Source: Candidatus Nealsonbacteria bacterium
Lineage (GTDB): Bacteria > Patescibacteriota > Minisyncoccia > Minisyncoccales > JANBVM01
DNA: 64,000 bases
Assembly: GCA_047456295.1 (NCBI GenBank)
Contig: CP179887.1
Span: 45,944 to 109,943, forward strand
Direction of reading: 5' to 3'
In this document: positions 1 through 64,000 of the stretch, in pieces
How positions within the stretch are numbered: the stretch's first letter is position 1
How the letters are laid out: each line of letters begins with the position of its first letter
Made by a program: the position numbers and the translations under genes
The notes under the pieces: model-generated
What the model was told of the DNA's origin: nothing
What the model saw: the letters and a program-made list of their open reading frames with translations, nothing else
The model's database searches: none

Positions 1-12
1 TAGCCAAAATTT

Positions 13-780
13 ATGGAGCTTCAATTTATCTATAGTTTAATAGTGAGTATTTTCATTGGCGGGGTGGCAGGTTTCTTGGGCTCTTTGATGATTACCAAAC
101 GAATGGCTTTAGTTGGCGATGCTTTAGGGCATGTTGCTTTGCCTGGCGTAGCCTTAGCCCTTATTTATGGATTTAATGTTTCCTGGGGAGCTTTAGTTTG
201 TTTATTTTTTGGAATTTTACTGATTTGGCTCTTTGAAATTCACACCAAGCTGCCAATGGAAGCCTTAACTGGAATTGTTTTTACTGCTTCAGTAGCCATT
301 GCCTTTTTGTTTTTACCTGAAACAAAAGTTTCAACTGCGCTAATCGGCGATATTTCTCAAATAGGGCTTTGGGATACTTTAGTTTCAGTAATATTTTGCA
401 TTGTTACCTTTTTGGTTTTAAAAAAGATTTTTTCAAAAATGATTTTATCTAATCTCTCAGAGAATTTAGCTAAGGTAGAAGGAGTAGATGTTGAAAAATA
501 TAATCTTATTTATCTGGTTTGTGTTGCAATTGTCGTTGCTTTAGGAATTAAGGTAACAGGTTCTCTTTTAATGGGTGCTTTAGTAATTACTCCAGCTGCA
601 GCCGCTCGCAATATTGCTCGTAATTTATCTCAATATTCCTACGGAGCACTCTTGATAGGTAGTTTTTCTTGTTCTCTAGGCGTTTTAATCTTCAAGGTCT
701 TTGGTTTACCTGCAGGTCCATTAATTATTTTAGTTGCTTTCCTAATATTTCTAATTTCATTAGTATTTAAACAAAAATGA
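13..780 (+). CDS. ABC-3 family metal (Zn/Mn-type) ABC transporter permease
   Basis: 255-aa polytopic membrane protein. GDALGHVALPG and ITPAAAARN motifs are typical of ZnuB/MntB-type permeases. ATGA overlap with the next gene. Confidence 0.8.
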   Translation: MELQFIYSLIVSIFIGGVAGFLGSLMITKRMALVGDALGHVALPGVALALIYGFNVSWGALVCLFFGILLIWLFEIHTKLPMEALTGIVFTASVAIAFLFLPETKVSTALIGDISQIGLWDTLVSVIFCIVTFLVLKKIFSKMILSNLSENLAKVEGVDVEKYNLIYLVCVAIVVALGIKVTGSLLMGALVITPAAAARNIARNLSQYSYGALLIGSFSCSLGVLIFKVFGLPAGPLIILVAFLIFLISLVFKQK

Positions 781-1703
781 AGCTCGTAATTGCAAGTGGA
801 AAAGGGGGAGTAGGAAAATCAATGTTAGCTTCAAGTCTGGCAATACTTTTTGCTAAATCCAAAAAAATAGCAGCTGTAGATTGTGATGTTGATGCTCCCA
901 ATTTAGCTATTTGGTTAAATGAAATTAAAAATTCAGGGAAGAAAACCCCAATAGTTACTTCAGCTAAACCAGTAATTGATTATAAAAAATGTAATGGTTG
1001 TGGTTTATGTGTTGAGAAATGTCGTTTTGGAGCAATAAAAATGATAAATGGAAAACCCCGTACCAGAACAAGTTCGGTACGGGGCAGGCCTCAACTAAAT
1101 CCATTTTTATGTGAGGGGTGCGGTGTTTGTGAAATTGTCTGTCCTCAAGGGGCCATTAAATTAAAACCTGTTCAAAACGGGGAGATTATAATAAAGAATA
1201 CAAAATACGGTTTTCCTTTAATCATTGGAAATCTTTTACCTGGAGAAACAGGTTCGGGAAAAATAATAACAGAACTTAAAAAACAGGCAGACAAATCTGG
1301 CTGTAAGCTTCAAATCTTAGATTCTTCTCCAGGAACAGGTTGTCCGGTTATAGCTGCCTTACAGGATTCAAATTTTGCTATTTTGATTACAGAGCCTACT
1401 CCTTCAGCTTTTTCTGATTTAAAAAGGATTTTGAAAGTGATAAATCATTTCAATCTTCCTTACGAGATAGTAATTAATAAGTGGGATATTAATTCTGAAA
1501 TGGCTGATAAAATTGAAAAATGGGCCCTTGGGCATGGCTCAGGACAGACAGGTAAAAGAATTTTAGGTAAAATTTCTTACGATAAAAAGATATTTAAAGC
1601 AGTTTCTAACTTAAAGCCAATTGTAGAAACTAAACTTAAAGCCAAAACCGAAATTAAAAGAATTTTTAAAAAATTAGAGACTATTCTATGGCAAGACCAA
1701 TAA
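777..1703 (+). CDS. MinD/ParA-superfamily P-loop ATPase with inserted 2x[4Fe-4S] ferredoxin motifs
   Basis: Deviant Walker A (GKGGVGKS) plus CNGCGLCVEKC and CEGCGVCEIVCP cluster motifs. Confidence 0.8.
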   Translation: MKLVIASGKGGVGKSMLASSLAILFAKSKKIAAVDCDVDAPNLAIWLNEIKNSGKKTPIVTSAKPVIDYKKCNGCGLCVEKCRFGAIKMINGKPRTRTSSVRGRPQLNPFLCEGCGVCEIVCPQGAIKLKPVQNGEIIIKNTKYGFPLIIGNLLPGETGSGKIITELKKQADKSGCKLQILDSSPGTGCPVIAALQDSNFAILITEPTPSAFSDLKRILKVINHFNLPYEIVINKWDINSEMADKIEKWALGHGSGQTGKRILGKISYDKKIFKAVSNLKPIVETKLKAKTEIKRIFKKLETILWQDQ

Positions 1704-1966
1704 AACCAAGAAAAATTTTATTTAATCCAAATGTCACTTATTTTAAACCAAGAGCTATACCTCTTTCTGTGTTAGAAGAAGTGGATTTAAAAGTAGATGA
1801 GTTGGAAGCAATTAGACTTTGTGATTTAAGAGGATTAAGTCAAACCGAGGCTGCAAAGAGAATGAGAATTTCTCAAAGTACTTTAGGTCGAATTTTATCC
1901 TCGGCTCGCAGAAAAGTAGCTGAAGCTCTTGTTAAAGGAAAAGCAATTACAATAAGGAAGAAATAG
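1688..1966 (+). CDS. DUF134/UPF0251-like small DNA-binding protein
   Basis: N-terminal MARPxKxR...F.P motif and a C-terminal sigma70-region4-like HTH (LSQTEAAKRMRISQSTLGRIL). Confidence 0.7.
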   Translation: MARPIKPRKILFNPNVTYFKPRAIPLSVLEEVDLKVDELEAIRLCDLRGLSQTEAAKRMRISQSTLGRILSSARRKVAEALVKGKAITIRKK

Positions 1967-2063
1967 CAAGTATCAAGGTTGCCATATCCGAAATATTGGA
2001 TAGTGAACAATCTATCAAAAAAGAGATTTAACCTGTTTTAACAGGATTTTTATTTAAAGAAAC

Positions 2064-3341
2064 TTAGGGAATTAAGTTCTTGGAAGCCCATAGATTTTCT
2101 CCCTCCAGCACATACAGCTTTTTATCAACAGGATTCCAGAATATTTCAGAATTTTCAAATTCAGCTAAATCAATAATGTTTATTCTGTCTCGGTTGTCAA
2201 TCTCAGCAATCTTTATTTTGTTTTCAGTGTTGAATATTAAATATCTTGACATTAACCAGAAGACATCCTTGATTTTTTCTGAGAGTCTGACCAAAAAGAT
2301 GCTCTCTCCCATTTTTCTTGTTGGCCGGGTTGTTTTTTCTTTGAGAAACAGAACCCGGATTTCAGAATCTGAACAATAGACTAATTTCTTGCTGTCAGAT
2401 GAAATCTTCAAGGAATTGATTCCTTCAAAAAACCTTTCAAATATTTTTGTTTCTTGATTCAATAAATAGAGGATTTCTCCTCCTTCTTCTAAAAAGATAA
2501 AGTCAGGAAAAACATATAATTCATATCCTGTTTCTTTTTTTAGTGGAAAGGATGCTGTTGTAACCTTTTCTTTTAGAGAAAAAGAAGCATCTGTTTTATA
2601 AAGATAACCCAGGTTATCCAGATAATAGATGTCATTATTAAATTCTTCATAGGTTATGATATTTTCAGGGAGGAGTGAGGATTCTTTGGTTTCTTTTAAA
2701 ACAGGAGGAATCTTGTCGATTTCCAGGGCAAAGCTCTTTAATTGTTCTGCTGTAATTACCTTAAAATATATTTCCTTTCCATCCTTGGAAAACTCCAAAT
2801 CAAAAAATTCAGCTCCTTTTTTCGAAACATCGCTTTCTTTCAAGAGGTGACTTTTTAGGTTTTTATTCAAATCATAGAGTTTCAGGGTCCAAAGATTTCC
2901 TTCTTTTTCTTCCCACACCATTCTTTTTCCGTCAGGAGAAAACCAGAGATTCTTTATTCCATTGGATAATAAACTGAAATCAGCATCTTTTGGAAAAAGG
3001 ATAATTTCTTTTGCTTCCACCACCTCTTTCTCTTTTACTTCTAAATTCTTTTCCCACTCAAAGTATCCCTCTTTCTTTACCTTGATATTGTATTTTTTGG
3101 GCAATAGCTCCTCAATAAGGATTGAGCCAAAGAAGAAATCTGTTTTTCTGGAGAACCCTCCATCTATATATATCTCTGCTTGCCTGGGTACAGCTTTTAA
3201 GAAGATACCGCCTGTCTGGGTTAGTTTCTTGTTTTCAAAATCAAATCTATATCCCTGAAAGTAAAGCACCACCAGAGGGGCTGACAAAAGGAATATGAAG
3301 ACAAAGATGAAAAATATGATTCTGCGGGTTTTTTTCTCCAT
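2064..3341 (-). CDS. Membrane-anchored PEGA-domain / beta-propeller-like protein
   Basis: N-terminal TM helix, a PEGA-like segment (AEIYIDG...YNIKVKKEGYFEWEKNLEV), then WFSPDGKRMVW TolB-like repeats. Confidence 0.55.
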   Translation of the reverse strand: MEKKTRRIIFFIFVFIFLLSAPLVVLYFQGYRFDFENKKLTQTGGIFLKAVPRQAEIYIDGGFSRKTDFFFGSILIEELLPKKYNIKVKKEGYFEWEKNLEVKEKEVVEAKEIILFPKDADFSLLSNGIKNLWFSPDGKRMVWEEKEGNLWTLKLYDLNKNLKSHLLKESDVSKKGAEFFDLEFSKDGKEIYFKVITAEQLKSFALEIDKIPPVLKETKESSLLPENIITYEEFNNDIYYLDNLGYLYKTDASFSLKEKVTTASFPLKKETGYELYVFPDFIFLEEGGEILYLLNQETKIFERFFEGINSLKISSDSKKLVYCSDSEIRVLFLKEKTTRPTRKMGESIFLVRLSEKIKDVFWLMSRYLIFNTENKIKIAEIDNRDRINIIDLAEFENSEIFWNPVDKKLYVLEGENLWASKNLIP

Positions 3342-3470
3342 TCTTAATATTATATTTATTTAATAGCTTGTCTGCAAGTTTTTGGGGTTTAACCTCATAC
3401 AAAGATTTGCAAACTTTAAGACTTTAAATTATACTTAAATTGGATTTCCATAATTTTTAAGCCCAAAGAT

Positions 3471-4469
3471 ATGAAAATTGGCGTTGATTTAGGAACCTGT
3501 AATTCGGTTGTTTTTATTCCCAAGAAAGGAGTGGTTTTACAAGAGCCATCAGTGGTAGCTGTAGCTTTGGCAGAGAATGAGATTTTAGCTGTGGGAAGAG
3601 AAGCCAAAGAAATGATGGGCAGGACCCCTGATACCATCAAGATATACCGTCCACTTAGAGACGGGGTGATTGCTGATTTCAGGGTTACCCAGGCCATGCT
3701 TAAATATTTTATTGATAAAGCCCTGGGTAGATTTCGACCTTTTAAGCCTGATTTAATGATTGGTATTCCAGCTGGCATTACCTCTACTGAGAGGAGAGCA
3801 GTAATTGAAGCTGGCATGAATGCCGGAGCCAGGGCAGTTTATTTGGCAAAAGAACCAATCCTGGCAGCTGTGGGAGCCAATGTTCCTATCAATAGCTGCT
3901 CGGGCAATATGATTCTTGATATTGGAGGAGGAACATCTGAAGCTGCAGTAATTTCTCTGGGAGGAATTGTCAATTTTCATTCCATAAGGGTAGCTGGAGA
4001 TAAAATGGACCTGGCTATCTCTGATTACATTAAGAAAAAATACAATTTAGCCATCGGACAACAAACAGCCGAAGAAATAAAAAAAAGAATTGGTACAGCC
4101 TTACCTGATAAAGAAGAGAAAAGGATGGATATCAAGGGAAGGGATATGGCTCTGGGTTTGCCAAAGAACATTAAGATTTCATCAAACGATGTCTGTATGG
4201 CCTTATCTGATATTCTTTCAGAGATTATTCAGATGATTAAAATAGTGCTTCGGGATACTCCTCCTGAGCTCTCAGCTGACATACTGAACAAGGGTATGGT
4301 AATGACAGGGGGAGCTTCTTTGCTGAATAAGTTTCCAGCATTAATTGCCAGATCAATCGGTGTTCCAGCTATCTTAGCTGATGATTCCATTTTATGCGTA
4401 GCAAAAGGAACAGGAATAATGCTGGAAAATCTTGATCTCTACAAGAAAACCATAATGAGTAAGAAATAA
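3471..4469 (+). CDS. mreB: MreB-like actin homologue (paralogue 1)
   Basis: IGVDLGTCNS phosphate-1 motif, DIGGGTSE phosphate-2 motif and MTGGASLL adenosine motif. Confidence 0.85.
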   Translation: MKIGVDLGTCNSVVFIPKKGVVLQEPSVVAVALAENEILAVGREAKEMMGRTPDTIKIYRPLRDGVIADFRVTQAMLKYFIDKALGRFRPFKPDLMIGIPAGITSTERRAVIEAGMNAGARAVYLAKEPILAAVGANVPINSCSGNMILDIGGGTSEAAVISLGGIVNFHSIRVAGDKMDLAISDYIKKKYNLAIGQQTAEEIKKRIGTALPDKEEKRMDIKGRDMALGLPKNIKISSNDVCMALSDILSEIIQMIKIVLRDTPPELSADILNKGMVMTGGASLLNKFPALIARSIGVPAILADDSILCVAKGTGIMLENLDLYKKTIMSKK

Positions 4470-4482
4470 GGTGGTGGCTTTC

Positions 4483-5331
4483 ATGATTATCGGTCATAAA
4501 AAACAACAACAATTTTTAAAAAAAATAATTAGCTCAAGAGAAATTCCCCATGCTTTATTGTTTACAGGTCCGGAAGGATTGGGAAAAAAGACAATAGCTT
4601 TACAATTCCTTTCTTCTCTTTTTGGAGAAAAACTCTTTCAACATCCTGATTTCAGTTTAATTACCCCTATAACAAAGCAGATTCAAATTAACCAGATCAG
4701 AGACCTCAGATGGAGATTATCTTTAAAACCAATTAAGGCCCCTCTTTTGGGAGCTGTTGTTGATAAAGCCCATTTAATGACCAGGGAAGCCCAAAACTGT
4801 TTTTTAAAGACCCTGGAGGAGCCCAAAAGCAGAAGCCTTTTAATTTTAATTAGTGAATATCCAAATTACCTTTTATCTACCATTGTTTCCAGGTGCGAAA
4901 AGATTAAGTTTTATCAGGTGGAAAATAGAGAAATAACCAGTTACCTGGAGAAAAAAAAGGTTTCCAAAGAAAAGATTGAGGAGATTGTTGAAATTTCTCT
5001 GGGAAGACCGGGAAGGGCTGTTAATATATTGCAAAACCCGGAGAAGTTGGAAGAAAGGAAAAAAAAGATAAGAGAGTTAATTAAGATTTCAGGTTCTCCT
5101 CTGTCTTTACGCTTTAAATATGTCAAGGAATTAGCCCAGCAGCAGGACTTGAAAGAAACCCTGGGCATTTGGTTGTTCTACTTCAGGAAGGGTTTAATTT
5201 CCTGTAGAAACCGCACAGAATTAATAAAGATAAAAAATATTCTTAAGGCCGTACAAGAAACAATGTTTTTACTTTCAACCACAAACGTCAATCCCAGGTT
5301 AGCCTTGGAAATATTAACAATGAAACTATAG
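4483..5331 (+). CDS. holB: DNA polymerase III delta-prime subunit
   Basis: HALLFTGPEGLGKKT clamp-loader motif and SRC motif (IVSRC). ATG at 4483 preferred over the GTG at 4471. Confidence 0.75.
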   Translation: MIIGHKKQQQFLKKIISSREIPHALLFTGPEGLGKKTIALQFLSSLFGEKLFQHPDFSLITPITKQIQINQIRDLRWRLSLKPIKAPLLGAVVDKAHLMTREAQNCFLKTLEEPKSRSLLILISEYPNYLLSTIVSRCEKIKFYQVENREITSYLEKKKVSKEKIEEIVEISLGRPGRAVNILQNPEKLEERKKKIRELIKISGSPLSLRFKYVKELAQQQDLKETLGIWLFYFRKGLISCRNRTELIKIKNILKAVQETMFLLSTTNVNPRLALEILTMKL

Positions 5332-5339
5332 ATATTATT

Positions 5340-5912
5340 ATGGGTGAGGATAAGGTATCATATAAAGAAATTATTGAGAAGATTAAGCCTGAACTGGAAA
5401 AGGTCATCAATTTTTTGAGCAGGGAGTTGCAAAAGATTAGGACCGAGAGAGCTTCACCTTCTCTGGTGGAGGATATTAAGGTTGATTATTTTGGACAGAC
5501 ATTTTCTTTAAAACAATTAGCTGCAATATCCATTCCTTTTCCCAGAGAGATTCTCATTCAACCATGGGATAAATCATATATTGAAGAGATTGTAAAAGCC
5601 CTGGAAAAGAGCAGTATTGGAGCAAATCCTGTAGTTGATAGACACGTAATCAGAATCACCATGCCTTCCCTGAGCGAGGAATTCAGAAAGGATTTGATTA
5701 ATCTTACATCTGAAAAACAGGAACAGGCAAAAAGAACAATCAGGAAATGGAGGGATGAGGCCTGGGGGGAGATACAGGAAAGCTTTAGACAGGGAAAGAT
5801 GAGCGAGGATGATAAGTTTAAAGGAAAAGACGAATTGCAGGATTTGATTGATGATTTTCAGGAGAAGATTAAGGAAATGGTGGAGAAAAAGAAAAAAGAA
5901 ATAGAGAGTTAA
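5340..5912 (+). CDS. frr: Ribosome recycling factor
   Basis: Full-length RRF pattern (RTGRA-like RTERASPSLVEDIKVDYFG ... LSEEFRKDL). Confidence 0.9.
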   Translation: MGEDKVSYKEIIEKIKPELEKVINFLSRELQKIRTERASPSLVEDIKVDYFGQTFSLKQLAAISIPFPREILIQPWDKSYIEEIVKALEKSSIGANPVVDRHVIRITMPSLSEEFRKDLINLTSEKQEQAKRTIRKWRDEAWGEIQESFRQGKMSEDDKFKGKDELQDLIDDFQEKIKEMVEKKKKEIES

Positions 5913-5922
5913 ACATTAAAAC

Positions 5923-7005
5923 ATGACGATTTTAACCCTTGCCATTGCTTTTTTTAGTCTTATTAGCTTGATAATTATCCACGAGTTGGGTCATTTTTTA
6001 TTGGCTAAGAAATTCGGTGTCAGGGTTGAAGAATTCGGCATAGGTTATCCTCCCCGTTTGATTGGGAAAAAAATAGGAGAAACCATTTATTCTTTAAATC
6101 TTCTGCCTTTTGGTGCTTTTGTACGCTTTCCCGGAGAGATTAAAAGGAAAGATGATCCTGGCAGTTTTTCTCAACAACCAGTGGAAAAAAGGTTTTTAAT
6201 TTCTTTGGGAGGAGTGCTTTCTTTTTGGATAATAGCAATTCTTCTTTTTGGTATTGTCTTTAGTATTGGTGCTCCGGTCATGGTTGAAGATGAAGATGTT
6301 TCTGGTTTAACTGAATCTGAGATCAGGATTGCTGGCATAGCTTTAAATTCACCTGCTGACAGGGCAGGTATTAAGATAGGAGATACAATAAAAGAATTAT
6401 TAGCTGGCAATGACAGATTAATCCCTGTAAAGATAAAAGAGGTGCAGGATTTTACAAATTCTCATTTAGGACAAGAGATTAAACTGACAATTGAGAGGGA
6501 ACAGGATTTTTTTGAAATATCCTTGATTGCCAGGTCCTCGCCTCCAGCTGGAGAAGGATCCATGGGTGTGATGTTGGTCAGGACAGCAATTCAAAAATAT
6601 CCCTGGTATCTGTCTCCCTGGCAGGGAATTTTAGCTACTGTAAGAACCACCTTTCTTATTATTAAAGGCTATATGACAGCCATTGGAAATATTTTTCAGG
6701 GGTCAGCTTCAGGGGTTCAATTAGCAGGACCTGTGGGTGTTTTTCAGATGTTAATCCAGAGCCAGCAGTTAGGATTAGCTTATTTCTTAAACTTTCTGGC
6801 TTTAATTTCTCTTCATTTAGCCATATTTAATCTTCTGCCTATTCCAGCAGTAGACGGAGGTAAGATGCTTTTTTTAGGCATTGAAGCTGTAAGGAAAAAA
6901 CCTGTTTCTGAAAATATCGAACAGAACATTACTGCTTTTTCCTTCATCATATTGCTTGTTTTAATGGTTTGGGTAACAATAAATGATATAACTAGGTTGT
7001 TTTAA
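5923..7005 (+). CDS. rseP: Site-2 (M50) zinc metalloprotease RseP-like with PDZ domain
   Basis: HELGH zinc motif in TM1, a central PDZ-like segment and NLLPIPAVDGG in the C-terminal TM. Confidence 0.85.
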   Translation: MTILTLAIAFFSLISLIIIHELGHFLLAKKFGVRVEEFGIGYPPRLIGKKIGETIYSLNLLPFGAFVRFPGEIKRKDDPGSFSQQPVEKRFLISLGGVLSFWIIAILLFGIVFSIGAPVMVEDEDVSGLTESEIRIAGIALNSPADRAGIKIGDTIKELLAGNDRLIPVKIKEVQDFTNSHLGQEIKLTIEREQDFFEISLIARSSPPAGEGSMGVMLVRTAIQKYPWYLSPWQGILATVRTTFLIIKGYMTAIGNIFQGSASGVQLAGPVGVFQMLIQSQQLGLAYFLNFLALISLHLAIFNLLPIPAVDGGKMLFLGIEAVRKKPVSENIEQNITAFSFIILLVLMVWVTINDITRLF

Positions 7006-7008
7006 TAT

Positions 7009-8259
7009 ATGAGGCAATCTCAACTTTTTACAAAAACAATCAGAAAGGCACCCAGAGATGAAAAAAGCATAAATTCACGGCTTTTAATAAAAGCTGGTTT
7101 TATTGATAAATTAATGGCAGGGGTTTATTCTTATCTGCCCCTGGGGTTTCGGGTTTTAAAAAGAATTGAGAATATTATTCGGGAAGAAATGAATGGAATC
7201 TTAGGACAGGAGATTCTTTTGCCTGCTCTTCATCCCAGGAGCAGGTGGGAGACAACAAGAAGATGGAAGGAACAGATTATGTTTAAATTAAAGACTCGGG
7301 GGAAAAAAGATTATGGTTTGGGTTGGACCCACGAAGAGATTATCACTCCTCTGGTTAAAACCTTTGTTCAGTCATATAAGGACCTGCCTGTTTATGTTTA
7401 TCAGATCCAGGATAAATTCAGGGATGAGCTGCGGGCCAAGTCAGGGTTGTTAAGAGGGATAGAGTTTATAATGAAAGATCTTTATTCTTTTCACCAGGAT
7501 GAGAAGGATTTAGACAGATATTATGAGAAGGTAAAAGGAGCTTATTCCAGGATTTTTAAGAGATGTAAGATAGGCAGACAAACCTTTTTGACTTTAGCTT
7601 CAGGTGGGACTTTCAGCAAGTATTCTCATGAATTTCAAACCATAACCCCTTATGGCGAAGACTTGATATATCTTTGTAAGAAATGTAAGTTAGCTGTCAA
7701 TAAAGAGATTATAAAGGAGCAGAAATATAAATGTCCCAAATGTAAAAGCAAGAAGTTAGAGACTAAAAAAACCGTTGAAGTAGGAAATATTTTTAAACTA
7801 AAAGACAGGTTCAGTAAGGCATTTAATTTGAAATTTAAAGACAGGAATGGAAAAGAAAAAATGGTATTGATGGGTTCTTATGGTATTGGGCTGAGTCGAT
7901 TATTGGGTGCCATTGTGGAGGTCAACCACGATAAAAAAGGAATTATCTGGTCAGAAGAGACAACCCCTTTTCAGACTCATTTAATTTGTCTTAAAGACAC
8001 TTTAAAAACAAGGAAAACAGCTGAAAAACTATATCAGGATTTAAGCAAAAAAGGATTTGACCTGTTGTATGACGATAGAAAAGACAAGTCTCCAGGGAAG
8101 AAATTTGCAGATTGTGATTTAATAGGCATTCCCATCAGGCTTGTTATTTCTGAAAAAACCTTGAAAAAGAATTCCATTGAGGTTAAAAAAAGAAGAGAAG
8201 ATAAAATAAAATTAATAAAAATAACTGATTTAAGTAAGTTTTTAAAAAAGATAGTTTAA
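7009..8259 (+). CDS. proS: Prolyl-tRNA synthetase, short form lacking the INS editing domain
   Basis: Class II motifs (FRDELRAKSGLLRGIEFIMKD; GSYGIGLSRLL). A CxxC...CxxC knuckle replaces INS. C-terminal anticodon-binding domain present. Confidence 0.85.
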   Translation: MRQSQLFTKTIRKAPRDEKSINSRLLIKAGFIDKLMAGVYSYLPLGFRVLKRIENIIREEMNGILGQEILLPALHPRSRWETTRRWKEQIMFKLKTRGKKDYGLGWTHEEIITPLVKTFVQSYKDLPVYVYQIQDKFRDELRAKSGLLRGIEFIMKDLYSFHQDEKDLDRYYEKVKGAYSRIFKRCKIGRQTFLTLASGGTFSKYSHEFQTITPYGEDLIYLCKKCKLAVNKEIIKEQKYKCPKCKSKKLETKKTVEVGNIFKLKDRFSKAFNLKFKDRNGKEKMVLMGSYGIGLSRLLGAIVEVNHDKKGIIWSEETTPFQTHLICLKDTLKTRKTAEKLYQDLSKKGFDLLYDDRKDKSPGKKFADCDLIGIPIRLVISEKTLKKNSIEVKKRREDKIKLIKITDLSKFLKKIV

Positions 8260-8266
8260 TGAAACC

Positions 8267-9310
8267 ATGTTGAAAAAAGCCCTTAAAGCATTATCAGATG
8301 ACATTGCAATTGATCTGGGTACAGCCAACTCCGTGGTTTATGTGCGGGGAAGGGGTATTGTAATGCAAGAACCCTCCATAGTAGCTGTCAATCAAAAAAC
8401 AGGTCAGATATTGGCAATTGGTTCTGAAGCCAAAAGAATGGTAGGCAGAACCCCATCTCACATTGTAGCCACCAGACCATTAAAGGCAGGAGTGATTTCT
8501 GATTTTGAGATTACAGAACAAATGCTCAGGTATTTTATTGAAAAGACCAGAAAGAAAAAATGGATTAGACCAAGGGTTATTATTGGAATACCATCTGGAG
8601 TAACACAGGTGGAAAAAAGAGCGGTTATTGATGCTACCAGGTCAGCTGGAGCAAGGGAGGTTTTTTTGATTGACGAACCCATGGCATCTGCTATTGGAGC
8701 CCGTCTTCCTGTTCAGGAACCAGGTGGCAACTTTGTCATTGATATCGGGGGAGGGACAACAGAGGTGGCAATCATTTCTTTGGGAGGAATAGTTTTATCA
8801 AAGAGCTTGAGGGTAGCTGGAGATAAACTAAACGAAGACATCGTGCTCTTTGCCCAAGAAGAGTACAAATTATTAATTGGTGAAAGGACGGCTGAGTCAA
8901 TTAAGATTGCCATAGGTTCAGCTTACCCTTTAAAAGATAAAAAAGAGATTCCAATGAGGGGTAGAAACCTGGTTACCGGTCTTCCTGAAGAGGTTTTGAT
9001 TTCCAACAAGGACGTGAAAAGAGCAATGGATAAATCAATTAATCGGATTGTAACTGAAATTAAAACAGCCATTGAAGAGACTCCGCCTGAACTGCTGGCT
9101 GATATAATGACAAAAGGAATATATATGGCAGGAGGAGGTTCTCTTTTAAAAGGATTGGATGTGTTGATTCAGAAAGAAACAAGGATTCCGACAAATATCA
9201 TTGAAGACCCCATGACAGCTGTGGTAAGGGGAGCAGGAATGGTATTGGAGAATTTGGATGAGCTGCACGAGGTATTGTTAGAAACATGGGAGTTGGAACC
9301 CCCAAAATAA
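8267..9310 (+). CDS. mreB: Rod-shape protein MreB (paralogue 2)
   Basis: IAIDLGTANS, DIGGGTTEVA and MAGGGSLLKGLD motifs. Closer to canonical MreB than paralogue 1. Confidence 0.9.
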   Translation: MLKKALKALSDDIAIDLGTANSVVYVRGRGIVMQEPSIVAVNQKTGQILAIGSEAKRMVGRTPSHIVATRPLKAGVISDFEITEQMLRYFIEKTRKKKWIRPRVIIGIPSGVTQVEKRAVIDATRSAGAREVFLIDEPMASAIGARLPVQEPGGNFVIDIGGGTTEVAIISLGGIVLSKSLRVAGDKLNEDIVLFAQEEYKLLIGERTAESIKIAIGSAYPLKDKKEIPMRGRNLVTGLPEEVLISNKDVKRAMDKSINRIVTEIKTAIEETPPELLADIMTKGIYMAGGGSLLKGLDVLIQKETRIPTNIIEDPMTAVVRGAGMVLENLDELHEVLLETWELEPPK

Positions 9311-9312
9311 TT

Positions 9313-9600
9313 ATGATTTCCAAAAAAGAAGTTCAACATATAGCTCAACTTGCCAGATTGGGTTTGAGCAAGAAAGAAACAGAGAAAATGCAAAAAGACC
9401 TCTCTTCTGTTTTAGATTACATTGAAAAATTAAAAGAGGTTGATATATCAGGTGTTGATGTTTATTCTCCTTTAGATGGTCTTGGAAACGTGATGAGGGA
9501 AGACAGAATAAAGAAAGAATCAAAGAAGAAGGATAAGAAATTATTAGAACTGGCACCTGAGAAAAAGAACGGATATTTAAAGGTAAAACAGGTACTTTAA
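9313..9600 (+). CDS. gatC: Asp/Glu-tRNA amidotransferase subunit C
   Basis: MISKKEVQHIAQLARLGL...L..VLDYIEKL pattern. Start moved to the ATG just after the mreB stop. Confidence 0.85.
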   Translation: MISKKEVQHIAQLARLGLSKKETEKMQKDLSSVLDYIEKLKEVDISGVDVYSPLDGLGNVMREDRIKKESKKKDKKLLELAPEKKNGYLKVKQVL

Positions 9601-9636
9601 TATTTTTGTATTAACACAAAGTCTGTCAATGTTTTA

Positions 9637-11076
9637 ATGGAGTTAACAAGTCTTACAATAAAAAAGATTCACGAGGGTTTGCTGAAAAAAGAATTTTCAG
9701 CCCTGGAATTAACCAGGGCCTATCTAGAAAAGGTTAAAAAAGAAGATGTAAAGATCCATTCTTTTTTATCTGTTTGTGAAGACACAGCTGTTTCTCAAGC
9801 AAAAAAGATTGATGAAATGATTTTTGTTGGGAGAGAGATTCCTTTGTTAGCTGGAGTTCCTGTGGCAGTAAAAGACAATATTCTGGTTGAGGATCTGGGA
9901 TGTAGTGCTGGATCCAGGATTTTAAAAAACTATCTCGCTCCTTATGACGCTACCTGTATTAAAAGATTAAGAGAGCAAGGAGTTATAATCTTAGGAAAGA
10001 CAAATCTGGATGAATTTGCCATGGGTTCTTCTACTGAGAATTCTGCTTTCGGGCCGACGAGAAACCCCAGGGATTTAACCAGGGTACCAGGAGGCTCTTC
10101 TGGAGGGTCAGCTGCTGCTGTAGCTGCAAACCTTTGCCTTTTTGCTTTAGGTTCTGATACCGGAGGTTCAATAAGACAACCAGCATCTTTTTGCGGTGTA
10201 GTGGGTTTAAAACCTAGTTACGGGGCTGTATCAAGATATGGTTTGATTGCTTTTGCTTCTTCTTTAGACCAGATAGGTCCAATAACAAGAACCGTGCAAG
10301 ATTGTAAAATAGTGTTTAATGTTATTAAAGGAAAGGATGTATTGGATTCAACCAGTGTTGAAGCTCAATCACAGAAATCTTCAGTTAACCAATCTGTGAA
10401 GGGACTGGTAATAGGAATTCCAAAAGAATACTTTGTTGAAGGAACCGACCCTGAAGTGATAAGATTAATAAAAAGGGCAATAGACAAATATGAAGAAAAG
10501 GGGGCTAAGATTGAACAAATCAGCCTTCCTCATACAGAATATGCTTTACCCTGCTATTATATCATTGCTCCCTCTGAAGCCAGTGCCAATCTTGCCCGTT
10601 ATGATGGAATTAAATACGGATACAGTAAAGGTTTAAAGTCAAAGTCCCACAGTCTTTTAGATGTTTATTTGCAAAGCAGGGGACAGGGATTTGGTGAGGA
10701 AGTCAGGAGAAGAATAATGCTGGGCACTTATGCTCTGTCATCTGGATATTATGATGCTTATTATTTGAGAGCCCAAAAGGTTAGAACATTAATTAAAAAG
10801 GATTTTGATAAAGTCTTTGAAAAGGTTGATGTTATATTTTCCCCTGTGTCTCCCACTCCTGCATTCAAATTAGGAGAGAGAACCAGAGATCCCTTAAAAA
10901 TGTATTTGTCTGACATTTTTACAGCTTCCGTTAATTTAGCTGGATTACCGGCAATTTCCATACCTTGTGGTACAATAGAAAAAGGTTTACCAGTGGGCTT
11001 ACAAATTATTGGGAAACCTTTTGAGGAGGAAAAGATAATGAATATTGCTGAAGTCTTTGAAAAAGAATATATTTAA
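9637..11076 (+). CDS. gatA: Glu-tRNA(Gln) amidotransferase subunit A
   Basis: Amidase signature [13 protein letters not shown] and KDNI motif. Confidence 0.9.
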
Positions 11077-11088
11077 AAAAATACATTT

Positions 11089-11604
11089 ATGGCCTTAGAT
11101 AATATAATTCAATTTATTTTAGACCCTGTTCTTCCTGGTTGGCTTTTGATTGTAAAATTTGTATTTTTGAGCCTGGGTTTATTTTTCATTTTTTTCATTG
11201 TTTGGGCTTTGATTAAGACTACCTGGTTAAAGAGGCTGATTATCTGGGATATAAGGGAAATAATGACTTTCCGGCATTATGGATTGGCCAGAATTGAAAG
11301 GAAATGGATTAAAATCAGAGAGAGATTTGTCATGAATACTGAAGCTGAAGAAAAGTTAGCCATAATAGAAGCTGACAACCTGTTGGATGAGGTTTTAAAG
11401 AAAATGGGTTTTATGGATAAAACCCTGGGTGAAAAACTGGATAAACTAACCATTGATATTCTTTCCAATCTCAATGAGGTTAGAGAGGCCCATAAGATTC
11501 GTTCAAACATTATTCATGATCCAACCTTTCGTTTAGACAGAAACGAAGCAAAAAAAGTTTTTAAAACTTATGAAAAAGCCATGGTTGATTTACAGGTATT
11601 GTAG
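11089..11604 (+). CDS. Hypothetical membrane-anchored protein
   Basis: One or two N-terminal TM helices followed by a helical soluble domain. No recognisable motif. Confidence 0.5.
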   Translation: MALDNIIQFILDPVLPGWLLIVKFVFLSLGLFFIFFIVWALIKTTWLKRLIIWDIREIMTFRHYGLARIERKWIKIRERFVMNTEAEEKLAIIEADNLLDEVLKKMGFMDKTLGEKLDKLTIDILSNLNEVREAHKIRSNIIHDPTFRLDRNEAKKVFKTYEKAMVDLQVL

Positions 11605-11647
11605 TTGATGTTGCCTGGTTGCTTTTTTAATTTGCTTTTTAAAAATA

Positions 11648-11676
11648 TTGACTCTCAAGGTTAAAAAAGGTAAAAT
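11648..11676 (+). promoter_or_regulatory. Sigma70-type promoter for the tRNA operon
   Basis: TTGACT (11648-53), 17-nt spacer, TAAAAT (11671-76), about 12 nt before the first tRNA. Confidence 0.6.
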
Positions 11677-11688
11677 CATGGACATAGA

Positions 11689-11759
11689 CGCGGTGTGGAG
11701 GAGTAGTACCTCGCCAGTCCCATAAGCTGGAGGCCCTGGTGCAATTCCAGGCACCGCAA
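11689..11759 (+). tRNA. tRNA-Met (CAT), initiator-like
   Basis: Manual cloverleaf with acceptor CGCGGTG/CACCGCA. It has the bacterial initiator C1xA72 mismatch and discriminator A. Anticodon loop is CCCATAA. No encoded CCA. Confidence 0.75.
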
Positions 11760-11760
11760 G

Positions 11761-11833
11761 GCCGGTGTAGCTCAATGGTTAGAGCAATTGCATCATAAGC
11801 AAGAGGTTACAGGTTCGAGTCCCGTCACCGGCA
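11761..11833 (+). tRNA. tRNA-Met (CAT), elongator-like
   Basis: Acceptor GCCGGTG/CACCGGC, anticodon loop ATCATAA. The T arm ACAGGTTCGAGTCCCGT resembles E. coli elongator Met. tRNA-Ile2 cannot be excluded. Confidence 0.8.
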
Positions 11834-11860
11834 TAAAAATTTACTTTATAATTTTCATAT

Positions 11861-11934
11861 GGGGACGTAGCTCAATTGGTTAGAGCTCGTGATTGTCGAT
11901 CACGAGGTTGCGAGTTCGAGTCTCGTCGTCCCCG
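11861..11934 (+). tRNA. tRNA-Asp (GTC)
   Basis: Acceptor GGGGACG/CGTCCCC, anticodon loop TTGTCGA, T arm GCGAGTTCGAGTCTCGT, discriminator G. Confidence 0.9.
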
Positions 11935-11944
11935 AATTTTCAAG

Positions 11945-11964
11945 CCCCGCCAAGGCGGGGTTTT
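11945..11964 (+). terminator. Intrinsic terminator after tRNA-Asp
   Basis: CCCCGC-CAAG-GCGGGG hairpin followed by TTTT. Confidence 0.75.
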
Positions 11965-11988
11965 GAGTTATATTGGGCAGGTAAGCTA

Positions 11989-12017
11989 TTGACAAAATTA
12001 AAATGGTGTGATATAAT
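11989..12017 (+). promoter_or_regulatory. Consensus extended -10 promoter, leaderless geometry
   Basis: TTGACA, 17-nt spacer, TGaTATAAT. The -10 ends 6 nt before the ATG at 12024. Confidence 0.65.
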
Positions 12018-12023
12018 TTAAAT

Positions 12024-12227
12024 ATGATAGGAAATAAGAAAACTGGAATAAGTGCCGATCGGTTCAAAGAGTTACAAGAATTGGCTGGCAAAATCCAGAA
12101 GATAAAGAAAAACCTGATTAGTCGCAGTCCTCAATTATCAACAGAGGAGGCGGCGCAGGTTGAGAGATTTTTCGAGCCGTTGTTAAAATCTCTTGCCAAA
12201 GTGTTAAATGGTGTTAAAAATAACTAA
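12024..12227 (+). CDS. Small hypothetical protein (67 aa)
   Basis: ORF placed exactly at the predicted TSS of a consensus promoter. No motif recognised. Confidence 0.4.
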   Translation: MIGNKKTGISADRFKELQELAGKIQKIKKNLISRSPQLSTEEAAQVERFFEPLLKSLAKVLNGVKNN

Positions 12228-12275
12228 ATCCTATTTTTTTTATTTTTTATTTATTGTTCTTTACAATCAATCCTA

Positions 12276-12313
12276 TTTTTCAAGCCCATAACTTACTTGT
12301 GATTTTGAAAAAG
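12276..12313 (+). repeat. Motif X copy 1 (TTTTTCAAGCCCATAA-N-TGTGnTTTTGAAAAAG)
   Basis: Second copy at 30465-30504 in the same relative position: after a small ORF that follows a tRNA-Asp 3' sequence. Confidence 0.6.
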
Positions 12314-12317
12314 CCCG

Positions 12318-12340
12318 AAACCACCTTTGAGGTGGTTTTT
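12318..12340 (+). terminator. Intrinsic terminator
   Basis: AAACCACC-TTTGA-GGTGGTTT hairpin followed by a T-run. Confidence 0.7.
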
Positions 12341-12425
12341 GGTTTAGGCAGGAAAGTAGTCGAGAAAGCTATCTATTTTCTCCATCATTTCTTCAGGATT
12401 CTCTATAGAATCAAGCCATTCCAGA

Positions 12426-12499
12426 GTTCGAAAATAGTCTCGTCGTCCCCGCCACAATAAGAAATCGCCTTTTAGGTGATTTTTTTGTAGAATAGGAAT
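12426..12499 (+). repeat. Junction module J1: tRNA-Asp 3'-end-like fragment, hairpin with T-run, -10 box
   Basis: GTTCGAaaataGTCTCGTCGTCCCCGCCA compared with the genuine tRNA-Asp 3' end. Then ATCGCCT-TTT-AGGTGAT hairpin, T7, and TAGAAT 6 nt before the ATG at 12500. Confidence 0.7.
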
Positions 12500-13471
12500 A
12501 TGAAAATAATTAACCTCAAAAAGATTTTTTCAAGCATTCTGAAGCCGACTCCGCCTTATAATTTTAATGTAACAATCCATAAGCCGTCGCATTTCCCCTC
12601 GTCTGATAATGAATGGTCAAAAGGGAAATACTGGATAACAATGGTTTGGAGAGGCAAGTATCTGGGATTAAAATTGGAAAATAAGGGAACGGTAAAAAGA
12701 CCAAAGATAAGGTTTAGCGTATATTCAAAAAAGCCCCTATTAAAGTCATATAAGGATAGTTTAATGACAGAAATAGAATGGAGGTTTAATCTGAAGTCGG
12801 ATATTTCAGAATTTGCTAGAAAGTTCAAAAAAGATAAAATTTTAAAACCTTTATTAAAAAAATGGCAAGGAATGAAACCAGTAGCTGCTAATTCGTTATA
12901 TGAAACGCTTGTCATATATATTGTTTTACAGAATGCCGTAGTTCGTCGTTCGGTTCAGATGTTGGAGAATCTTTTTAATAAGTTTGGTAAGAAGGTGAGA
13001 TTTGACAACAAAACCCTTTCTACTTTTTGGGAGCCAAAAGCTATAAATAAAGTTTCAGAGCAAACATTAAGAGATTTAAAGTTAGGTTACAGAGCTAAAT
13101 TCTTAAAGAAAATCAGTTTACAGTTCGTCAAAGGAAAGATTGATGAATTTAAAATGAGAAAGATGGAGAGAGAAGAGTTAAAAAAGAAAGCATTAAAACT
13201 TTACGGAATTGGACCTGCTTCTGTAGAGTATCTTTTATTTGAGGATTTTTATCATTACAATGCCTTAGAAACTATTCCTCCCTGGGAACAGAAAATAATG
13301 TCTAAGTTGTTATTTAACAAGAAGTTAGTTTCTACTAAAAAAATCTTAAACTTCTTCAGAAAAAGATATTCAGGATGGGAGAAATTAGCCTTTCACTATA
13401 TCTGGGAAGATATCTTCTGGAAAAGAAAAACCCAGAAAATAGATTGGTTGGAAAAAGAAATCCGACTATAA
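12500..13471 (+). CDS. HhH-GPD superfamily DNA glycosylase-like protein (AlkA/Ogg-like)
   Basis: Helix-hairpin-helix LKLYGIGPASVEYLL, preceded by the LYETLVIYIVLQN helical core typical of HhH-GPD enzymes. The position of the catalytic Asp is unclear. Confidence 0.6.
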   Translation: MKIINLKKIFSSILKPTPPYNFNVTIHKPSHFPSSDNEWSKGKYWITMVWRGKYLGLKLENKGTVKRPKIRFSVYSKKPLLKSYKDSLMTEIEWRFNLKSDISEFARKFKKDKILKPLLKKWQGMKPVAANSLYETLVIYIVLQNAVVRRSVQMLENLFNKFGKKVRFDNKTLSTFWEPKAINKVSEQTLRDLKLGYRAKFLKKISLQFVKGKIDEFKMRKMEREELKKKALKLYGIGPASVEYLLFEDFYHYNALETIPPWEQKIMSKLLFNKKLVSTKKILNFFRKRYSGWEKLAFHYIWEDIFWKRKTQKIDWLEKEIRL

Positions 13472-13508
13472 AATCGCCAAGCAGGCAGTTTCTTGGTAGG
13501 ATGGAAAT
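13472..13508 (+). repeat. Junction module J2 (degenerate)
   Basis: AAATCGCCAAGCAGGCAG...TAGGAT-GGAAAT-ATG. Same frame as J1 and J3-J5, with a decayed hairpin. Confidence 0.5.
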
Positions 13509-13922
13509 ATGAAAAAAATCTTATTTGTCTATTTAGGTAATGTTGCCAGAAGCCAGATGGCTGAGGCATATTATAATCATTTTACAAATTCCAACAATGC
13601 AACAAGTGCTGGCATTTTAGATTTTACTCCAGTAAGATACGGTTATCCTATAAAAGAAGTTGTTCGGGCGATGAAAGAAGAAAGTATAGACGTATCCAAA
13701 AATAAAGTCAAAACCATAACAAGAGAGATGGTAAAAGAAAATGATAAGATTTTTGTTATGTGTAAGAAAGAAGAATGTCCTAACTTTCTATTGAATTCTG
13801 GTAAAGTTACTTTTTGGAATGTTGGTGACCCTTTTGATACAGATTTAGAAAATTTCAGAAGAATTAGGGATAAAATTAGGGGGAAAGTAGAACAACTGAT
13901 TACAGAAAAAAGAATTAATTAA
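13509..13922 (+). CDS. LMW phosphotyrosine phosphatase / ArsC-fold protein lacking the catalytic cysteine
   Basis: P-loop region reads VYLGNVARS where the family has VCxGNxCRS. The DP general-acid motif (VGDPF) is retained. Confidence 0.65.
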   Translation: MKKILFVYLGNVARSQMAEAYYNHFTNSNNATSAGILDFTPVRYGYPIKEVVRAMKEESIDVSKNKVKTITREMVKENDKIFVMCKKEECPNFLLNSGKVTFWNVGDPFDTDLENFRRIRDKIRGKVEQLITEKRIN

Positions 13923-14191
13923 TATTTAATCATTCAATTATTGCGATACGCGGAAAATTATTCCAAAACCAAGTTTTAATTATATCCAACCATCCCCGCC
14001 AAATTGTAATTCAAAGAATCAAGGTTCTGAGGAGCGGTAGCGACGAATGGTTCTTATAAAATTGGATGTAATTAGATATAATTCGAGCTTTTTGTTCGGA
14101 TTTTTTTCACAAAATTACACAAAATTAGTTTGATATTTTTTTAAAATTTGTTACACTAAATTTAGGCCTCCTCGAATTTAGTGAAAATTTT

Positions 14192-14764
14192 ATGAAACAA
14201 AAAGAAGTATTATTTATTACGGGCAATAAAAGTAAATTAGCTGAGACAACTAAGATGGCTGAAAGATTCTCAGTAAAGATAGTAGGGCAAAAAGCTAATT
14301 TATTTGAGCCAATGGTATCCGATTCTACTAAAATCTTAATTGACAAAGCAAAGGATGCATATAAAAAGTTTGGTAAGCCTTTAATCGTTGATGATGCTGG
14401 TATTTACTTTGGAGCTTATCCTAATTTTCCTGGTGTATTCACGAAATTTATTATTAAGTTGCTTGGTTTTAATGGAATCATTAAGTTATTAGAAGGAAAA
14501 AGCAAAGACGCTTACTTCAAGTGCACAATTGGTTTTATTGACGAAAAGTTAGACCAGCCTCTTTTATTTGAAGGTATATCTAAGGGGAAAATAACCGAGA
14601 AAATTTCGATAAACTTCAATGGAAATTTCGAATTTAATAGTATTTTTATTCCTGAGGGAGAAAGTAAAACTTTTTCAGAAATGTCAATTGAGGAACGTAG
14701 TAAACACTGTCATAGAGATAGAGCGTTAGAGAAATTTTTAAGTTGGTATGTTAAAGAATATTAG
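14192..14764 (+). CDS. Ham1/RdgB-family non-canonical (d)NTP pyrophosphatase
   Basis: Family motifs ITGNKSKLAE, DDAGIYF, PGVFTKF and SKHCHRDRAL. Confidence 0.75.
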   Translation: MKQKEVLFITGNKSKLAETTKMAERFSVKIVGQKANLFEPMVSDSTKILIDKAKDAYKKFGKPLIVDDAGIYFGAYPNFPGVFTKFIIKLLGFNGIIKLLEGKSKDAYFKCTIGFIDEKLDQPLLFEGISKGKITEKISINFNGNFEFNSIFIPEGESKTFSEMSIEERSKHCHRDRALEKFLSWYVKEY

Positions 14765-14769
14765 TAAAA

Positions 14770-15396
14770 ATGAAATATATTAAAAAGGAAACAATTGGGG
14801 CGAGTTGGTTAAAAGCAGTAGAGGTGGTTATGGAAGAAGGAAACGATTTTTATGATCGCGATGTTAAGATAAAGGAGTTACTTGATCTTTTCATTGAGAT
14901 AAAAGATGCTCTTCTAATTGACGACGTGATAAAGAAACATGGAGATAAGTATATGATAGAACAACTAAAAATAGTTTTATTGGATACAAAACCAGGTGAG
15001 TGGGGGTGGAGTTATGGACAAAGGTTGTTTGGAGATAGTAACTATTTTAACCAAATAGAATTTATTGTAAATAAATTAAAGAGGAAACCGGAAACAAAAT
15101 CAGCTACCGTAACTTGTTTATTTCCTAAGGAGGATTTTCAGAAGGGAGCTCACATTCCATGTATTTGTCTTTTGGATTTTAAAATTAGAGATAATAGGTT
15201 GAACATGAGTGTTTGTTTAAGAAGCCAAGATATTGCTAAAAAGATGTATGGGGATGCGCTTGCTTTAGGTAAACTCATGGAAAAAGTAGCTAACGAATTA
15301 GATGTCTTGACGGGTAATCTTAAACTGTACATTATGTCGGCTCATATTTATGAAAACGAGTTTGAGAAAATGAGAAAAATAATAGGAAACTCTTAA
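14770..15396 (+). CDS. Short thymidylate-synthase-like protein 1 (Asp at the ThyA Asn177 position)
   Basis: IPC(131)ICLL...CLR(151)SQD(154)...YGD(162)...SAHIYENE. Spacing matches E. coli ThyA C146/R166/D169/N177/H207-Y209. Confidence 0.7.
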   Translation: MKYIKKETIGASWLKAVEVVMEEGNDFYDRDVKIKELLDLFIEIKDALLIDDVIKKHGDKYMIEQLKIVLLDTKPGEWGWSYGQRLFGDSNYFNQIEFIVNKLKRKPETKSATVTCLFPKEDFQKGAHIPCICLLDFKIRDNRLNMSVCLRSQDIAKKMYGDALALGKLMEKVANELDVLTGNLKLYIMSAHIYENEFEKMRKIIGNS

Positions 15397-15585
15397 AATA
15401 AATAAATTCACCATAAACATTCTGATAGTGATAAGCTTACTATAATAAGTTTATTTTTTTTATTGTTGAGCAATCCTGAAATAATATGGGTCTTGATAAT
15501 TCAAAGAAATACTGTATTATATGAATAGCTATAAGATATATTTCCAATAGCAAAGTTCTTTATAACTTAAAAGAGGTGAAATGAG

Positions 15586-16152
15586 ATAAAAGTTATATAT
15601 GTAGGAGGAGTTAAGGGTGTTGGTAAAACCTTTGTCCTTCGTGAGGTCTTTAGGCAACTATCTTTAGAAAAAGTGCCTTTTAAGAAGGCAAAAGTTGCAA
15701 AAGTTATGTTTGATCTATTAAAAAGATACGGTATGGTTGAGAAGTATGATGAGTTAGAAAATATTAGTGTCGAAATAAAAGATTGTATTCGCAAAGAATC
15801 TTTCAAAAAAATACTGAAAGATAAAAATGAAAATTTGATTTTCGATGGCCATTATTCAATATCGTCACAGTTTGGTTATGAGTATGGAATTCCATTGAAT
15901 TTTATAAAAGAAATTGATCACTTAGTATTATTATATAACAATGAAGATGTTGTTCGCAGGAGAAGGTTAGAAGATAAATCTAAAAAAAGAGAGACAAGTT
16001 TAGAGAAAGTAATAATAGACTTAATAATAGAGGAAGCGTTTGCTGAGTTTTATGCGAGATTACGGGGTAGAAAGTTAAAGAAGATAGAAACTAATAATAA
16101 AGCCAGTGTCAGTTTAAAAGATTTTATAAAGGAGGTGTTTGAAAGTGGTTAG
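15586..16152 (+). CDS. P-loop nucleoside/nucleotide kinase-like protein (archaeal Adk-like); apparent ATA start
   Basis: An in-frame Walker A (GGVKGVGKT) lies upstream of the GTG at 15673 given in the ORF track. Between the TGA at 15577 and the P-loop the only start-like codon is ATA at 15586, 7 nt after the SD AAGAGGTGA. Confidence 0.55.
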   Translation: MKVIYVGGVKGVGKTFVLREVFRQLSLEKVPFKKAKVAKVMFDLLKRYGMVEKYDELENISVEIKDCIRKESFKKILKDKNENLIFDGHYSISSQFGYEYGIPLNFIKEIDHLVLLYNNEDVVRRRRLEDKSKKRETSLEKVIIDLIIEEAFAEFYARLRGRKLKKIETNNKASVSLKDFIKEVFESG

Positions 16153-16789
16153 ATTAATAGAAGCAGATAATATTTCAGAAGCATGGTTAAAGGGATGTGA
16201 ATGTATTATAAATTACGGCTTTAGAACGAAAAGAAAAATCAAACTCCATAATTTGATTGCTGAGATTAAAAATATAACTCTAGATAAATACATAGATGAG
16301 CAATTTAGAAATTATATGAATCTAAGAATATTCAAGCGAACATTGGATATCGTTTCTTCAGATCAAAACCTCAATTCACATCCTAATTATTGGAGACGCT
16401 TGAAAGGAAAGGAAGAATTTAAGATAGACCAAGTGGCCCGCGTTATTTCCAGACTTAGAAAGCAGCCTCATTCAACCAAGCTTACCTTATGTATTTACAG
16501 CCCTAACGATTTCAAAAAGATGTATACACCTTGTATTTTATGTGCTGAATTAAGAGTGAATAAGAGGCGTCTTAATATGACCGCTTTTATCAGAAGTCAA
16601 GATTTCGCAAATAAAAGTTATGCTGATTATATAGGTTTATCATCTATTCTTAAACGAATTGGAGAGAATAGTAACATAAAACCAGGAGCAATTCTTACTC
16701 ATACTATAACCGCATTTATTGCCTATAAAGACCTAAGCCGAATGAAATCCTTTTTAAATATCATAAGGGAAAAGAAAATATCAAATTAG
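16139..16789 (+). CDS. Short thymidylate-synthase-like protein 2 (Asp at the Asn177 position; HxY motif lost)
   Basis: TPC(132)ILCA...IR(152)SQD(155)...YAD(163). The C-terminal motif is TAFIAY instead of xAHIY. Start is TTG 16139 or GTG 16145, after the SD AAGGAGGTG, and overlaps the kinase stop. Confidence 0.65.
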   Translation: MKVVRLIEADNISEAWLKGCECIINYGFRTKRKIKLHNLIAEIKNITLDKYIDEQFRNYMNLRIFKRTLDIVSSDQNLNSHPNYWRRLKGKEEFKIDQVARVISRLRKQPHSTKLTLCIYSPNDFKKMYTPCILCAELRVNKRRLNMTAFIRSQDFANKSYADYIGLSSILKRIGENSNIKPGAILTHTITAFIAYKDLSRMKSFLNIIREKKISN

Positions 16790-16863
16790 TTATATGCACC
16801 AGCACCAGTTTATAATGTAAACTTATAAACTGGATTTTTTATATAAGCTAAGAAATACAATAG

Positions 16864-17106
16864 TACTTATATGAAGGAGAAAAAGACAATAAATTCATCC
16901 AGGTTTTAGTTAAAGATTCAGACATAGGTTTGGACAGGAAAGACAAAAACAATCTTTTTAAGCTCTTCCATAGGGGAGAAAAAGCCACTTCTTTGTATCT
17001 TAACGGCTTAGGTTTAGGGCTCTTTATTGTTAAAAACCTGATCGAATTCCACAAGGGCGCGGTTAAAACTAAAAGCGAGGAGGGGAGAGAAGTACCTTTA
17101 TCATAA
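16864..17106 (+). pseudogene. C-terminal fragment of a sensor histidine kinase (HATPase_c G1/G2 boxes)
   Basis: Start-less frame reads ...VKDSDIGLDRKDKNNLFKLFHRGE...LNGLGLGLFIVKNLIEFHKGAVKTKSEEGREVPLS*. It is preceded by an in-frame TAG. Confidence 0.7.
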
Positions 17107-17145
17107 AAATACCTTTCATGGTAGAGGTTTAAGAGGATAATCCTT

Positions 17146-17226
17146 CCAGAATTCATTTCTAACCATGCTTAACCATTCTCGTCACACTAAGTCGCATTTG
17201 AAGTGATTTTTTGATAGAATCGAAAT
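17146..17226 (+). repeat. Junction module J3 (degenerate tRNA-Asp-3'-like segment plus TGATAGAAT -10)
   Basis: CCAGAATTC...TCTCGTCACAC parallels CCAGAGTTCGA...TCTCGTCGTCCCC in J1. TTTTTTGATAGAAT-CGAAAT-ATG follows. Confidence 0.55.
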
Positions 17227-17254
17227 ATGAAAAAAGATTTAAGATTATCAAGAT

Positions 17255-18250
17255 ATGGATTTAGCTCTTCTTAAAAAAATTCTTGTAAAAGAACCATCTT
17301 TTCGTTTAAGGCAAGCGAAAAGAGCTATATTTAGAGACTTGATTGAAGATTGGTCAGGAGTTACAACCTTCCCTTTGTCTTTACGAGAAAAATTGAAAGA
17401 AAAATATCCTTTAAAAATTCAAGCTAAAACTTTTACCTCTAGAGACAAAAGAACAGTCAAAGCTGTTATTAATTTAAAAGACAATTTGAAAATTGAAACA
17501 GTTTTAATGCGCCATAAGAATAAGAGAAATACTGTTTGTGTTTCATCTCAGGTTGGCTGTGCTTTAGGTTGTATCTTTTGTGCTACTGGAAAGGCTGGTT
17601 TCAAAAGAAATCTTGAGGCTTTTGAAATTGTAGAACAGGTTTTATTTTTTGCTCGTTATTTAAAAAAAGAGAAACAAAAGATTACCAATATTGTCTTTAT
17701 GGGAATGGGAGAACCTTTTTTAAATTATGATAGTGTTTTGAACGCTATTAAAGTCCTAAACGATAAAGAAGGATTTAATTTGGGAGCAAGACGATTTTCA
17801 ATCTCTACTGTAGGAATTATAGAGGGTATTAAAAAATTGGCTGAAGAAAAACTTGAAGTGAATTTGGCAATTTCTCTTCATGCACCTGATGATACCCTGC
17901 GTTCAAAAATTATACCAATTAATAGAAAATATCCTCTTTCAAAAGTTTTAAAAGCAGTTGATGAGTATATTAAAAAGACTCGGCGTAGAGTAATGTTTGA
18001 ATACATAATGATAAAAGGATTAAATGATTCAGATGAGTATGCGAAAAAATTAGCAGAATTAATGAAGAAAAGAGAGCTTTCTTTTGTGAACCTTATTTCT
18101 TACAATCCCACAGGAATTTTTAAACCCTCTCTGAGTACAAGAATAAAAAAATTCAAAGATATTTTAGAAAAAGCAGGAATAGCCGTTACTCAGAGATATC
18201 GTTTTGGACAAGATATTAAGGGGGCTTGTGGTCAGCTAGCAGCTAAATAA
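17255..18250 (+). CDS. rlmN: Radical-SAM 23S rRNA/tRNA adenine-C2 methyltransferase
   Basis: CALGCIFCATG radical-SAM motif, GMGEPFLNY, and the C-terminal catalytic Cys in GACGQL. Confidence 0.9.
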   Translation: MDLALLKKILVKEPSFRLRQAKRAIFRDLIEDWSGVTTFPLSLREKLKEKYPLKIQAKTFTSRDKRTVKAVINLKDNLKIETVLMRHKNKRNTVCVSSQVGCALGCIFCATGKAGFKRNLEAFEIVEQVLFFARYLKKEKQKITNIVFMGMGEPFLNYDSVLNAIKVLNDKEGFNLGARRFSISTVGIIEGIKKLAEEKLEVNLAISLHAPDDTLRSKIIPINRKYPLSKVLKAVDEYIKKTRRRVMFEYIMIKGLNDSDEYAKKLAELMKKRELSFVNLISYNPTGIFKPSLSTRIKKFKDILEKAGIAVTQRYRFGQDIKGACGQLAAK

Positions 18251-18465
18251 GTTTATTAATTAAAGATCAGATTAACCAATAAAAAAATCAAAAATCTGAC
18301 CAAGAGATATAGAGATAACTAATACTGCTAATTTTAGTCTTTCTGAAGAGTTTTTTTCTTAAGACCATAAGACAGTTTTTGTTTAGGTGGCTGACTTCAT
18401 CGTCCATCCGTTATTATAAGTAATTTATCAGGTTTTTTTCAAAATCCACCTAACTAAAATTCTAA

Positions 18466-18512
18466 AATCGTTTCGTAGTCCCCGAATACCACTGCCCAGC
18501 GGGGACATTTTT
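18466..18512 (+). repeat. Junction-like relic J7 (tRNA-3'-like segment plus hairpin with T-run)
   Basis: TTCTAAAATCGTTTCGTAGTCCCCGAA resembles J6. GTCCCCG-N15-CGGGGAC stem is followed by ATTTTT. Confidence 0.45.
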
Positions 18513-18715
18513 GTTTTAAGTTGTTGAATAATTCTCCCAAAACCAATTTCCAATACATTTAATTCTCTCTCTTTTCGTAAGTTAAAGTTGGTTTTGGTAG
18601 GTGGGGACCTTAAAAATACCAAATAATGGGTATTTTTCATCTTAATTTATTATTTTTTATTCACACCCTTGAGCTTGATTTTACCTTAATTTTAAGCTAA
18701 AATGAATATGAGATT

Positions 18716-19768
18716 ATGGCAAAAATTGACCTGAAAACCATCAAGAATAAGGCTGGAAAAGAGATTAAAAAGAGCCAGACCTTAAAGGAATTGGATAGGG
18801 TTTTTAAGAGATATCTGGGAAAAAAAGGGGATCTTTCCTGGATTTTGCGTTCTTTAAACAAGATGCCAAAAACAAAAAGGATAAAGATGGGGAAAAAGGC
18901 AAATCAGCTTAAAGAGTTTTTAGAAGAAGCGATTGCCAAAAAGAGTGGGGAAATCAGAAAAAAAACAAAGAAATCATTAGAGGGGACAGAATGGTTTGAC
19001 ATTACCATTCCTGGAAAGAAACCTGTTTCCGGTCACTTACATCCTTTAACCCAGGCAAAGAAAAAAGCCGAAGAGATTTTTCAATCAATGGGTTTTTCAA
19101 TAGCTGAAGGTCCAGAACTTGAAAGTGAATGGTATAACTTTGATGCCTTAAACTTTCCCTCAGAACATCCAGCTAGAGAGATGCAGGATACCTTGTTTAT
19201 AAAACAAAAGAATAGAGAAAGATTACCTAGTACAGCTAAGCTTTTAATGAGAACTCACACTTCTCCGGTTCAGATTCGTTATATCAAAGAAAATCAGCCT
19301 CCTCTAAGAATTATTATTCCAGGCAGGGTCTTTAGACATGAAGCCACCGATGTTTCCCATGAGATTAATTTCTATCACGTGGAAGGGTTGATGGTTGATA
19401 AGAAAATCTCGGTAGCAAATTTTAAAGCCATAATAAAGGAGTTTTTAAAAAGATTCTTTGAAAAAGAGCTTAAGATTCGTCTCCGTCCCAGTTATTTTCC
19501 TTTTACCGAACCTTCTTTTGAGATTGACTTTTCCTGCCCCATGTGTGGAGGAAAAGGATGTTCTATTTGTAAAAAAAGAGGGTGGTTGGAGATTATGGGA
19601 GCAGGAATGGTTCATCCTAATGTGTTTAAGAATGCTGGTTTGAACCCTAAAAACTGGCAGGGTTTTGCCTTTGGAATGGGATTAGACAGATTAACAATGA
19701 TGAAATACAAAATAAGCGATATTAGATTATTTTACGGAGGGGACTTGAGATTTTTAATCCAATTCTAA
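18716..19768 (+). CDS. pheS: Phenylalanyl-tRNA synthetase alpha subunit
   Basis: Class II motifs (RTHTSPVQIR, FRHEATDVSH, GFAFGMGLDRL) with the CPMCGGKGCSIC knuckle. Confidence 0.9.
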   Translation: MAKIDLKTIKNKAGKEIKKSQTLKELDRVFKRYLGKKGDLSWILRSLNKMPKTKRIKMGKKANQLKEFLEEAIAKKSGEIRKKTKKSLEGTEWFDITIPGKKPVSGHLHPLTQAKKKAEEIFQSMGFSIAEGPELESEWYNFDALNFPSEHPAREMQDTLFIKQKNRERLPSTAKLLMRTHTSPVQIRYIKENQPPLRIIIPGRVFRHEATDVSHEINFYHVEGLMVDKKISVANFKAIIKEFLKRFFEKELKIRLRPSYFPFTEPSFEIDFSCPMCGGKGCSICKKRGWLEIMGAGMVHPNVFKNAGLNPKNWQGFAFGMGLDRLTMMKYKISDIRLFYGGDLRFLIQF

Positions 19769-19777
19769 TTCATTAAC

Positions 19778-21808
19778 ATGTTATTTTCTTATAACTGGTT
19801 ACAATCATTTTTTAAAGAAAAACTACCCAGACCCCAAAAACTAGGGGAGGTTTTAACAATGCATAGTTTTGAAGTTGAAGAAATAGAAAAAGAGAAGAAT
19901 GATTGGTTATTGGACATTGATATATTGCCAAACAGGGGTCCTGATTGTTTTTCTCATTTAGGTGTGGCCAGGGAGATTGCTGCTGTCTTAAATCTTAAAT
20001 TACGATTTGAAGATTACAAATTAAAGGAACAAGGAAACAAAACAAAAGATTACATAAAAGTAATGGTTAAAAACAAAGAGGAGTGCCTGAGATATACAGC
20101 CAGGGTTATTACAGATATTAAGGTTGCTCCTTCTCCTAAATGGATTCAAGATAGATTAAAGGCTTTGGGTTTAAAACCCATTAATAACGTGGTTGATATT
20201 TCAAATTACGTTATGCTGGAAACCGGACAACCATTGCATGCTTTTGATTTGGACAAGATATCTGATTGTAAGATAATTGTGAGAAGAGCCAAAAAAGGAG
20301 AGAAAATAATTACCTTAGACAATGAAAGGTATGAACTGGATAAGGATGTCTTGGTGATTGCTGATTCTAAAAATCCTTTGGCAATAGCTGGAATCAAAGG
20401 CGGAAAAAGAGCTGAGATAGACAAGAAGACAAAAACCATTGTTTTGGAGTCTGCTAATTTTAATCAGAGGGTTGTCCGCCGGGGTTCTAAGAAGATTGAT
20501 TTAAAAACAGATGCTTCCTGGCGATTTGAACATGGTTTGGATTTGAACTTAACTGAAACAGCAATAAACAGAGTAGCTTATTTAATGGAAGATATTGCAG
20601 ACGGAAAGATATGTCAGGGATTGGTTGATTTTTATCCTCAAAAGGTTTCTCCAAAGAAAATTAAATTGGATTTAGATTACCTTGAAGATTTGCTGGGAGT
20701 GAAAATTCCACCAAGGAAGATAAAGAATATATTAAAGAACCTGGGTTTTAGTGTCTCTCAAGATTCTTCATCTTCTCAGCTCTTAGTCTGGGTTCCAACC
20801 TTTAGATTGGATATTGCCATTCCCGAAGATCTAATCGAGGAAATTGGCAGGGTTTATGGTTATCACAGGATTCCTTCAGTTTTTCCCACAGCAGCTTTAG
20901 TTCCGCCAGAAAGAAACCTCAATATCTTCTGGGAGGATATGACAAAGAAGGTATTGAAGGAAGCTGGATTTAGCGAGATTTACAGCAATTCTTTTGTAAA
21001 TAAAAAAGAAGCAGAACTCTTTAACTACAAAGACTCTCGGTTGATAGAAACAGATAATCCCATCAGTGCTGATTACCAATATTTAAGGCCAAGTCTGATT
21101 CCAAACCTTCTGAAGAGTGTTAAGAAAAATCAAAGATTTTTTGGCAACATTAGAATTTTTGAGCTGGGAAAAATCTTTAAAAACTCAAAGGTTAAAGAAA
21201 AAAGAGCCCTTACCGGATTAATGACAGGAGATGTATTCTATGGGGCAAAAGGGATTGTAGATATGCTTTTGAATAAGCTGGGTATCAGTGATATCTGGTA
21301 TGACCAGTATCAACCCACACCAGAAGAATCAAAGATATCTATCTGGCATCCTAAAAAATGTGCTGAAATCAAGGTTGGTGGAAAAGAAATAGGATTTTTA
21401 GGAGAAATATCTGGTAAGGTGATGGAAGATTTAAAATTAAAGTCCAGGATAGTGGTTTTTGATTTTGATTTTGAAAAATTACAGAAGATTGCTTCTGAAG
21501 AACAGGAGTTCAAACCCATTTCCTCTTATCCATCAGCTGTCAGAGACATAGCAGTATTGGTTCCCAGAGATGTCTTGGTGGTAGATGTGTTGAATAAGAT
21601 TGAAGCAGCTGGAGGTAGATTGATTAGGGATATCGACCTCTTTGATATCTATGAAGGTGAAGAGATATCAGAGGGAAAAAAGAATTTAGCTTTTCATATC
21701 ATTTATCAGGCAGAAGATAGAACCCTGTCTTCAAAAGAAATAGACGGAGTTCAAAATAGGATAATTAAGGTTTTAGAAAAAGAATCAGGATGGGAGGCGA
21801 GGAGATAG
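19778..21808 (+). CDS. pheT: Phenylalanyl-tRNA synthetase beta subunit (short, no N-terminal tRNA-binding domain)
   Basis: MLFSYNWL start, B3/4, B5 and C-terminal FDX-ACB domain patterns. Confidence 0.9.
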   Translation: MLFSYNWLQSFFKEKLPRPQKLGEVLTMHSFEVEEIEKEKNDWLLDIDILPNRGPDCFSHLGVAREIAAVLNLKLRFEDYKLKEQGNKTKDYIKVMVKNKEECLRYTARVITDIKVAPSPKWIQDRLKALGLKPINNVVDISNYVMLETGQPLHAFDLDKISDCKIIVRRAKKGEKIITLDNERYELDKDVLVIADSKNPLAIAGIKGGKRAEIDKKTKTIVLESANFNQRVVRRGSKKIDLKTDASWRFEHGLDLNLTETAINRVAYLMEDIADGKICQGLVDFYPQKVSPKKIKLDLDYLEDLLGVKIPPRKIKNILKNLGFSVSQDSSSSQLLVWVPTFRLDIAIPEDLIEEIGRVYGYHRIPSVFPTAALVPPERNLNIFWEDMTKKVLKEAGFSEIYSNSFVNKKEAELFNYKDSRLIETDNPISADYQYLRPSLIPNLLKSVKKNQRFFGNIRIFELGKIFKNSKVKEKRALTGLMTGDVFYGAKGIVDMLLNKLGISDIWYDQYQPTPEESKISIWHPKKCAEIKVGGKEIGFLGEISGKVMEDLKLKSRIVVFDFDFEKLQKIASEEQEFKPISSYPSAVRDIAVLVPRDVLVVDVLNKIEAAGGRLIRDIDLFDIYEGEEISEGKKNLAFHIIYQAEDRTLSSKEIDGVQNRIIKVLEKESGWEARR

Positions 21809-21859
21809 GTTTTAATTTTAATAAAGGCAGGCTTTTTTATTTCAACCAATAGTAAAAAA

Positions 21860-24800
21860 ATGAAGAAGAAAAAAATTAAAAAGAGAAAAAAAACTAAATT
21901 AACATATACGGCAAAGGACATTTATGTGCTGCACGGTTTGGAACCCATCAGAAAAAGACCGGGAATGTATATTGGTTCAACCGGACCTGAAGGATTGCAT
22001 CATTTAATCAGGGAGTGCGTGGGAAACAGTATTGACGAAGCCATCATGGGTTATTGTAACGATATTAAGGTTTTTCTTTTGCCTGGAGACAGGATTAAGA
22101 TTGAAGACAATGGAAGGGGTATTCCTGTAGACAAGCATCCTCAGACCAAAAAATCAGCTTTGGAGACCGTAATGACCACCTTACATGCCGGAGCTAAGTT
22201 CGGAGGAAAGGTGTATGTTTCTACAGGTGGCTTGCACGGAATTGGTGTTTCCGTGGTTTGTGCCCTGTCAAGATATATGAAAGCCGAGGTTTGTCGGGAA
22301 GGCTTCAGGTATTCCCAGGAATATTCAAAGGGAAAAGTAAAAACAAAATTGAAGAAAATCGGAAGATGTAAGGACAGGGGAACGATTATTACTTTTGAAC
22401 CTGATCCTGAAATCTTTAAAGACATAAAGTTTAATAAAAAGAAGATCATAAATTATCTCCGTCAGCAGGCTTACCTGACCAAGGGCTTGAGGATTACCTT
22501 AATAGACAAAACAGTAAAGCCCAATACCACTTATAGTTTTTATTTTGAAGGAGGGATAGTTTCTTACGTTAAGTATTTAACTCAAGGCCGTAGTCTCCTT
22601 CACCGGAATACTTTTTATTGTTTTGAGGAAAAAGATGGAATCTTGGTTGAGACTGCTTTTGTTTATACCGATGAATATGAATGTTATGAAGATGCCTTTG
22701 CCAATAATATTCACACTGCTGAAGGAGGGACCCATTTGACAGGTTTCAGGAGCGCTTTAACCAGGACATTCAATGATTATGCCAGGAGGAATGAATTTTT
22801 AAAAGAAAACAGCACTAATTTCAGCGGTCAGGATACCAGAGAGGGTTTGACAGCAGTGGTTTCCATTAAAATAAGAGATCCCCAGTTTGAGGGTCAGACC
22901 AAGTCAAAGTTAGGGAATTCTGAAGCCAAGACAGTGGTTGAACACGTGGTGGGCAAGACCCTGACAGATTTCTTGGAGAGAAACCCTACTGATGCCAAGG
23001 AAATAATCCAGAGATTCATTTTAGCCCAGAAAGCAAGGAAGGCTGCTAAAGCTGCCAAAGATATTATTTTGCGAAAGAGGCTTTTAGATGGTTTAGCCCT
23101 GCCTGGAAAACTGGCTGATTGTTCTTCTAAAAACGCAGAAGAATCAGAATTATATATAGTTGAAGGCGAGTCTGCTGGAGGAAGTAGCAGGCAGGCCAGG
23201 GACCGTCACTTCCAAGCCATTCTGCCTCTTCGGGGTAAAATCCTGAATGTGGAAAGAGCCCGTCTCGATAAAATCCTTTCTTCAAAAGAAATAAAATCCT
23301 TAGTCATAGCTTTAGGTACTGCTATTGCTGAAGATTTTAATATTGAAAAAGTCAGGTATCATCGAATTATCATAATGTGTGATGCAGATAGCATAACAGG
23401 TGATACTCCTATTTTTCTTTATAACAAAGAAAAGCAAGAATTTTTCTTAAGTAAAGTAGGGGAATTTATTGAAAACTGTGATGATACCAGTGAATATATG
23501 GTCTTGACCTACAATCAAAAAAATGGGAAGCGAGAATTAAAAGAAATTCGTCAGACAATAAAGCATCCCTTAAGGACTCCACTTTACGAGATAAAAACCT
23601 ATTGCGGTTATCCTATCAAGGTAACCTCTTGTCATAGTGTTTATGTTTTTGAAAATGGAAAGGTGATAACTAAAAAGGGTGATGAGGTTAAAAAAGGAGA
23701 TTTACTCGTTTTTCCCAAAACCTTTCCTCGTCAGAACAAAGAATATATTATGTCTCTGAAAGATGTAATTTTGAATTCGGATTTTAGAAATATCTCTGTG
23801 AAGGTTCCCCAGGATTATGTAAAAGAAATACCATTAAGGGCCTGGTGTGAATTGGATTCCCCTTTATGGAATAGACTTCAGAAAAAAAGAGAATTAGCCA
23901 GGGTTTCTCGGCGAGTAATGGGAGAATCAATTGGGATTTATGATAGGGTTATTCAGCAATGGGAACAAAAGATTGATAACGTAATGCCCAGATTCTGTCA
24001 ATTTCAAAAGTATCTGAATCAACTTGAAATAGATAATAAGAATTTAAATTACAATATTTATATTCCCTTAAAAGATTGGAAAGATAAGAATATTTCAAGA
24101 GAAACTCCATTGTATTATGGAAATCATTCTCGGATTTTAAGAACAAGGTTTGAATTAAATGATGATCTCGCTTATTTACTTGGTTTTTATTTAGGAGATG
24201 GTTGTGCTTGTCCAGAGAAAAATAGTCCAAATAGATTTTCGATTTCTTTAAACAAAGACAAGTCAGAAAAATATCTTGAGAGACTTTCTCGAATAATAAA
24301 AGAGAAATTCAATGCAAAAGCTATTTTAAACCACCGTAAAACCAATGATATCCAACTTTATTTCCATTCGTTTGAGTTTAAATTACTCTTAATAAAACTG
24401 GGTCTCTTAGGAAAGAAATGTAATGAAAAGTTTATTCCTGATATTTTCTTTAATGTTAAAAGAGAAATTCAGGAGGATTTACTTGAAGGGTTGCTCCATA
24501 GTGACGGGTTTATTACGGTCTGGCCAAAAGGTAAAGCAAAGAAAGCAATTTATGGGTGGAGATTGTCTTCCCAAAGACTGATTCAGGGAATTCTTACCAT
24601 TTTTAGGCAGTGGGGAATATTTCCAGCATACACTGTCTGTCAGACCAAGGATCATTTCAGAAGAGATGGAAAGATTATTCGTTCTAATTTTAAATCTTAC
24701 GATTTATCAATTTCTACTGTTGAATATTTACTTAAAACTGAGAAGGTTTGGACTGGACATAAAGATGCTCAAAAATTAAAGAATTATCTAAAGAAAGTGG

Positions 24801-25378
24801 ATTACAAAAAAGTCATTGGCAAGTACATAAAACCCATTTCTCAAGACTTCGTTGGGTTAAAGGTAAAAAAAATTAAAAAGTTAAAAAATACAGATGAATT
24901 TGTTTATGATTTTTCAGTTCAGGGAGACCAAAATTTTATAGCCGGGACAGGTGGAGTATTATTGCATAATTCTGATGGTAATCACATTAAAGCCCTGCTC
25001 TTGACTTTATTTTACCGTTACTTTAAACCTTTAATTGAGAAGGGTTATCTGTATATTGCCCAGCCTCCTCTTTATAAAATTCAAGCCGGGAAAGAGATTC
25101 AATTCGCTTATACCGAGAATCAGAAATTAAATATCTTAAAGTCAATGAAAAAAAGAGTTGGTATTTCTATTCAAAGATACAAGGGTTTAGGAGAGATGAA
25201 TGCAGGAGAGTTATGGGAAACAACCATGGATCCTGAAAATAGGATTTTACTTCAGGTCACTATTGAAGATGCCAGGGAGGCAGATAAGATTTTTGACACC
25301 TTGATGGGAAAGGAAGTTTCATCAAGAAAGAAGTTTATTCAAACCTATGCAAAAAAGGTGAAGAATCTTGATATTTAA
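21860..25378 (+). CDS. gyrB: DNA gyrase subunit B precursor containing an intein
   Basis: GHKL ATPase motifs (GLHHLIRECVGNSIDEA, GGLHGIG), Toprim EGESAGG, and a C-terminal YKGLGEMN motif. 1172 aa; about 645 aa once the intein is removed. Confidence 0.9.
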   Translation: MKKKKIKKRKKTKLTYTAKDIYVLHGLEPIRKRPGMYIGSTGPEGLHHLIRECVGNSIDEAIMGYCNDIKVFLLPGDRIKIEDNGRGIPVDKHPQTKKSALETVMTTLHAGAKFGGKVYVSTGGLHGIGVSVVCALSRYMKAEVCREGFRYSQEYSKGKVKTKLKKIGRCKDRGTIITFEPDPEIFKDIKFNKKKIINYLRQQAYLTKGLRITLIDKTVKPNTTYSFYFEGGIVSYVKYLTQGRSLLHRNTFYCFEEKDGILVETAFVYTDEYECYEDAFANNIHTAEGGTHLTGFRSALTRTFNDYARRNEFLKENSTNFSGQDTREGLTAVVSIKIRDPQFEGQTKSKLGNSEAKTVVEHVVGKTLTDFLERNPTDAKEIIQRFILAQKARKAAKAAKDIILRKRLLDGLALPGKLADCSSKNAEESELYIVEGESAGGSSRQARDRHFQAILPLRGKILNVERARLDKILSSKEIKSLVIALGTAIAEDFNIEKVRYHRIIIMCDADSITGDTPIFLYNKEKQEFFLSKVGEFIENCDDTSEYMVLTYNQKNGKRELKEIRQTIKHPLRTPLYEIKTYCGYPIKVTSCHSVYVFENGKVITKKGDEVKKGDLLVFPKTFPRQNKEYIMSLKDVILNSDFRNISVKVPQDYVKEIPLRAWCELDSPLWNRLQKKRELARVSRRVMGESIGIYDRVIQQWEQKIDNVMPRFCQFQKYLNQLEIDNKNLNYNIYIPLKDWKDKNISRETPLYYGNHSRILRTRFELNDDLAYLLGFYLGDGCACPEKNSPNRFSISLNKDKSEKYLERLSRIIKEKFNAKAILNHRKTNDIQLYFHSFEFKLLLIKLGLLGKKCNEKFIPDIFFNVKREIQEDLLEGLLHSDGFITVWPKGKAKKAIYGWRLSSQRLIQGILTIFRQWGIFPAYTVCQTKDHFRRDGKIIRSNFKSYDLSISTVEYLLKTEKVWTGHKDAQKLKNYLKKVDYKKVIGKYIKPISQDFVGLKVKKIKKLKNTDEFVYDFSVQGDQNFIAGTGGVLLHNSDGNHIKALLLTLFYRYFKPLIEKGYLYIAQPPLYKIQAGKEIQFAYTENQKLNILKSMKKRVGISIQRYKGLGEMNAGELWETTMDPENRILLQVTIEDAREADKIFDTLMGKEVSSRKKFIQTYAKKVKNLDI
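23390..24970 (+). mobile_element. Intein (527 aa) with LAGLIDADG homing-endonuclease domain, inserted in the GyrB Toprim DxD motif
   Basis: N-extein ends IIIMCDAD. Intein starts SITGDTPIFL (block A with Ser1) and ends VLLHN, with +1 Ser (SDGNHI). LAGLIDADG motifs are LLGFYLGDGCA and LLEGLLHSDGF. Confidence 0.85.
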
Positions 25379-25393
25379 CATTGAAAAAATAAT

Positions 25394-25594
25394 ATGAATT
25401 TTAAAAATATTCCCATAAAAATTAATACCTTTTTTAAAGAAATCAAGGTAGAGATTAGGAAGGTTAATTGGCCAACAAGAAAGGAAACCATAAGAGATAC
25501 CTTGATTGTCATCGGGGTTTCAATAGTAGTTGCCATATTTTTAGGTGGAATAGATTTTCTCTTTACCACCTTATTAAATAGATTTATACTTTAG
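25394..25594 (+). CDS. secE: Preprotein translocase subunit SecE
   Basis: 66 aa with VNWPTRKE followed by a single TM helix. Immediately upstream of nusG. Confidence 0.85.
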   Translation: MNFKNIPIKINTFFKEIKVEIRKVNWPTRKETIRDTLIVIGVSIVVAIFLGGIDFLFTTLLNRFIL

Positions 25595-25598
25595 AAAT

Positions 25599-26144
25599 AT
25601 GCCAAAGCAAAAAATAATCCAAAAGAGAAGCTGGTATGTGCTCCATACCTATTCAGGGTATGAAGAATCTGTGGCCAAGAATTTAAGACAAAGGATTGAG
25701 TCTTTGGGTATGGAAGATAAAATCTTTAATGTTATTGTTCCCAAGGAAAAAAAGATAAAGATTAAAGCAGGCAAGAGAAAGGTGATTGAAGAAAAGATTT
25801 ATCCAGGTTATGTGCTGGTGGAAATGATTGTTACAGATGATTCCTGGTATGTTGTCAGGAATACCCCTAACGTTACTGGTTTTATCGGGGCTGGTACCAT
25901 TCCTATTCCGGTTTCAGAAAAAGAGATTAATGACCTGAAAAAGAGGATGGAGGTGAAAGAGCCCCAGTACAAGATTAAGGTTAAAATTGGTGATTTGGTA
26001 AAGATTACAGATGGTCCTTTTAAGGATTTTGAAGGCAAGGTTTCTGAGATTGATGAAGAAAAGGGGAAGATAAAGGTCTTGGTAAATATATTTGGAAGAG
26101 ACACGCCTGTTGAGTTAGATTCCCTCCAGGCCAAGAAGCTTTAA
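25599..26144 (+). CDS. nusG: Transcription termination/antitermination factor NusG
   Basis: [14 protein letters not shown] start and a C-terminal KOW domain ([18 protein letters not shown]). Confidence 0.9.
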
Positions 26145-26170
26145 TATTAAACCTATCTAATGACAAGATT

Positions 26171-26593
26171 ATGGCAAAAAAAATAAAAGCCGTCATAAAA
26201 TTACAGATTCCAGGAGGTAAAGCTACTCCTGCACCTCCTGTAGGGCCTTCTTTGGCCCAGCATGGATTAAATATTGCTGAATTCTGCAAGAAGTTTAATG
26301 ATGCAACCCAGAATCAGCAGGGAGCTAAGATTCCTGTAGTGGTTACCATATATGAGGACAAGAGTTATACCTTTAAGACAAAGCAACCCTTGATCTCTGA
26401 TTTATTGAAAAAAGCAGCTGGTATTGAGAAGGGTTCAGGAGAGCCTAACAGAAAAAAGGTGGGCAAGATTACAAAAGAACAGCTAAGAAAGATAGCTGAA
26501 CAAAAGATAGCTGATTTAAATACCGAAGACATAGAAAAAGCAATGAAGATTATACAGGCTACAGCTAAAAACATGGGAATAGAAGTTCAATAA
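26171..26593 (+). CDS. rplK: 50S ribosomal protein L11
   Basis: [26 protein letters not shown] motif. Confidence 0.95.
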
Positions 26594-26602
26594 ACAATCT
26601 CT

Positions 26603-27082
26603 ATGTTAAATTCAAGAATCAATTTGAAAATAGCAGTAATTATCCTTGGCATTGCCATAATAGGAGCATTAATTTTAATTCAGAATGAGTATTCTTTAAC
26701 CAAAAAAGAGATAGATGATTTGATTGAAAATCAGTTTGTTGATTTCCAGTATCAGAAAAGAAAAGCTGTTCAGGAAGAAACAGTATATATCATTAATAAG
26801 GGAAATGAGGACGTGCTCTACTATGAAATAGTGCCTTCTGAAGACTCAACTGTCTTTTCCTTGCTGGAGGAGTTAAGCCAGAGAGAGAATTTTGAGCTAG
26901 AATCAACCTTATATGAGGGAATGGGCGTATTTGTTGAAAGTATTGATGGTCTCAGGAATGGAACCCAAGATAAATATTGGCAATACTGGGTTAATAATGA
27001 ATTGCCCCAGGTTGCTGCAGATAAAATGCAGATTAAGAAAAATGATGTTATTGAGTGGAGATTTGAGGCTTCTACTTTTTAG
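26603..27082 (+). CDS. Membrane-anchored DUF4430-like (transcobalamin beta-domain-like) protein
   Basis: N-terminal TM helix, then GVFVESIDGLRNGTQDKYWQYWVNNE...KNDVIEWRF, the typical DUF4430 core. Confidence 0.65.
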   Translation: MLNSRINLKIAVIILGIAIIGALILIQNEYSLTKKEIDDLIENQFVDFQYQKRKAVQEETVYIINKGNEDVLYYEIVPSEDSTVFSLLEELSQRENFELESTLYEGMGVFVESIDGLRNGTQDKYWQYWVNNELPQVAADKMQIKKNDVIEWRFEASTF

Positions 27083-27108
27083 TACGTATTTAACAATCCA
27101 TAAATTAA

Positions 27109-27678
27109 ATGGACTATAAAAAGCTTTTTTTTACTATTTTAATTATCATCTTCGGAGTTATTTTTCGCATTTTTTTGAATGAAACAATAGGTATTCCTAA
27201 TTTTGAAGCAGTAACTGCTTTATCTTTGCTTTCAGGGGTGTTTGTGGGAGGTGTTTACAGTATTTTAATTCCCCTTTCCATCATGTTTTTTTCTGACCTT
27301 TATTTTGGCAATACCTTTATTTATCTTTTTACCTGGTCAGCCTTTGTCTTGATTGGAATTTCTGGTAATATATTCAAGAGGGATTCTAAACATTATTTGC
27401 TTAAAATTACAGGTTCAGGAGTTTTGTCTGTTTTATTTTTTTATTTGTGGACGAATCTTGGCTGGTGGCTGATTTCTGGGATGTATCCCATGAGTTTTTC
27501 AGGTTTGATTCAATGTTATATTGCTGCCCTTGCTTTTTTAAAGAATCAACTTATTTCCGTGATTCTTTTTGTTCCTGGTTTCAATGTTATTTTTTCTTTT
27601 CTTATTGATAAGGTTTTTTCTTCTTCTCAAAAGGTAAAAAAGCATGGAACCTTTATTTTACCCGAAATTAATCATTAA
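27109..27678 (+). CDS. Multi-pass membrane protein, possible vitamin-uptake (ECF-S-like) component
   Basis: 5-6 predicted TM helices and a PNFEAVTALSLLSG motif. Adjacent to the DUF4430 gene. Function is inferred only. Confidence 0.4.
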   Translation: MDYKKLFFTILIIIFGVIFRIFLNETIGIPNFEAVTALSLLSGVFVGGVYSILIPLSIMFFSDLYFGNTFIYLFTWSAFVLIGISGNIFKRDSKHYLLKITGSGVLSVLFFYLWTNLGWWLISGMYPMSFSGLIQCYIAALAFLKNQLISVILFVPGFNVIFSFLIDKVFSSSQKVKKHGTFILPEINH

Positions 27679-27699
27679 GATTATATTATTTTAATTTAT

Positions 27700-28266
27700 A
27701 TGATTCTTTCTGACAGAGACATCAAAAAATATATTAAAATGGGTAAGATTAAAATAAATCCCGAACCTGATTTTAAAAAACAGTTAGGTTCAGCTTCTTT
27801 AGATTTAAGACTGGGAAATGAATTCAGGGTTTTTAACCACGTAAAAAAACCGTTTATTGATACCAAAGATCCAAAGACTTTTAAGAATATAACCCATTTG
27901 ATAAAGATAAAAGATAAAGAACCTTTTGTTTTCCAGCCAGGCCAATTTATTTTAGGGGTGACCTTAGAGGAGATTTCTCTGCCCGATGGCGTGGCAGCCA
28001 GGGTTGATGGAAGGAGCAGCATTGGAAGACTGGGAATTGTTGTTCATTCCACTGCCGGACATGTTGATGCCGGATTTAGGGGAAGAATTAATCTTGAGAT
28101 GGAGAATATTGGAATGATGCCCGTTCTTTTGTATCCTGGAACAAGGATCTGCCAGTTGGTTTTTGAATTGCTTTCTTCACCAGCTGAGATTCCTTATTAC
28201 AAAAAGAAAGGGGCAAAATATTTAGGAACAAAATCCCCGGAAGAAAGCAAGCTTGAAAAAATATGA
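27700..28266 (+). CDS. dcd: dCTP deaminase
   Basis: MILSDRDI start, SLDLRLG, GRSSIGRLG and PGTRICQLVF motifs. Confidence 0.9.
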   Translation: MILSDRDIKKYIKMGKIKINPEPDFKKQLGSASLDLRLGNEFRVFNHVKKPFIDTKDPKTFKNITHLIKIKDKEPFVFQPGQFILGVTLEEISLPDGVAARVDGRSSIGRLGIVVHSTAGHVDAGFRGRINLEMENIGMMPVLLYPGTRICQLVFELLSSPAEIPYYKKKGAKYLGTKSPEESKLEKI

Positions 28267-29093
28267 ATGATTGGCCCAAGGTAGAAGGAAGATATAAAGT
28301 GGGAAACAAGACCTCTCCCATTGCTGTTTGTACCAATGCCAGTATTGATGACATAGAGATTGACCTTAAAAAAATAGCAATTATTGGAAAGTGTGTTACA
28401 GAGAACATTGGCATTGAAAAGATAATCCAGAATATAGTTTCCAATCCTAATATAAGGTATTTGATTCTTTGCGGAAAGAAATCAAAGGGTCATTTTATCT
28501 CCCAGGCAATTGAATCTTTAAAGAAAAATGGCATTGACCAAGATAAGAGAATCATTGGAGCTGCAGGCAACATGCCTTATTTAAGAAATATTGATGAAGA
28601 ATTAATTGAAAGGTTCAGGAAACAGGTAGAAATAATCAATATGGCAGGGGAGACCAACAGCCAAAAAATTGAAACAATGGTAGATAAATTATTAGAAGGA
28701 AAAACAGAGGAGTTTAAAGGTGAAGCTGTTCAAATTAAAAAAACAGAGGAGATTGAAGCTAAACCAGCAAAATGGATTGCTGACCCTAAAGGTTATTTTG
28801 TAATATCCCTTAACAATGAAAGAACTAAGATTATGGTTGATCATTATATAAAAGGGGAGATCAACAAAAGAATTATTGGCAAGAATGCCAAGGAAATCTG
28901 TGATACCATTGCCAGATTAAAACTCATAGGAGAGTTTGAACAGTCTTTGGAGCATTCCATGTATTTGGGAAGAGAACTTGAAAAAGCAGAAATAGCCTTA
29001 AGGGAAAACCTTGATTTTGAACAGGACAAGGAATTAAAAATTAAAAAGCTTAAAAAACAAGAGCCAACCAATGAATACGGTTGGTTTGATTAA
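28263..29093 (+). CDS. MtrA-like (corrinoid-protein fold) plus DUF4346 fusion protein
   Basis: WPxVEGRYKVGN...PIAVCT...TENIGIEKIIQNIVSNPNIRYLILCGKKSKGH matches the MtrA family core. The C-terminal half (DPKGYFVI...HSMYLGRELEKAE) is DUF4346-like. ATGA overlap with dcd. Confidence 0.65.
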   Translation: MNDWPKVEGRYKVGNKTSPIAVCTNASIDDIEIDLKKIAIIGKCVTENIGIEKIIQNIVSNPNIRYLILCGKKSKGHFISQAIESLKKNGIDQDKRIIGAAGNMPYLRNIDEELIERFRKQVEIINMAGETNSQKIETMVDKLLEGKTEEFKGEAVQIKKTEEIEAKPAKWIADPKGYFVISLNNERTKIMVDHYIKGEINKRIIGKNAKEICDTIARLKLIGEFEQSLEHSMYLGRELEKAEIALRENLDFEQDKELKIKKLKKQEPTNEYGWFD

Positions 29094-29871
29094 AAATATG
29101 TATCAAACAAGAATAATTGCAGCTAAAAATTTAGGTCAGGCATGGGAAAGAGCCTGTATCTTAATAATGAAAGAAGGACATAATCGTTATGTTCAGGCCC
29201 CTGAATATAAAATTGAAACAAGGGATTTGCCTTTGATGATAAAGGTGTCAGAACCTTTTTCAGAGCCAAGACTTTCTTTGAAATCCAATGTTAAAAAAGA
29301 ACAGGCTGATGACTATTCCAAAAAACTGCTTTTTGGGAGCGGAAAAGAAAAAGAAAACAGTTTTGATTATACCTATTTTTCTCGGCTTCGTTGTTATCCT
29401 GATTGCCGGGTGAGGGCTTTTTTGCCCAGTATTACAGAATCAAAAGAAGAACTGGAACAGGAGGTAAGAAAGGTTTCTCCTGACGGTAAATGTCTGGTTG
29501 AGAGAATTGACCAGGTGGAAAAAGCAATTAAGATTTTAAAGAAAGATCCAACCCGTCGGACAGTTGTTCTTCATACCTGGATTCCTTACAGGGATTTGAT
29601 GAAATTTGGACCTAAGAGAGAAGACACCTCTTCTCCCTGCGTGGTTTTGGTTTATCCTCAACTGGTTGATGGGAAATTGCACATGTTTATTGTAATGAAA
29701 ACCAATGATTTATATAATGCCTGGCCTGAGAATGCCTATGCCCTTACCAATCTCCAGAAACATATAGCTGATGAATTGGGGGTTGAAACTGGAACCTATA
29801 CCCATTTTTCTGTGAGTATGCATATTTATAAAGACATGTTTGAGGAAGTAAAAAGGAAATTTAATCTTTAA
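29071..29871 (+). CDS. Thymidylate-synthase-like protein 3 (Asn at the specificity position; RR dyad present)
   Basis: DPTRRTVVLHTW, SPC(190)VV, MK(210)TND(213), WPEN(221) and SMHIYKD. Overlaps the upstream gene; an alternative ATG lies at 29098. Confidence 0.7.
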   Translation: MNTVGLIKNMYQTRIIAAKNLGQAWERACILIMKEGHNRYVQAPEYKIETRDLPLMIKVSEPFSEPRLSLKSNVKKEQADDYSKKLLFGSGKEKENSFDYTYFSRLRCYPDCRVRAFLPSITESKEELEQEVRKVSPDGKCLVERIDQVEKAIKILKKDPTRRTVVLHTWIPYRDLMKFGPKREDTSSPCVVLVYPQLVDGKLHMFIVMKTNDLYNAWPENAYALTNLQKHIADELGVETGTYTHFSVSMHIYKDMFEEVKRKFNL

Positions 29872-29909
29872 GAATAAAAAACTTAATATTAGGGAATTAA
29901 GTTTTAGGA

Positions 29910-29933
29910 GTTCGAATCTCGTCGTCCCCACCA
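29910..29933 (+). repeat. tRNA-Asp 3'-end fragment with CCA (att-like relic)
   Basis: GTTCGAaTCTCGTCGTCCCCaCCA compared with the genuine GTTCGAgTCTCGTCGTCCCCg at 11913-11934. No 5' half of a tRNA lies upstream. Confidence 0.75.
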
Positions 29934-29940
29934 TTTCGGG

Positions 29941-29963
29941 CCCGAGCATTTGGCTCGGGTTTT
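29941..29963 (+). terminator. Intrinsic terminator
   Basis: CCCGAGC-ATTTG-GCTCGGG followed by TTTT. Confidence 0.7.
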
Positions 29964-30043
29964 AGGTTTGACAAAAACTAAAAGATGGGGTAAAAGTAGA
30001 TAGATTAAAATTACAATTAAAAGTGTGGAGGTTAAGGATAAAA

Positions 30044-30370
30044 ATGTTTAGGAAAAAAAGGAAAAAAACAGAAATTAAAGAAAGAAAGGAAATTAAAGAG
30101 ACTAGAAAAATTGAGAAGGTAGCTATAAAAACAAATGAATTTACCAAGGGCACCTCAATCAAAATCTTCTTTCCCAATAGAGAAGAAGATAACATATGGC
30201 TTACTTCTGTAGATAAGCGCTTGAAACCTTATTCTGAATCTCAGATTAGAAGAATCTGGTCCGATTGTCAGAATCAGATAAAAGCAATGGATTCTGAGAT
30301 TCCTGTGGTATTTCATGAAATAGTTCGAAAACTTAACGAAGCTATTAAAAAGAGAGGAATAGATATCTGA
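30044..30370 (+). CDS. Small hypothetical protein with Lys-rich N-terminus
   Basis: ORF downstream of TTGACA (29968-73). ATG at 30044 preferred over the GTG at 30023. No motif recognised. Confidence 0.4.
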   Translation: MFRKKRKKTEIKERKEIKETRKIEKVAIKTNEFTKGTSIKIFFPNREEDNIWLTSVDKRLKPYSESQIRRIWSDCQNQIKAMDSEIPVVFHEIVRKLNEAIKKRGIDI

Positions 30371-30464
30371 ATAGCTAAATGTTGGTGGTTTCTAGATTTA
30401 TTTTATATAGGGAAAAAAGAACTATATCGAGAAAATAATTATTTTTTCTTTCTTTTTTCCGCTT

Positions 30465-30504
30465 TTTTTCAAGCCCATAATCATAGATTGTGGTTTTGAA
30501 AAAG
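30465..30504 (+). repeat. Motif X copy 2
   Basis: TTTTTCAAGCCCATAAtcatagatTGTGgTTTTGAAAAAG. See copy 1 at 12276-12313. Confidence 0.6.
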
Positions 30505-30531
30505 AAAATTAAAGGAAAAGAAGATTAGAAC

Positions 30532-30561
30532 AAAAACTGTCTATTAGTATAGGCAGTTTTT
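30532..30561 (+). terminator. Intrinsic terminator
   Basis: A-run, CTGTCTA-TTAGTA-TAGGCAG hairpin, then T-run. Confidence 0.65.
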
Positions 30562-30588
30562 GTGTTATAATATGTGTATAATAAAACA

Positions 30589-31206
30589 ATGGAGAAGAAT
30601 ACTTTTCCTGGAAAATTTATTGTTTTTGAAGGATTGGATGGTTCAGGGCAATCAACCCAGTCAGGACTTTTAAAGGATTTTTTATTGAAAAAAGGATATA
30701 ATATTCTTCTTGCAAAGGAACCTACCTTAGATTCTGAAGCTGGGAGAAAGATCAGAAAAGTTTTGAGGAAAGAATTAAAAATACCTCCCCAGGAACTACA
30801 AGAATTGTTTGTTCAAGATAGAAAGGAACATCTGGAAAAAACCATTATTCCTGCTTTAAAACAAGGGAAAACAGTTATTTCTGACCGTTATTTTCTCTCT
30901 TCCCTTGCTTATGGAACATCTGAAGGCCTTGATTTGGAATGGTTAATTGAGATTAACAGCCAATTTCTTTTTCCTGATATAATTTTCCTTTTAAAGGTGA
31001 ATCCTGAAACTTGTATTAAAAGGGCTAAAAAGAGAAATATCAAAATTACCCTTTTTGAAGAAAAAGAAAAGTTAGCTATGGTTTGGCAAACTTATGAAAT
31101 CTTGCCAGCTCGATTTGAGAATATTTATGTTATCGATGGAGAAAAATCCATTGAAAAAGTTTTTGAACAAATAAAGAATATATTAAATAAAAAGCTAAAT
31201 TTATGA
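30589..31206 (+). CDS. tmk: Thymidylate kinase
   Basis: FIVFEGLDGSGQST P-loop and DRYFLSSLAYG. TGTGTATAAT ends 6 nt before the ATG at 30589, so the transcript looks leaderless. Confidence 0.85.
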   Translation: MEKNTFPGKFIVFEGLDGSGQSTQSGLLKDFLLKKGYNILLAKEPTLDSEAGRKIRKVLRKELKIPPQELQELFVQDRKEHLEKTIIPALKQGKTVISDRYFLSSLAYGTSEGLDLEWLIEINSQFLFPDIIFLLKVNPETCIKRAKKRNIKITLFEEKEKLAMVWQTYEILPARFENIYVIDGEKSIEKVFEQIKNILNKKLNL

Positions 31207-31877
31207 AAAAGATAAACAAAAAAAATATTGCCAGAATCATTGACCACACCAATATCAAGCTTGAAGCAAAAGCCAAAGACATTAAAAAGACCTGTCAGGA
31301 GGCAAAACAGTATGGTTTCAGGTCGGTATGTGTCAATCCTAAATGGGTGAGATTAGCCAAGAAACAACTAGAGGGAACCAAGGTTAAAATAGTTGTTTTA
31401 ATTGATGCTCCCATGGGTTTAAGCTCTCATCAAAAAAGAATGAGAATATGTAAAAAAACAAAGAAACATGGGGCAGATGAACTGGATGTAGTAATGAATA
31501 TTGTTGATTTAAAATATGGAAGATATGATAAGGTTTTAAAAGATTTGAAAGGAATTTGTAGTATTTTACCCACAAAAGTAATCATTGGTTCAGGTTATCT
31601 GACAGATGACGAGATTAAGAAAGCTTCTAAGATTGTTAAGAAAGCTGGAGCTTTTTGTGTTAAAACAGCAACCTCAAAAGACCCTTTGGAAAATCGAGAA
31701 ATAAAAGAAAAAGTCTATCATCTGAAAATAATGAAAAAATCAGCTCCTGGTCTTTCAATTAAAGCCTCAGGAAAAATCAGAACCTTAAGCGATGTTAAGG
31801 CAGCTGTGAAAGCTGGAGCTGACATTATTGGTACCAGTTCCGGGATAAAGATAATAAAACAAATCTCTAAAAGATAA
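31203..31877 (+). CDS. deoC: Deoxyribose-phosphate aldolase
   Basis: IDHTNIK, VCVNP, Schiff-base VKTATS region and IGTSSG tail. Confidence 0.85.
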   Translation: MKKINKKNIARIIDHTNIKLEAKAKDIKKTCQEAKQYGFRSVCVNPKWVRLAKKQLEGTKVKIVVLIDAPMGLSSHQKRMRICKKTKKHGADELDVVMNIVDLKYGRYDKVLKDLKGICSILPTKVIIGSGYLTDDEIKKASKIVKKAGAFCVKTATSKDPLENREIKEKVYHLKIMKKSAPGLSIKASGKIRTLSDVKAAVKAGADIIGTSSGIKIIKQISKR

Positions 31878-31883
31878 TCCTTT

Positions 31884-33356
31884 ATGGAAAAATCTCGATT
31901 CCAGCCCGTGATAGGATTGGAAATACATGTTGAGTTAAAAACAAAAACCAAGATGTTTTGTTCTTGTTTGAATAACCCTGATGAAAGGCATCCCAATGTT
32001 AATGTATGTCCCATATGCCTGTCGCATCCAGGAACACTTCCAGTAATAAATAAGGAAGCTGTGAAAAAGGTTATAAAAACAGGCTTGGCATTGAATTGTG
32101 AAGCATCAACAGCTTCAAAATTTGATAGAAAGAATTATTTTTATCCAGATCTGCCAAAGGGATATCAAATATCTCAGTATGACATGCCTCTTTGTAAAAA
32201 GGGATTTTTGCAGATAGGGAAGAGGAAGATTAAAATAACTAGGGTTCATTTAGAAGAAGATACAGGGAGACTTATTCATCCTCAAGGTAAAGATTACAGC
32301 CTGGTGGATTTTAATCGGGCAGGCATTCCTTTAATGGAATTGGTTACTGAACCTGACCTCACTTCTGCTTTGGAAGCGAGAAGGTTTGCCCAAGAGCTTC
32401 AACTGATTTTTCGATATCTTGGTGTGTCTGATGCTGATATGGAAAAAGGACAAATGAGGGTAGAAGCTAACATCTCACTCTCTCCTAAAGATGCAAAATC
32501 CAGGACTCAACCTTTAGGTAACAAGGTAGAGGTTAAAAACCTTAATTCTTTTAAAGCAGTAGAGAGAGCAATTGATTACGAGATTGAAAGACAGGCAAAA
32601 ATTTTACAAGGAGGAAAGAAAGTTTTACTAGAAACAAGAGGCTGGAATGCTGTAAAGGAGATAACATTTTCTCAAAGAAAAAAAGAGGAAGCTCATGATT
32701 ACCGTTATTTCCCTGAACCTGATTTACCTTCACTTCATTTCACAAAAGAAGATATTAAAGGAATCAAGAGCGGGATTCCTGAGCTACCTCAAGCCAGAAG
32801 AGAAAGGTTGGCCAAAGAATATAAACTGGGTAAAGAAGCAGTTGAATTTTTCGTTCAAAATAAAGATTTGGGAGAGTATTTTGAAAAGGTGGTTAGCGAA
32901 TTTGAATCAAGGATATCCAGGGAAAAACTCTCTGCTTTAATAACTTTGGCAACCAATTATATGATTAGTGATTTACAGGGGTTATTAAAAGAAGCCGGTA
33001 TTTCTGATGAAGATTTTTTGATTACTCCGGAAAACTTTGCCGAATTCATTTCTTTATTAGAGGGTAAAAAAATATCAAGCAAAATTGCCAAGACCGTTCT
33101 TTCAGAGATGTTTGAAACCGGAGCTGATCCTTCTCAAATTATTGAAGAAAAAGGATTGTCTAAGATAACCGATGGGGTTGTGATTACAGATACTGCCAGT
33201 GAAGTAATTTCAGAGAATCCAGAAGCAGTTAAAGATTATAGAAAAGGAAAGAAAAATGCCCTTGAGTTTTTAATAGGGCAGATGATGGTAAAAGAAAAAG
33301 GAAGAATAGATCCTGAGACTGCTCGAAAAGAAATAGAGAAAAAGCTCAAAACTTAA
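31884..33356 (+). CDS. gatB: Asp/Glu-tRNA amidotransferase subunit B
   Basis: VIGLEIHVEL, KMFCSC, DRKNYFYPDLPKGYQISQ and a C-terminal GatB_Yqey domain. Confidence 0.9.
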   Translation: MEKSRFQPVIGLEIHVELKTKTKMFCSCLNNPDERHPNVNVCPICLSHPGTLPVINKEAVKKVIKTGLALNCEASTASKFDRKNYFYPDLPKGYQISQYDMPLCKKGFLQIGKRKIKITRVHLEEDTGRLIHPQGKDYSLVDFNRAGIPLMELVTEPDLTSALEARRFAQELQLIFRYLGVSDADMEKGQMRVEANISLSPKDAKSRTQPLGNKVEVKNLNSFKAVERAIDYEIERQAKILQGGKKVLLETRGWNAVKEITFSQRKKEEAHDYRYFPEPDLPSLHFTKEDIKGIKSGIPELPQARRERLAKEYKLGKEAVEFFVQNKDLGEYFEKVVSEFESRISREKLSALITLATNYMISDLQGLLKEAGISDEDFLITPENFAEFISLLEGKKISSKIAKTVLSEMFETGADPSQIIEEKGLSKITDGVVITDTASEVISENPEAVKDYRKGKKNALEFLIGQMMVKEKGRIDPETARKEIEKKLKT

Positions 33357-34252
33357 TTTTTTAAAAATTCTTTTACTAAGTTTTCAGCCTCCGGGTATTT
33401 TTTTATCCAATGAATTCTTTTATCTCTTTTAAACCAGGTCATTTGTCTCTTGGCAAATTGTAGGGTGTGATATTTAATAGTGTTTTTTACTTCTTTGTTT
33501 TCCTTTGTTGTAAGAGGAAAAGAAGGCCATTCTAGATAGCCAATTGTTTGGAGTAAAAGAAGTTTACCGTATTTTTTCCTTAAATCTTCAACCTCTTTTT
33601 CCAATCCTGATTTAAACATACTCTTTGTTCTTGTTGAGATTCTTTTTTTTAATTCCTCTTTCGATAACTTTATTCCAATCTGGAGAATATTGAAAAGAGG
33701 TTTTCCTTTCTTTCTCTGTCCCCAAAATGGTTTTTTTGTTACCTTACAAACCTCAATTGCCCTGATTAATCTTCTTTTGTTTTCTTTGTCAATGAATTCT
33801 GCTCCTCTGGGGTCTAATTTCTTATAAATCTTAAACAATTCTTCCTTGGTTTTTTCCATTAACTCTTTCCTTATCTTTTTTTGGGGTGAAACCTCTGGGA
33901 AGATGACATTATCAATGATTGACTGAATGTAGAGGCCTGTTCCTCCAACTAAAAAAGGAACCTTTTTCTTTTTTTGAATATCTTTAATGGTCTGAATAGC
34001 CATTTTTTTATACAGGGCCACATTAAATTTTTCGTTTGGATAAATAATATCAATTAAGTGGTGGGGGATAGCTTTCATTTCTTTTTTGGTTGGTTTTGCT
34101 GTTCCAACAGTCATTTCTTTATAAATCTGTCTTGAATCAGCTGAAACAATTTCTCCTTTAAATTCCTTGGCTAATTTTATTGCCAAGCCTGTTTTTCCGG
34201 TAGCTGTAGGTCCCAATATGACGATTAATTTTGGTAATTTGTTGTTTTTCAT
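33353..34252 (-). CDS. miaA: tRNA dimethylallyltransferase
   Basis: ILGPTATGKT P-loop, SADSRQIYKEM, GGTGLY. Confidence 0.9.
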   Translation of the reverse strand: MKNNKLPKLIVILGPTATGKTGLAIKLAKEFKGEIVSADSRQIYKEMTVGTAKPTKKEMKAIPHHLIDIIYPNEKFNVALYKKMAIQTIKDIQKKKKVPFLVGGTGLYIQSIIDNVIFPEVSPQKKIRKELMEKTKEELFKIYKKLDPRGAEFIDKENKRRLIRAIEVCKVTKKPFWGQRKKGKPLFNILQIGIKLSKEELKKRISTRTKSMFKSGLEKEVEDLRKKYGKLLLLQTIGYLEWPSFPLTTKENKEVKNTIKYHTLQFAKRQMTWFKRDKRIHWIKKYPEAENLVKEFLKN

Positions 34253-34262
34253 CTTCCAGGAA

Positions 34263-35588
34263 TTAAACTTTACTCTTTAAGATTCCCTTTAGTCCCCAGG
34301 GCAGGACATCAATAATTTTCACTTTCAAGAAGCGACCAATTAAACTGCTGGTTAATGTTTTGTCTGGTATTTTGATTTTTACTGTTTTATGGGTTCTGGT
34401 TTTACCGTATAAAAAGCCCTTTTTGTGTTCATTCACTAAAACCTCCACTTGTTTTTTAAGATATTTTCTATTGTTTTTTAAAGCAGTTTTGCTTAATACT
34501 ACTGTCAGGGTTTTCCATCTTCGCTCCTTTTCTTTTTTAGGAACGTTATCTTCCATTAAAGCTGCTTTGGTTGCAGGTCTTAGAGAATACTGGGAGATAT
34601 ATGCCATATCAAACTTAATCTCTTTGAAGAGTTTCATTGTATTTTTAAATTGTTTTTTAGTTTCTCCTGGAAAACCGACAATAACATCGGTTGATAAGCT
34701 AATATCTGGTATTTTTTGACGAATCTTTTTTACCAAACTTTTGTATTCTTTAATGTTATATTGCCGATTCATCATTTTTAAAATCTTATCGTCTCCTGAT
34801 TGAACAGGAAGGTTTAGATATTCTGTTATCTTTTTACATCTTGATATTTTTTCAATTAATTCCCCAGAGAAATCTTTAGGATTGGAGCTTGTAAACCTGA
34901 CCCAGAAATTACCTGGTATATTATTTATCATTTCCAATATCTCAGGGAAATTTATTGAAGAATTACTTGGGGATTGATAATCATTAATATTTTGGCCCAA
35001 AAGCCAGACTTCTTTGACACCTTTTTTAATTGAGTTTTCAGCTTCCTTTAATATGTCTTTATGGCATCGGCAGACCAGAGGACCGCGGGTAAAAGGAACA
35101 ACACAATAACTGCATAAATTATTGCAACCTGTTGAAATAGGGATAAGGGTGGAAAAATCTTTGGAGTATTGCGGAGAGATATTAAGATAATTTGCGTCAA
35201 ATTTTTCATTGAATTGAGAGTCTCTTTGGTTTAAATAAAGGAAATGACTTTTTCTTTTTAATATCTCTGGCCAGTACTTTAAGGTTTTAACAGGGAGAAT
35301 AAAGTCAAAGAAATCTTTAAATTTTCTAAAGTCTTTTTTTAAAAAACATCCTGTTAAGATAGTTTTAATAGCCTGTTTGTTTTTTCTTAAACCCTTAAAC
35401 TTTTGGGAAAGACCGTAAATCCTATCGACAGCTGATTGTCTTACCGAACACATATTGACAATAATCAAATCAGCCTCATTTATTGTTGAAGCTGATTTAT
35501 ATCCCATTTTTTCTATCACAGAGGCAAGTCTTTCAGAGTCAGATTTATTCATCTGACATCCGTAAGTAACAATAAGGTATTTTTTCAT
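34263..35588 (-). CDS. miaB: tRNA-i6A37 methylthiotransferase
   Basis: TYGCQMN UPF0004 start, CNNLCSYCVVP radical-SAM motif and a C-terminal TRAM domain. Start set at the internal MKKYLIV. Confidence 0.85.
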   Translation of the reverse strand: MKKYLIVTYGCQMNKSDSERLASVIEKMGYKSASTINEADLIIVNMCSVRQSAVDRIYGLSQKFKGLRKNKQAIKTILTGCFLKKDFRKFKDFFDFILPVKTLKYWPEILKRKSHFLYLNQRDSQFNEKFDANYLNISPQYSKDFSTLIPISTGCNNLCSYCVVPFTRGPLVCRCHKDILKEAENSIKKGVKEVWLLGQNINDYQSPSNSSINFPEILEMINNIPGNFWVRFTSSNPKDFSGELIEKISRCKKITEYLNLPVQSGDDKILKMMNRQYNIKEYKSLVKKIRQKIPDISLSTDVIVGFPGETKKQFKNTMKLFKEIKFDMAYISQYSLRPATKAALMEDNVPKKEKERRWKTLTVVLSKTALKNNRKYLKKQVEVLVNEHKKGFLYGKTRTHKTVKIKIPDKTLTSSLIGRFLKVKIIDVLPWGLKGILKSKV

Positions 35589-35658
35589 ATCATTTTCTTT
35601 ATAACAGAAAAACAGCCCCTGACAAGGCTGTTTTCTATTATTTTTCAAAACTTTCCCT

Positions 35659-37413
35659 TTATTCTTTGGCCCCTTCTTGTGTCTGTAAAGATGATTTTAG
35701 CTTTAACTGTAATTGAGGACAGCTATTGACTCTTGTCCATGATTTTGGAACATCACAGGGGGTTGGGAATTCCTTACATTCATTTGTTATAGGGTCTTTA
35801 GCTGGAGTAATAACCTGAATACAGACTTGAGGTTCTTTACAAAGAGGCACTATGCATTTGCCTTCAACACATTTTGAGGTTTCTCCTATACAGCGGGAAA
35901 GGGGACAATCTTCATCTGTCTGGCACTGAAAAGAAACCCCTGGTTTTTTACAGATGCTGTAAGTCCTGGCTACCCTGATTTCTTCCAGACCCTCACAGCA
36001 TAACTGAGAAATTGCGCCAAGAAGAGGGTTCCGGTTCACTCTTTGTCCTTCTATGGCACAGCGTATTTCAGCTCTACATACTTCCCGATAGGCAATTGCA
36101 ACTCCTTGTTTTTTTGCTTCACAGATATTGAGATAGGTGTTTCCGTCTGTTCCACAAACAGGAGCTTCAATATCTGTACAGATTATAGCCTGAGATTCTG
36201 CAGTCTCTTCAAAGCCTGCTCTTACTGCCATAATTCTAATGGCATTTTTAGACAAAGATTCAAATGTTGTTGTTTGACCGAAAGCAGCTCCGTAATTTCC
36301 CTCCTCATAGTATTTTTTAGCAGCCTCTAAATTTTCCTGGGCTTCTTCTACCAGTCGATAGACAGCAGGCATTTCTTCTTTTGTAATCTCTTTTTCAAGG
36401 ATTAAGGACTTGGCTTTTTCTAATATTTGTTCAGCTCGATTAATCTGTTCTTGGGTCTTTTCTGGTGTTATCATTTCTTTATACTTGTTTTCTATTCTCT
36501 CAACGTTTATTTCTCTTGCTTGTTTAATAATTACCCTTAATTTTTCTGAAAGTTCTTTTCCTTCAAGATAACCCAATATATCCAATTGGTTTAATTTATC
36601 TCCGCTTATCCTCTCTATGTATTGTTTAAATTGTTCTTGCTCTTCTGGAGGAAGCGCTTCTAAACTCTGGCGTAATCTTTCTATTATCTCTTCTTTCTTT
36701 TGTTCAATTTTCTCTTGTATATCTTCTGGAAGCCTTTTTTTAAATTCATTAAGAACCTCCAGGTTTTTGAAGTCTTTAAATTTACTGCCTTTTAATTTTT
36801 CTAAATTGTTTACCAATCTATCAGGGATTTTAGCTTTATCTTCAAGTTTTAACATTACATTGTTAAATCTTTCTAAGTGTTCTTCCCTGGCTTGTTTTAT
36901 CTTTTCAAAGGCTTCAACAGGTACCTGCTCTTGTAGTTTTAAAAGCAGTTTTTCGTGAAGAAACTGATGTTGGGTAAATTTATCTAAAAAGGTTCCTATT
37001 CTTTCATTTTCCTGGGCTGTTTCCCTTATTCTTTCTGTATATCTTTCAACTTTTTCCATTTCATTTCTATACTTTTCAGTAGCCTTTTTTAAGCTTTCTG
37101 GATTTCTTTTTATCTCAACCATTTTCTTTAATTCCATCAATCTTTCATTTGCAAATCTTTCTCTCAGTTCTGCTTTTGCCACTGAGTTGAAAGTAAAGAA
37201 AGCCCTGATTTCTCTTCCCCAGTCTCTCAAAAAATAAAAGGGGCTGTCGGGTAATATTGCAGGTTCACCAACTTCCAGGTCAGCTGGCTGAACATCCTCG
37301 TCAAGATTAACTTGTTCAATGACTTGTGATGTATCTTGAGCTGAAACAAAGCTCCCCACAAGGAGAAGAGTTAAGGCTGTTAAAGCCAAAAGGTATTTGG
37401 TTGTTTTTCGCAT
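35659..37413 (-). CDS. Secreted DUF5667-like coiled-coil protein with a Kazal-type domain and Cys-rich C-terminus
   Basis: Signal peptide ...SFVSAQD, PDSPFYFLRDW motif and long Glu/Lys coiled coil. Kazal signature C-x6-PVCGTDGNTYLNIC-x14-C at residues 412-446. Confidence 0.65.
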   Translation of the reverse strand: MRKTTKYLLALTALTLLLVGSFVSAQDTSQVIEQVNLDEDVQPADLEVGEPAILPDSPFYFLRDWGREIRAFFTFNSVAKAELRERFANERLMELKKMVEIKRNPESLKKATEKYRNEMEKVERYTERIRETAQENERIGTFLDKFTQHQFLHEKLLLKLQEQVPVEAFEKIKQAREEHLERFNNVMLKLEDKAKIPDRLVNNLEKLKGSKFKDFKNLEVLNEFKKRLPEDIQEKIEQKKEEIIERLRQSLEALPPEEQEQFKQYIERISGDKLNQLDILGYLEGKELSEKLRVIIKQAREINVERIENKYKEMITPEKTQEQINRAEQILEKAKSLILEKEITKEEMPAVYRLVEEAQENLEAAKKYYEEGNYGAAFGQTTTFESLSKNAIRIMAVRAGFEETAESQAIICTDIEAPVCGTDGNTYLNICEAKKQGVAIAYREVCRAEIRCAIEGQRVNRNPLLGAISQLCCEGLEEIRVARTYSICKKPGVSFQCQTDEDCPLSRCIGETSKCVEGKCIVPLCKEPQVCIQVITPAKDPITNECKEFPTPCDVPKSWTRVNSCPQLQLKLKSSLQTQEGAKE

Positions 37414-37425
37414 AGTATTATTATG

Positions 37426-39144
37426 TTATTTTTTCTTATCAATTTCTATTTTCGCCTTTTTGATAAAACCTGTCAACTTTATTTTCCCCAAGTCTTTTCC
37501 TTTATATCTTGGTCTTACTGATTTTGTTTTCATTTCTTTGTCGCCCACTACCAAAAGGTAAGGTATTTTTTTGAGTTCTCCGTTTCTGATTTTCTTGGAT
37601 ACGGTTTCATTCTCATCTTTAAGTTTACATCGGAAGCTATCTGATAGAAGTTTTTTTGCAACCTCTTTTGAGTATTTTCTATGTTGGGAGCCTACTGGTA
37701 TTACCCATATCTGTTCAGGAGCCAACCACAAAGGCAAATTACCTGCCCAATTTTCCAATAAGACCCCGATAAATCTTTCAAAAGATCCAAGCAGAGCCCG
37801 ATGGATCATATAGGGTCTTTTTTTCTTTCCTTTTTTATTAATATATGACATGTCAAATCTTTCAGGCAGATTGAAATCAACCTGGATTGTTGTACACTGC
37901 CATTCTCTTCCCAAAGAGTCCTTTATCTTAATATCTATCTTGGGTCCATAAAATGATCCTCCTCCTTTGTCAAGGTAGTGTTTTAACCCCTCTTTTTTTA
38001 ATACGTATTTTAAAGCATTCGTTGCTTTTTCCCAGCCCTTTTTTGTTCCGACATATTTTATAGGACGGGTGGAAAGATAAATATCAAACTCTTTAAAACC
38101 AAAAGCCCTTAAGATTTTTAGACTGTGTTTCAAGAGTTTTATAACCTCTTCAGCTAACTGATCTTGGGTGCACCAGACATGGGCGTCATCCTGGGTAAAA
38201 CCCCTTACCCTTGTCAAACCATGCAAGACTCCAGATTTCTCATAACGGTAAACCGTACCAAATTCTGCGTATTTAATGGGTAGTTCTTTATAGCTTCTGA
38301 TTTCAGATTGATAGATTTTTATATGAAAAGGACAATTCATGGGTTTTAATATGTATTGTTCTTTCTCAACCTTCATTGGGGAGTACATATTTTCTCTATA
38401 AAAGTCCCAGTGACCAGATTTTTTCCAGAGCTCTAATTTTCCGATATGGGGCGAGACCAGCCATTGATATCCTTGAGAGGTTAATTCTTTGTACATATAG
38501 TCTTGAATAATCTTTATCAAGATAGCTCCATTGGGATACCATATATGGAGTCCAGCCCCAACCTCCTCGTCAGAGTAAAACAGCTTTAATTTCTGACCCA
38601 AAATCCGGTGGTCTCTTTTTTCAGCTTCCTTTAATTTGAAAACATGATTGTCTAATTCTTTCTTTGTTTTGAAAGCGATTCCGTAAATCCGGGTCAGCAT
38701 GGGATTCTTTTCATTTCCTTTCCAGTAAGCCCCTGCAATCTTTGTTATCTTGAAAGCATTGGGATTGATTTCTTTTGTTGATTTAACATGGGGACCCTGG
38801 CATAAATCTATGAAATTACCACTTTCATAAAAGGTTAACTTACCTTTTGCTAATTTTTTCATCAACTCTCGTTTATATGGTTGTTTCTTGAAGATTTTAT
38901 TGATTTCTTGTTTTGACAATCTTCTCTTCTTAAAGGAGATATTTTTTTTAATGAGTTCTTTCATCTTTTTTTCAATCTTTGGTAAATCATCTGGGGTTAA
39001 AGCTTCTCTGGGGAAACCAAAATCATAATAAAATCCATTTTCAATTGCAGGTCCTATGCCAAATCTCACCCCAGGGAATAATTCCTGGACAGCATGAGCC
39101 ATTACATGGGAGAGTGAATGACGGATTGTTTCAATTTTAGCCAT
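37426..39144 (-). CDS. thrS: Threonyl-tRNA synthetase lacking the N-terminal TGS domain
   Basis: Begins at the editing-domain motif RHSLSHVMAHA. Class II core motifs present (MNCPFH, FGTVYRYEKSGVLHGLTRVRGFTQDDAH). Confidence 0.9.
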   Translation of the reverse strand: MAKIETIRHSLSHVMAHAVQELFPGVRFGIGPAIENGFYYDFGFPREALTPDDLPKIEKKMKELIKKNISFKKRRLSKQEINKIFKKQPYKRELMKKLAKGKLTFYESGNFIDLCQGPHVKSTKEINPNAFKITKIAGAYWKGNEKNPMLTRIYGIAFKTKKELDNHVFKLKEAEKRDHRILGQKLKLFYSDEEVGAGLHIWYPNGAILIKIIQDYMYKELTSQGYQWLVSPHIGKLELWKKSGHWDFYRENMYSPMKVEKEQYILKPMNCPFHIKIYQSEIRSYKELPIKYAEFGTVYRYEKSGVLHGLTRVRGFTQDDAHVWCTQDQLAEEVIKLLKHSLKILRAFGFKEFDIYLSTRPIKYVGTKKGWEKATNALKYVLKKEGLKHYLDKGGGSFYGPKIDIKIKDSLGREWQCTTIQVDFNLPERFDMSYINKKGKKKRPYMIHRALLGSFERFIGVLLENWAGNLPLWLAPEQIWVIPVGSQHRKYSKEVAKKLLSDSFRCKLKDENETVSKKIRNGELKKIPYLLVVGDKEMKTKSVRPRYKGKDLGKIKLTGFIKKAKIEIDKKK

Positions 39145-39343
39145 GATTTTATTAGTTTATTTTACTATAAAAATTGACCTTTTAAAAATAAAAACCTCTT
39201 TTTTTCAAGAGTCTAGCTTAAAGAATTGTTTAAAATTCCCAAACCAGACCTTTAAGAGGTTGTAGTGGTAGTTGTAATTCTATTGCTTAGATTCTTTGAC
39301 ATCCTGATTTTAATTTTAGAGGGAATAAAAATCTTGTCAAGCA

Positions 39344-42300
39344 TCAGGCTTCCATAATCTCTTCAATGTTTTCACAGATGAGCTTTGGGGTTTCGCTTCG
39401 TCTATCAACCCTTCCTGAAACCAGAACGATTTTATTTTCCTTGAAAGCAGTAGGATTCTTTTCAATTATTGTTGGAAATACCACAACCTCAATTCTATCG
39501 GATAAATCCTCCAAAGTCATAAAAAACATGAGTCTTCCGGTTTTGGTAATAATCTTTTTTATCCTTGAAATAATTCCTCCAATCCTAACGTGACGGTTTG
39601 TTAAAGCAGGGACCAGGCTGGAAATTTTAGTTGCCTTTTTTTCTAAGATATCCTGGAAATCTTCCAAAGGATGGGAACTGACAAAAAGTCCTAACAGTTC
39701 TTTTTCCCAGGCCAGTTTTTGTCTTTTGGTAGCAGCCTCAATAGGTTGAAGATGAAGCTTATTGTTAAACTTCATTCCCTCAAAAAGCCCTTTTTGACCT
39801 GTGGTTAATATTTTTTGATTTTCCCGGCTGCAATCTAGAATCTTTTCTATGTTGAATAAAAGCAGGTTTCTTTCAACCAGTTTGTCAAAGGCACCGGCTT
39901 TAATAAGGCTTTGCAGGGATTTTTTGTTTAAATCAGTTGAACTTATCCTTAAGATAAAGTCATCTATTGACTGGAAGAGACCTTTATTTTTTCTCTCCTG
40001 GACTATGGATTCCACAATATTTGAACCAACATTTTTAATGGCCAATAATCCGAAACGAATTTGTTTTTTATTAGGAATAACCGTGAAGTTTCTCCAGCTC
40101 TGGTTTATATCAGGAGCCAGGATTTCAATGTCCATTCTTTTGCATTCCTGCATTAAAAATCCAATCCTTTCCACATCAGCCTTGCTTGAGGTTAAAAGAG
40201 CAGCCATAAATTCTACTGGAAAATGGGCTTTAAGATAAGCTGTTTGATAAGCAATAGTGGAATAGGCGCAGGAGTGGCTTCTGTTAAATCCGTAGCTGGC
40301 AAAGGGTAAAATCCATTGCCATATCTTCTGGGCAATCCTTTGTTCTATTCCGTTTTTCATCATTCCCTGGATTAGTTTTTCTTTTTGAGCCATAAGCAGG
40401 GATTTAATCTTTTTTCCAACAGCCTTTCTCAAGATGTCTGCTTCAGAAAGAGTGAAGCCTGCCAATTTTTGGGCAATGAGCATTAGGTCTTCCTGGTATA
40501 TGAGAAGGCCATAGGTTTTTCCCAGGATCTCTTTTAAGCTAGGATGTAAATATTCCACCTGTTTTTTTCCTTTTTTTCTGGCAATATATTCAGGAATAAG
40601 AGACATGGGACCTGGTCTATAAAGAGCAACCATGGTTATGATGTCTTCAAATTCAGTTGGTTTTAATTGTTTTAAGTATCGTTGAAAACCAGCTGATTCT
40701 AATTGAAAAACTCCGACTGTTTTTCCTTTTTGCAATAATTGATAGGTTTTTTTGTCGTTGAGAGGGATATTCTCAATGTCAATCTTCTTTTTCTTTCTAA
40801 CAACATAGATTCTTGTTAAGGTATCTTCAATAATGGTTAGATTCTTCAGTCCCAGGAAATCCATTTTCAGGAAACCCAGATCCTCTATTGAATGCATTTC
40901 ATATTGGGTAACAATAGTTGAATCATTCTGAGTGGGATGCTGTAAGGGAATGTCATTATCTAAGGATTCTTTTGAAATTACCACTCCGCAGGCATGGGTT
41001 GAGGCATGTCTGGCTACACCCTCCATTTTTTTTGCAAAATCAATAAGTTTTGTTGCTTTAGGATCTGTTTCATAAAGTTGTCTGAATTCAGGAATCTTTG
41101 CCAGGGTTTCATCCAGGGTAGAACCAAAAGGAATCATTTTTGCAACCCTGTCACAATAGCTATAAGCATAGTTAAGGGCTCTTCCAACATCTCTTACAGC
41201 TGCCCTGGCAGCCATTGTTCCAAAAGTAATGATTTGGGCTACCCGGTCTCTTCCGTATTTTTCAGCCACATATTCAATTACTTCATCCCTTCTTCTGTCG
41301 GTAAAATCCAAATCAATATCAGGCATTGATATGCGGGCAGGATTAAGAAATCTTTCAAATAAGAGATTATATTTCAAAGGGTCAATAGTTGTAATGCCTA
41401 AAACATAAGATACCAATGATCCCCCGACAGAACCCCTGCCTGGACCCACCACAATTCTTTTTTCTTTTGCCCAATTAACAAAATCCTGGACAATCAAAAA
41501 ATAAGAAGAAAAACCCATTTTATCAATCATGTCTAATTCATAGTTTAATCTGTCTAGGACCTCTTTTTTTGCCAGAGGCCCAAACTTTTTCTTTACTCCC
41601 TGAAGACATAAGTGCTTAATATATTCACCAGGCGTTTGGTTGTTTGGCGTTTCAAAATGAGGCAGTTTTGTTTTTCCGAGAACAAAATCAAAATTGCAGC
41701 TTTGCGCTATCCTTTGCGTATTTTCAATAGCTTGGGGTACATCCTTGAAATCTTCAATCATTTTTTCAGGAAGCCTTAAAGAAAAATCATCTGCTTTCAT
41801 GGTCAGTCTTTCCGGGTCATTGGGGTCAGATCCAGTATTAATAAGCATTAAGATGTCCTGGGCCTCTGCATCCTCTGGTCTTAAATAATGAGAGTCGTTT
41901 GTAGCTACCAGGGGAATGTTTAATTCTTTTGATATTAAGATAAGACCCTGATTGACAATTCCTTGCTCTCTTAGATTGGGATGGTGTTGTAGTTCTAAAT
42001 AAAAATTTCCTTTGCCTAAAATCTCCTGATATTTTAAAGCAGCTTTTTTAGCTGTCTCAGGTTTTTTGGCTAGAATTAACTGGGGGATTTTTCCCTGGAT
42101 ACAGGCTGATAAACCAATAAGTCCTTCTGAATAGCGGGATAATAGTTCTTCATCAATCCTGGGTTTGTAGTAAAAACCTTCCAGATGAGCTTTTGTTAAG
42201 AGTTTTACCAGATTCTTATAACCTGTTTTGTCTTTAACCAATAAAACCAAATGATATCTTCTATTATCAATGTTTGGCCTTTTTTGATGCATGCTTTCCA

Positions 42301-42517
42301 GGGCCATATATACTTCACAACCAATTATGGGCTTTATTCCTTTTTTCTTTGCCTTTTTGTAAAATTCAACTGCCCCGTAAAGAACCCCATGATCGGTTAT
42401 GGCAACAGAATCCATTCCCTGTTCTTTTACGTAATCCAAAAGTTCATCGATTTTTGGAAGGCCATCGAGCAGGGAATAATGACTATGAACGTGGAGATGG
42501 GTAAATTTTTTATCCAT
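39344..42517 (-). CDS. dnaE: DNA polymerase III alpha subunit
   Basis: PHP domain start FTHLHVHSHYSLLDG, palm PDIDLDF, and a C-terminal OB fold. Confidence 0.95.
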   Translation of the reverse strand: MDKKFTHLHVHSHYSLLDGLPKIDELLDYVKEQGMDSVAITDHGVLYGAVEFYKKAKKKGIKPIIGCEVYMALESMHQKRPNIDNRRYHLVLLVKDKTGYKNLVKLLTKAHLEGFYYKPRIDEELLSRYSEGLIGLSACIQGKIPQLILAKKPETAKKAALKYQEILGKGNFYLELQHHPNLREQGIVNQGLILISKELNIPLVATNDSHYLRPEDAEAQDILMLINTGSDPNDPERLTMKADDFSLRLPEKMIEDFKDVPQAIENTQRIAQSCNFDFVLGKTKLPHFETPNNQTPGEYIKHLCLQGVKKKFGPLAKKEVLDRLNYELDMIDKMGFSSYFLIVQDFVNWAKEKRIVVGPGRGSVGGSLVSYVLGITTIDPLKYNLLFERFLNPARISMPDIDLDFTDRRRDEVIEYVAEKYGRDRVAQIITFGTMAARAAVRDVGRALNYAYSYCDRVAKMIPFGSTLDETLAKIPEFRQLYETDPKATKLIDFAKKMEGVARHASTHACGVVISKESLDNDIPLQHPTQNDSTIVTQYEMHSIEDLGFLKMDFLGLKNLTIIEDTLTRIYVVRKKKKIDIENIPLNDKKTYQLLQKGKTVGVFQLESAGFQRYLKQLKPTEFEDIITMVALYRPGPMSLIPEYIARKKGKKQVEYLHPSLKEILGKTYGLLIYQEDLMLIAQKLAGFTLSEADILRKAVGKKIKSLLMAQKEKLIQGMMKNGIEQRIAQKIWQWILPFASYGFNRSHSCAYSTIAYQTAYLKAHFPVEFMAALLTSSKADVERIGFLMQECKRMDIEILAPDINQSWRNFTVIPNKKQIRFGLLAIKNVGSNIVESIVQERKNKGLFQSIDDFILRISSTDLNKKSLQSLIKAGAFDKLVERNLLLFNIEKILDCSRENQKILTTGQKGLFEGMKFNNKLHLQPIEAATKRQKLAWEKELLGLFVSSHPLEDFQDILEKKATKISSLVPALTNRHVRIGGIISRIKKIITKTGRLMFFMTLEDLSDRIEVVVFPTIIEKNPTAFKENKIVLVSGRVDRRSETPKLICENIEEIMEA

Positions 42518-42712
42518 GTCATTATATAAAGTTTAGCTCGCTCAGGGCGAGCATTGTATCATTTTACTTTTTTGGGTCTTCCAAGTCAAATTTTAAAAAT
42601 TATCAGATATCTTTTATAAAATTTGGACAGGCTAAGCCTGTCCAAAGAAGATAAAGTCTTAAGGCCTTATATGTAGACCTTAAGACCGCCCTATTTTTTA
42701 TTTTGAGTTTGA

Positions 42713-42774
42713 AATATAATTAAGAAATGAAATACCCAAATTTTTCTGAAGAAAAAAAGTTATGGAAAAAGGGA
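42713..42774 (+). repeat. Direct repeat, left copy (duplicated rnhB promoter and first 16 codons)
   Basis: 61 of 62 nt identical to 46250-46311; the single mismatch is at 42765/46302. Confidence 0.9.
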
Positions 42775-42801
42775 AAATCCAAACCAACATTCAGTAAATA
42801 A
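42727..42801 (+). pseudogene. Truncated duplicate of the rnhB 5' end
   Basis: Encodes MKYPNFSEEKKLWKKG, then diverges and stops after 24 codons. Confidence 0.7.
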
Positions 42802-42848
42802 AATATGCCCCATCATTATTTGGTGGGGCTTTTCTTTCAAGGATTTTC

Positions 42849-44177
42849 TTATTCTAAAAGTTCGACTTGCTCCTCTTGGGCTTCAAACTCTACTTTGCTT
42901 TCTTCATTGAAGGATGGTATGAAAAAATCTGGAGGGATTAGTTCGACCTCTGAAATGCTTAAAATTCTAATCTTTGAAGGAATAAACGAACCTGCTTCCG
43001 TCCGCCTGCCTTTAGCTTCAATGATATCTCCTCGTTGAAAATCTTTTAACTTTATCTCTTTTTTGTCCTTGTTTAAGAGCATCGTTTTCTCGGTGAGTGC
43101 CACGCTTATCTCCTTTCCTTGCTGTTCTTGTATTGTAATGACTTTGGCACTTAATGCTACATCGGTAATCCTTCCTGTCACGGTATCCAAGAGGTATTGT
43201 TCTATGTTTGTTTGATGTTCCTCGTAGGTTTTGGCAGGGTGAATCTGTCCTTCGCTGTCGTGCAGGTAGTAAAGGTATTCGCTGTCCTCTGAATTAATCA
43301 CTGCATCAATCGCTGCCAGTCCTGGATTGCAGATTGGTGCTGGCGGGCGTCCTGTGTGCAGATAGGTGTTATAAGGGGAATCGGTTTTGTATTCCTCTGG
43401 CTTCACCTTCTTCCACCAGTTGCCTGGCTCTCCCAGTGCGTATTGAACGGTGGCGTCTATTTCAAACCTCATGTCCTGCAGCCATCTGTTCCAGATGATT
43501 CCCGCAACCAGAGGCATCTGTTTTTCATTGCCTGCTTCTCTCTGAATCAGCGAGGCGAGGACAATTAAAGTGTCGTTTCTGATGTTGTTTTTTTCTGCTT
43601 CTTTAAAAAGGTCTGCCACTTCCTCATTAAACTTGTCCTTCATTCTCTCGGCTACTTCTTGGCCAGTGTAATCTACGTTGAGCAGATAGGTGTCTGGAAA
43701 CAAGTAGCCCTCTTTAGTCCAGCTGAGAAACCTTCTTTCTTCCACTTCTGGCCAACCGATTTTCTCCTGAACCATTTCTGCTATTTCTTCTTTTCTCAGC
43801 CCCTCTGGGATCACTATCCATTTCTGGTAAGGATGATTGACCAGCGTGTCGGCCAAAAACCAAGCGTCCATTCCTTTTGAGACTATGTATCCGCCTGGTT
43901 CAATTTTGCCCTGCCACCCCTTTCTTTTTAATACGAAGTTAAACGCCCACTCGCTTCTGATGTAGCCCTGCTCTTTCAGCTTAGGAATGAATTCTTCTTC
44001 TGTTGTGGCCAGGTTGATTACGATTCGTTCTTCCTCTGCTGTTCTCTGCGGTGCTGAAAACTGATAAAAAAATACAGCAATAACGATTGCTGTCGCCAGG
44101 ACTATCCCGCTTCCGATTGCTATTTTTTTATTTCTGGTTATCACTGTCATTATCTTTTTATCATAAAATAAAGTCAA
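42849..44177 (-). CDS. MltG/YceG-like endolytic transglycosylase with ~110-aa C-terminal extension (island copy)
   Basis: N-terminal TM helix, LASLIQREAG, IDATVQYALG and YNTYLHTGRPPAPICNPG motifs. Visibly more GC-rich than its surroundings. Confidence 0.75.
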   Translation of the reverse strand: MTLFYDKKIMTVITRNKKIAIGSGIVLATAIVIAVFFYQFSAPQRTAEEERIVINLATTEEEFIPKLKEQGYIRSEWAFNFVLKRKGWQGKIEPGGYIVSKGMDAWFLADTLVNHPYQKWIVIPEGLRKEEIAEMVQEKIGWPEVEERRFLSWTKEGYLFPDTYLLNVDYTGQEVAERMKDKFNEEVADLFKEAEKNNIRNDTLIVLASLIQREAGNEKQMPLVAGIIWNRWLQDMRFEIDATVQYALGEPGNWWKKVKPEEYKTDSPYNTYLHTGRPPAPICNPGLAAIDAVINSEDSEYLYYLHDSEGQIHPAKTYEEHQTNIEQYLLDTVTGRITDVALSAKVITIQEQQGKEISVALTEKTMLLNKDKKEIKLKDFQRGDIIEAKGRRTEAGSFIPSKIRILSISEVELIPPDFFIPSFNEESKVEFEAQEEQVELLE

Positions 44178-44247
44178 GGGCTTTAGTTCTAAACCAAAAA
44201 ACCTCTTTGGATTGGCAGAGATTTTTTGGTTTTAAAATTCCTAAGTT

Positions 44248-44799
44248 TTACCAATAAATTCTTGAGGCATCGGCGTAAATCCTCTTATCAGCAGGAGATC
44301 CACAATCTGTAACTATCAATCTGTCTTTCTCGGAACTCCAATAGGAGGCGAATCCGTAACAACTATATTTTCCGACGCAAGGACATGTGTGAGCGTTTGT
44401 CCATCCGTAGGTGTTGTAGTGGTCTATTTTTCCTATGCAGTAGGTCGGAATATAATCCTTGTTGTAAAAATGATAATCTGCGTATGTGACTGGATTTGTT
44501 TCATACCAGGGGATGTAAAAATACGAGTCACTATCTCCTACCCACTGGTTATTCGTGGTGAATCTCCAAGAAGCATAGTCAGCCCACCCGTAAGGCAACC
44601 ACCCTGCATCGCAATTATAACTCAGTGCACTGAAGGTGTAATAATCCGTTGAGCAAACTCTGTTTGCTGGATTGTGAATTGCCCAATAACCCGCTAAATA
44701 ACGGTCGCAGGATGTCTCGTAGCCCGCTAATACCACCCCTATTATTACTGCCACTAATGCCACTCCAAGAATTGTCGCAATAATTGTTTTCTTTCCCAT
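44248..44799 (-). CDS. Membrane-anchored Tyr/Trp/Cys-rich hypothetical protein
   Basis: N-terminal TM helix followed by a 150-aa domain with many Y, W, C, N and D residues. No known motif. Confidence 0.5.
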   Translation of the reverse strand: MGKKTIIATILGVALVAVIIGVVLAGYETSCDRYLAGYWAIHNPANRVCSTDYYTFSALSYNCDAGWLPYGWADYASWRFTTNNQWVGDSDSYFYIPWYETNPVTYADYHFYNKDYIPTYCIGKIDHYNTYGWTNAHTCPCVGKYSCYGFASYWSSEKDRLIVTDCGSPADKRIYADASRIYW

Positions 44800-44803
44800 A
44801 GTT

Positions 44804-45679
44804 TTATGGAAGCCAATTTTGGTAATTAATAATTTCTCCTTTTACTGGTTCAACCGCTACTAAAATCTGGTAATCTTTGGGTGTTTTCTCGCCTGTGGCA
44901 GGATAAATAAAAATGAAGGTGTTTCCTTTTTCTGTTGCCCGTTGAACTTCACAATTTTCTATTACCTCTTTTGCTTTTGCTTCTCCTATTGTTTTAGTCA
45001 GAAGGGTTAAAACATTTTCCCTCGCTTCTTTTTCGGTTATCTTTCCTTCTTTGTAACGGCAATTTTCGTCGAGAATGTCTTGACGGGTTTTGCACCAATT
45101 TTCTCCCCCTATTTGCAAACTGAGAATTTTGTTTTTGTCTACATCAAAATAGAAAATTCGCCCTTGCTCGTCTGTGTATTCTTCCATTACATTCTCTTTG
45201 GTGTAGGGATTTCCGCTAACTTTCTGATAGACCACATTGCTTTCTCCAAATAAATCTTTAATTTGTTTGATTGTTTCTGCTCTTTCCTCTATTGGTCTCT
45301 CTAAATTTTCTTTAATTAAATTTTCTCTGTGAATCTGTATTTCAAGGAAATCAATTTCTTTGCCTACCTCTTCTTTTAAACGAGGGGAGAAAACTATCAC
45401 ATAGGTTTCTTTATTGCTGGCGAGATACTCCATTGTCTCCAATTCTTCTCCTATTGTTTGTTTGATTCTTTGAATTTTTTCTTCTACTCCTTCTTCTCCC
45501 TTTCGGAATATTTGGATTATTCCATCTTTTTTAAAACCCAAATCTTTTTTGCCTTCTTCATAATACTGAAGGTTAGGGTCTTTTTGGTATTTCTCTGATA
45601 CTCCTATTACTATTCCTGCTGCTACTCCCACTACTAATGTTGATAAGCCAACGCCAAGTAGTATTTTTTTAATTTCCAT
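44804..45679 (-). CDS. Membrane-anchored hypothetical protein
   Basis: N-terminal TM helix with a Glu/Lys-rich soluble domain. 4-nt gap to the downstream gene. Confidence 0.5.
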   Translation of the reverse strand: MEIKKILLGVGLSTLVVGVAAGIVIGVSEKYQKDPNLQYYEEGKKDLGFKKDGIIQIFRKGEEGVEEKIQRIKQTIGEELETMEYLASNKETYVIVFSPRLKEEVGKEIDFLEIQIHRENLIKENLERPIEERAETIKQIKDLFGESNVVYQKVSGNPYTKENVMEEYTDEQGRIFYFDVDKNKILSLQIGGENWCKTRQDILDENCRYKEGKITEKEARENVLTLLTKTIGEAKAKEVIENCEVQRATEKGNTFIFIYPATGEKTPKDYQILVAVEPVKGEIINYQNWLP

Positions 45680-45965
45680 GAGTTTGTTTCTTTTAATCTT
45701 TCTTCGACCTTTGTGGTTTCCCCCTATCGCTTCGAGCCAATCCTCGCTTCGATAGTTTGTTGGGGATTCCTATCTTTTATTTTCACTTTTCCTTGAAATC
45801 AAGTCAAGGGGGTTTCTTTTTTCCCCGTGTTCGATTCTGTTGTCTCTATTCTGAATGCGTAGCCATCTTGGATGAAAATTGTAATCCTGCCAAATTTCAA
45901 TTTTCGGGCATCTTGGTATGCCTTCTTAATGATTCGCCTTGCTCTTTTTTCTCTGTTTTCTTTTT

Positions 45966-46244
45966 TTATCGGTTTGGTTCATACTTTAGCCGTTTTTTTA
46001 ATGCGATGTGCCAGTAAATAAGTGCAGTCCAGAAGTGGTCTGCTCCCGAGTTCGCCCATTCTCTTTTTTCCTGCCCGTATTTGTCGGTGACGGTTCTGGC
46101 GTAAATGGTCTGGGCATGTTTGATTAATAATTGAAAGGTTGGTGCTTCTTTTGGCATTGCGAAGGTAATGTCCCCTCTCATTAAGGCAGAGATGGTATCG
46201 TCGTAGATTCTGTTTCTTGAGGTGAACACTTTCATTAGTTTCAA
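45966..46244 (-). pseudogene. Phage terminase large-subunit C-terminal fragment
   Basis: 92-aa ORF ending ...REWANSGADHFWTALIYWHIA, which resembles the TerL nuclease-domain C-terminal motif (W..SH.DDA.DALRY). It abuts the right direct repeat. Confidence 0.5.
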
Positions 46245-46249
46245 ATTTT

Positions 46250-46311
46250 AATATAATTAAGAAATGAAATACCCAAATTTTTCTGAAGAAAAAAAGTTAT
46301 GCAAAAAGGGA
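46250..46311 (+). repeat. Direct repeat, right copy (native rnhB 5' end)
   Basis: See the left copy at 42713-42774. Confidence 0.9.
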
Positions 46312-46923
46312 TTTAAAAGAGTGGTTGGATTAGACGAGGCAGGAAGAGGACCCTTGGCAGGACCTGTGCTGGCTGGAGCAGTTATGGTCAATTCAAAATT
46401 CAGAATTAAAAATTCAAAATTAAAAGTAAACGATTCAAAAAAGCTTTCAGAGAAAAAAAGAAGAGAACTGTATAAAATTTTAGTGAATCATTCCCAGATA
46501 GAGTGGGGAATAGGCAGGGTTTCAGAAAAAGTCATTGATAGAATCAATATCCTGGAAGCCACCAAATTGGCAATGAAAAGAGCTATTAAGAATCTGGGAA
46601 AGAAATTAAAAAAGAAACAACAGAAAAAATCAGATTCAGTTGGTTTTTTAATTTTAGACGGGAGAATAAAGCTTGATTTGGATATTCCTCAGAAATCAAT
46701 CATTAAAGCTGATAACAAGGTTTTTTCCTGTGCCGCGGCATCCATTATAGCTAAGGTAAGCAGGGACAGGATAATGCAAAGGTGGGATAAAAAATACGTT
46801 AGATATGGATTCTTAAAACATAAGGGATATGCTACCAAGCTTCACCTTAAGATGTTAAAGAAATACAAACCCTGTAAGATTCACAGAAAGAGTTTCAAAC
46901 CAGTGCAGAGATTGCTTCATTAA
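46264..46923 (+). CDS. rnhB: Ribonuclease HII
   Basis: VGLDEAGRGPLAGPV active-site motif and DSKKLS. Confidence 0.9.
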   Translation: MKYPNFSEEKKLCKKGFKRVVGLDEAGRGPLAGPVLAGAVMVNSKFRIKNSKLKVNDSKKLSEKKRRELYKILVNHSQIEWGIGRVSEKVIDRINILEATKLAMKRAIKNLGKKLKKKQQKKSDSVGFLILDGRIKLDLDIPQKSIIKADNKVFSCAAASIIAKVSRDRIMQRWDKKYVRYGFLKHKGYATKLHLKMLKKYKPCKIHRKSFKPVQRLLH

Positions 46924-46983
46924 ATTGAGAAGCTTGATTTTTATAAAAAATAATGTAAGAATATAAAATTAACTTTTAATTTA

Positions 46984-47268
46984 ATGGCTGTACCCAAGAA
47001 GAGAACGACAAAGTCAAAACGGGATAAAAGAAGGCTCCATATTTTTTTAAAGAAACCTGTTTTAGCCAGATGTCCAAAATGTGGTAAGTTATTATTACCC
47101 CATACCCTTTGTTCTTATTGCGGGTATTATAAAGGGAGGGAGATTGTAAACATTCTTGGTAAAATGACCAAAAAAGAAAGGAAGAAAAGAGAAAAAGAAA
47201 TGAAGGAAAAAGACAAAGAAACCCAAAAGAAGAAACCCTTGGACTGGAAGCAGTTATCTAAAAGATAA
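46984..47268 (+). CDS. rpmF: 50S ribosomal protein L32 with Lys/Glu-rich C-terminal extension
   Basis: [17 protein letters not shown] start and CPKCG...CSYCG zinc ribbon. Confidence 0.9.
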
Positions 47269-47275
47269 ATCACAT

Positions 47276-47722
47276 ATGGCTTCAAGACACTTATCACGAA
47301 GTATCGCTATGCAATCCCTTTATGAATGGGATTTTAGCAATAAAGAACTGGATTTGGACAAAATCGTTGAAAAGAATTTAAAGGAGTTTGGTCCAGGATT
47401 AGAGGATCAAGGATTTGTCTGGGAGCTGGTAACAGGAGTGGTTGAACATTTAAAAGAGATTAATGAGATTATTACAAAGGCTGCTCCTCAATGGCCTCTG
47501 CAGCAGATTTCCATTGTTGATAGAAATATCCTGAGAATCGGGATTTACGAGTTGTTATACGAAGATAGAAAAGCTGTTCCTCCCAAGGTAGCCATTAATG
47601 AGGCAATTGAATTGGCAAAATCCTTTGGAGGTGAAAATTCAGGAAAATTTATAAACGGGGTCCTGGGAACGGTCTTTGAACTTATTTCTTCTTCTGAAAA
47701 AGAACAAAAACCCAAGAAATAA
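47276..47722 (+). CDS. nusB: Transcription antitermination factor NusB
   Basis: [14 protein letters not shown] start and [13 protein letters not shown]...FINGVLG. Confidence 0.85.
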
Positions 47723-47724
47723 CA

Positions 47725-48426
47725 ATGAACAACAAGATGAAAGATTTCTCCCTTTTTGAAAAAAAATTAAAGATTAAATTTAAAAACAAGGATCTCTTGA
47801 CTCAGGCTTTTGTCCACCGTTCTTATTTAAACGAAAATCCAGATTTTCCTTTGTTTCACAATGAAAGACTGGAGTTTTTAGGAGATGCTGTATTGGAGTT
47901 GGTTGTGACCGAAGAGCTTTACAAAGAATATCCTAAAAAATCAGAAGGAGAACTAACCAATTGGCGGGCAGCCCTGGTCAATTCAAAGATACTTTCAGAG
48001 ATTGCCGACGAATTGGGTTTGAATGATTTTTTACTGTTATCCAGGGGGGAGACAAAAGAACTTGGTAAGTCCAGGAAATATATTTTAGCCAATACCTTTG
48101 AAGCCATGATTGGAGCCATTTATCTTGACCAGGGATATGGAGTCTGTCGGGATTTAATTAAAAAACATTTAATAAAGGAATTACCTTTAATTATTGAAAA
48201 AGGTCTTTATAAAGATGCCAAATCCCTTTTTCAGGAGGAAGCACAGGAAAAGGTGGAAATTACCCCTACTTACAAAGTATTGAAAGAGTGGGGACCTGAC
48301 CATGCCAAACATTTCATTATCGGGGTTTTTCTGGAAAAAGAATTAATAGCAGAAGGTGAGGGTTCTTCAAAGCAGGAAGCAGAGGATGAGGCAGCTAAAA
48401 AAGCTTTAGAAGTTAAAAAATGGTAA
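47725..48426 (+). CDS. rnc: Ribonuclease III
   Basis: NERLEFLGDAVLELV signature and a C-terminal dsRBD (GEGSSKQEAEDEAAKKAL). Confidence 0.9.
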   Translation: MNNKMKDFSLFEKKLKIKFKNKDLLTQAFVHRSYLNENPDFPLFHNERLEFLGDAVLELVVTEELYKEYPKKSEGELTNWRAALVNSKILSEIADELGLNDFLLLSRGETKELGKSRKYILANTFEAMIGAIYLDQGYGVCRDLIKKHLIKELPLIIEKGLYKDAKSLFQEEAQEKVEITPTYKVLKEWGPDHAKHFIIGVFLEKELIAEGEGSSKQEAEDEAAKKALEVKKW

Positions 48427-48427
48427 T

Positions 48428-48931
48428 ATGCTTGTTATTCGTTTGTTTCGTGTCGGTAAAAAAAATCAGCCTTCTTTCAAGATTGTGGTAATTGACAAAA
48501 GGAAACCTCCCAGACGAGGCCGCTTTATAGAAGAGGTTGGTTTTTTAAATCCTTTAACTAAAGAAAAGGTGTTGAGAAAGGAAAGGATTGATTACTGGAT
48601 GTCGGTGGGAGCCAAACCCTCAGATACGGTTCATAATTTATTGGTTGAAGAAAAGATTATTGAAGGAAAGAAAATTGTAAAACATAAGAAAGCAAAAAAG
48701 AAAGAGAAAAAAGAGGAAGGGAAGATTCCATCTCAAGAAGAGAAACCCAAAGAACAAAAGAAGGAAGAGAAAAAAGAAATTCAAGTCCCAGAGGAAAAAG
48801 TAAAAGAAGTTTCAATCTCAAAGAAACCAGAGGAGGTTTCAGCTCCAGGAGAAAAAAAAGAGAGGCAAAAACAGACTAAAGAAGCATCTAATACAAAGAA
48901 AGAAGAAGATAAAAAGGAAAAAACAGAATAA
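48428..48931 (+). CDS. rpsP: 30S ribosomal protein S16 with ~85-aa Lys/Glu-rich C-terminal extension
   Basis: MLVIRLFRVGKKNQPSFKIVV start. Confidence 0.9.
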   Translation: MLVIRLFRVGKKNQPSFKIVVIDKRKPPRRGRFIEEVGFLNPLTKEKVLRKERIDYWMSVGAKPSDTVHNLLVEEKIIEGKKIVKHKKAKKKEKKEEGKIPSQEEKPKEQKKEEKKEIQVPEEKVKEVSISKKPEEVSAPGEKKERQKQTKEASNTKKEEDKKEKTE

Positions 48932-49115
48932 TTTTTGGAGAGGAGAAGAATCAGACAGTTCTTTATAAAAAAAGAGAAGGAAATCCTTGGATGATGGAAT
49001 TTGTCAGCTATAAATTAGTAGATAGATTCCACTATCCAAGGAGCTGATTAAAATTAAAATAAAAATTAAAGTATTTCCAGAACAAGAAATTTTTAAAAAA
49101 CCTGGAATAGAAGAT

Positions 49116-49355
49116 ATGGCAGAGAGAATAAAGGATGTATATATAGATTTGGACGTACATACAGCAGGGATCTTTCAAAAAGCATCACCAGAATTAAAAA
49201 GGAGGATAAAAAATGAATTTGAAAATCTTTTCCGCCATTTTGGAAAATTAGGATTTACATCTTTTTTAGTAACGGCTGAAACAGACGATTGGAGTATGGT
49301 GAATAAGATGAAAGAAGCTCTAGATAATTTACATGAAGAATTAACTTTATATTAA
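49116..49355 (+). CDS. Small hypothetical protein (79 aa)
   Basis: ORF inserted between rpsP and the KH-domain gene. No motif recognised. Confidence 0.4.
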   Translation: MAERIKDVYIDLDVHTAGIFQKASPELKRRIKNEFENLFRHFGKLGFTSFLVTAETDDWSMVNKMKEALDNLHEELTLY

Positions 49356-49427
49356 AAAACCAAACCCTTCTCTTTTTTTTAATTTTTAGAAGTTATTAAA
49401 AGAAGGGATTTATTTTAGAATTAATCC

Positions 49428-49455
49428 TTGACATATTTTAAATAATAAATATAAT
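49428..49455 (+). promoter_or_regulatory. Consensus sigma70 promoter
   Basis: TTGACA (49428-33), 16-nt spacer, TATAAT (49450-55), followed by a ~100-nt structured leader before the KH gene. Confidence 0.6.
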
Positions 49456-49562
49456 ATCAGTATTGGTAGCTTTTTCAGTTTAGCCGATTCTCCGAATGAT
49501 TGGAGGAGGGTAGGCTGCAAAGGTCGGGCTACTCAAAAATCACTTAATTGTTGTAGGAATTT

Positions 49563-49880
49563 ATGGCAAAAGGAACAGCTGATAAAGATTTCCTTGAATT
49601 CATTATCAAGGCCTTGGTTGACAACCCAGATGATGTCAAAGTTGACCGTAGGGTTGATGAGATGGGAGTTTTACTTTCTTTAAAGGTAAACCCTGAAGAC
49701 ATGGGTCAGATCATTGGAAAGGCTGGATCTACTGCTCGGGCTATCAGAAACCTGGTTCGTATCGTCGGTCTTAAAAATCACGCTAGGGTGAATTTAAAGA
49801 TTGAGGAACCAGAAGGAGCCAGAGCTTCTCAGGGAAAGAAATCTAAAGTTGAAGAAGGACTAGAAGACTTAAAAATATAA
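49563..49880 (+). CDS. KH-domain RNA-binding protein (YlqC/KhpA-like)
   Basis: IIKALVDNPDDV...GQIIGKAGSTARAIRNLV, containing a GxxG KH motif. Confidence 0.8.
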   Translation: MAKGTADKDFLEFIIKALVDNPDDVKVDRRVDEMGVLLSLKVNPEDMGQIIGKAGSTARAIRNLVRIVGLKNHARVNLKIEEPEGARASQGKKSKVEEGLEDLKI

Positions 49881-49971
49881 GTCTTTCCTAGATTTACTCT
49901 TAAAGGAAACAGTGCTATTATATTAATTAGTAGCGCTGTTTTCTTTTTAACTGATAATTTTTTCAGGATAT

Positions 49972-50655
49972 ATGTTGAGATTCGATATCATCACAATTTT
50001 TCCAGAGATATTTGACTCCTATTTAGGAGCCAGTTTAATTAACAGAGCTCAAAAAAAGAAATTAATCAAGGTTAAGCTTCATGATTTAAGGAAATGGACC
50101 CTTGACCGTCATAAAACAGTTGATGATAGACCTTATGGAGGGGGTATAGGCATGGTTTTAAAGGTTGAACCGATTTATAAGGCAGTCAGAGACATTAAAA
50201 AATTAAAAAGAGTAGACAAGAGAAAAAGGAAGATTATTTTATTCACTCCAAGAGGAAAACAGTTTGACCAAAAAACAGCTTATTTTTTAAGTAAACTCAG
50301 TCATGTTATTATGATTTGCGGTAGATACGAAGGAGTGGATGAAAGGGTAGCAAGACATATAGCTGATATGAAGTTATCAATAGGGAATTATGTTTTAATG
50401 GGGGGAGAGTTACCATCTATGGTAGTAATTGAAACCGTAGCTAGGCTTATTCCAAGAGTGTTGGGCAAACCTAAACTTTTAAAAGAAAGGATAACAAAAG
50501 AAAAAGGGTTTATTGAATATTCTCAATATACCCGACCTGAGACCTTTAGCCCCAAAAAAGGGGTAAACTGGAAGGTACCGAAGGTTTTACTCTCAGGTCA
50601 TCATAAGAAAATTAAAGAGTGGCGCAAAAAACACGAAAAAGTTATTAAAAAATAG
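49972..50655 (+). CDS. trmD: tRNA (guanine37-N1)-methyltransferase
   Basis: FDIITIFPEIF start, DDRPYGGGIGMV, ICGRYEGVDERV. Confidence 0.9.
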   Translation: MLRFDIITIFPEIFDSYLGASLINRAQKKKLIKVKLHDLRKWTLDRHKTVDDRPYGGGIGMVLKVEPIYKAVRDIKKLKRVDKRKRKIILFTPRGKQFDQKTAYFLSKLSHVIMICGRYEGVDERVARHIADMKLSIGNYVLMGGELPSMVVIETVARLIPRVLGKPKLLKERITKEKGFIEYSQYTRPETFSPKKGVNWKVPKVLLSGHHKKIKEWRKKHEKVIKK

Positions 50656-50720
50656 CATTTATCGCTATTGATAAATTAAGAAAGACAAGGTAAACTGTTA
50701 AAGTATTCAATATTACTCTT

Positions 50721-50804
50721 GGGTGGTTGGCGGAGCAGACAAACGCATCAGACTGTAAATCTGACGGCCACTGGCCTACGGGGGTGCAAATCCCTCACCA
50801 CCCA
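50721..50804 (+). tRNA. tRNA-Tyr (GTA)
   Basis: Acceptor GGGTGGT/ACCACCC, anticodon loop CTGTAAA and a long variable arm. Confidence 0.85.
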
Positions 50805-50892
50805 TAAATAACTTTTACAAAACACTGTTACCAAAGAAAAAATTAGAAAAATTGTATAAGAGTGGTTTGTCAATGCAAGAAATTTCTAATAA

Positions 50893-50965
50893 GCCGAGAT
50901 AGCTCAGATGGTAGAGCATTTCCGTGGTAAGGAAAAGGTCACGAGTTCGATCCTCGTTCTCGGCT
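50893..50965 (+). tRNA. tRNA-Thr (GGT)
   Basis: Acceptor GCCGAGA/TCTCGGC, anticodon stem TTTCC/GGAAA with loop GTGGTAA, T arm ACGAGTTCGATCCTCGT. Confidence 0.85.
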
Positions 50966-50982
50966 TAAAGTATTAAAAATAT

Positions 50983-51147
50983 ATGGCAAAAAGAAGAAAA
51001 CCTTTTGTAAAAATGATGTGTACTGATTGTAAAAGAATTAATTATTACACTCACAAATCAAAGAAGATGGTGGGGGAGAAGTTAGAATTGAAGAAATTCT
51101 GTAAGTGGTGCAAGAAACACACTTTACATAAAGAAACAAAGAAGTAA
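50983..51147 (+). CDS. rpmG: 50S ribosomal protein L33
   Basis: Absent from the ORF track (54 aa): MAKRRKPFVKMMCTDCKRINYYTHKSKKMVGEKLELKKFCKWCKKHTLHKETKK, with a CxxC...CxxC zinc ribbon. Confidence 0.85.
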   Translation: MAKRRKPFVKMMCTDCKRINYYTHKSKKMVGEKLELKKFCKWCKKHTLHKETKK

Positions 51148-51227
51148 GATAAGAATATATGGGGGCGTTGGTTAATAGACGAACTGCTTCTGATTTTTGC
51201 AAAGGCATTACAAAAAATATTTGTATT

Positions 51228-51301
51228 GGGGGTGTAGTGAAGTGGTATCATTGGAATCTCCAAAATTCCAGTCGGGGGTTCGATTCCCTCCGCCCCTGCC
51301 A
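51228..51301 (+). tRNA. tRNA-Trp (CCA) with encoded 3' CCA
   Basis: Acceptor GGGGGTG/CGCCCCT, anticodon stem GGAAT/ATTCC with loop CTCCAAA, T loop TTCGATT. Confidence 0.85.
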
Positions 51302-51307
51302 AAGATT

Positions 51308-51634
51308 ATGAAAAAAATAAAGATAAATAAATCAAAGCTTCTTTTAGGAATTCCCTTGGCCTTAATATCTTTAAGAATTTATTTGGGAGTTTTGTTTGGT
51401 TATTTTTTCGCAAGGTTTCTATCAACAAGGATTAATTCCATTATTCTTAGTATCGGCAGCCATAAACTCCACTTTCATCATTGGATAATGGGTTTTATTG
51501 CCTTGATTTTTATTCTTTGGTACAGTTTTTCTCCATTGATAGATCAGCTTGTCTTTGGATTCTTAGGAGGTTTAATCTTTGAAGGAATCTCTTCTTATCC
51601 GGATTGGTATAAAGTTATAATCAGAAAAGAATAA
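51308..51634 (+). CDS. Small membrane protein (108 aa)
   Basis: ATG directly after tRNA-Trp. The longer ORF-track version (51197) would run through the tRNA. Confidence 0.5.
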   Translation: MKKIKINKSKLLLGIPLALISLRIYLGVLFGYFFARFLSTRINSIILSIGSHKLHFHHWIMGFIALIFILWYSFSPLIDQLVFGFLGGLIFEGISSYPDWYKVIIRKE

Positions 51635-51708
51635 AGGCTCCTCAATATCAAACGTGTATGTAAAATACACGTTTTTTTATTTTAATAAATATGATATTAT
51701 TATCATAT

Positions 51709-53313
51709 ATGAAAAAGGTTATAGTAATTGTAGTTATTGTTTCTATTGTTTCTATTTTTGTCTATCAGAATTATTTCAAAAAAACAGAGTTAGATTTTAC
51801 TTTGGTAAAGGTGGTAAAGGGAGAGGTGGTACAGGAAATATCTGAAACAGGTCAGGTTAAAAAAGGAGAAGAAGTAAATCTTGGCTTTAAATTGGCAGGC
51901 GTACTTGAAAACATTTATGTTGAGGTTGCCGAAGAGGTTAAAGAAGGAGAGATATTGGCAAAATTAGAAAACAGTCAATTAAGGATTAAATTAGAAGAAG
52001 CTGAAGCCAATCTGGATTTAGCCCAGGCTCAATTTAATAAATTGTTAGCTGGAGCAACCCAGGAGGAAATTCAAATTACCCAGACTGCTGTGGATAATGC
52101 AAGGATTTCTTTTGAATCTGCAAAACAAAACCTCCAAGACATTAAAGTCCAGGGAGAAGAAAATCTAAAAGCAGCTTATGACGATGCTTTAAATGCTCTG
52201 GATGATTCTCATTTAAAAATCACTAATGCTCTTAACAATGTAGATTTGATACAGACAACATATTTCACAAGTAATGATCAGGAAAAGATCATTGTTAGAG
52301 AAAATAAAGACAAGATAGAAAATGCTTTAAATAAGGTAAAGTCTTATTTAGATACTGCCAAGAACACTCAAGGATATGAGGATATTGATCTTGCTATTTC
52401 TGAAATGAAAGAAGCCTTGGATAGTGTTTTTAATGCCTTAAAGATTATCAGAGATACCTGTGAAGAAACAGGTTATAAAAACCTGGTTTCCTCGACCGAC
52501 AAGACATCTTTAGATAATCACCAGGGATACATTAATACTGCCTTAACAAACATTACCAACTCCCAGCAAACCATTTCTTCAACCAAATTAACAAACAGCA
52601 GCAATATCAACACCTATCAGGCCAGCATTGATTCAGCCCAGGGCAAGCTAACAGCAGCAGAGAATGAATTAACCAAGATTACAGCTGATCCCAGAAAGGA
52701 AGATGTTGATTTATACCAGGCTCAGGTAAGACAGGCCAGGGCCCAGTTTCAGCTTTTGGGAAAACAGATTGAAGACACCATACTCAAGAGTCCTGTTGAA
52801 GGCCAGGTGGTTAAGATAAATAAGAGAGTAGGGGAACTGGTTCAGGCAGCCATTCAGGATCCAGTCATTATTCTTCTTCCTGCCAGTCCTTTTAAAATAG
52901 AGGTAGATATTTATGAGGAAGATGTAGCTAGAATGGATATTGGCAATCCGGTAGATATTACTTTGGTTGCTTTTCCTGATGAAACTTTAACAGGAAAAGT
53001 GATTTCAATTGATCCTGTTGAAAAAATGATAGAAGGAGTAGTCTATTATGAGGTTTCTATTTCTTTTGATAATGTACCTAAAGACGTTAAACCTGGGATG
53101 ACAGCTGATTTGGTTATTACAACAGAGAAAAAGGAAAACGTACTCACTGTTGCAAAAAAAGCTATTAAGACCAAGAATGGAAAAACAATAGTTCAGGTTT
53201 TAGAAAATAACATTATTACAGAGCGTGAAATAAAAATTGGTCTTAAAGGCACCAATGATCTCATAGAAGTTATTTCTGGGCTCAAAGAAGGTGAACAAGT
53301 TATTTTACCTTAA
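51709..53313 (+). CDS. HlyD/MacA-family periplasmic adaptor protein
   Basis: N-terminal TM helix, biotinyl-lipoyl-like hairpin, long coiled coil and C-terminal beta-barrel (KPGMTADLVI). Confidence 0.8.
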   Translation: MKKVIVIVVIVSIVSIFVYQNYFKKTELDFTLVKVVKGEVVQEISETGQVKKGEEVNLGFKLAGVLENIYVEVAEEVKEGEILAKLENSQLRIKLEEAEANLDLAQAQFNKLLAGATQEEIQITQTAVDNARISFESAKQNLQDIKVQGEENLKAAYDDALNALDDSHLKITNALNNVDLIQTTYFTSNDQEKIIVRENKDKIENALNKVKSYLDTAKNTQGYEDIDLAISEMKEALDSVFNALKIIRDTCEETGYKNLVSSTDKTSLDNHQGYINTALTNITNSQQTISSTKLTNSSNINTYQASIDSAQGKLTAAENELTKITADPRKEDVDLYQAQVRQARAQFQLLGKQIEDTILKSPVEGQVVKINKRVGELVQAAIQDPVIILLPASPFKIEVDIYEEDVARMDIGNPVDITLVAFPDETLTGKVISIDPVEKMIEGVVYYEVSISFDNVPKDVKPGMTADLVITTEKKENVLTVAKKAIKTKNGKTIVQVLENNIITEREIKIGLKGTNDLIEVISGLKEGEQVILP

Positions 53314-54027
53314 ATGTCAAACCCAATAGTTAAATTAGAAAATGTTTGGAAAGTTTATCAGTTAGGCAAGGTTGAATTAACAGCTTTAAAAGGAGTAAGC
53401 CTCGATGTGAGTCGAGGTGCTTTTGTAAGTATTATGGGTACTTCAGGTTCTGGTAAATCAACTCTTTTAAACATGATAGGATGTTTAGATACTCCAACTA
53501 AAGGTAAAGTTTTTTTAAAGGGAAAAGATGTTTCAAAACTAACAGAAGATCAATTGTCTCAATTAAGGGGGAAAATCATTGGCTTTGTATTTCAGGAATT
53601 TAATTTAATGCCTCATTTAACAGCTCTTGAGAATGTAATGCTGCCCATGGTTTTTCAAGGTATATCACTAAAACAAAGAAAAGAAAAAGCAAAAGCACTT
53701 TTAGTGTCTGTAGGTTTAGAAAAAAGAATTTCCCATCAGCCAGCTGAACTTTCAGGTGGTGAAAGACAGAGAGTAGCTATAGCCAGAGCTTTTGCTAATG
53801 ATCCAGAACTTGTTATTGCTGATGAGCCAACAGGTAATTTAGATTCAATTACTGGTAAAAAGATAATGGATCTTTTAAAGAAATTCCATCAAAAACAAGA
53901 AAAAACCATTATTGTTGTGACCCATGATCCTAATATTGCTGGTTACAGTAAGAATATTTTTAATATTAAAGATGGTGAAATTATTGTTAATCATCAAAAA
54001 GCATCTAAAGTATTATGGGAGAAATAA
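53314..54027 (+). CDS. MacB/LolD-type ABC transporter ATPase
   Basis: Walker [10 protein letters not shown], signature LSGGERQR and Walker [12 protein letters not shown]. Confidence 0.9.
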
Positions 54028-55238
54028 AAGAATATATTTATATTGGTATTAGAAATCTTAAGACCAGATCTTTAAGAAGTTGGTTAACTATTTTTGGTAT
54101 TGTTATCGGAGTTTTTTTAATCATTAGTTTGCTTTCTTTGTCTGAAGGCATTAAAAATAGTATTACTCAACAATTAAGATCTTTGGGAGGAGAAATGGTT
54201 TTTGTTATACCTGGTGATGTTTCCAATCCTTTTATGGCTATGATGGGAAGTGAAAAATTAGAAAAAGAAGATATAGATATTATTAAAAAAACAAAAGGAG
54301 TAGATCGAGTGCTTACTACCTCATACACAAGCACTATTATGAGGCATGAAGATGAAAGCAAGCAAATTCTTTTAATGGGTGTTGCCTGGGAAGATAGAGA
54401 TGTTTTAGAAAACTATCAGGGTTGGAATTTAGCTGAAGGACAATGGCCTGTTGCTGGCAAAAGAGAAGTTGTAATTGGTCAACAAGTAGCTCATGAAATA
54501 TTTGAAAGAGAGATTGAAGTTGATTCAGAGGCAGTAATTAAAGGCAGAACTTTCAAAATAGTTGGTGTTTTAAATTCTTTAGGAAGCAGAATGGATGATA
54601 GCGGTGTTTATATAGACATACCAATTTATCAGGGTTTAACTGGAGAAAAAAGAGGAAGTGCTCAAATGGCAATGGTTAAAATTGAAGAAGGTGCTCCTCT
54701 AGATGAAACAGCTGATAATATTAGGGAGAATTTACAAAAAACAAGAAAAAGAAGAGCTGGAACTGATGAAGCTGACTTTAGCGTTATTACTTCAGATACC
54801 ATCGGTGATATTGCAGGTAACATATTAGCTGTTATTCAATTAGCCATCATGGCTTTCGCTAGTATTGCTATTATTGTTGGAGGTATTGGAATAATGAATA
54901 CAATGTTTACTTCAGTTAGAGAAAGAACTAAAGAAATAGGGGTTATGAAAGCTGTAGGCGCTAAAAATTCAGCAGTATTATCTATTTTCCTAACTGAAGC
55001 TGCAGTTATTGGTTTGATTGGTGGAATAGGAGGAACATTTTTAGGTGCTATTTTTGCAAAGTTTATTGAGCTTTATGGGCAGCTTCACCCCATGTTTTAT
55101 TTTAAAGCCTCTGTAAGTCCTGAATTAGTTATTTTTGGCTTGTTTTTTTCTTTTTTAGTTGGTTGTTTGTCAGGATTTTTTCCAGCTAGAAAAGCAGCTA
55201 GCTTGAAACCAGTTGAGGCCCTGAGAAGACTTGAATAA
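54015..55238 (+). CDS. FtsX/MacB-type ABC transporter permease
   Basis: MacB_PCD periplasmic domain between TM1 and TM2, and a C-terminal FtsX region (RTKEIGVMKAVGA). Confidence 0.85.
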   Translation: MGEIKEYIYIGIRNLKTRSLRSWLTIFGIVIGVFLIISLLSLSEGIKNSITQQLRSLGGEMVFVIPGDVSNPFMAMMGSEKLEKEDIDIIKKTKGVDRVLTTSYTSTIMRHEDESKQILLMGVAWEDRDVLENYQGWNLAEGQWPVAGKREVVIGQQVAHEIFEREIEVDSEAVIKGRTFKIVGVLNSLGSRMDDSGVYIDIPIYQGLTGEKRGSAQMAMVKIEEGAPLDETADNIRENLQKTRKRRAGTDEADFSVITSDTIGDIAGNILAVIQLAIMAFASIAIIVGGIGIMNTMFTSVRERTKEIGVMKAVGAKNSAVLSIFLTEAAVIGLIGGIGGTFLGAIFAKFIELYGQLHPMFYFKASVSPELVIFGLFFSFLVGCLSGFFPARKAASLKPVEALRRLE

Positions 55239-55291
55239 AGTGTTTAATGTATTATAAAATAAAAAAAGGATTAATTTAAATCTTTAAAATT

Positions 55292-55594
55292 ATGACTTAT
55301 TTAATATTAGGTGCAGGTTTTTTAGGAGGAGTAGTGAGGGGATTAATGGGATTCGTAAAACACCAGTTTTCATATAAAAACGTGCCTTTTAAATTAGGGT
55401 ATTTTTTAACAATGGTTTTTCTGTCTGGCGTGATCGGGTTTTTATCAGTTTGTGCAGTTAAAAATACTGGTTTTACCTTAGAGGGAGTGTTTAGTCCAGC
55501 TTTAAGTTTTATTGTAGGTTATGCAGGAGGTGATTTTATAGAGAATATTTATAAAATCATTATTAAAAAATCATCATTGTATTCTGAAAAATAA
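55292..55594 (+). CDS. Small membrane protein (100 aa)
   Basis: Three predicted TM helices. No motif recognised. Confidence 0.45.
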   Translation: MTYLILGAGFLGGVVRGLMGFVKHQFSYKNVPFKLGYFLTMVFLSGVIGFLSVCAVKNTGFTLEGVFSPALSFIVGYAGGDFIENIYKIIIKKSSLYSEK

Positions 55595-55610
55595 TTGCTT
55601 TTTAGCTTTA

Positions 55611-56048
55611 TTATTTTTCCTCTGTCCACTTTTTTGCCTTTTCCACAGTAGGAAATAATTCTACTTCTATTGATGGTTTGTTTAACTTTAAGAAAAACGA
55701 ACCAATTATTCTTGCCATTGGATTTTTATAAACTAACGCAACTTTTTTTCTAACATGTTTCGCAATCTCTGGACTTTCATTAACAAATCTTCTTGCTTCC
55801 AGACTTACTTTTTCTATCTCTGAAATATCTACAATTATTCCTCGTCTTTGGAGATTCTTCGTTATTTTAATTCCTGCTTCAGTTATTCGTTCTACTTCTT
55901 CTTTGTCTATTTTCCCCCACATTCTTATCATCATTATATTGTCTTCAATCCAAGTTTCGCTACTCCTTGTTTTAATTGATTCTTTTTTCATATTTTTATA
56001 AATCCGTTTGACTGTTTTCATTTCGACATCTTTAATAACGACAAACAA
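55611..56048 (-). CDS. Hypothetical protein (possibly STAS/SpoIIAA-like fold)
   Basis: 145-aa ORF on the opposite strand to its neighbours. Only weak fold-level resemblance. Confidence 0.4.
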   Translation of the reverse strand: MFVVIKDVEMKTVKRIYKNMKKESIKTRSSETWIEDNIMMIRMWGKIDKEEVERITEAGIKITKNLQRRGIIVDISEIEKVSLEARRFVNESPEIAKHVRKKVALVYKNPMARIIGSFFLKLNKPSIEVELFPTVEKAKKWTEEK

Positions 56049-56085
56049 TTAATTTTAAAAAATCTTCCTTTTAAAGAAAGGAAAA

Positions 56086-56160
56086 GTTCGAGTCCTACTA
56101 CCGGAGCAAATTAAGTTCAAAAATCGCCAATCAGGCGGTTTTTTGATAAAATGAACTATA
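56086..56160 (+). repeat. Junction module J4
   Basis: AGTTCGAGTCCTACTACCGGAGCA (tRNA-3'-like), then AAATCGCCAATCAGGCGGTTTTTTGATAAAAT, with the ATG 8 nt after the -10. Confidence 0.7.
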
Positions 56161-56577
56161 ATGACAAGAAGAATTGCTATTTTTGCCCCTTCTGGAGTTG
56201 GTAAATCAACACTAATTAAGATTGCCTTAAAACAAGGGATAAAGGCTTATGATTTTGAAGATTTCTCTTCTCAAGAAAGAATAAAAAAAGCTCAAGAAAT
56301 TCTCAAGAAGGATTTTAATGACATTGTATTGTTTAATGCGGGAGATTTACAAACTAAAGATTTCCCGTTTGATGTTGAACTGGTATTGCTTTTACCTCCT
56401 AAAGATATTTATTTGAAGCGTTTAAAAAAGCGCGACAAATTAAATCCAGAGAAAAAAGGCCAACAAGGGAATATGAAGTATGAGATATTTTTTTAAAAAA
56501 AGAACATTTTTCATAGAATTATTAAAGATACAGGAACAGCGGATGAAATTTTAGATAAGATATTAAAAAGTTTATGA
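56161..56577 (+). pseudogene. P-loop kinase-like gene, frameshifted/decayed copy of 57269-57685
   Basis: The first 95 aa align with the paralogue (RRIAIFxPxGVGKSTLIK). The frame breaks after NPEKKGQQ near an A/T homopolymer. The C-terminal FHRIIKDTGTADEILDKILKSL* resumes in another frame and ends in ATGA overlap with ppa. Confidence 0.6.
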
Positions 56578-57044
56578 ACATAAAAGTTTTTATTGAGAAT
56601 AAAGCAGGGTCTAATCAAAAAAATATCTATGATGAAAAAACCTTGCAATATAAGAAAACTGTAATAATCTCAAGGAAATATCCATATCCCTATGGTTTCG
56701 TTTTGAATACCACAAGTGGGGATGGTGATAATGTAGATTGTTTTGTGTTAACAAACAAAAAACTTAAAACTGGTGAAATCGTTGAGTGTAAACCTATTGC
56801 CATGATGGAGCAAATAGAGTCTTATTCTGCAGAGCCAGGAATAGAGGAAGAAGACCACAATGTCTTAGCTGTTTTAGAGGGTGAAAGTTTTGAAATAGAC
56901 GATATATTAAAGAATAAACTGTCTGAATTTGTTTCACATGCCTTTGACCATTTACCAGATAAAAAAGTTAAAGTAGGAAATTTCTTAGATGAAAAAAAGA
57001 CTATAGAGTATATAGAAAAATGTAGAGATGCTATTAATCTTTAA
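56574..57044 (+). CDS. ppa: Family I inorganic pyrophosphatase
   Basis: YPYPYGFVLNTTSGDGDNVDCFVL active-site motif. Confidence 0.8.
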   Translation: MNIKVFIENKAGSNQKNIYDEKTLQYKKTVIISRKYPYPYGFVLNTTSGDGDNVDCFVLTNKKLKTGEIVECKPIAMMEQIESYSAEPGIEEEDHNVLAVLEGESFEIDDILKNKLSEFVSHAFDHLPDKKVKVGNFLDEKKTIEYIEKCRDAINL

Positions 57045-57158
57045 ATTCAGGTTCGAACATTATCCTATTAAATTAGGTTAATCCTTGAAATAGTCTTTAA
57101 ATCTCTAAGCTTTTTCTCAATTTCTATCCAATCAATAGTTCTAAATTGGTAAATTTTC

Positions 57159-57268
57159 CCAAAACCAAGTTCTAATATTGTACCACCCCCGGAGCAGGCT
57201 AGTGCTCGGTTCAAGTGACCGAGACGCATCAAATCGCCTTATAGGCGGTTTTTTGGTAAAATCGAAAT
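57159..57268 (+). repeat. Junction module J5
   Basis: CCCAAAACCAAGTTCTAAT...CCCCCGGAGCA, then hairpin CTCGGT-TCAAGTG-ACCGAG, then AAATCGCCTTATAGGCGGTTTTTTGGTAAAAT-CGAAAT-ATG. Confidence 0.7.
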
Positions 57269-57685
57269 ATGAAAAGAAGAATTGCCATCTTTGGTCCTCC
57301 TGGTGTTGGTAAGTCAACCCTAATTAAGCTCGCTATAAAAAGAGGAATAAAGGCCTTTGATTTCGAAGATTTTCCTGAGGAAGAAACATTAAGGCGAGTC
57401 AAAGAAATCTTCAAAAAAGTTCCTGATGACATTGTATTGTATGGTGCGGCTGGCTTACAGACTTATGATTTCCCACAGGATGTAGAACTGGTGTTGGTTC
57501 TGCCACCTAAAGATATTTATTTAGAGCGTATAAAGGAGCGGGATACAGTAAATCCAGCTAAAGTAGGCCAGAACCATTTGGAATGGTATGATGGCTATAC
57601 AAGTACTAAGAATCGTTATCATAAAGTTATTAGTGAGACAGGAAGTCCCAATGAAGTTTTAGATAAAATATTAGAAGATTTATGA
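57269..57685 (+). CDS. Small P-loop kinase-like protein (138 aa)
   Basis: Walker A GPPGVGKST. ATGA overlap with the downstream S66 peptidase gene. Confidence 0.6.
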   Translation: MKRRIAIFGPPGVGKSTLIKLAIKRGIKAFDFEDFPEEETLRRVKEIFKKVPDDIVLYGAAGLQTYDFPQDVELVLVLPPKDIYLERIKERDTVNPAKVGQNHLEWYDGYTSTKNRYHKVISETGSPNEVLDKILEDL

Positions 57686-58653
57686 AAAGTGTTACCCCAT
57701 CAAAACTTAGAAAAGGAGATGAGATAAGAGTCATAGCTCCTGCTAAAAGTTTCAAGACCTCCTTCACAGAAGAGAGAATGGCAACCGCAATGAAAAGGTT
57801 TGAAGAAATGGGTCTGAAAGTTAGTTTTGGAAAACATGTCTACGAACGGAATGAATTTGAATCCACAACTATTGAACATCGACTAGAAGATTTACATGAT
57901 GCTTTTTCAGACAACAACGTAAAAGGGATTTTAACTGTTCTTGGAGGTACCCATTCCAATCAGCTTTTGAAGTATATAGATTACGACCTCATCAGTAATA
58001 ATCCTAAAATCTTATGCGGACTATCGGACATCACTTCCTTGGCAAATGCAATACATGCTAAAACAGGACTGGTGACATATTCTGGACCACACTTCACGTT
58101 GTTTGGTGTAAATAAAGCAATTGACTATACTGTCGATTATTTTAAGCAATGTTTTTTTACAAACGAATCAATAGACGTACAAGCTTCGGAGCATTTTTGT
58201 AATGATAGATGGGACAGTGAAGAAATTCCAAACGATGGAATGTGGCTCATCAATCGTGGTGAAGCTCAAGGAAAAGTTCTCGGCGGTAATATGGTCACTT
58301 TCAATCTTCTGCAAGGGAGTGAATACTTTCCTGATATCTCTGATTCAATCATCTTTGTGGAAGACAACGCAAAAGAAAGTATTCGCGCCTTTGAAAATCA
58401 CTTACAATCACTTATCAACCAACCAAATTTTTCCAAAGTGATAGGGTTAGTAATTGGCAGGTTTCAAGAAGGTACTGGAATGACAAAAAAGTTACTTACA
58501 CAAATCGTTCAAACAAAAAAAGAATTTAACAATTTACCTGTTATTGCAAATGTGGATTTTGGACATACAATCCCAATGATTACTTTCCCCATCGGAGGCG
58601 AATGCAAAATTGCAGCAAAGGACGATCCTAGGATTAAGATAACCAAACACTAA
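57682..58653 (+). CDS. S66-family LD-carboxypeptidase / MccF-like serine peptidase
   Basis: LRKGDEIRVIAPA start, nucleophile elbow CGLSDITSL and C-terminal DFGHT motif. Confidence 0.75.
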   Translation: MKSVTPSKLRKGDEIRVIAPAKSFKTSFTEERMATAMKRFEEMGLKVSFGKHVYERNEFESTTIEHRLEDLHDAFSDNNVKGILTVLGGTHSNQLLKYIDYDLISNNPKILCGLSDITSLANAIHAKTGLVTYSGPHFTLFGVNKAIDYTVDYFKQCFFTNESIDVQASEHFCNDRWDSEEIPNDGMWLINRGEAQGKVLGGNMVTFNLLQGSEYFPDISDSIIFVEDNAKESIRAFENHLQSLINQPNFSKVIGLVIGRFQEGTGMTKKLLTQIVQTKKEFNNLPVIANVDFGHTIPMITFPIGGECKIAAKDDPRIKITKH

Positions 58654-58832
58654 TTATGGACAAAATGAAACAAGAAAGCACGGTCAATTTGATTATATAA
58701 AAAGCATTGGATGCTACCTAGACAGTGTGTGAACCGACATCAATATCCTTGTATAGTTCAAGAACGCGTACCGATGCAGCAAGCGGAAGCGATTGAAATT
58801 TTAAAGACTATTTTATCTAAAGACCATTAAAA

Positions 58833-58989
58833 CAGGTTCTAACCTCGTCCAGCCCCCGGAGTCAGCTTGTGCTCGGTTCGAGGGACCGAGACACTTTCGG
58901 TTCGAATCCTAACCCCACAGATGGTAAAATCAAGCTTGAAAGAAGCTTGCTTTTTTATTAAATTTAGGGAAAGGTTAAAATAGTGACTT
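58833..58989 (+). repeat. Composite junction region (two tRNA-3'-like segments, shared hairpin, terminator, -10 box)
   Basis: CAGGTTCTAACCTCGTCCAGCCCCCGGAG; CTCGGT-TCGAGGG-ACCGAG; GGTTCGAATCCTAACCCCACA; TGGTAAAATC; CAAGCTT-GAAAG-AAGCTTG followed by T6; TAAAAT 8 nt before the ATG at 58990. Confidence 0.6.
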
Positions 58990-59925
58990 ATGGAGATAAA
59001 AAACACAAAACCATCTTTTCGTTGTGTGTTACATGGAAGTTTCCGCAAATACTGGGATTTAATTAAAAGAACACATCGTATCTTTACTGAAGCCGGTATA
59101 GAAGTTTTGGCGCCTCGTGAAACAGAAATAACTTCTTCTACAGAAGGCTTCGCATTTTTAGAAGGTGAAGAAGATAAAGACCCTCGGATGGTTGAGTTGC
59201 TATATCTGCATAATCTTAAACGATTAGGGGAAAACGGTTTTAGTTATTTTGTAGATCCAGAAGGATACATAGGCAAAAGTGCATCTTATGAACTTGGCAT
59301 TGCACAAGTTACAAATATAAGGTGCTTCTTCTTCGATACCCCAAGGGACCACCCAGCTTATATTCATAGAAATGCTATTTGGAAACCTGAAAACCTCACT
59401 ACATTTATACGAGAGAAAGGAAGATTACCTGAGCCTCAAGTAGAGCCGGACAAACAAAAGATTCATAAGCTTTGGGAAGATTTAATGGTACCTGGTTCTG
59501 TAGTAGCTGCGGGAGGCATTATTGAGTATGACTCTGATAAAAAAGAGAAAGAAATTCTTTTAGTAAAGACTCATAAGTGGAAAGGACGATATTCGATTGT
59601 GGGGGGTAAGCTTCGCAGAAATGAAAGACTTGAAGATGCTTTACTTAGAGAAGTTAAAGAAGAAACAGGATTGGTAGGAAGGGTTGGAGAACATCTTTGC
59701 ACTTTTGACCAGATAAAAAACTCTGGTTATTACTTGCCTGGAATACAACATATTTTTGTTGATAATGTAGTTCATGTTAGAAGTAAACACGTTCGTTTGA
59801 ATGAAGAAGCAGAAGATTATATTTGGATACCAGCACGAATTGCGCTTCGTGAACTTTCAATAGAACCAAATGCTCGTCATACACTTCAATTATATGCTGA
59901 CAGCTTTTCTGTGTTAAGTAACTGA
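58990..59925 (+). CDS. Fusion protein: nucleoside 2-deoxyribosyltransferase/DNPH1-like N-domain plus Nudix hydrolase C-domain
   Basis: N-domain GKSASYELGIA resembles the NDT-family catalytic Glu motif. C-domain has the Nudix box GGKLRRNERLEDALLREVKEETGL. Confidence 0.6.
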   Translation: MEIKNTKPSFRCVLHGSFRKYWDLIKRTHRIFTEAGIEVLAPRETEITSSTEGFAFLEGEEDKDPRMVELLYLHNLKRLGENGFSYFVDPEGYIGKSASYELGIAQVTNIRCFFFDTPRDHPAYIHRNAIWKPENLTTFIREKGRLPEPQVEPDKQKIHKLWEDLMVPGSVVAAGGIIEYDSDKKEKEILLVKTHKWKGRYSIVGGKLRRNERLEDALLREVKEETGLVGRVGEHLCTFDQIKNSGYYLPGIQHIFVDNVVHVRSKHVRLNEEAEDYIWIPARIALRELSIEPNARHTLQLYADSFSVLSN

Positions 59926-59934
59926 TTTATAAGA

Positions 59935-60026
59935 CAGGTTCTAAAATCGTTCGTCCTTCGGAGCTAAAAAATCGCTAAATAGGCGATTTTTTGATAAAAT
60001 AAACAATATAAGTAAAAAATATTAAT
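59935..60026 (+). repeat. Junction module J6
   Basis: CAGGTTCTAAAATCGTTCGTCCTTCGGAGC followed by AAATCGCTAAATAGGCGATTTTTTGATAAAAT. Confidence 0.65.
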
Positions 60027-60653
60027 ATGGCTTTAATCAATAACCTAATCCAACAAGGTTGGTTAAAAACACCTAAAATTATTAAGGCTTTTAAAGAAAT
60101 CAAAAGAATTGATTTTTTGCCTGAAGATTCAAAAAATCTGGCTGAATTAAATGAACCCCTACCAATAGGATATGGACAGACAATATCTCAACCATTGGTT
60201 GTAGCTTTTATGATAGAACACCTCCAACCTAAACAAGGCCATAAGATTTTAGATATTGGTTCAGGTTCAGGCTGGACAACAGCCTTGTTGTCTTACATTG
60301 TAGGACCCAAAGGAAAGGTAATAGCCATTGAAGTTATTCCAGAATTAAAGGAGTTTGGAAAGAAAAACGTATCAAAATACAACTTTATACAAAAAGGAAT
60401 AGCAGAATTTATATGTGCAGATGGTTCAAAAGGGTATGAAATAAAAGCCCCTTTCGACAACATCTTAGCCTCAGCTTCAGCCCAGGAAATTCCTCAATCC
60501 TGGAAAGAACAATTGAGGATAGGTGGCAGTATTGTAACCCCTATTAAGTCTTCCATCTGGGTTTTCACCAAAAAATCAGAAAAAGACTTTGAGGAACGGG
60601 AATATCCTGGTTTTGCTTTTGTACCACTTATAACAAAGAATGAAAACACATGA
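60027..60653 (+). CDS. pcm: Protein-L-isoaspartate O-methyltransferase
   Basis: GYGQTISQP motif and SAM motif I ILDIGSGSGW. Confidence 0.85.
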   Translation: MALINNLIQQGWLKTPKIIKAFKEIKRIDFLPEDSKNLAELNEPLPIGYGQTISQPLVVAFMIEHLQPKQGHKILDIGSGSGWTTALLSYIVGPKGKVIAIEVIPELKEFGKKNVSKYNFIQKGIAEFICADGSKGYEIKAPFDNILASASAQEIPQSWKEQLRIGGSIVTPIKSSIWVFTKKSEKDFEEREYPGFAFVPLITKNENT

Positions 60654-61690
60654 AAGAGACTAATAAATCAACAATCTTTGTTTTTTGTTTTCTTGTTTTT
60701 TTTATATTTATCTGGCAACAGATTTATCTGCCTTTAAATTCTTCTGATACTGAAGATAGATTATTTTTAATTGAAAGAGGTCAGAATCTTTTTCAAATTT
60801 CTGGAAATCTGGAAAAACAAGTGATAAAGGACAGGTTTTCGTTTAATCTTTATGTGTTTTTAAAAGGCGGTGCAGGAAGGCTTCAGGCAGGGGAATATGT
60901 TTTTAATCCTTCAATGAGCATTGCAAGGATTGCTGATAAAATAATTTCTGGTGATGTTGCAAAAGAAACCATATTGATTCCCGAAGGATGGAATTTAAAA
61001 GACATTGCCTGGTATCTGGAAAACAAAGGAATGTTTCAGGCAGAAGAACTTTTTGAATTAGTGGGTTTTCGCTTGATTGATTACTCCCACAATAGTGATT
61101 TGCCAGAACTCAAGGATTTTAGTTCAGATCATGATTTTTTAACTGATAAACCCAAGAATATAGGATTGGAGGGTTATCTTTTTCCTGACACCTATGAAAT
61201 AAAAAGGAATAGCAGTTTGGAAGAGATTGTTAGGAAAATACTGGATAATTTTGGCAAGAAATTAAGTGGAGAATTAAGGGAAGAAATAAAAAGACAGGAA
61301 AAAACAATCTTTGAAATAATAACAATAGCTTCTTTAATAGAAAAAGAAGTTAAAACACCTGAAGAGAAAAAAATAGTTTCTGGAATCTTATGGAAAAGAT
61401 TGAAAAACAAAATACCTTTGCAGGTTGACGCTACCATAAACTATATTACTGGTAAAAAAACAACAAAGGTTTTAATACAAGAAACCAAGATTGATTCTCC
61501 TTATAACACCTATAAATATGGAGGATTACCTTTGGGTCCCATCTGCAACCCTGGAATTGAAAGCATTATATCAGCCCTCTATCCTGAAAGCAGTGAATAT
61601 TCTTATTATCTGTCTACTTCTGAAGGAGAAACCCTTTTTAGTAAAACCCTGGAAGAACATAATTTAAAAAAAGCTCAGTATCTTAAATAA
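60650..61690 (+). CDS. mltG: Endolytic murein transglycosylase MltG (native copy)
   Basis: ASLIEKE, VDATINY and YNTYKYGGLPLGPICNPG motifs. Confidence 0.85.
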   Translation: MKETNKSTIFVFCFLVFFIFIWQQIYLPLNSSDTEDRLFLIERGQNLFQISGNLEKQVIKDRFSFNLYVFLKGGAGRLQAGEYVFNPSMSIARIADKIISGDVAKETILIPEGWNLKDIAWYLENKGMFQAEELFELVGFRLIDYSHNSDLPELKDFSSDHDFLTDKPKNIGLEGYLFPDTYEIKRNSSLEEIVRKILDNFGKKLSGELREEIKRQEKTIFEIITIASLIEKEVKTPEEKKIVSGILWKRLKNKIPLQVDATINYITGKKTTKVLIQETKIDSPYNTYKYGGLPLGPICNPGIESIISALYPESSEYSYYLSTSEGETLFSKTLEEHNLKKAQYLK

Positions 61691-61694
61691 AATC

Positions 61695-62327
61695 ATGAAT
61701 AGAGTTTTGGTATTATTTATCATTGCTGCTATAATAATAACAGGATTTTTAGCTTATAATCACTTAATCAAAAAACAAGTTTATATGCCACAGGATAATA
61801 AAAAAGCTGTAATAATTATATCTTTTCGTAATTTTAGAGACGCAGAATATTTCATTCCTAAAGAAATTTTAGAAGAAGCAGGTGTTGAGATAAAGACTGC
61901 TTCAAATAAAATAGGATTAGCTATCGGGTCAGATGGAGGAGAGGTAAACATAGATTTGCTGGTTTCTGACATAAATATAGGTGAATTTGATGCAGTGGTA
62001 TTTATTGGGGGTCCTGGCTGTCTTACCAGTTTGGATAATGAACAATCATATAACATAGCAAGAGAGGCAGTTTCTCAAAACAAACTTCTTGCCTCAATTT
62101 GTATTTCCCCTGTTATCTTAGCTAAGGCTGGTGTGTTGGAAGGGAAAAAGGCTACTGTATGGAGTTCTCCTATGGATAAAAGTGCGGTTAAGACCCTGGA
62201 AGAAAAAGGTGTCCTTTACCAGACAGAGCCTGTGGTTGTTGATGGAAAGATTATTACTGCTAATGGTCCTGCTGCTGCCAAGGGTTTTGGCCAGGCTATA
62301 ATTGAAGGGTTGACAAAAAGTTATTAA
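61695..62327 (+). CDS. Membrane-anchored DJ-1/PfpI-family protein
   Basis: N-terminal TM helix, nucleophile elbow ASICISP and GGPG motif. Confidence 0.75.
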   Translation: MNRVLVLFIIAAIIITGFLAYNHLIKKQVYMPQDNKKAVIIISFRNFRDAEYFIPKEILEEAGVEIKTASNKIGLAIGSDGGEVNIDLLVSDINIGEFDAVVFIGGPGCLTSLDNEQSYNIAREAVSQNKLLASICISPVILAKAGVLEGKKATVWSSPMDKSAVKTLEEKGVLYQTEPVVVDGKIITANGPAAAKGFGQAIIEGLTKSY

Positions 62328-62346
62328 AAATATATATTGAAATATC

Positions 62347-62497
62347 CACAGACAGCAGGTTTATCCTCTTAGATAGGAGAGGATATCTAATGAGTAAAGT
62401 AAATCCTGCCGAGGATACCAGATATCTCTGGTAGAGTAGGTAATAGGTAAGAGATAAAATCCTTAAGTCTGTGATATGCACAGATTTTTGTTTTTTT
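62347..62497 (+). promoter_or_regulatory. Candidate rplJ (L10) leader with terminator/antiterminator alternative
   Basis: CACAGAC (62347-53) can pair with GTCTGTG (62467-73), enclosing about 110 nt of internal hairpins. The same GTCTGTG can instead pair with CACAGA (62479-84), which is followed by TTTTTGTTTTTTT. Confidence 0.45.
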
Positions 62498-62503
62498 AAT
62501 ATC

Positions 62504-63016
62504 ATGGCAAAATCTAAAGAACAAAAGAAAAAAATATTAGAGGAATTAAAAGAAAATATATCTAAACAAAAAACACTGGTTTTTATTGATTTTACGGGTT
62601 TGAAAATGGAAGATATGTTTGGCTTAAGAAAGAAATTAAAGAAAGCTGATGCTCAATTAAAGGTTGCTAAAAAAACCTTAATTCAGTTAGCTTTAAAACA
62701 AAGCGGTTTAAAAACAGATGTAAAAAAAATAAAGGGAGAATTGGGTTTGGTGTTTGGATATAAAGATGAGATATCTCCTGTAAAGGTGGTTCATGAGTTT
62801 TCCAGAGAAAATCCTTGTTTGAAGATTTTAGGAGGATTCTTTGAAAATGAATTCAAAGAAGCTGAAGATTTTATAGCTTTAGCTCAGCTTCCTTCAAAAC
62901 AAGAGCTTTTAGCAAGATTATCTGGGAGTTTGGCAGCTCCAGTAGTAAATTTTGTTAGGGCTTTACAATACAATTTAAAAGGTCTAGTTTATATATTATC
63001 AACAATTAAAGAGTAA
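62504..63016 (+). CDS. rplJ: 50S ribosomal protein L10
   Basis: MAKSKEQKKKILEEL start. The ORF-track start at 62471 lies inside the leader hairpin. Confidence 0.9.
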   Translation: MAKSKEQKKKILEELKENISKQKTLVFIDFTGLKMEDMFGLRKKLKKADAQLKVAKKTLIQLALKQSGLKTDVKKIKGELGLVFGYKDEISPVKVVHEFSRENPCLKILGGFFENEFKEAEDFIALAQLPSKQELLARLSGSLAAPVVNFVRALQYNLKGLVYILSTIKE

Positions 63017-63026
63017 TAATTAAAAT

Positions 63027-63548
63027 ATGGCTGAAGAAACAAAAAAAGAAGAAATAAAAGAGGAAATAAAGAAAGAAGAAAAAAAGGAAGAGGTAAAGAA
63101 AGAAGAAATAAAAGAAAAAGCTAAAGAAGAAAAGAAAGAAAAAAAAGAAACTCCTGTTAAGGTTCCTGCAAAATTTAAAAAGCTCATAGAAGAGATTGAA
63201 AAAATGAGTGTTTTAGATTTAGCAGAACTGGTCAAAATTTTAGAAAAGAAATTCGGCGTTTCAGCTGCTCCTCAGGTAGTGGCTGTAGCTGCCCCTGCTG
63301 GAGCTAAAGCTGCCCCTGTGGAAGAAAAGAGTGTTGTCAATATTGTTCTTACTGCTGTAGGAGCCAAGAAGATTGAAGTTATTAAAGCTGTAAGAGACGC
63401 AACTCAAAAAGGATTGAAAGATTCAAAAGATTTGGTTGATGCCGTGGCTTCAGGTCCCCAGACAGTTAAAGAGAATGTAAAGAAAGAAGAGGCTGAAGAG
63501 ATTAAAAAGAAATTTGAGGCAGCTGGTGCAAAAGTTGAGTTGAAATAA
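63027..63548 (+). CDS. rplL: 50S ribosomal protein L7/L12 with ~45-aa Lys/Glu-rich N-terminal extension
   Basis: The canonical part starts at [31 protein letters not shown]-terminal domain reads [24 protein letters not shown]. Confidence 0.9.
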
Positions 63549-63623
63549 ATCCTTATAAAATCTCCTAGAAAAGAACTCTTTTTGAAGGGTTCTTTTTCAG
63601 TTTAAATGTGTTAAGCTAAAAGA

Positions 63624-64000
63624 ATGAGAAAAATGTCTTTGCGTGAGCTTTTCGAAAAGGAAAGAGAGGTTTTTGAGGGTTATAAAAAGACAAATCCTGA
63701 GTTGTTTGTATCTCCAGAGACCCAAGAAACGGAACTCCTCTTTCATATTGGAATTGGAATAGATTTTAAATCACGTCTGAAAGGGTATTTACGTCTCTAT
63801 TTCCATGATTTCATTGTTGAAGAATTATCAGTTAATAGAGAGATTTCTGAGATAGAACCAAGGGAGAGGAGGATAAAGGTTCCTTCAGACCCTTTTACCC
63901 TTTATTGTGGTTTGATTAAGGTAGGAATTTCCACTAAAGCTGCTATTTCAAGCTTGGCTAACGAGCTTGGAATTGGAGCTAATAAGATAGGGTATGCTGG
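63624..64000 (+). CDS. truD: tRNA pseudouridine synthase TruD-like, 5' partial (runs off the window)
   Basis: Open frame from the ATG at 63624 to the window end. FHDFIVEE...LIKVGISTKAAISSLANELGI...IGYAG matches the TruD N-terminal pattern. Confidence 0.6.
   Translation, partial: MRKMSLRELFEKEREVFEGYKKTNPELFVSPETQETELLFHIGIGIDFKSRLKGYLRLYFHDFIVEELSVNREISEIEPRERRIKVPSDPFTLYCGLIKVGISTKAAISSLANELGIGANKIGYA

Follow-up and report, generated by a model that had tools for sequence, protein, structure and literature searches.

A temperate-phage fragment bracketed by a duplication of the rnhB start in a Candidatus Nealsonbacteria chromosome

A 62-bp duplication of the rnhB start brackets a 3.5-kb insert

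We analyzed a 64-kb stretch of the genome of a Candidatus Nealsonbacteria bacterium (assembly GCA_047456295.1, contig CP179887.1, positions 45,944 to 109,943 of the forward strand), hereafter the window, which belongs to a contig of 689 kb. Between dnaE and rnhB, this genome carries an insert of 3,475 bp (42775-46249). The genes and sites of the locus are listed in Table 1.

Table 1. Features at the dnaE-rnhB locus, numbered from the first nucleotide of the window
Feature	Position	Strand	Description
dnaE	39344..42517	-	DNA polymerase III alpha, 1057 aa; ORF; left-flank host gene
Left repeat copy	42713..42774	+	TATAAT box 42715-42720; ATG 42727; codons 1-16, Trp13 (TGG)
rnhB stub	42727..42801	+	24 codons (MKYPNFSEEKKLWKKGKSKPTFSK, then stop); direct sequence reading
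Hairpin	42807..42829		G+C-rich, T-runs on both strands; terminator-like; 3' of MltG2 (-) and rnhB stub (+)
MltG2	42849..44177	-	Membrane-anchored MltG/YceG endolytic transglycosylase family; Pfam YceG 6e-71; TIGR00247 1.2e-44
Promoter-like site	44149..44177	-	TTGACT-17-GATAAT, 10 of 12 matches; just 5' of MltG2 start
orf183	44248..44799	-	N-terminal TM helix and Cys/Trp/Tyr-rich ectodomain; rare orphan family
orf291	44804..45679	-	N-terminal TM helix and putative YpeB/PepSY-like ectodomain
Promoter-like site	45779..45807	-	TTGACT-17-GAAAAT; upstream of orf291
DUF2292/YezD-like pseudogene	45799..45982	-	ATG 45982 (MNQTDKK), +1 frameshift in A7 run, frame resumes to 45799
terL 3' fragment	45966..46249	-	Last 89 codons of a 517-aa terminase large subunit; phrog_675 E 3e-7
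Right repeat copy	46250..46311	+	TATAAT 46252-46257; ATG 46264; codons 1-16, Cys13 (TGC)
rnhB, intact	46264..46923	+	RNase HII, 219 aa; Pfam RNase_HII 1.5e-37; NCBIfam 8.5e-69

A sequence-only reading of this locus had described a foreign element between two 62-bp direct repeats made up of the rnhB upstream region and codons 1 to 16, and our analysis confirmed a phage fragment bracketed by a duplication of the rnhB start. Compared directly, the two copies are identical at 61 of 62 nt, with an extended match of 77 nt at 91%. Each consists of 14 nt of upstream sequence (AATATAATTAAGAA) followed by rnhB codons 1 to 16, and thereby runs from the predicted -10 box of rnhB to codon 16. All exact repeats of at least 24 nt across the window are part of this pair, as are those of at least 20 nt among the matches listed. 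The left copy reads MKYPNFSEEKKLWKKG followed by KSKPTFSK and a stop codon, which gives the 24-codon stub already recognized in the sequence-only reading, and the right copy opens the intact RNase HII.

Nucleotide conservation from 42713-42715 onward is seen in many relatives, placing the left edge of the repeat within 0-2 nt of the onset of interspecies conservation of the rnhB 5' unit. Since the two coincide, the repeat covers this conserved unit, beginning at its upstream edge and reaching codon 16. The TATAAT box lies 6 nt 5' of the rnhB ATG, a spacing which suggests that the rnhB mRNA may be leaderless or near-leaderless. Through the sole mismatch between the copies, the stub has the conserved Trp13 and the working gene has Cys13; among 58 relatives, Trp13 is present in 50 and Cys13 in none. 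This pattern is expected if incoming DNA gave the working rnhB its first ~54 nt.

We also considered whether the arrangement could be an artefact of assembly, in which the chromosome has an empty dnaE-rnhB site and the assembler joined into the contig a separate molecule that shares the 62-mer. The insert is reproduced exactly in two independent Logan assemblies (DRR463593 and DRR463592). The 53-nt stretch shared by the repeats would make the two topologies indistinguishable to short-k graphs, and the Logan unitigs do stop at this stretch; the DRR463593 contig ends where a k=31 graph must branch. However, DRR463593 contains both junctions (terL/repeat and repeat-with-G/insert), with DRR463592 containing terL/repeat only, a separate 3.5-kb molecule would have no replication function, and the source contig extends over 689 kb. 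We therefore regard an assembly artefact as very improbable.

The insert is a lineage-specific piece of a temperate phage genome

The claim that the insert is richer in GC than its surroundings held up in windowed analysis. Its GC content is 40.4%, compared to 34.7 +/- 1.8% for 536 other 3.5-kb segments (z = 3.25), none of which was higher, and its tetranucleotide distance was the largest, reached by 0 of 216 other segments, making it the most deviant stretch of the window. We then compared the locus across 80 Nealsonbacteria/Staskawiczbacteria-type genomes, in which the N-terminal 400 aa of DnaE are 62-85% identical. In 60 of the 80, rnhB adjoins dnaE, divergent from it and upstream of it, with a start codon spacing of at most 150 nt in 26 relatives. 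These 60 carry the empty site for which the sequence-only reading had suggested a search: terL, DUF2292, orf291, orf183, and phage-type MltG were found at the dnaE-rnhB locus in none of them. Because the block is absent from this locus in the 60 relatives, we conclude that its insertion is lineage specific.

At the right end of the insert lies the C-terminal TerL fragment proposed from the sequence, which matches phrog_675 (3e-7) over profile positions 473-550 of 576 and is 93% identical in amino acid sequence to residues 429-517 of a phage TerL. In the alignment, homology fades only within ~13 nt of 46250, where the 13 nt bordering the repeat are degenerate, and so it extends to within 0-13 nt of the right repeat. 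In-frame stop codons lie just upstream of the fragment. A functional terminase was rejected: residues 429-517 of 517 alone are present, not a full-length protein with an N-terminal ATPase and a C-terminal nuclease. The adjacent frame had been read as a start-less YezD/DUF2292-like ORF. Its family assignment stood (Pfam DUF2292, E 2e-5; 24.5 bits, cut-off 22), but the frame does have a start: it opens with an ATG at 45982, and a +1 frameshift in an A7 run then disrupts it, so that a domain above cut-off sits in an ORF that is not intact. The A7 run is also present in the independent Logan contigs. Two related phages (L001 and L002) have intact, ATG-started 57-aa DUF2292 orthologues that overlap the terL end by 17 nt, and the overlap is identical in the insert.

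These genes are colinear with ~34-kb temperate Parcubacteria phages in IMG/VR (L001 to L005), which share the order terL, DUF2292, membrane ORFs, and MltG. At the amino acid level, identity of the terL piece to six IMG/VR contigs (11-35 kb, five measuring 33-35 kb) is 66-93%. A rebuilt phage of 33,774 bp has an SU10-type portal and capsid, a tail module, a small-TM protein with an Amidase_2, and a tyrosine integrase (PF00589, 3.9e-25) that is conserved in three further contigs; the family is temperate. The reference phage has its integrase ~5 kb upstream of the terL breakpoint and its portal after MltG. A closer parent phage was not found in the collections, and the best result of a metagenome scan was 92% identity in terL. 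As the sequence-only reading had noted, no integrase is left: apart from TerL and MltG, neither the phage integrase nor any other reference-phage protein had a match within the window, and Pfam found no recombinase domain in the insert ORFs.

Phage gene order, terL identity, absence in relatives, and atypical composition together bear out the view that the block is foreign and phage derived. The opposite view, that these are ordinary Nealsonbacteria genes which phages merely share, could appeal to the MltG2-type genes and the orf291-orf183 pair that occur in Candidate Phyla Radiation (CPR) chromosomes away from phage genes. It is effectively refuted by the terL tail and the phage-type DUF2292, present in phage order, by the absence of the block from the locus in all relatives, and by its deviant composition and the host-sequence duplication around it. 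Phage-host gene flow in the CPR is poorly documented, and in such very small genomes each retained foreign gene is informative. As an instance of phage DNA fixation in a Nealsonbacteria chromosome, the insert is clean and datable, and it ties this genome to a specific ~34-kb temperate phage family in IMG/VR.

Possible routes of insertion at the rnhB 5' end

The insert is the leftover of a temperate phage, an ordinary kind of phage remnant, although the mechanism of its insertion is not settled. A transposon or insertion sequence was rejected, given that no inverted repeat pairs the insert ends, no transposase domain is present, and the duplication is 62 bp long. Our leading reading, to which we give slightly less than an even chance, is that a Parcubacteria-infecting temperate phage integrated at the rnhB 5' end and was subsequently lost in large part. 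A phage of ~34 kb with a tyrosine integrase and an SU10-like capsid and portal would have brought, in its attachment site, its own copy of the rnhB -10 box (TATAAT), start codon, and 16 codons. Recombination near codon 16 would have left rnhB intact behind the phage-supplied start (right copy, Cys13) and orphaned the original start as the 24-codon stub (left copy, Trp13). A later loss of some 30 kb would have taken with it the integrase, the structural genes, and the first 428 terL codons, leaving a dead terL tail, a frameshifted DUF2292, and three intact envelope genes once carried as terL-portal cargo.

We infer from this reading that the repeats are attL and attR, and also the crossover position and the deletions; that the rnhB 5' end served as an att site is a plausible but unproven view. 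Among related prophages, location at the end of a housekeeping gene does occur: serine-integrase relatives overlap the ychF start, and another abuts the secA 3' end. Against an att site, terL DNA reaches to 0-13 nt from the right repeat with neither a phage arm nor an adjacent integrase. Because terL runs up to the repeat in this way, a history of prophage and decay needs deletions that end exactly at the repeat: two would be required, each ending at an edge of the 62-bp block, or one if attP lay just after MltG. Neither the 52-mer from the repeat nor a degenerate coding pattern for the RnhB N terminus was found in any viral contig searched, which is weak evidence with the true parent absent from the collections. 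The noncoding DNA flanking the integrase in four related phages has no similarity to the rnhB site, and recurrent use of the site was not seen, there being no other integration at the rnhB 5' end in the 60 relatives.

The tight fit of both junctions, with terL DNA at the right repeat and insert DNA directly after the left one, is also what a one-step illegitimate insertion would leave, a possible but doubtful alternative. Here, a 3.5-kb internal phage fragment (produced, for example, by breakage, cleavage, or template-switch copying) would have been joined at rnhB codon 16 without an integrase or att site. The duplication would stem from fill-in of a staggered break or from a fork returning 62 bp behind its exit point, and only events that duplicated the -10 box and start codon would have kept rnhB working and thus have survived. 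The breakpoint is arbitrary, in mid-terL, and the fragment is one contiguous stretch of the phage map; the insert has no recombination gene, attP was found nowhere searched, and rnhB is free of other integrations among the relatives. However, target duplications of 62 bp are not the product of any bacterial mechanism known to us, which weighs against this route. In addition, no microhomology or homeology connects the phage terL breakpoint with the host site, as judged with the true parent sequence not in hand, the left edge would fall only by coincidence within 2 nt of where the conserved rnhB 5' block starts, and it is the copy under selection, rather than the free stub, that carries the mismatch.

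Direct repeats would arise without any further deletions if a ~3.54-kb circle carrying one 62-bp host copy had undergone recombination with the start of rnhB in the chromosome. A comparable insertion in another strain could have released such a circle, as could aberrant excision of a prophage, and the circle could have entered through RecA (Campbell type) or through the integrase of a related phage acting in trans on a cis-mobilizable remnant. A single crossover of such a circle would yield exactly the structure seen, 3,537 bp made up of the insert and one repeat unit, and 53 identical bp could suffice for occasional homologous exchange. The single-nucleotide difference is compatible with incoming DNA giving the right copy, and the break of the Logan graph at the shared 53-mer is compatible with a circular form. 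This explanation nevertheless merely shifts the question of how the host segment was first joined to the terL-MltG fragment; a free circle with no replication gene could not persist, and a second occurrence of the element was found nowhere searched. We consider it unlikely.

To return to integration by a temperate phage, the insert resembles defective prophages with attL and attR in a gene end, such as e14 and phage 21 at the icd 3' end of Escherichia coli. In both cases phage DNA lies within a host direct repeat of tens of bp, the target gene is kept by a duplicated end with a point difference, and most phage genes are gone. The duplicated end in our insert, however, is the 5' end, with the -10 box and start codon, and the insert has no integrase, att arm, or known cognate attP, with an internal terL fragment touching the repeat. 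It is also similar to the CIMEs of the Streptococcus ICESt family, which are att flanked and lack recombination genes, in being a short cargo-only segment between att-like repeats without an integrase; unlike in those elements, no related functional element using the rnhB site was found, and mobilization in trans is hypothetical. The element is no longer able to move by itself.

A bolder proposal, and in our view a rather improbable one, is that the 62-bp block is an att site of new design, in which a CPR phage targets the first 16 RNase HII codons and brings a replacement -10 box and start, and that the remnant is a cargo-only, att-flanked mini-element movable in trans by related phages. If true, this would spread the YpeB-like/MltG module between phages and streamlined CPR genomes. 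As it stands, terL abutting the 62-bp host duplication poses a minor puzzle of mechanism and does not amount to a new kind of system.

A putative envelope gene module retained from the phage

The sequence-only reading had identified a second MltG-like transglycosylase with an extra C-terminal domain, and both parts of this description stand (Pfam 6e-71, plus the extension). MltG2 scores 239.6 bits against PF02618 (cut-off 32.4) and 152.8 bits against TIGR00247 (cut-off 103.4). It likely starts at the ATG at 44150 (433 aa), where the Logan gene call also begins, and it consists of a catalytic domain (aa 55-326), a beta-rich C-terminal extension (aa 330-404), and a unique 38-aa tail; its membrane anchor is a single hydrophobic stretch, IAIGSGIVLATAIVIAVFFY, after a basic N terminus. 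MltG2 is 30% identical to the housekeeping MltG (60650-61690), 50-69% to phage MltGs, and 65-88% to thousands of CPR proteins. When it is aligned to E. coli MltG (2r1f) and Lmo1499 (4iiw), its LIQREA falls on IIEKET and IIEKEA, respectively, with the second, catalytic-position Glu kept. We take this residue to be E218 in E. coli numbering. An E218Q variant of MltG is in use in the literature (PMC8135044). The suggestion that MltG2 might be an endolysin was rejected: the phages hold a separate lysis pair of a small-TM protein and an Amidase_2 (1e-20), and their MltG occupies a variable cargo slot between terL and the portal.

The other two genes are membrane-anchored orphans, as had been proposed, with N-terminal hydrophobic anchors and no family match. 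For orf183, there was no match in Pfam, PHROG, or NCBIfam, only 3 representative clusters were found among 1.84 billion proteins, and the AF2 model was poor (pLDDT 39.5). For orf291, no family matched, Pfam PepSY included, and only 4 homologues were found in 5.8 billion proteins. Homologues of orf183 always follow a homologue of orf291: the trio orf291-orf183-MltG recurs in L112 and the pair in L097, and phages L002 and L003 have distant versions. Both the pair and MltG2-type genes also occur in CPR chromosomes, away from phage genes. Judging by this gene order, orf291 (YpeB/PepSY-like), orf183 (Cys/aromatic-rich), and MltG2 appear to be a conserved three-gene envelope module, which moves between ~34-kb phages and CPR chromosomes. 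All three genes are intact, with promoter-like sites and a terminator-like site of their own. The insert probably serves at present to express, at the host membrane, a second, PepSY-partnered cutter of peptidoglycan glycan strands. The module is a concrete candidate for a route by which phages remodel the CPR cell wall.

The predicted pairing recalls SleB-YpeB of Bacillus spores (structure 5boi), in which a lytic transglycosylase has a membrane-anchored PepSY partner. In contrast to that system, the enzyme in the insert is of the MltG/YceG type, not the SleB type, orf291 has neither sequence similarity to YpeB (12% identity) nor a Pfam PepSY match, and a third, Cys-rich protein is encoded between both genes; any functional coupling is putative. 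The module can also be compared to phage morons and terminase-portal cargo. Its genes carry their own promoter-like sites and terminator, and the corresponding slot in related phages is hypervariable (2.9-7 kb) and filled with membrane-anchored proteins, although here the cargo outlived the phage and the module is also free-standing in other CPR chromosomes. At the 3' end of MltG2, the plus-strand call of the terminator-like hairpin came from a computed site list, and the minus-strand T-rich tail was read from the sequence. The motif CCCTTGACTT, upstream of the promoter-like site at MltG2, recurs before orf291.

Composition and gene content of the insert

The 3,475-bp block between dnaE and rnhB is a decayed prophage fragment, an element of a well-known kind; earlier work has described prophages in Paceibacteria (PMC12455944). 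It is bounded by a 62-bp direct repeat whose copies are identical at 61 of 62 positions, and adding 15 nt on the left side extends the match to 77 nt at 91%. All exact repeats of at least 24 nt in the 64-kb window come from this one pair, as do those of at least 20 nt among the matches listed, which excludes a chance origin of the repeat. With a G+C content of 40.4%, the insert stands apart from 536 other windows of its size (34.7 ± 1.8%; z 3.25), none of which reaches that value, and in tetranucleotide composition it is farther from the rest of the sequence than any of 216 other windows. All of its reading frames lie on the minus strand. A sequence-only reading had described the repeat, the G+C-rich and one-stranded block, the 24-codon stub produced by the left copy, and the C-terminal terminase fragment; these descriptions held, the last through a profile match.

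Features of the insert and its boundaries (window coordinates)
Feature	Position	Strand	Remarks
Left repeat copy	42713-42774		
rnhB stub	42727-42801		24 codons, then stop; left copy continuing into foreign sequence
Insert	42775-46249		
MltG2	42849-44177, probable start ATG 44150	minus	YceG domain, 6e-71
orf183	44248-44799	minus	membrane helix and Cys/Trp/Tyr-rich ectodomain
orf291	44804-45679	minus	N-terminal membrane helix; no sequence-family match
DUF2292/YezD-type gene	45799-45982	minus	Pfam 24.5 bits (cut-off 22)
terL 3' fragment	45966-46249	minus	last 89 codons; phrog_675 positions 473-550 of 576, E 3e-7
Right repeat copy	46250-46311		
Intact rnhB (RNase HII)	opens with right copy		219 aa; Pfam 1.5e-37; NCBIfam 8.5e-69

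The DUF2292 frame had been taken to be start-less, which proved mistaken: an ATG is present at 45982, giving the same 17-nt overlap with the terL end as in the phages, and a single surplus A, in an A7 run that also appears in independent assemblies, breaks the frame after MNQTDKK. Exact-protein look-ups returned no record for RnhB or MltG2. The protein encoded by orf291 matches NCBI protein ACKKMR_00585, from a Candidatus Nealsonbacteria MAG (689-kb contig), at 100% identity, and its AlphaFold model from four homologues has a pLDDT of 72. In 1.84 billion proteins, the tiny orf183 family accounts for three representative clusters, and a single-sequence AF2 model gave no usable fold (pLDDT 39.5). 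MltG2, whose catalytic-Glu position aligns with solved MltG structures, shares only 30% identity with the housekeeping MltG of the window (60650-61690). It ends in a beta-rich extension, common to many CPR homologues up to residue 404, and a unique 38-residue tail; no relatives of the extension were found in viral contigs. Both orf291 and MltG2 have a promoter-like TTGACT-17-nt-(G)ANAAT site upstream, and the gap separating MltG2 from the stub contains a G+C-rich hairpin that has T-runs on both strands.

After the insert, tetranucleotide use in the window deviates most at 14192-16789, where Ham1 (dITP/XTP pyrophosphatase), two thymidylate-synthase-like ORFs of ~210 aa and an AAA_17 kinase are clustered; this group of genes might be foreign or serve nucleotide modification.

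The phage family behind the insert

Used as the query of a viral collection, the terL piece matched six IMG/VR contigs at 66-93% amino acid identity. The contigs measure 11-35 kb, all but one being 33-35 kb long, and five of the six carry terL, DUF2292, membrane ORFs and MltG in the same order. The earlier view of a degraded prophage was thus largely right about phage origin, while it erred on the start-less frame and on a possible endolysin. We rebuilt one complete contig as a reference phage (33,774 bp, 43% G+C). Its genes include a ParB-methyltransferase, terL, DUF2292, cargo genes and MltG. Also present are the portal and major capsid, both SU10-type, tail genes, a small membrane protein and then an Amidase_2 (1e-20), a methylase/helicase pair, an SDH-type protease and a tyrosine integrase (PF00589, 3.9e-25). 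This integrase is conserved in three more phage contigs, and the family is therefore temperate. The other genes of the reference phage are absent from the window, in line with the earlier statement that no integrase is left.

The MltG of these phages sits inside the terL-portal slot, a hypervariable stretch of 2.9-7 kb (contigs L001-L006 and L114-L136) whose proteins are almost all N-terminally membrane-anchored. Given this location and the separate Amidase_2, MltG is not the endolysin of the family, and the proposal that MltG2 might be one falls. In L006, the slot contains a sigma/anti-sigma-like pair. A KhpA-type KH-domain RNA-binding gene is conserved among the phages (L003:402-701, L114:1218-1535, L115:4033-4359, L136:6056-6337) and resembles host khpA at window 49563-49880. 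We considered the copy at the left end of L003 as host flank and rejected this, since the gene is conserved in six phage contigs and is therefore phage-encoded. The 0.3-0.7 kb of non-coding DNA 5' of the tyrosine integrase in two phages (L103:19154-19460, L104:12972-13684), 83% conserved between them over 234 nt, is a candidate for the attP or a regulatory region of the family; non-coding DNA upstream of the phage integrases gave no Rfam, ARAGORN or host DNA match.

Related prophages (L107:1180-3964; also L128, L130 and L137) are ordered terL, orf189, HTH_17 excisionase and large serine recombinase. Their recombinase gene runs at its 3' end into the start of host ychF, so these prophages are integrated at a housekeeping gene's 5' end. 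In a search for truncated terL across 27 metagenome loci with sufficient upstream sequence, the gene was full-length in all except L139 (Ga0172369_10071300, 1575-2438). There, a 79-aa ORF has the TerL C-terminus as its last 35 residues, the rest being unrelated sequence; a serine recombinase gene follows this ORF after 43 nt, and host proS/csaA-like genes adjoin it.

The insert is present in independent assemblies and absent from the same locus in relatives

It is very improbable that the insert is an assembly artefact. It occurs as an exact substring in two Logan assemblies, DRR463593 (L095; 42735-46279) and DRR463592 (L096; 43312-46279), and any contig end that falls in a repeat copy coincides with a forced branch point of the k=31 graph on the 53-mer that the copies share. 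L096 contains the right-hand junction and L095 contains both, and therefore both are real in the reads.

We scanned species-representative genomes with the DnaE N-terminus and obtained 80 loci (62-85% identity), 60 of which have rnhB divergently upstream of dnaE, with start codons at most 150 nt apart in 26 and at most 1 kb apart in 46. The search for the empty site, proposed earlier as a check, was successful: terL, DUF2292, orf291, orf183 and phage-type MltG were absent from dnaE-rnhB in 60/60 relatives. On this comparison the insert is derived and lineage-specific, and the chance that it is a native host block is close to nil.

Large dnaE-rnhB gaps in four relatives (L016, L055, L059, L079) were rejected as analogous insertions, since they hold ordinary genes. 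The "split" rnhB of L054 (JAHIOM010000014.1, 95-1867) was rejected as well. In this 590-aa ORF, the RNase HII sequence is interrupted immediately behind DEAGRG, where CERSDAEVL... follows, and picks up again ~370 residues on; the interruption, in the active-site region, is probably an intein.

How the repeat arose

Each repeat copy consists of AATATAATTAAGAA, then ATG and 15 further rnhB codons. A TATAAT box lies 6 nt 5' of the ATG in both copies (window 46252-46266 and 42715-42729), without a Shine-Dalgarno sequence, and many relatives conserve this TATAAT-ATG element at the nucleotide level, suggesting translation of rnhB from a leaderless mRNA in this lineage. The duplication of promoter and start codon, with terL directly abutting, is mildly interesting.

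We tentatively lean toward the possibility, raised earlier, that the rnhB 5' end was the att site of the phage. The family has tyrosine integrases, and phage relatives occupy housekeeping gene ends (ychF start, with a serine integrase, and secA 3' end). The repeat runs from the TATAAT box to codon 16, the unit that a phage would need to bring to keep rnhB alive, and its left edge falls 0-2 nt from where inter-species nucleotide conservation of this 5' unit begins. At the single mismatch the stub reads Trp13 and the working gene Cys13; Trp13 is kept in 50 of 58 relatives and Cys13 occurs in none, the pattern predicted if the first ~54 nt of the working copy came from incoming DNA. The crossover would then lie in the last 8 nt of the repeat.

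However, terL-derived DNA reaches to within 0-13 nt of the right repeat, and therefore no phage arm is present. The reference-phage integrase lies ~5 kb upstream of the terL breakpoint and the portal follows MltG, so that one or two deletions ending exactly at the edge of the identity block would be needed. Also against an att origin, a 52-mer of the repeat and a degenerate RnhB N-terminus pattern had 0 matches in viral contigs, integrase-flanking DNA of four phages showed no relation to the rnhB site, and relatives had no integration there. A 28-mer of the repeat core had 0 matches in metagenome contigs. We rejected an attP inside terL, or terL-rnhB homeology guiding the join, because six phage terL segments align to the site no better than shuffles; the repeat read in the terL frame also contains stop codons.

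The tight junctions are better explained by illegitimate insertion in one step that duplicated 62 bp of the target, which we consider conceivable but rather doubtful, or by a 3.5-kb circle that contained the block once and entered by Campbell-type recombination, which we consider unlikely. Both lack a known mechanism or origin, and local alignments detected no homeology between terL and the site.

Two minus-strand terminator-like hairpins (window 42622-42687) lie between the left repeat and a dnaE promoter-like site (42561-42589). The divergent dnaE-rnhB promoter region is just 11-150 nt in many relatives; the hairpins, odd in so short a region, may be left over from some previous event at the site.

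An envelope module common to phages and hosts

The survival of a YpeB-like/MltG envelope module common to CPR phages and chromosomes is also mildly interesting. MltG2-type proteins (60-88% identity) are very numerous in metagenomes, and many of their genes stand alone in CPR chromosomes, in unrelated contexts. The orf291-orf183 pair lies between recR and rplU in another CPR genome (50% and 48% identity), the complete trio with MltG adjoins a response regulator on a Logan contig, and distant versions of orf291 and orf183 are found 5' of MltG in phages L002 and L003. The three genes therefore form a conserved envelope module exchanged between the phage family and its hosts. SleB-YpeB is a precedent for the partnering of a cell-wall lytic enzyme with a PepSY-like protein. 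By analogy, a resemblance and not demonstrated membership, the PepSY-like orf291 product may partner or restrain the glycan-strand cutter MltG2 at the membrane.

What the first reader, a model, noticed from the sequence alone, without database searches (positions are those of the whole stretch)
56086..60026. Recurring junction module delimiting accessory gene cassettes
The unit AAATCGCC-N4-AGGCG(G/A)TTTTTTG(A/G)TA(A/G)AAT occurs at about 12460, 17195 (degenerate), 56133, 57231 and 59967. Decayed versions lie at 13472 and 58921. Pairwise identity among J4, J5 and J6 is about 26-27 of 32 nt, which is far above chance. Most copies are preceded by a sequence resembling the T-loop and acceptor 3' strand of a tRNA. 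J5 and the 58.8-kb junction also share an extra hairpin, CTCGGT-N7-ACCGAG. Each module sits in front of a different accessory gene: glycosylase-like, PTP-like, rlmN, kinase/ppa, kinase/MccF-like and pcm. This looks like serial integration at tRNA-type att sites, or like a portable terminator-promoter cassette boundary. The module does not resemble integron attC sites.
Basis: seen in the sequence. Interest (0 to 1): 0.7.

Follow-up and report, generated by a model that had tools for sequence, protein, structure and literature searches.

The report
Serine-integrase scars plus shared terminator-promoter module
The repeated junctions are real and have two parts: a terminator-plus-promoter unit found across Patescibacteria (tiny uncultured bacteria), and tRNA-like scars left by serine-integrase mobile elements, which together mark two strain-specific gene islands.

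Summary
The 32-nt unit AAATCGCC-N4-GGCGRTTTTTTKRTARAAT occurs 4 times exactly and 2-3 times degenerately in the window, against 0.02 expected by chance.

The organism is a Patescibacteria (Parcubacteria/Nealsonbacteria-like) bacterium. The same unit occurs in more than 118 stretches of other Patescibacteria genomes.

It reads as a GC hairpin with a T-run (intrinsic terminator) fused to an extended -10 promoter. A start codon usually follows 6-8 nt later, which implies leaderless mRNA. It precedes core genes (obg, rsgA) as well as accessory genes, so the unit itself is generic punctuation and not an att site.

The tRNA-like sequences upstream are the informative part. Read antisense, they encode the extreme C-terminal tail of large serine recombinases. 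They are exactly 5 nt longer than the matching tRNA segment (27 versus 22 nt), which is the published attP-versus-attB half-site geometry.

All window copies lie in two islands absent from relatives. One sits directly after tRNA-Asp. The other arrived inside a 6.7-kb block replaced by homologous recombination.

No recombinase gene remains in the window. Serial, cassette-by-cassette integration is not shown.

The parts
11860..11935 (+). Intact tRNA-Asp (GTC). It forms the left border of island A (attB/attL side).
   Evidence: ARAGORN and Rfam.
11936..18650 (+). Island A, about 6.7 kb, between tRNA-Asp and the pheS promoter. Genes: 67-aa ORF, HhH-GPD-like, LMW-PTP, Ham1, two ThyA-like, AAA_17 kinase, an unannotated 102-aa minus-strand ORF, radical SAM.
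   Evidence: Absent from the syntenic complete Nealsonbacteria genome L123, where tRNA-Asp is followed by pheS within about 200 nt. Pfam.
12424..12454 (+). J1 tRNA-like piece: tRNA-Asp 3' end with a 5-nt insertion in the T-loop, plus CCA. Antisense it reads WRGRRDYFRTLEW.
   Evidence: Sequence comparison with 11908-11935. Hit by the recombinase-tail HMM at E=0.027, second best of 3052 six-frame ORFs.
12462..12493 (+). J1 module: hairpin, T-run and TGTAGAAT. ATG at 12500.
13471..13502 (+). J2 module (decayed hairpin, TGGTAGGAT). ATG at 13509 (LMW-PTP).
13971..14001 (+). Decayed piece (AAGTTTTAATTATATCCAACCATCCCCGCCA) with an Asp-like tail plus CCA.
   Evidence: Read. Resembles the J5 piece. Not scored statistically.
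17189..17220 (+). J3 degenerate module (AAGTCGCA..AAGTGATTTTTTGATAGAAT) in front of the radical-SAM gene.
   Evidence: The fold is weak (z = -0.7).
18456..18487 (+). Piece that closes island A (AAAATTCTAAAATCGTTTCGTAGTCCCCGAAT). Its tail and next 3 nt are identical to the tRNA-Asp 3' end and its flank (GTCCCCGAAT).
   Evidence: It is conserved at about 98% identity in the close relative L122.
29906..29933 (+). Isolated tRNA-Asp 3' fragment with a normal T-loop and CCA, followed by a terminator and a TTGACA promoter.
53314..60021 (+). Block replaced relative to the close relative. It comprises divergent ABC-ATPase, MacB and 100-aa alleles (66.5% identity against 92-95% in the flanks) plus island B.
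   Evidence: blastn of the window against L001.
55596..60021 (+). Island B, 4.4 kb: DUF7793 (minus strand), kinase pseudogene + ppa, kinase + LD-carboxypeptidase, NUDIX fusion.
   Evidence: Absent from L001, L002 and L003, where the 100-aa gene is followed directly by pcm. Pfam.
56086..56108 (+). J4 tRNA-Asn 3' fragment with a normal T-loop (GTTCGAGTCCTACTACCGGAGCA).
   Evidence: (compare the tRNA-Asn genes of L006 and L032).
56121..56152 (+). J4 module. ATG at 56161.
   Evidence: Fold -12.7 kcal/mol, z = -4.4.
57050..57065 (+). Piece core directly after the ppa stop codon.
   Evidence: The 82%-identical ppa of L068 carries a piece at the same place.
57071..57238 (-). Antisense stop-to-stop frame over the J5 junction (no consistent start codon; not a gene). 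It contains the recombinase-tail remnant ...QFRTIDWIEIEKKLRDL...
   Evidence: Best hit of the recombinase-tail HMM in the window, E = 1.7e-4. Also.
57168..57196 (+). J5 piece (attP-type half-site with an Asn-like tail CCCCCGGAGCA). Antisense it reads LLRGWYNIRTW.
57197..57230 (+). Hairpin 1 (GGCTAGTGCTCGGTTCAAGTGACCGAGACGCATC). Probably a remnant of the P' half-site, that is, of recombinase coding sequence.
   Evidence: (D15). The P' assignment is an inference.
57231..57262 (+). J5 module. ATG at 57269.
58835..58862 (+). J5b piece. Antisense it reads *LRGLDEVRTCFN.
   Evidence: The tail type matches P0342, P0345 and P0287.
58863..58893 (+). J5b hairpin 1.
   Evidence: D15.
58897..58918 (+). 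tRNA-Gln 3' fragment with a normal T-loop.
   Evidence: compare the tRNA-Gln of L008.
58922..58956 (+). TGGTAAAAT -10 box followed by a separate terminator-like hairpin.
59937..59964 (+). J6 piece. Antisense it reads *LRRTNDFRTCLI.
59969..60000 (+). J6 module in front of pcm (ATG at 60027). It is absent upstream of pcm in L001 and L003.

Best explanation
Each junction is a composite of two unrelated things.

(1) The module. This is the 32-nt unit AAATCGCC-N4-GGCGRTTTTTT-KRTARAAT. Its GC-cored RNA hairpin and T-run act as an intrinsic terminator for the upstream unit. The T-run also serves as the spacer of an extended -10 (TGnTAnAAT) promoter that needs no -35 box. Transcription would start about 6-8 nt further on, usually at the start codon, giving leaderless mRNA. 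The unit is shared across Patescibacteria and is used before core and accessory genes alike.

(2) The tRNA-like pieces in front of the module. These are attachment-site remnants of integrative elements driven by large serine recombinases (LSR). These elements target the 3' end of tRNA genes (Asn, Gln, Asp; Lys in a relative).
- In this recombinase family the attP site overlaps the last ~13-35 codons of the recombinase gene, on the opposite strand. The conserved Trp codon TGG is the complement of the tRNA CCA.
- The P half-site, called the 'piece' (GGTTCTAACATCGTCC plus an acceptor-like tail), mimics the tRNA half-site but is 5 bp longer.
- Integration leaves attL, which is an intact tRNA followed by the recombinase gene, now ending in ...DSNLRP read from the tRNA. 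It also leaves attR, which is cargo, then the piece, then whatever followed the tRNA (often the module).

In the window the recombinase genes are gone. What remains is cargo genes (nucleotide house-cleaning and repair enzymes) punctuated by pieces, normal tRNA 3' fragments and modules. Island A still sits at its tRNA-Asp. Island B was moved to its present site by homologous recombination, inside a 6.7-kb block.

Shown here: the existence and spread of the module; that the islands vary between relatives; the recombinase-tail homology; the +5 spacing. Inferred: terminator and promoter activity; the position of the crossover; the order of events.
For: Module:
- 9 matches against 0.02 expected in the window.
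- More than 118 stretches in GTDB species genomes, nearly all Patescibacteria.
- None in 2.9 million viral contigs.
- The distance from the -10 box to the start codon peaks at 6-8 nt (41 of 103).
- The hairpins fold at -12.7 to -16 kcal/mol, z = -4.4 to -2.5.
- The same T-run plus TGGTAGAAT also follows unrelated GC hairpins such as CCCGAGA..TCTCGGG, CCATCTC..GAGATGG and ATCGCTC..GAGCGGT. Departures from Watson-Crick pairing are mostly G-U on the + strand.
- Downstream genes span 123 Pfam families and include Obg and RsgA.

Islands:
- L001, L002 and L003 have the 100-aa gene followed directly by pcm.
- blastn against L001 gives 92-95% identity in the flanks, 66.5% for 53314-55575, and nothing for 55596-60021.
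- L123 has tRNA-Asp and then pheS, with no 6.7-kb island.
- L001-L003 carry no module and no convincing piece. The relaxed scan gave two 4-mismatch words at the chance level seen.

Pieces:
- 94 copies against 7 in shuffles across the loci.
- They start 3-60 nt after stop codons.
- Their tails match the local tRNA: Gln in L044, Asp in the window.

Link to the recombinase:
- A profile of the antisense peptides finds only 31-73-aa ORFs with variable N-termini.
- Longer remnants occur in L128 and L129.
- A profile search hits 986 proteins. These include 499-515-aa proteins with Resolvase, Recombinase and Zn_ribbon_recom domains.
- Their tails read ...NWLPxLDAFRTxDW.. or ..NWLWGLDDVRTCLI (piece antisense), or else ...NWLPGQDSNLRP (tRNA antisense).
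- An HMM built from 26 recombinase-linked tails ranks the J5 and J1 antisense frames first and second of 3052 six-frame ORFs in the window (E = 1.7e-4 and 0.027).
- In L133 the recombinase reads into an intact tRNA-Lys. L129 carries the attP-type version with the same P' sequence ATATCAGAACA..GCTT.AAGCAC.

Geometry: the distance from the T-loop word to the discriminator is 22 nt in 30 of 51 real tRNAs and 27 nt in 58 of 73 pieces. Rutherford et al. 2013 (PMC3783163) report that the zinc-ribbon-domain motif lies 5 bp closer to the centre in attB than in attP.

All four half-site combinations occur in front of modules: tRNA+module 11, piece+module 22, tRNA+hairpin 1 2, piece+hairpin 1 at least 3.
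Against: - No recombinase gene or long remnant is present in the window. The link therefore rests on 13-35-codon tails.
- Island B has no tRNA gene at either border. Its present position is explained by homologous recombination, not integration.
- The cassettes are 1-1.7 kb, too small to have carried a 1.5-kb recombinase each. Serine integrases do not normally re-use attL or attR, so the tandem arrays (L075, L044, the window) need extra steps that I could only guess at.
- 141 of 189 module copies have no att-like neighbour.
- A test for attP dyad symmetry gave no clear centre.
- Why the ATCGCC stem sequence itself is so strongly conserved across classes is not explained by terminator function alone.
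- Terminator, promoter and leaderless status have no transcript data behind them.
Confidence: 0.68

Rival explanations
1. Integron-like cassette system. Small circular cassettes without a recombinase each carry a ~60-bp attP (piece + hairpin 1), a promoter module and one to three genes. A serine recombinase encoded elsewhere inserts them one at a time at tRNA 3' ends. The arrays are true cassette arrays.
For: - Dense arrays: L075 has 7 modules and 7 pieces in 8 kb. L044 has tRNA-Gln followed by four gene+piece units in 2.8 kb.
- Junction repeats are homogeneous within a genome and differ between genomes.
- Piece + hairpin 1 looks like a complete attP kept without its recombinase.
- ppa with its piece is found behind different upstream genes in the window and in L068.
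- Intact tRNA+module (an attB-like arrangement) sits at the head of arrays.
Against: - No empty-versus-filled pair differing by one cassette was found among the loci. The indels examined lacked pieces.
- No recombinase family recurs in array-rich loci.
- Island B moved by homologous recombination.
- Serine integrases do not act on attL or attR without a directionality factor (PMC3783163).
- Pieces also flank core genes such as metG and obg.
Confidence: 0.17
2. Pure regulatory punctuation. The whole junction, tRNA-like part included, is just the lineage's usual 3'-UTR, terminator and promoter context, kept similar by selection. The tRNA resemblance and the antisense peptide are incidental.
For: - The module is phylum-wide, precedes core genes, and mostly lacks att-like neighbours.
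- Other hairpins use the same T-run/-10 grammar.
Against: - All window copies fall within the ~11 kb that relatives lack.
- Piece tails follow the local tRNA identity.
- The pieces are exactly +5 nt relative to tRNAs.
- Full-length recombinases end in the antisense of the piece.
Confidence: 0.08
3. The palindrome AAATCGCC-N4-GGCGATTT is the operator of a dimeric transcription factor overlapping the -35 region. On this view the module marks a stress or repair regulon (pcm, NUDIX, glycosylase, Ham1).
For: - The stem sequence is far more conserved than a terminator needs.
- The palindrome spans about -38 to -18 relative to the -10 box. This is my count.
- Several downstream genes are repair or house-cleaning enzymes.
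Against: - Downstream genes span 123 Pfam families with no common theme.
- The loop is free to vary, and mismatches are G-U on one strand only, as expected for RNA.
- Unrelated hairpins occupy the same position.
Confidence: 0.05
4. The module, with or without the piece, is a non-autonomous mobile repeat (MITE, REP or Correia-like), or a DNA-uptake sequence arranged as a terminator pair.
For: High copy number, intergenic location, and built-in promoter and terminator functions resemble Correia elements and DUS-terminators (my knowledge).
Against: - No terminal inverted repeats or target duplications are visible.
- The 8-mer AAATCGCC occurs only inside modules, never dispersed in genes. The uptake-signal reading therefore fails.
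Confidence: 0.02

Closest known systems
Large serine recombinase (serine integrase) attachment sites: attP, attB, attL, attR of the A118/LI, phiC31 and Bxb1 type
   Same: - Relatives encode Resolvase + Recombinase + Zn-ribbon proteins.
- One half-site class is 5 bp longer than the other while sharing motifs, as described for attP versus attB (PMC3783163).
- Hybrid combinations of half-sites are present.
- An excisionase-like HTH_17 gene lies next to the recombinase in L133.
   Different: - The target is the extreme 3' end of tRNA genes.
- attP lies inside the recombinase gene's last codons, so integration swaps the protein's C-terminal tail.
- In the window only scars remain, in tandem, between small cargo operons.
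- The crossover dinucleotide is not identified.
tRNA-linked genomic islands made by tyrosine integrases (P4-like, HPI at asn tRNA)
   Same: - Island A starts at an intact tRNA and ends with a partial direct copy of its 3' end.
- It is absent from relatives and carries accessory cargo.
   Different: - The recombinase footprint is serine-type, not tyrosine-type.
- The distal repeat is not an exact tRNA copy. It is a 5-nt-longer mimic.
- The islands are very small and lack an integrase.
Integron cassette arrays (attC sites; chromosomal integrons with homogeneous repeats such as VCRs)
   Same: Arrays of one- to three-gene cassettes are separated by ~60-130-nt repeats that are homogeneous within a genome. 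Cargo consists of small accessory enzymes.
   Different: - No IntI tyrosine recombinase.
- No R''/L''-L'/R' attC architecture.
- Every junction carries its own promoter and terminator.
- The junction is tRNA-like.
Intrinsic terminators, extended -10 promoters and leaderless mRNAs (as mapped in Actinobacteria and Deinococcus)
   Same: GC hairpin plus T-run; TGnTAnAAT without a -35 box; start codon about 7 nt after the -10 box.
   Different: Terminator and promoter are fused into one 32-nt unit that shares the T-run. The stem sequence is nearly invariant across many classes of one phylum.
Multifunctional intergenic repeats (Neisseria Correia elements, REP/BIME)
   Same: A repeated intergenic unit that supplies promoter and terminator signals to whatever gene lies next to it.
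   Different: No inverted terminal repeats or target duplications. The spread is phylum-wide rather than limited to a genus.

Membership tests
Large serine recombinase attachment site | A gene for a Resolvase + Recombinase + Zn-ribbon protein adjoins or overlaps the site | tested here: inconclusive
   Met in related loci: L133, L131 and L132, and remnants in L128 and L129. Not met in the window, where tblastn with four full-length recombinases finds nothing. Only tail remnants are present.
Large serine recombinase attachment site | attP half-site carries the same motifs as the attB half-site, with the distal motif 5 bp further out | tested here: met
   27 nt in 58 of 73 pieces against 22 nt in 30 of 51 tRNAs, measured from the GGTTC word to the discriminator. 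Same result in alignment A9. The rule is taken from PMC3783163.
Large serine recombinase attachment site | Recombinant attL and attR are hybrids of the B and P half-sites | tested here: met
   tRNA+module, piece+module, tRNA+hairpin 1 and piece+hairpin 1 all occur. L133 (tRNA-Lys + P') and L129 (piece + same P') share the P' sequence. The assignment of hairpin 1 as P' and of the module as B' is an inference.
Large serine recombinase attachment site | Central crossover dinucleotide and imperfect dyad symmetry | tested here: inconclusive
   The symmetry scan found no clear centre. The junction maps at or just 3' of the discriminator/CCA when L129 is compared with L133.
Large serine recombinase attachment site | Recombination activity | not testable with these tools
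   Needs in vitro or in vivo assays.
tRNA-linked genomic island | Bounded by a tRNA gene and a partial repeat of its 3' end, and absent from relatives | tested here: met
   Island A: tRNA-Asp 11860-11935; pieces with Asp tails at 12424-12454 and 18456-18487; absent in L123. Island B has tRNA-like repeats but no tRNA gene, so it does not meet the test.
Intrinsic (Rho-independent) terminator | GC-rich stem-loop immediately followed by a T-run, on the transcribed strand | tested here: met
   Folds. Strand-specific G-U pairs. The actual 3' ends of transcripts were not tested.
Extended -10 promoter driving leaderless mRNA | TGnTAnAAT with the start codon about 6-8 nt downstream | tested here: met
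   (41 of 103 at 6-8 nt). Transcription start sites cannot be tested here.
Integron attC / cassette array | IntI tyrosine recombinase plus attC with paired R/L boxes and extrahelical bases | tested here: not met
   No integrase-type family recurs among 58 array ORFs, and none appears among the window ORFs whose per-gene or top-25 family tables I saw. The junction anatomy differs. No Rfam family matches.
MITE / REP-like repeat | Terminal inverted repeats and target-site duplication | tested here: not met
   None seen around 139 copies.
DNA uptake sequence | A short word strongly over-represented genome-wide, including inside genes | tested here: not met
   AAATCGCC occurs 6 times in 64 kb, all of them in modules.

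The most novel reading that the evidence does not exclude
Patescibacteria may run an integron-like gene-capture system built on a large serine recombinase. Cassettes without a recombinase would each carry a ~60-bp tRNA-mimicking attP and their own terminator/leaderless-promoter module. A recombinase acting in trans would insert them at the 3' ends of tRNA-Asn, Gln and Asp genes. The conserved module would double as the B' arm of the target. This would produce the cassette arrays seen in L075, L044 and the window.
Probability: 0.17. Interest if true: 0.85.

Novelty: new variant of a known kind. Interest (0 to 1): 0.6.

Why it matters
Patescibacteria have tiny genomes and are mostly uncultured. 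How they gain and lose accessory genes, and what their promoters and terminators look like, is largely unknown.

This finding offers three things:
- A compact, phylum-wide terminator/leaderless-promoter part that could be tested directly as a genetic tool.
- A family of serine integrases whose attP is written into the end of their own gene and mimics a tRNA 3' end. The natural half-sites follow the +5-bp attP/attB rule, which makes them candidates for integrase engineering.
- A sequence signature (piece + module) that flags strain-variable islets in metagenome-assembled genomes, where assemblies tend to break.

I found no prior description in four literature searches. That is weak evidence of novelty.

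Tried and rejected
- DNA-uptake-sequence idea. Rejected, because the stem word occurs only inside modules.
- Single-regulon operator. Disfavoured, because the downstream genes are too diverse.
- Antisense 'FRTIDW' as a small protein. Rejected. All 45 database hits are 31-73 aa with non-homologous N-termini. The peptide turned out to be the tail of a recombinase gene.
- My first idea of an SSV-type split tyrosine integrase. Replaced once the serine-recombinase identification was made.
- Rfam. No family matches the junctions, even at E<=1-10.
- Viral contigs. The module has 0 hits. The 17-mer of the piece has 3 hits, which is about chance level. Two lie inside a cytosine-methyltransferase gene. 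One (L125) lies at a contig end with no integrase nearby.
- NCBIfam, and tblastn of the recombinase-tail fragment against phage records: nothing.
- All-against-all comparison of loci, looking for an empty-versus-filled cassette pair. Only indels unrelated to pieces turned up (L037/L090; L026/L032, a tRNA replacement linked to an endonuclease-like ORF that I did not annotate).
- Dyad-symmetry scan of attP candidates: inconclusive.
- An HMM of the conserved recombinase C-terminal region finds nothing in the window, because only the last ~13-35 codons survive there.
- One exact-protein look-up for the window's LD-carboxypeptidase found no source contig.
- The metagenome-contig scan was not used.

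Full report
**1. Checking the observation**

AAATCGCCNNNNAGGCGRTTTTTT with up to 3 mismatches hits 12462, 13471, 56121, 57231 and 59969. Each site is also hit on the opposite strand because it is palindromic. That makes 9 matches against 0.02 expected from shuffles. The degenerate copy at 17189 appears in repeat family D3.

The copy at '58921' retains only the TGGTAAAAT box. The second hairpin CTCGGT-N7-ACCGAG is shared by 57204-57222 and 58871-58889.

Part of the J4/J5 resemblance is a tandem duplication that runs into the downstream P-loop kinase gene: 56161-56460 versus 57269-57568, 75% identical. The first copy is a pseudogene.

Pfam confirms the accessory genes: HhH-GPD-like, LMW-PTP, radical SAM, kinase + pyrophosphatase, kinase + LD-carboxypeptidase, a NUDIX fusion, and pcm.

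**2. Organism and relatives**

The window has 35% GC. It carries bacterial core genes such as trmD, mltG, L10/L12 and gatCAB. MltG and PheS homologues place it in Patescibacteria, close to Nealsonbacteria.

Three sets of relatives were used:
- GCA_030665965.1, a close relative (loci L001 and L122).
- L002/L003, at about 72% protein identity.
- L123, from the complete genome CP179891.1.

**3. The junctions delimit variable DNA**

In L001 and L003 the 100-aa membrane-protein gene is followed directly by pcm, with gaps of 78 and 40 nt and no module.

blastn of L001 against the window gives:

| Window segment | Identity to L001 |
|---|---|
| 46852-53304 | 92-95% |
| 53314-55575 | 66.5% |
| 55596-60021 | no match |
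| from 60022 (5 nt before the pcm ATG) | 95% |

A 6.7-kb block was therefore exchanged by homologous recombination. It consists of divergent transporter alleles plus the 4.4-kb island B.

Island A (11936 to about 18650) lies between tRNA-Asp and the pheS promoter. In L123 those two features are about 200 nt apart.

L001-L003 carry no module and no convincing piece. All six or seven window copies fall inside the roughly 11 kb that relatives lack.

**4. What the module is**

Nearly all are Patescibacteria of many named lineages. Several loci hold 3-5 copies within 8 kb. No copy exists in 2.9 million viral contigs.

- Hairpin: it folds well, at -12.7 to -16 kcal/mol, z down to -4.4.
- Promoter part: TTTTTTG(G/A)TA(G/A)AAT is an extended -10 box. 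The first downstream ORF starts 6-8 nt after it in 41 of 103 cases. That spacing implies leaderless transcripts. A canonical TTGACA-17-TGATATAAT-6-ATG promoter at 12009 shows the same spacing.
- General grammar: when the search is anchored on the promoter part alone, unrelated GC hairpins are found in the same position. Departures from Watson-Crick pairing are G-U on the + strand. The general pattern is therefore a terminator hairpin whose T-run is also the promoter spacer. The ATCGCC stem is simply the commonest version.
- Downstream genes: they span 123 Pfam families and include the core GTPases Obg and RsgA.
- Neighbours: 141 of 189 copies have no tRNA or att-like sequence within 110 nt.

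The module is therefore generic punctuation. It is not an att site and not a regulon operator. The stem word is also not a dispersed uptake signal.

**5. What the tRNA-like parts are**

Two kinds exist.

(a) Plain tRNA 3' fragments with a normal 7-nt T-loop:
- J4 (tRNA-Asn), 56086-56108.
- tRNA-Gln, 58897-58918.
- tRNA-Asp, 29906-29933.

(b) 'Pieces'. These have the consensus AAACA-GGTTCTAACATCGTCC-N7-GGAGC. There are 94 copies in the loci against 7 in shuffles. They start a few nucleotides after stop codons. Their last ~12 nt follow the acceptor strand of a specific tRNA: Asn-like (GGAGC), Gln-like (CCCCAGC) or Asp-like (GTCCCCG). The tail often matches the nearest tRNA gene.

Read on the opposite strand, the pieces and their upstream flank give a conserved peptide, LPLQDAFRTIDWKKIKEEL. 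A profile of it finds only 31-73-aa ORFs with unrelated N-termini, so it is not a small gene.

Two longer ORFs extend into ...ADENYYITANTILSLAKRA...KKQLLNFLLQN..GKKL.F.L..PF.... A full HMMER search with that region found 986 proteins. They include 499-515-aa proteins with Resolvase, Recombinase and Zn_ribbon_recom domains, that is, large serine recombinases.

Their C-termini come in two forms:
- ...SPNWLPxLDAFRTxDW... or ...NWLWGLDDVRTCLI. These are the antisense of the two piece variants.
- ...SPNWLPGQDSNLRP. This is the antisense of a real tRNA T-arm.

The invariant Trp (TGG) is the complement of CCA.

An HMM built only from recombinase-linked tails picks the J5 and J1 antisense frames as the two best of 3052 six-frame ORFs in the window (E = 1.7e-4 and 0.027). 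By eye, J6 reads *LRRTNDFRTCLI and J5b reads *LRGLDEVRTCFN.

**6. Mechanism**

In L133 a 509-aa recombinase sits next to an HTH_17 gene and reads into an intact tRNA-Lys. In L129 a remnant of a related recombinase (67% identical tail) carries a piece joined to the same sequence, ATATCAGAACA..GCTT.AAGCAC.

From this I infer the following assignments:
- The tRNA 3' end is a B half-site.
- The piece is the P half-site.
- The recombinase's penultimate codons are P'.
- The exchange point lies at or just after the discriminator/CCA.

The distance from the GGTTC word to the discriminator is 22 nt in tRNAs and 27 nt in pieces. This is the 5-bp outward shift of the distal (zinc-ribbon domain) motif that distinguishes attP from attB in serine integrases (Rutherford et al. 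2013, PMC3783163).

Integration should therefore give two products:
- attL: an intact tRNA plus the recombinase, now with a 'DSN' tail.
- attR: cargo, then the piece, then the former tRNA flank.

All four half-site combinations are seen in front of modules. Hairpin 1 aligns with the P' coding segment and reads ..RSLEPSTSLLP.. antisense. It is probably a P' remnant, but this is a weak inference.

**7. What is not explained**

- The window has no recombinase gene.
- Island B is not at a tRNA.
- The cassettes are too small to have been autonomous.
- Serine integrases do not re-use attL or attR, so tandem arrays need further steps: deletion of the recombinase, homologous recombination between modules, or recombinase action in trans on cassettes that bear an attP. 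I could not find an empty/filled pair differing by one cassette.
- The near-invariance of the ATCGCC stem is also unexplained. One possibility is that it doubles as the B' arm.

**8. Comparison and novelty**

The closest known systems are serine-integrase att sites and tRNA-linked islands. The arrays resemble chromosomal integrons in layout but fail every integron membership test. The module resembles known extended -10/leaderless promoters fused to an intrinsic terminator.

I rate the finding a new variant of known kinds. The reasons are the tRNA-mimicking attP embedded in the recombinase's own 3' end, the islets made only of scars, and a phylum-wide 32-nt terminator-promoter unit. None of these turned up in my literature searches.

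**9. Verdict**

Confidence in the composite explanation is about 0.68. Interest is 0.6. The integron-like reading remains open at roughly 0.17.

Noticed in passing
window 23390-24968 (inside ORF 21860-25378): gyrB carries an intein (Pfam Intein_splicing; 1172 aa against 641 aa in L123). The 98%-identical relative L122 and L123 both lack it, so it is a strain-variable intein.
   Followed up: partly
L123 9058-9850 (CP179891.1); also L032 about 2100-3350 versus L026 about 6070-6230: In L123 a free-standing LAGLIDADG endonuclease gene and a different tRNA-Asp allele sit directly in front of a 28-nt 3' fragment of the window-type tRNA-Asp. This looks like replacement of a tRNA gene linked to a homing endonuclease. 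L032 shows a similar replacement next to another tRNA, beside an endonuclease-like ORF that I did not annotate.
   Followed up: partly
window 42698-42774 and 46235-46311: A 77-nt direct repeat, 91% identical, covering a promoter-like AT-rich stretch, an ATG and the first ~15 codons. The second copy starts the RNase HII gene. Three minus-strand genes lie between the copies, including a second MltG/YceG paralogue, followed by a 584-nt non-coding stretch.
   Followed up: no
window 12264-12300 and 30467-30505: A repeat TTTTTCAAGCCCATAA...TTTTGAAAAAG occurs twice. Each copy lies a few hundred nt downstream of a tRNA-Asp 3' end copy (11935 and 29933) and a small leaderless ORF. This suggests the tRNA-Asp downstream region has been duplicated.
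   Followed up: no
window 56161-56577: The first P-loop kinase copy is a pseudogene. Its frame breaks near 56490, but similarity to 57269-57685 continues to the ATGA overlap with ppa.
   Followed up: partly
L059 1455-5855: A 2.5-kb tandem duplication of a three-gene unit, with identical piece+module junctions at both ends. This is consistent with unequal recombination between junction repeats.
   Followed up: no
L083 224-508 (minus strand) and 694-2187 (plus strand): A second family of large serine recombinase (497 aa) lies convergent with obg. An inverted duplicate of its last ~90 codons sits just upstream.
   Followed up: no
L001 4236-4769 versus window about 51150: The close relative carries a GrpB-family gene near the tRNA-Tyr/Thr/Trp cluster that the window lacks. 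This is another small strain difference next to tRNA genes.
   Followed up: no
L044 (JAUWXZ010000075.1): A 2.8-kb contig binned as an Aenigmatarchaeota archaeon carries bacterial tRNA-Gln, modules and pieces typical of Patescibacteria, so it is probably mis-binned. The contig ends inside a piece, which suggests these repeats break assemblies.
   Followed up: no

Follow-up and report, generated by a model that had tools for sequence, protein, structure and literature searches.

Two kinase-like paralogues, one intact and one apparently decayed, in a tRNA-Asn-associated cassette array of Candidatus Nealsonbacteria

Genes and junctions at the locus

The window, by which we mean the whole 64,000-nt stretch of Candidatus Nealsonbacteria DNA that was analyzed (contig CP179887.1, forward-strand positions 45,944 to 109,943), contains two copies of a kinase-like gene and no others. 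The copies are 417 nt each, collinear and in register with a 1108-nt offset, and the resemblance runs from an upstream terminator to an ATGA at the 3′ end; they share approximately 71-75% DNA identity and 59% protein identity (tblastn E=3.5e-51). The original prediction of a paralogous P-loop gene pair, each member preceded by a repeated junction and overlapping the next gene by an ATGA (ppa at 56574 and an S66 peptidase gene at 57682), therefore held for all three features. The elements of the locus are as follows.

56084-56109, + strand: orphan tRNA-Asn 3′ fragment, left edge of the array (AAGTTCGAGTCCTACTACCGGAGCAA), with T-loop, T-stem 3′ strand, acceptor 3′ strand and discriminator G in normal tRNA geometry
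56120-56152, + strand: terminator-like hairpin AAAATCGCCAATCAGGCGGTTTTTT, then extended -10 TGATAAAAT; a promoter scan lists 56124-56152
56161-56577, + strand: kinase-like copy 1, apparent pseudogene with an in-frame TAA at codon 112 and altered invariant residues
56574-57044, + strand: ppa, predicted divergent family I inorganic pyrophosphatase (PF00719), 156 aa, overlapping the copy 1 frame by ATGA
57048-57063, + strand: degenerate junction motif CAGGTTCGAACATTAT directly after ppa, intact in the relative L004 (CAGGTTCTAACCTCATCCATCCCCCGAAG)
57113-57195, + strand: truncated 'type C' flank (ending tccaatcaataGTTCTAAa) joined to a full 'type B' motif ccaaaaccaaGTTCTAATATTGTACCACCCCCGGAGC with its core at 57169-57194
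57196-57225, + strand: conserved hairpin caggctagtgCTCGGTtcaagtgACCGAGac, 6-bp stem and 7-nt T-loop-like loop
57229-57262, + strand: terminator-like hairpin AAATCGCCTTATAGGCGGTTTTTT, then TGGTAAAAT; the copy 2 ATG lies 6 nt after the -10
57269-57685, + strand: kinase-like copy 2, apparently intact, 138 aa, identical to P0001; assigned from the family alignment, an AF2 model and fold searches
57682-58653, + strand: predicted MccF-like S66 serine peptidase, 323 aa, with S66 domains, nucleophile motif CGLSDIT, FVEDN and DFGHT
58654-58835, + strand: decayed spacer with a 39-aa ORF (58711-58830, the 'third relic'), not demonstrably kinase-derived
58836-58861, + strand: 'type A' junction motif GTTCTAACCTCGTCCAGCCCCCGGAG, near-identical to a copy at the edge of the phage-like contig L036
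58862-58958, + strand: second conserved hairpin (58869-58892), tRNA-3′-end-like fragment (58896-58921, TTCGGTTCGAATCCTAACCCCACAG), TGGTAAAAT and terminator (58931-58958)
58990-59925, + strand: next cassette gene, 311 aa, Nudix domain at the C-terminus, N-terminal domain unassigned
59938-60000, + strand: junction motif GTTCTAAAATCGTTCGTCCTTCGGAG, terminator AAATCGCTAAATAGGCGATTTTTT, then TGATAAAAT, preceding pcm
60027-60653: pcm (PCMT Pfam E=2e-53)

The identities of the two partner genes were assessed by domain and structure searches. The ppa product matched PF00719 with 71 bits against a cut-off of 23.5 and PDB entry 1qez with E=1.7e-12, and the family I metal-binding motif D-x-D-x-x-D is present as DGDNVD, aligned with DGDPLD of 1qez. 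Because the NCBIfam equivalogs scored below their cut-offs, we regard the protein as a divergent member of the family. It is 90% identical at the nucleotide level to the ppa of L004, with a dN/dS of 0.13. The gene downstream of copy 2 had been predicted to be MccF-like, and this assignment is well supported: the Pfam S66 N- and C-terminal domains scored 121 and 89 bits, and the closest structures were 4e5s, 5usd and 4h1h (E about 1e-98 to 1e-95), followed by MccF (3gjz, 4e-42), with LdcA far weaker (about 1e-13, against 1.8e-98 for BA_5613). CGLSDIT, FVEDN and DFGHT have aligned counterparts in 4e5s and 4h1h; in the 4inj chain, Ala occupies the Ser position. The protein thus resembles Bacillus anthracis BA_5613, Listeria Lmo1638 and Escherichia coli MccF over its full length, in both domains and in the Ser/Glu/His motifs. 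Its gene is 90% identical to the S66 gene of L003 at the nucleotide level (dN/dS 0.15). None of the 27 PDB chains matching the S66 protein named a kinase partner, and a literature search found nothing on operons that combine MccF or S66 peptidases with kinases.

A compact kinase-fold family with one intact and one decaying copy

Copy 2 is identical to NCBI protein P0001, which is encoded on a 689-kb Ca. Nealsonbacteria contig. It carries a Walker A motif of the P-loop NTPase form GxxxxGK[ST] after the first β-strand (GPPGVGKST, residues 9-17), followed by D31-F-E33, G59-A-A-G, LVLPP and Y84..R87...R91-D..P..K98..Q101; G9, P10, P11, G14 and K15 are invariant among 40 aligned homologues. In the AF2 model (pLDDT 84.5), strand 4-8 precedes helix 15-24, and the predicted three-layer α/β architecture with a parallel sheet and an arginine lid helix, together with the likeness to solved kinases, places the protein in the NMP-kinase/shikimate-kinase fold. 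Among the structural neighbors from the fold search are kinases of small molecules and antibiotics, TmrB and chloramphenicol phosphotransferase. The reading frame appears intact, and dN/dS values of 0.12-0.18 among copy 2 and its orthologues point to purifying selection.

All Pfam and NCBIfam kinase models scored the kinase-like copies below their cut-offs: AAA_18 (AK6/Fap7-like; threshold 29.4 bits) gave 25.0 for copy 2 and 21.1 for copy 1, PRK03839 gave 21 against 152, and SKI (shikimate kinase, PF01202) gave 16.6 against 22.1. Compared with shikimate kinase, gluconate kinase and AK6/Fap7 (AAA_18 and SKI; PDB 1zuh, 2pt5, 4cw7 and 3iij), the copy 2 protein is 25-40 residues shorter than every one of them, and identity is only 13-27%. 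To our knowledge, the shikimate pathway is generally absent from CPR bacteria. The two copies are best described as encoding, by sequence, a small (138 aa) predicted P-loop kinase-fold protein of a conserved family of approximately 140 aa that lacks a curated model; its consensus is GPPGxGKS, DxE, GAAD, LLLPP and Y..R...RD..P.K.GQ. The family, of roughly 200 to 215 clusters, is sparse; members with an organism name are from CPR bacteria (Nealsonbacteria and Magasanikbacteria), with one further record from Thorarchaeota. The sources searched held no experimental annotation of a member; a scan of genome contigs for related loci, in which the generic P-loop was the sole conserved pattern, brought up irrelevant loci; Pfam returned nothing informative for the regions fused to the kinase domain in P0015, P0016, P0040-P0049, P0071 and P0078; PADLOC gave no anti-phage defence match for the locus beyond P-loop noise; and a search of viral contigs for the 18-nt pattern at the kinase 3′ end returned chance matches only, with no kinase. 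We suggest that copy 2 catalyzes ATP-dependent phosphotransfer as a member of the shikimate-kinase/NMP-kinase class. Given the ppa, Nudix, PCMT and SurE proteins encoded by neighboring cassettes, its substrate would most plausibly be a nucleotide or other small metabolite, in salvage or 'house-cleaning' metabolism.

Copy 1 had been described as frameshifted with a C-terminus that could still be read. The second part of this description was confirmed, while the first was not: positions 56161-56577 form one frame of 138 codons throughout, in which the only in-frame stop is one TAA (codon 112, 56494-56496) lying within a T7A7 run, and the frame 3′ of the TAA is open and conserved to the ATGA. Around the stop, the frame aligns with the homologue P0005 (GQQGNMKYEIFF*KKNIFHRII versus GQKSHTVYEGFSRHKHLFQRVI). 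Two copy 1 substitutions, G9A and P11S, hit positions that do not vary among the 40 diverse homologues, and two more, G59N and A61G, fall at near-invariant ones. Its dN/dS against copy 2 is 0.39, higher than the 0.12-0.18 of the copy 2 orthologues, and its GC content is lower, 28% against 40%. Because of the in-frame TAA and the substitutions at family-invariant residues, including those of the Walker A motif, copy 1 reads as a decaying pseudogene. The TAA lies at the boundary of the T7 and A7 homopolymers and may be a base-calling error; counting against this, the 111-aa product (P0007) is recorded both at NCBI and in an independent Logan assembly, and the substitutions at invariant sites are independent of the stop. 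It is very unlikely that copy 1 still functions, either as a 111-aa truncate or at full length through read-through or slippage at T7A7, such that the locus would supply two active kinases. The open, conserved frame beyond the TAA, the homopolymer context of the stop and a dN/dS below 1 would fit such a protein, but the Walker A invariants are altered (G9A and P11S), the truncation would remove the last β-strand and helix of the modelled fold, and TAA serves as a stop elsewhere in this genome, which uses table 11.

A third C-terminal kinase relic, predicted at 58788-58830, could not be substantiated. The best local alignment of this segment to copy 1 spans 28 nt and was equaled or bettered by 28 of 300 shuffles, which is chance level; the segment does not align with copy 2 and does not match the family HMM. 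The spacer in which it lies (58654-58835) can be partly aligned with the spacer 3′ of S66 in L003.

tRNA-Asn-derived junctions

Alignment to intact tRNA-Asn genes showed that the junction is a copy of the tRNA-Asn 3′ end, usually with five extra T-loop nucleotides, followed by the terminator and -10 element of the tRNA; the motif takes the form aAAACAGGTTCTAACATCGTCC-N7-GGAGCCA. It is widespread in low-GC metagenome contigs, where it occurs in co-oriented arrays, and 140 of 142 copies are intergenic, marking polar, arrayed cassette boundaries. Four metagenome loci (L052, L094, L106 and L114) have arrays that begin at an intact tRNA-Asn. In the window the repeats are present and tRNA-Asn survives only as the orphan 3′ fragment, which aligned with the 3′ ends and the downstream terminator and promoter of the intact tRNA-Asn in L114, L094 and L106; neither ARAGORN nor Rfam called a tRNA at 56084-56109. 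The terminator/-10 element has five related copies in the window against zero expected and is also found 3′ of real tRNA-Asn genes. The copy 1 ATG lies 8 nt after the -10, so the transcript would be leaderless or nearly so. The conserved hairpin is present twice in the window, again against zero expected, and recurs after the motif in L045, L078, L091, L093, L098, L100, L102 and L113; the copy at 57196-57225 has no Rfam match. Junctions of the type B and type C families are present in many metagenome contigs. Among the genes that follow, the 311-aa protein matched PF00293 (E=4e-13, residues 176-298) and PHROG nudix families, and a SurE gene occurs in the L003 neighborhood.

Several known classes of element were considered for the junction. 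A coding explanation was rejected, as the conserved heptamer falls in different frames across sub-families and nearly all copies are intergenic. A DNA-uptake sequence was rejected as well, the window having only three full and two degenerate Asn-type copies, all within 4 kb and on one strand, and an integron attC site was likewise rejected for lack of an inverted-repeat partner and of IntI. Rfam offered no known RNA family for the junction, whether at its gathering threshold or at E<=10. Motif copies read by eye showed no complementary TTAGAAC partner, and the motif is not palindromic. There was no recombinase among the families with at least two members in 149 array ORFs, nor among 20 further ORFs near arrays or tRNA-Asn genes, and nothing relevant was found in the literature on integron or cassette systems of CPR bacteria.

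Two known systems offer partial parallels. Like the genomic islands that accrete as integrative elements at tRNA genes, the arrays have direct repeats of a tRNA 3′ end in one orientation, can start at an intact tRNA-Asn, and include a phage-like contig that meets the motif precisely at its 3′ end. Unlike them, the units are only 0.4-2 kb long and carry one or two ordinary metabolic genes, with no integrase in the available sequence, and the repeats have a constant 5-nt T-loop insertion and an acceptor segment that mismatches the local tRNA. Integron cassette arrays (ORF plus attC) share the small, co-oriented, mostly single-gene units, the conserved site at the 3′ end, the variable gene content and a cassette order that differs between close relatives; they differ in that the motif lacks the R''/L''-L'/R' inverted repeats, IntI was not found, the junctions bear their own promoters and terminators, and the site is tRNA-derived. 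It is possible, if doubtful, that the motif is the recombination site of a previously undescribed integron-like cassette system of Parcubacteria, with kinase-ppa and kinase-S66 as two of its cassettes. Small promoter-bearing cassettes would then be inserted, excised or exchanged at the tRNA-Asn 3′ end or at an existing motif, by a recombinase or by transformation together with junction homology.

Pairing of the kinase genes with ppa and S66

The original prediction had named a lack of conserved linkage between the kinase and S66 peptidases or ppa as what would count against it. Such linkage was found only among Nealsonbacteria proteins with 79% or more identity to copy 2. Within this clade, one kinase subtype (86-89% identical) is joined to two different partners, P0002, P0003, P0004 and copy 2 being 81-89% identical to one another: P0002 precedes ppa and P0003 and P0004 precede S66, and, by locus, the subtype is joined to ppa in L004-L006 and to S66 in L003, L007 and the window, the break falling exactly at the ATGA. 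Between L004 and L007 the homology (89%) extends through the junction up to the ATGA and then ends. The ppa and S66 genes of the window share 90% identity with their orthologues, yet copy 1 reaches just 68% against the kinase that precedes ppa in L004. A stand-alone kinase cassette with the junction motif on both sides is present in L002, and a stand-alone S66 gene lies directly 3′ of a junction in L097. The kinase was found in none of 80 other motif-bearing contigs, and neither S66 nor ppa was present in any of eight more distant homologue contexts, whose neighbors were unrelated. One distant homologue, P0161, has a MazG-like gene on one side and a Peptidase_S51 gene on the other, a loose echo of the nucleotide/peptidase theme. 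As for the overlaps themselves, 6 of the 53 co-directional adjacent ORF pairs in the window (ORFs of at least 90 aa) share a 4-nt overlap, in every case ATGA, and almost no gene in this genome has a Shine-Dalgarno motif; the ATGA overlap is ordinary gene packing in this SD-poor genome and is not special to the kinase genes. The coupling to ppa and S66 is kept in several close relatives and may nonetheless bring a functional benefit of co-expression.

On balance, we favor the view that the locus holds kinase-fold paralogues, copy 2 live and copy 1 dead, that were brought together and paired with their partners by shuffling and fusion within a tRNA-Asn cassette array, with no MccF module involved. 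In each two-gene unit of the array (kinase-ppa or kinase-S66), the kinase copy would lie closest to the promoter. Cassette accretion and shuffling, rather than recent tandem duplication, would have set old paralogues side by side, and the pairs would have arisen by fusion or exchange of neighboring cassettes through recombination in the shared junction and kinase homology, which would end exactly where that homology ends, at the ATGA. Since no recombinase was found, we infer the movement of cassettes from breakpoints only. With short contigs, gene conversion between two resident copies looks the same as true cassette exchange, and either may have produced these breakpoints.

Shuffling must be weighed against two other histories. 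An in-situ tandem duplication of junction plus kinase, after which the 3′ copy came to precede another gene and the two copies diverged where they stood, would account for the collinear segments at a constant offset, and at synonymous sites copy 1 is indeed nearer to copy 2 (dS 0.74) than to L002k (about 2.6). We nevertheless consider it unlikely: the protein distance between the copies (0.58) is roughly fourfold the distance from copy 2 to its orthologues (0.14-0.22), the nearest neighbor of copy 1 was P0005 in 360 of 500 resamplings (72%), the two units are non-adjacent in relatives and have other neighbors there, and GC content differs (28% for copy 1 versus 40%). The copies are paralogues as first proposed, and the description 'serially duplicated' is too simple. 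Less probable still is a functional module, duplicated serially, in which the kinase acts with its coupled partner, for instance to phosphorylate or recycle a nucleotide set free by MccF-type cleavage of aminoacyl-nucleotide antibiotics, or together with removal of PPi. The overlaps conserved in close relatives, the truly MccF-like S66 protein, the nucleotide-related neighboring cassettes (Nudix in the window, SurE in L003) and the presence of TmrB and chloramphenicol phosphotransferase among the structural neighbors would all suit it. Against it stand the coupling of one kinase subtype to two unrelated enzymes, the lone kinase and lone S66 cassettes, the lack of wider linkage, the generic nature of the ATGA overlaps in this genome, and the apparent death of the ppa-linked copy 1 while ppa is under purifying selection. 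The proposed resistance or repair module is therefore not supported; the kinase seems to have been paired with a pyrophosphatase or an MccF-like peptidase by accident, and it is probably not a dedicated MccF partner.

For the resistance reading, then, the result is mostly deflationary, and the cassette array is the more interesting lead. The analysis also defines a compact, conserved kinase-fold family outside all curated models, maybe among the smallest P-loop kinase-fold proteins, whose named members belong to organisms dependent on nucleotide salvage. If the junction motif is a recombination site, it would show how ultra-small CPR genomes exchange accessory metabolic genes.

Two kinase-like paralogues and a nonsense codon

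Candidatus Nealsonbacteria belongs to the CPR/Parcubacteria, and an NCBI record from the same organism has exactly the protein sequence encoded at 57269-57682. The two kinase-like genes considered here are paralogous, as originally predicted: their proteins share 59% identity (tblastn E=3.5e-51), each gene spans exactly 417 nt, and at the DNA level 56161-56460 pairs with 57269-57568 and 56500-56578 with 57608-57686, both at an offset of 1108 nt. The ATGA overlaps that had been noted at both gene ends are also present.

56161-56577, forward strand: copy 1, overlapping ppa at 56574
56494-56496, forward strand: TAA at codon 112 of copy 1
57269-57685, forward strand: copy 2, overlapping the S66 peptidase gene at 57682

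The frameshift once proposed for copy 1 is absent; a single frame of 138 codons is interrupted by one TAA, within TTTTTTTAAAAAAA, and the homologue P0005 aligns with the residues flanking this stop in the same frame on both sides. A supposed third relic (58788-58830) likewise disappears, since its score was reached in 28 of 300 shuffles and it showed neither an alignment to copy 2 nor a family-HMM match. The window contains no additional kinase copy.

Copy 2 and its orthologues are under purifying selection (dN/dS 0.12-0.18), as do ppa (0.13) and the S66 gene (0.15), compared with orthologues at 90% nucleotide identity. Copy 1 is far more diverged than ppa, being 68% identical in nucleotides to its positional counterpart in the related contig L004 (dN 0.32); its dN/dS against copy 2 is 0.39 and its GC content is 28% (versus 40%). 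Substitutions have occurred at sites invariant in 40 homologues (G9A and P11S) and at nearly invariant ones (G59N and A61G). With its divergence, these changes and the nonsense codon, copy 1 looks like a pseudogene that spent most of its history as a functional gene. The protein distance between the copies is 0.58, against 0.14-0.22 between copy 2 and its orthologues, and 360 of 500 resamplings place P0005 nearest to copy 1. Measured against the sampled relatives the pair is therefore old, and not a recent tandem duplication.

The kinase-like family and its partner genes

Curated libraries gave only sub-threshold P-loop matches to the kinase-like protein (AAA_18, 25 bits against a cut-off of 29.4; SKI, 16.6 against 22.1), NCBIfam equivalogs all fell far under their cut-offs, and there was no defence-system match. 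A word-indexed search returned just seven close relatives; a profile search of 1.8 billion cluster representatives extended the family to 215 proteins at E<=1e-3, of which 74 reached E<=1e-10; almost all measure 135-150 aa. A 40-member alignment conserves a Walker A motif (G9-P-P-G-x-G-K-S), D31-x-E33 at the end of strand 2, G59-A-A-D, L-L-L-P-P and Y84..R87...R91-D..P..K98..Q101. From the family alignment an AlphaFold model with a mean pLDDT of 84.5 was made, and in its Foldseek search of the PDB archaeal Fap7/AK6 structures came top (27% identity, TM 0.64), followed by shikimate kinases, hCINAP and adenylate kinases, and the sequence profile matched the PDB chain of Fap7 (4cvn) at full length with E=6e-5. 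The description "kinase-like" is therefore supported by fold and motifs, although no curated family includes the protein and its sequence points to no substrate; the kinase activity and the substrate class are inferred.

The S66 gene was correctly called MccF-like: its 323-aa product aligns over its full length with B. anthracis BA_5613 and Listeria Lmo1638 (E ~1e-98 to 1e-95), and also matches MccF (4e-42) and LdcA (~1e-13), and the CGLSDIT, FVEDN and DFGHT motifs are all conserved (in Lmo1638, the 4inj chain carries Ala where the Ser would be). The ppa product is a family I pyrophosphatase, short and divergent (PF00719, 71 bits; Sulfolobus 1qez, E=1.7e-12), that keeps the DGDNVD motif.

A conserved linkage of the kinase to these enzymes, as part of a resistance or repair module, had also been proposed. 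In the close relatives, which share 79-87% identity with copy 2, the gene after P0002 is ppa, joined by a 4-nt overlap of the ATGA type on three contigs (L004-L006), and an S66 gene lies downstream of P0003 (L007) and P0004 (L003). These three kinases are 81-89% identical to one another and their partners differ; therefore one kinase subtype has been fused to two unrelated enzymes. Contigs L004 and L007 share 89% identity from a junction motif across a 230-nt promoter/leader up to the final bases of the kinase, and their homology stops at the ATGA. Outside this narrow clade no linkage is conserved in the contexts examined, and more distant homologues have unrelated neighbours.

Neighbours of distant kinase homologues
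P0006: tRNA-Gln upstream, sigma-70-type gene downstream
P0161: MazG-like and Peptidase_S51 genes
P0159: GNAT and APH genes
P0014: hypothetical genes, amid tRNAs
P0064 (Magasanikbacteria): GlmS and MJ0043_C genes
P0162, P0055: convergent radical-SAM/LAM_C gene

Furthermore, P0005 is a stand-alone unit in its contig (L002), with a junction motif 48 nt before its start and another 17 nt past its stop; an S66 homologue (E=5e-110) lies immediately 3′ of a junction in L097 without a kinase; and the kinase is absent from all 80 other motif-bearing contigs (387 kb). Linkage to ppa or S66 is thus not conserved across the family, and within the narrow clade a dedicated resistance or repair module is conceivable, though nothing specific favours it. 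The ATGA overlap carries little weight as evidence of special coupling: it is found in 6 of 53 co-directional adjacent gene pairs in the window, where SD-like motifs are also scarce (6 of 60 genes).

Several promoter-like -10 elements lie 6-8 nt from an ATG (e.g. 56147-56152 and 57257-57262). Together with the presence of an SD-like motif within 20 nt upstream of only 6 of the 60 window ORFs, this suggests that translation in this organism is SD-independent and partly leaderless. In the relatives (L003 565-815, L004 35-265, L007 855-1093) the kinase is preceded not by the terminator/-10 junction but by a strong promoter, TTGACA-N17-TATATT, and a leader of ~200 nt, AT-rich and conserved, that the window lacks; this leader may be regulatory. 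tRNA genes adjoin some distant homologues (L001, tRNA-Gln 1313-1384, 214 nt upstream; L030, flanking or overlapping tRNA-Ser and tRNA-Leu, 3768-3854 and 4416-4500), and the family may be prone to tRNA-proximal variable regions. Elsewhere in the window, two paralogous ORFs of ~210 aa (14770-15396 and 16139-16789), by eye thymidylate-synthase/dCMP-hydroxymethylase-like, with a 159-aa ORF between them (15673-16152; by eye kinase-fold without a P-loop), would be another duplicated nucleotide-metabolism pair.

A junction derived from the 3′ end of tRNA-Asn

The junction between cassettes has three elements, of which the motif occurs at five places in the window.

Element 1: motif GTTCTAA-N4-GTNC-N7-GGAG(C), common to intergenic regions
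Element 2: conserved hairpin, optional
Element 3: terminator-like hairpin AAATCGCC-N4-AGGCGGTTTTTT, TGnTAAAAT directly after
57169-57194, 58836-58861, 59938-59963: motif copies
56084-56109, 57048-57063: degenerate motif copies

The leftmost copy, AAGTTCGAGTCCTACTACCGGAGCAA, is laid out like the 3′ end of a tRNA. The motif aAAACAGGTTCTAACATCGTCC-N7-GGAGC(C)A occurs widely among metagenome contigs of low GC (at least 120, L041-L120 among them). We analysed 142 instances in 85 sequences, comprising 80 contigs among the matches listed, L002, L003, L004, L007 and the window (mean GC of the motif contigs, 36%). All but two were intergenic (140/142), at a median of 55 nt past a stop codon and 90 nt ahead of the next start; the nearest ORF was co-directional in 105 cases and opposite in 10 upstream, and 88 and 25 downstream. 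On 29 contigs 2-6 copies occur, on one strand without exception; arrays have a spacing of 0.4-2 kb, and the motif falls into sub-families with conserved left flanks. In L052, L094, L106 and L114, ARAGORN found the array headed by an intact, co-oriented tRNA-Asn(GTT) immediately upstream; the genuine gene ends in GGTTCGAGTCCTACCCGCGGAGCCA, and in two of these contigs (L094 and L114) the same terminator and -10 element that the window has come next. The junction, with its polarity, thus reproduces the 3′ end of tRNA-Asn and the region downstream of it. All displaced copies have five extra nt between T-loop positions 58 and 59, and their acceptor-like N7 segment varies and does not match the local tRNA.

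A second small array (12420-12490 and 13965-14000) lies downstream of tRNA-Asp (11860-11935). At 12426 a tRNA-Asp 3′-end copy with the same 5-nt T-loop insertion and then CCA, GAGTTCGA[AAATA]GTCTCGTCGTCCCCGCCA, is followed by the same terminator/-10 element, and a type-B-like motif copy lies at 13973; the genes between are, by eye, HhH glycosylase-like, LMW phosphatase/ArsC-like and Ham1-like. Another tRNA-3′-end-like fragment (58896-58921, TTCGGTTCGAATCCTAACCCCACAG), with an acceptor segment unlike the Asn type, occurs in the junction upstream of the Nudix gene. The conserved hairpin, caggctagtg-CTCGGT-TCGAGCG-ACCGAG, with a T-loop-like loop, is found at 57196-57225 and 58862-58892 and in nine other contigs (L045, L078, L091, L093, L097, L098, L100, L102 and L113); in some contigs TGAGGCG...CGCCTCA forms the outer stem around this loop instead. 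Rfam has no match to the hairpin, which might act as a structured RNA or as DNA bound by a protein.

Cassette boundaries and history of the array

Homology between contigs often starts or stops at the motif: that of L079/L097 and L002/L086 ends at motif position +26, and that of L059/L076 starts at -6. At 14696-14723 (minus strand) of the phage-like contig L036 (IMG/VR, IMGVR_UViG_3300009529_003397; ~52% GC, with terminase, SPP1-type portal and capsid genes), a near-identical motif lies with a terminator in a terminal AT-rich stretch, and GC-rich DNA begins exactly after GGAGCC; either an integration junction or a chimeric assembly could account for this edge. Cassette neighbours differ among relatives, with SurE after S66 in L003 and an unrelated gene after ppa in L004, and L094 has the order dnaG-rpoD-tRNA-Asn-array. 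Among 149 ORFs from multi-motif contigs 122 Pfam families are represented, Nudix being commonest. In the 58990-59925 protein the Nudix domain covers only residues 176-298, and the 170-aa domain N-terminal to it matches nothing in Pfam, NCBIfam or PHROG.

The motif might be where an integron-like system of Parcubacteria exchanges cassettes. We regard this as rather unlikely, because no recombinase was found (no recombinase family with two or more members among the 149 ORFs, and none in 20 further ORFs near arrays and tRNA-Asn genes) and breakpoints were sampled on short contigs only.

The best-supported reading, whose recombination history and mode of cassette movement we infer, has four parts. 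The kinase would be one of many small accessory genes within a tRNA-Asn-derived cassette array, in which two old paralogues came to sit side by side. Recombination or gene conversion inside the shared junction-plus-kinase homology would have placed one kinase subtype before different partners, and its confinement to that homology would explain the break exactly at the ATGA. The death of copy 1 would be recent.
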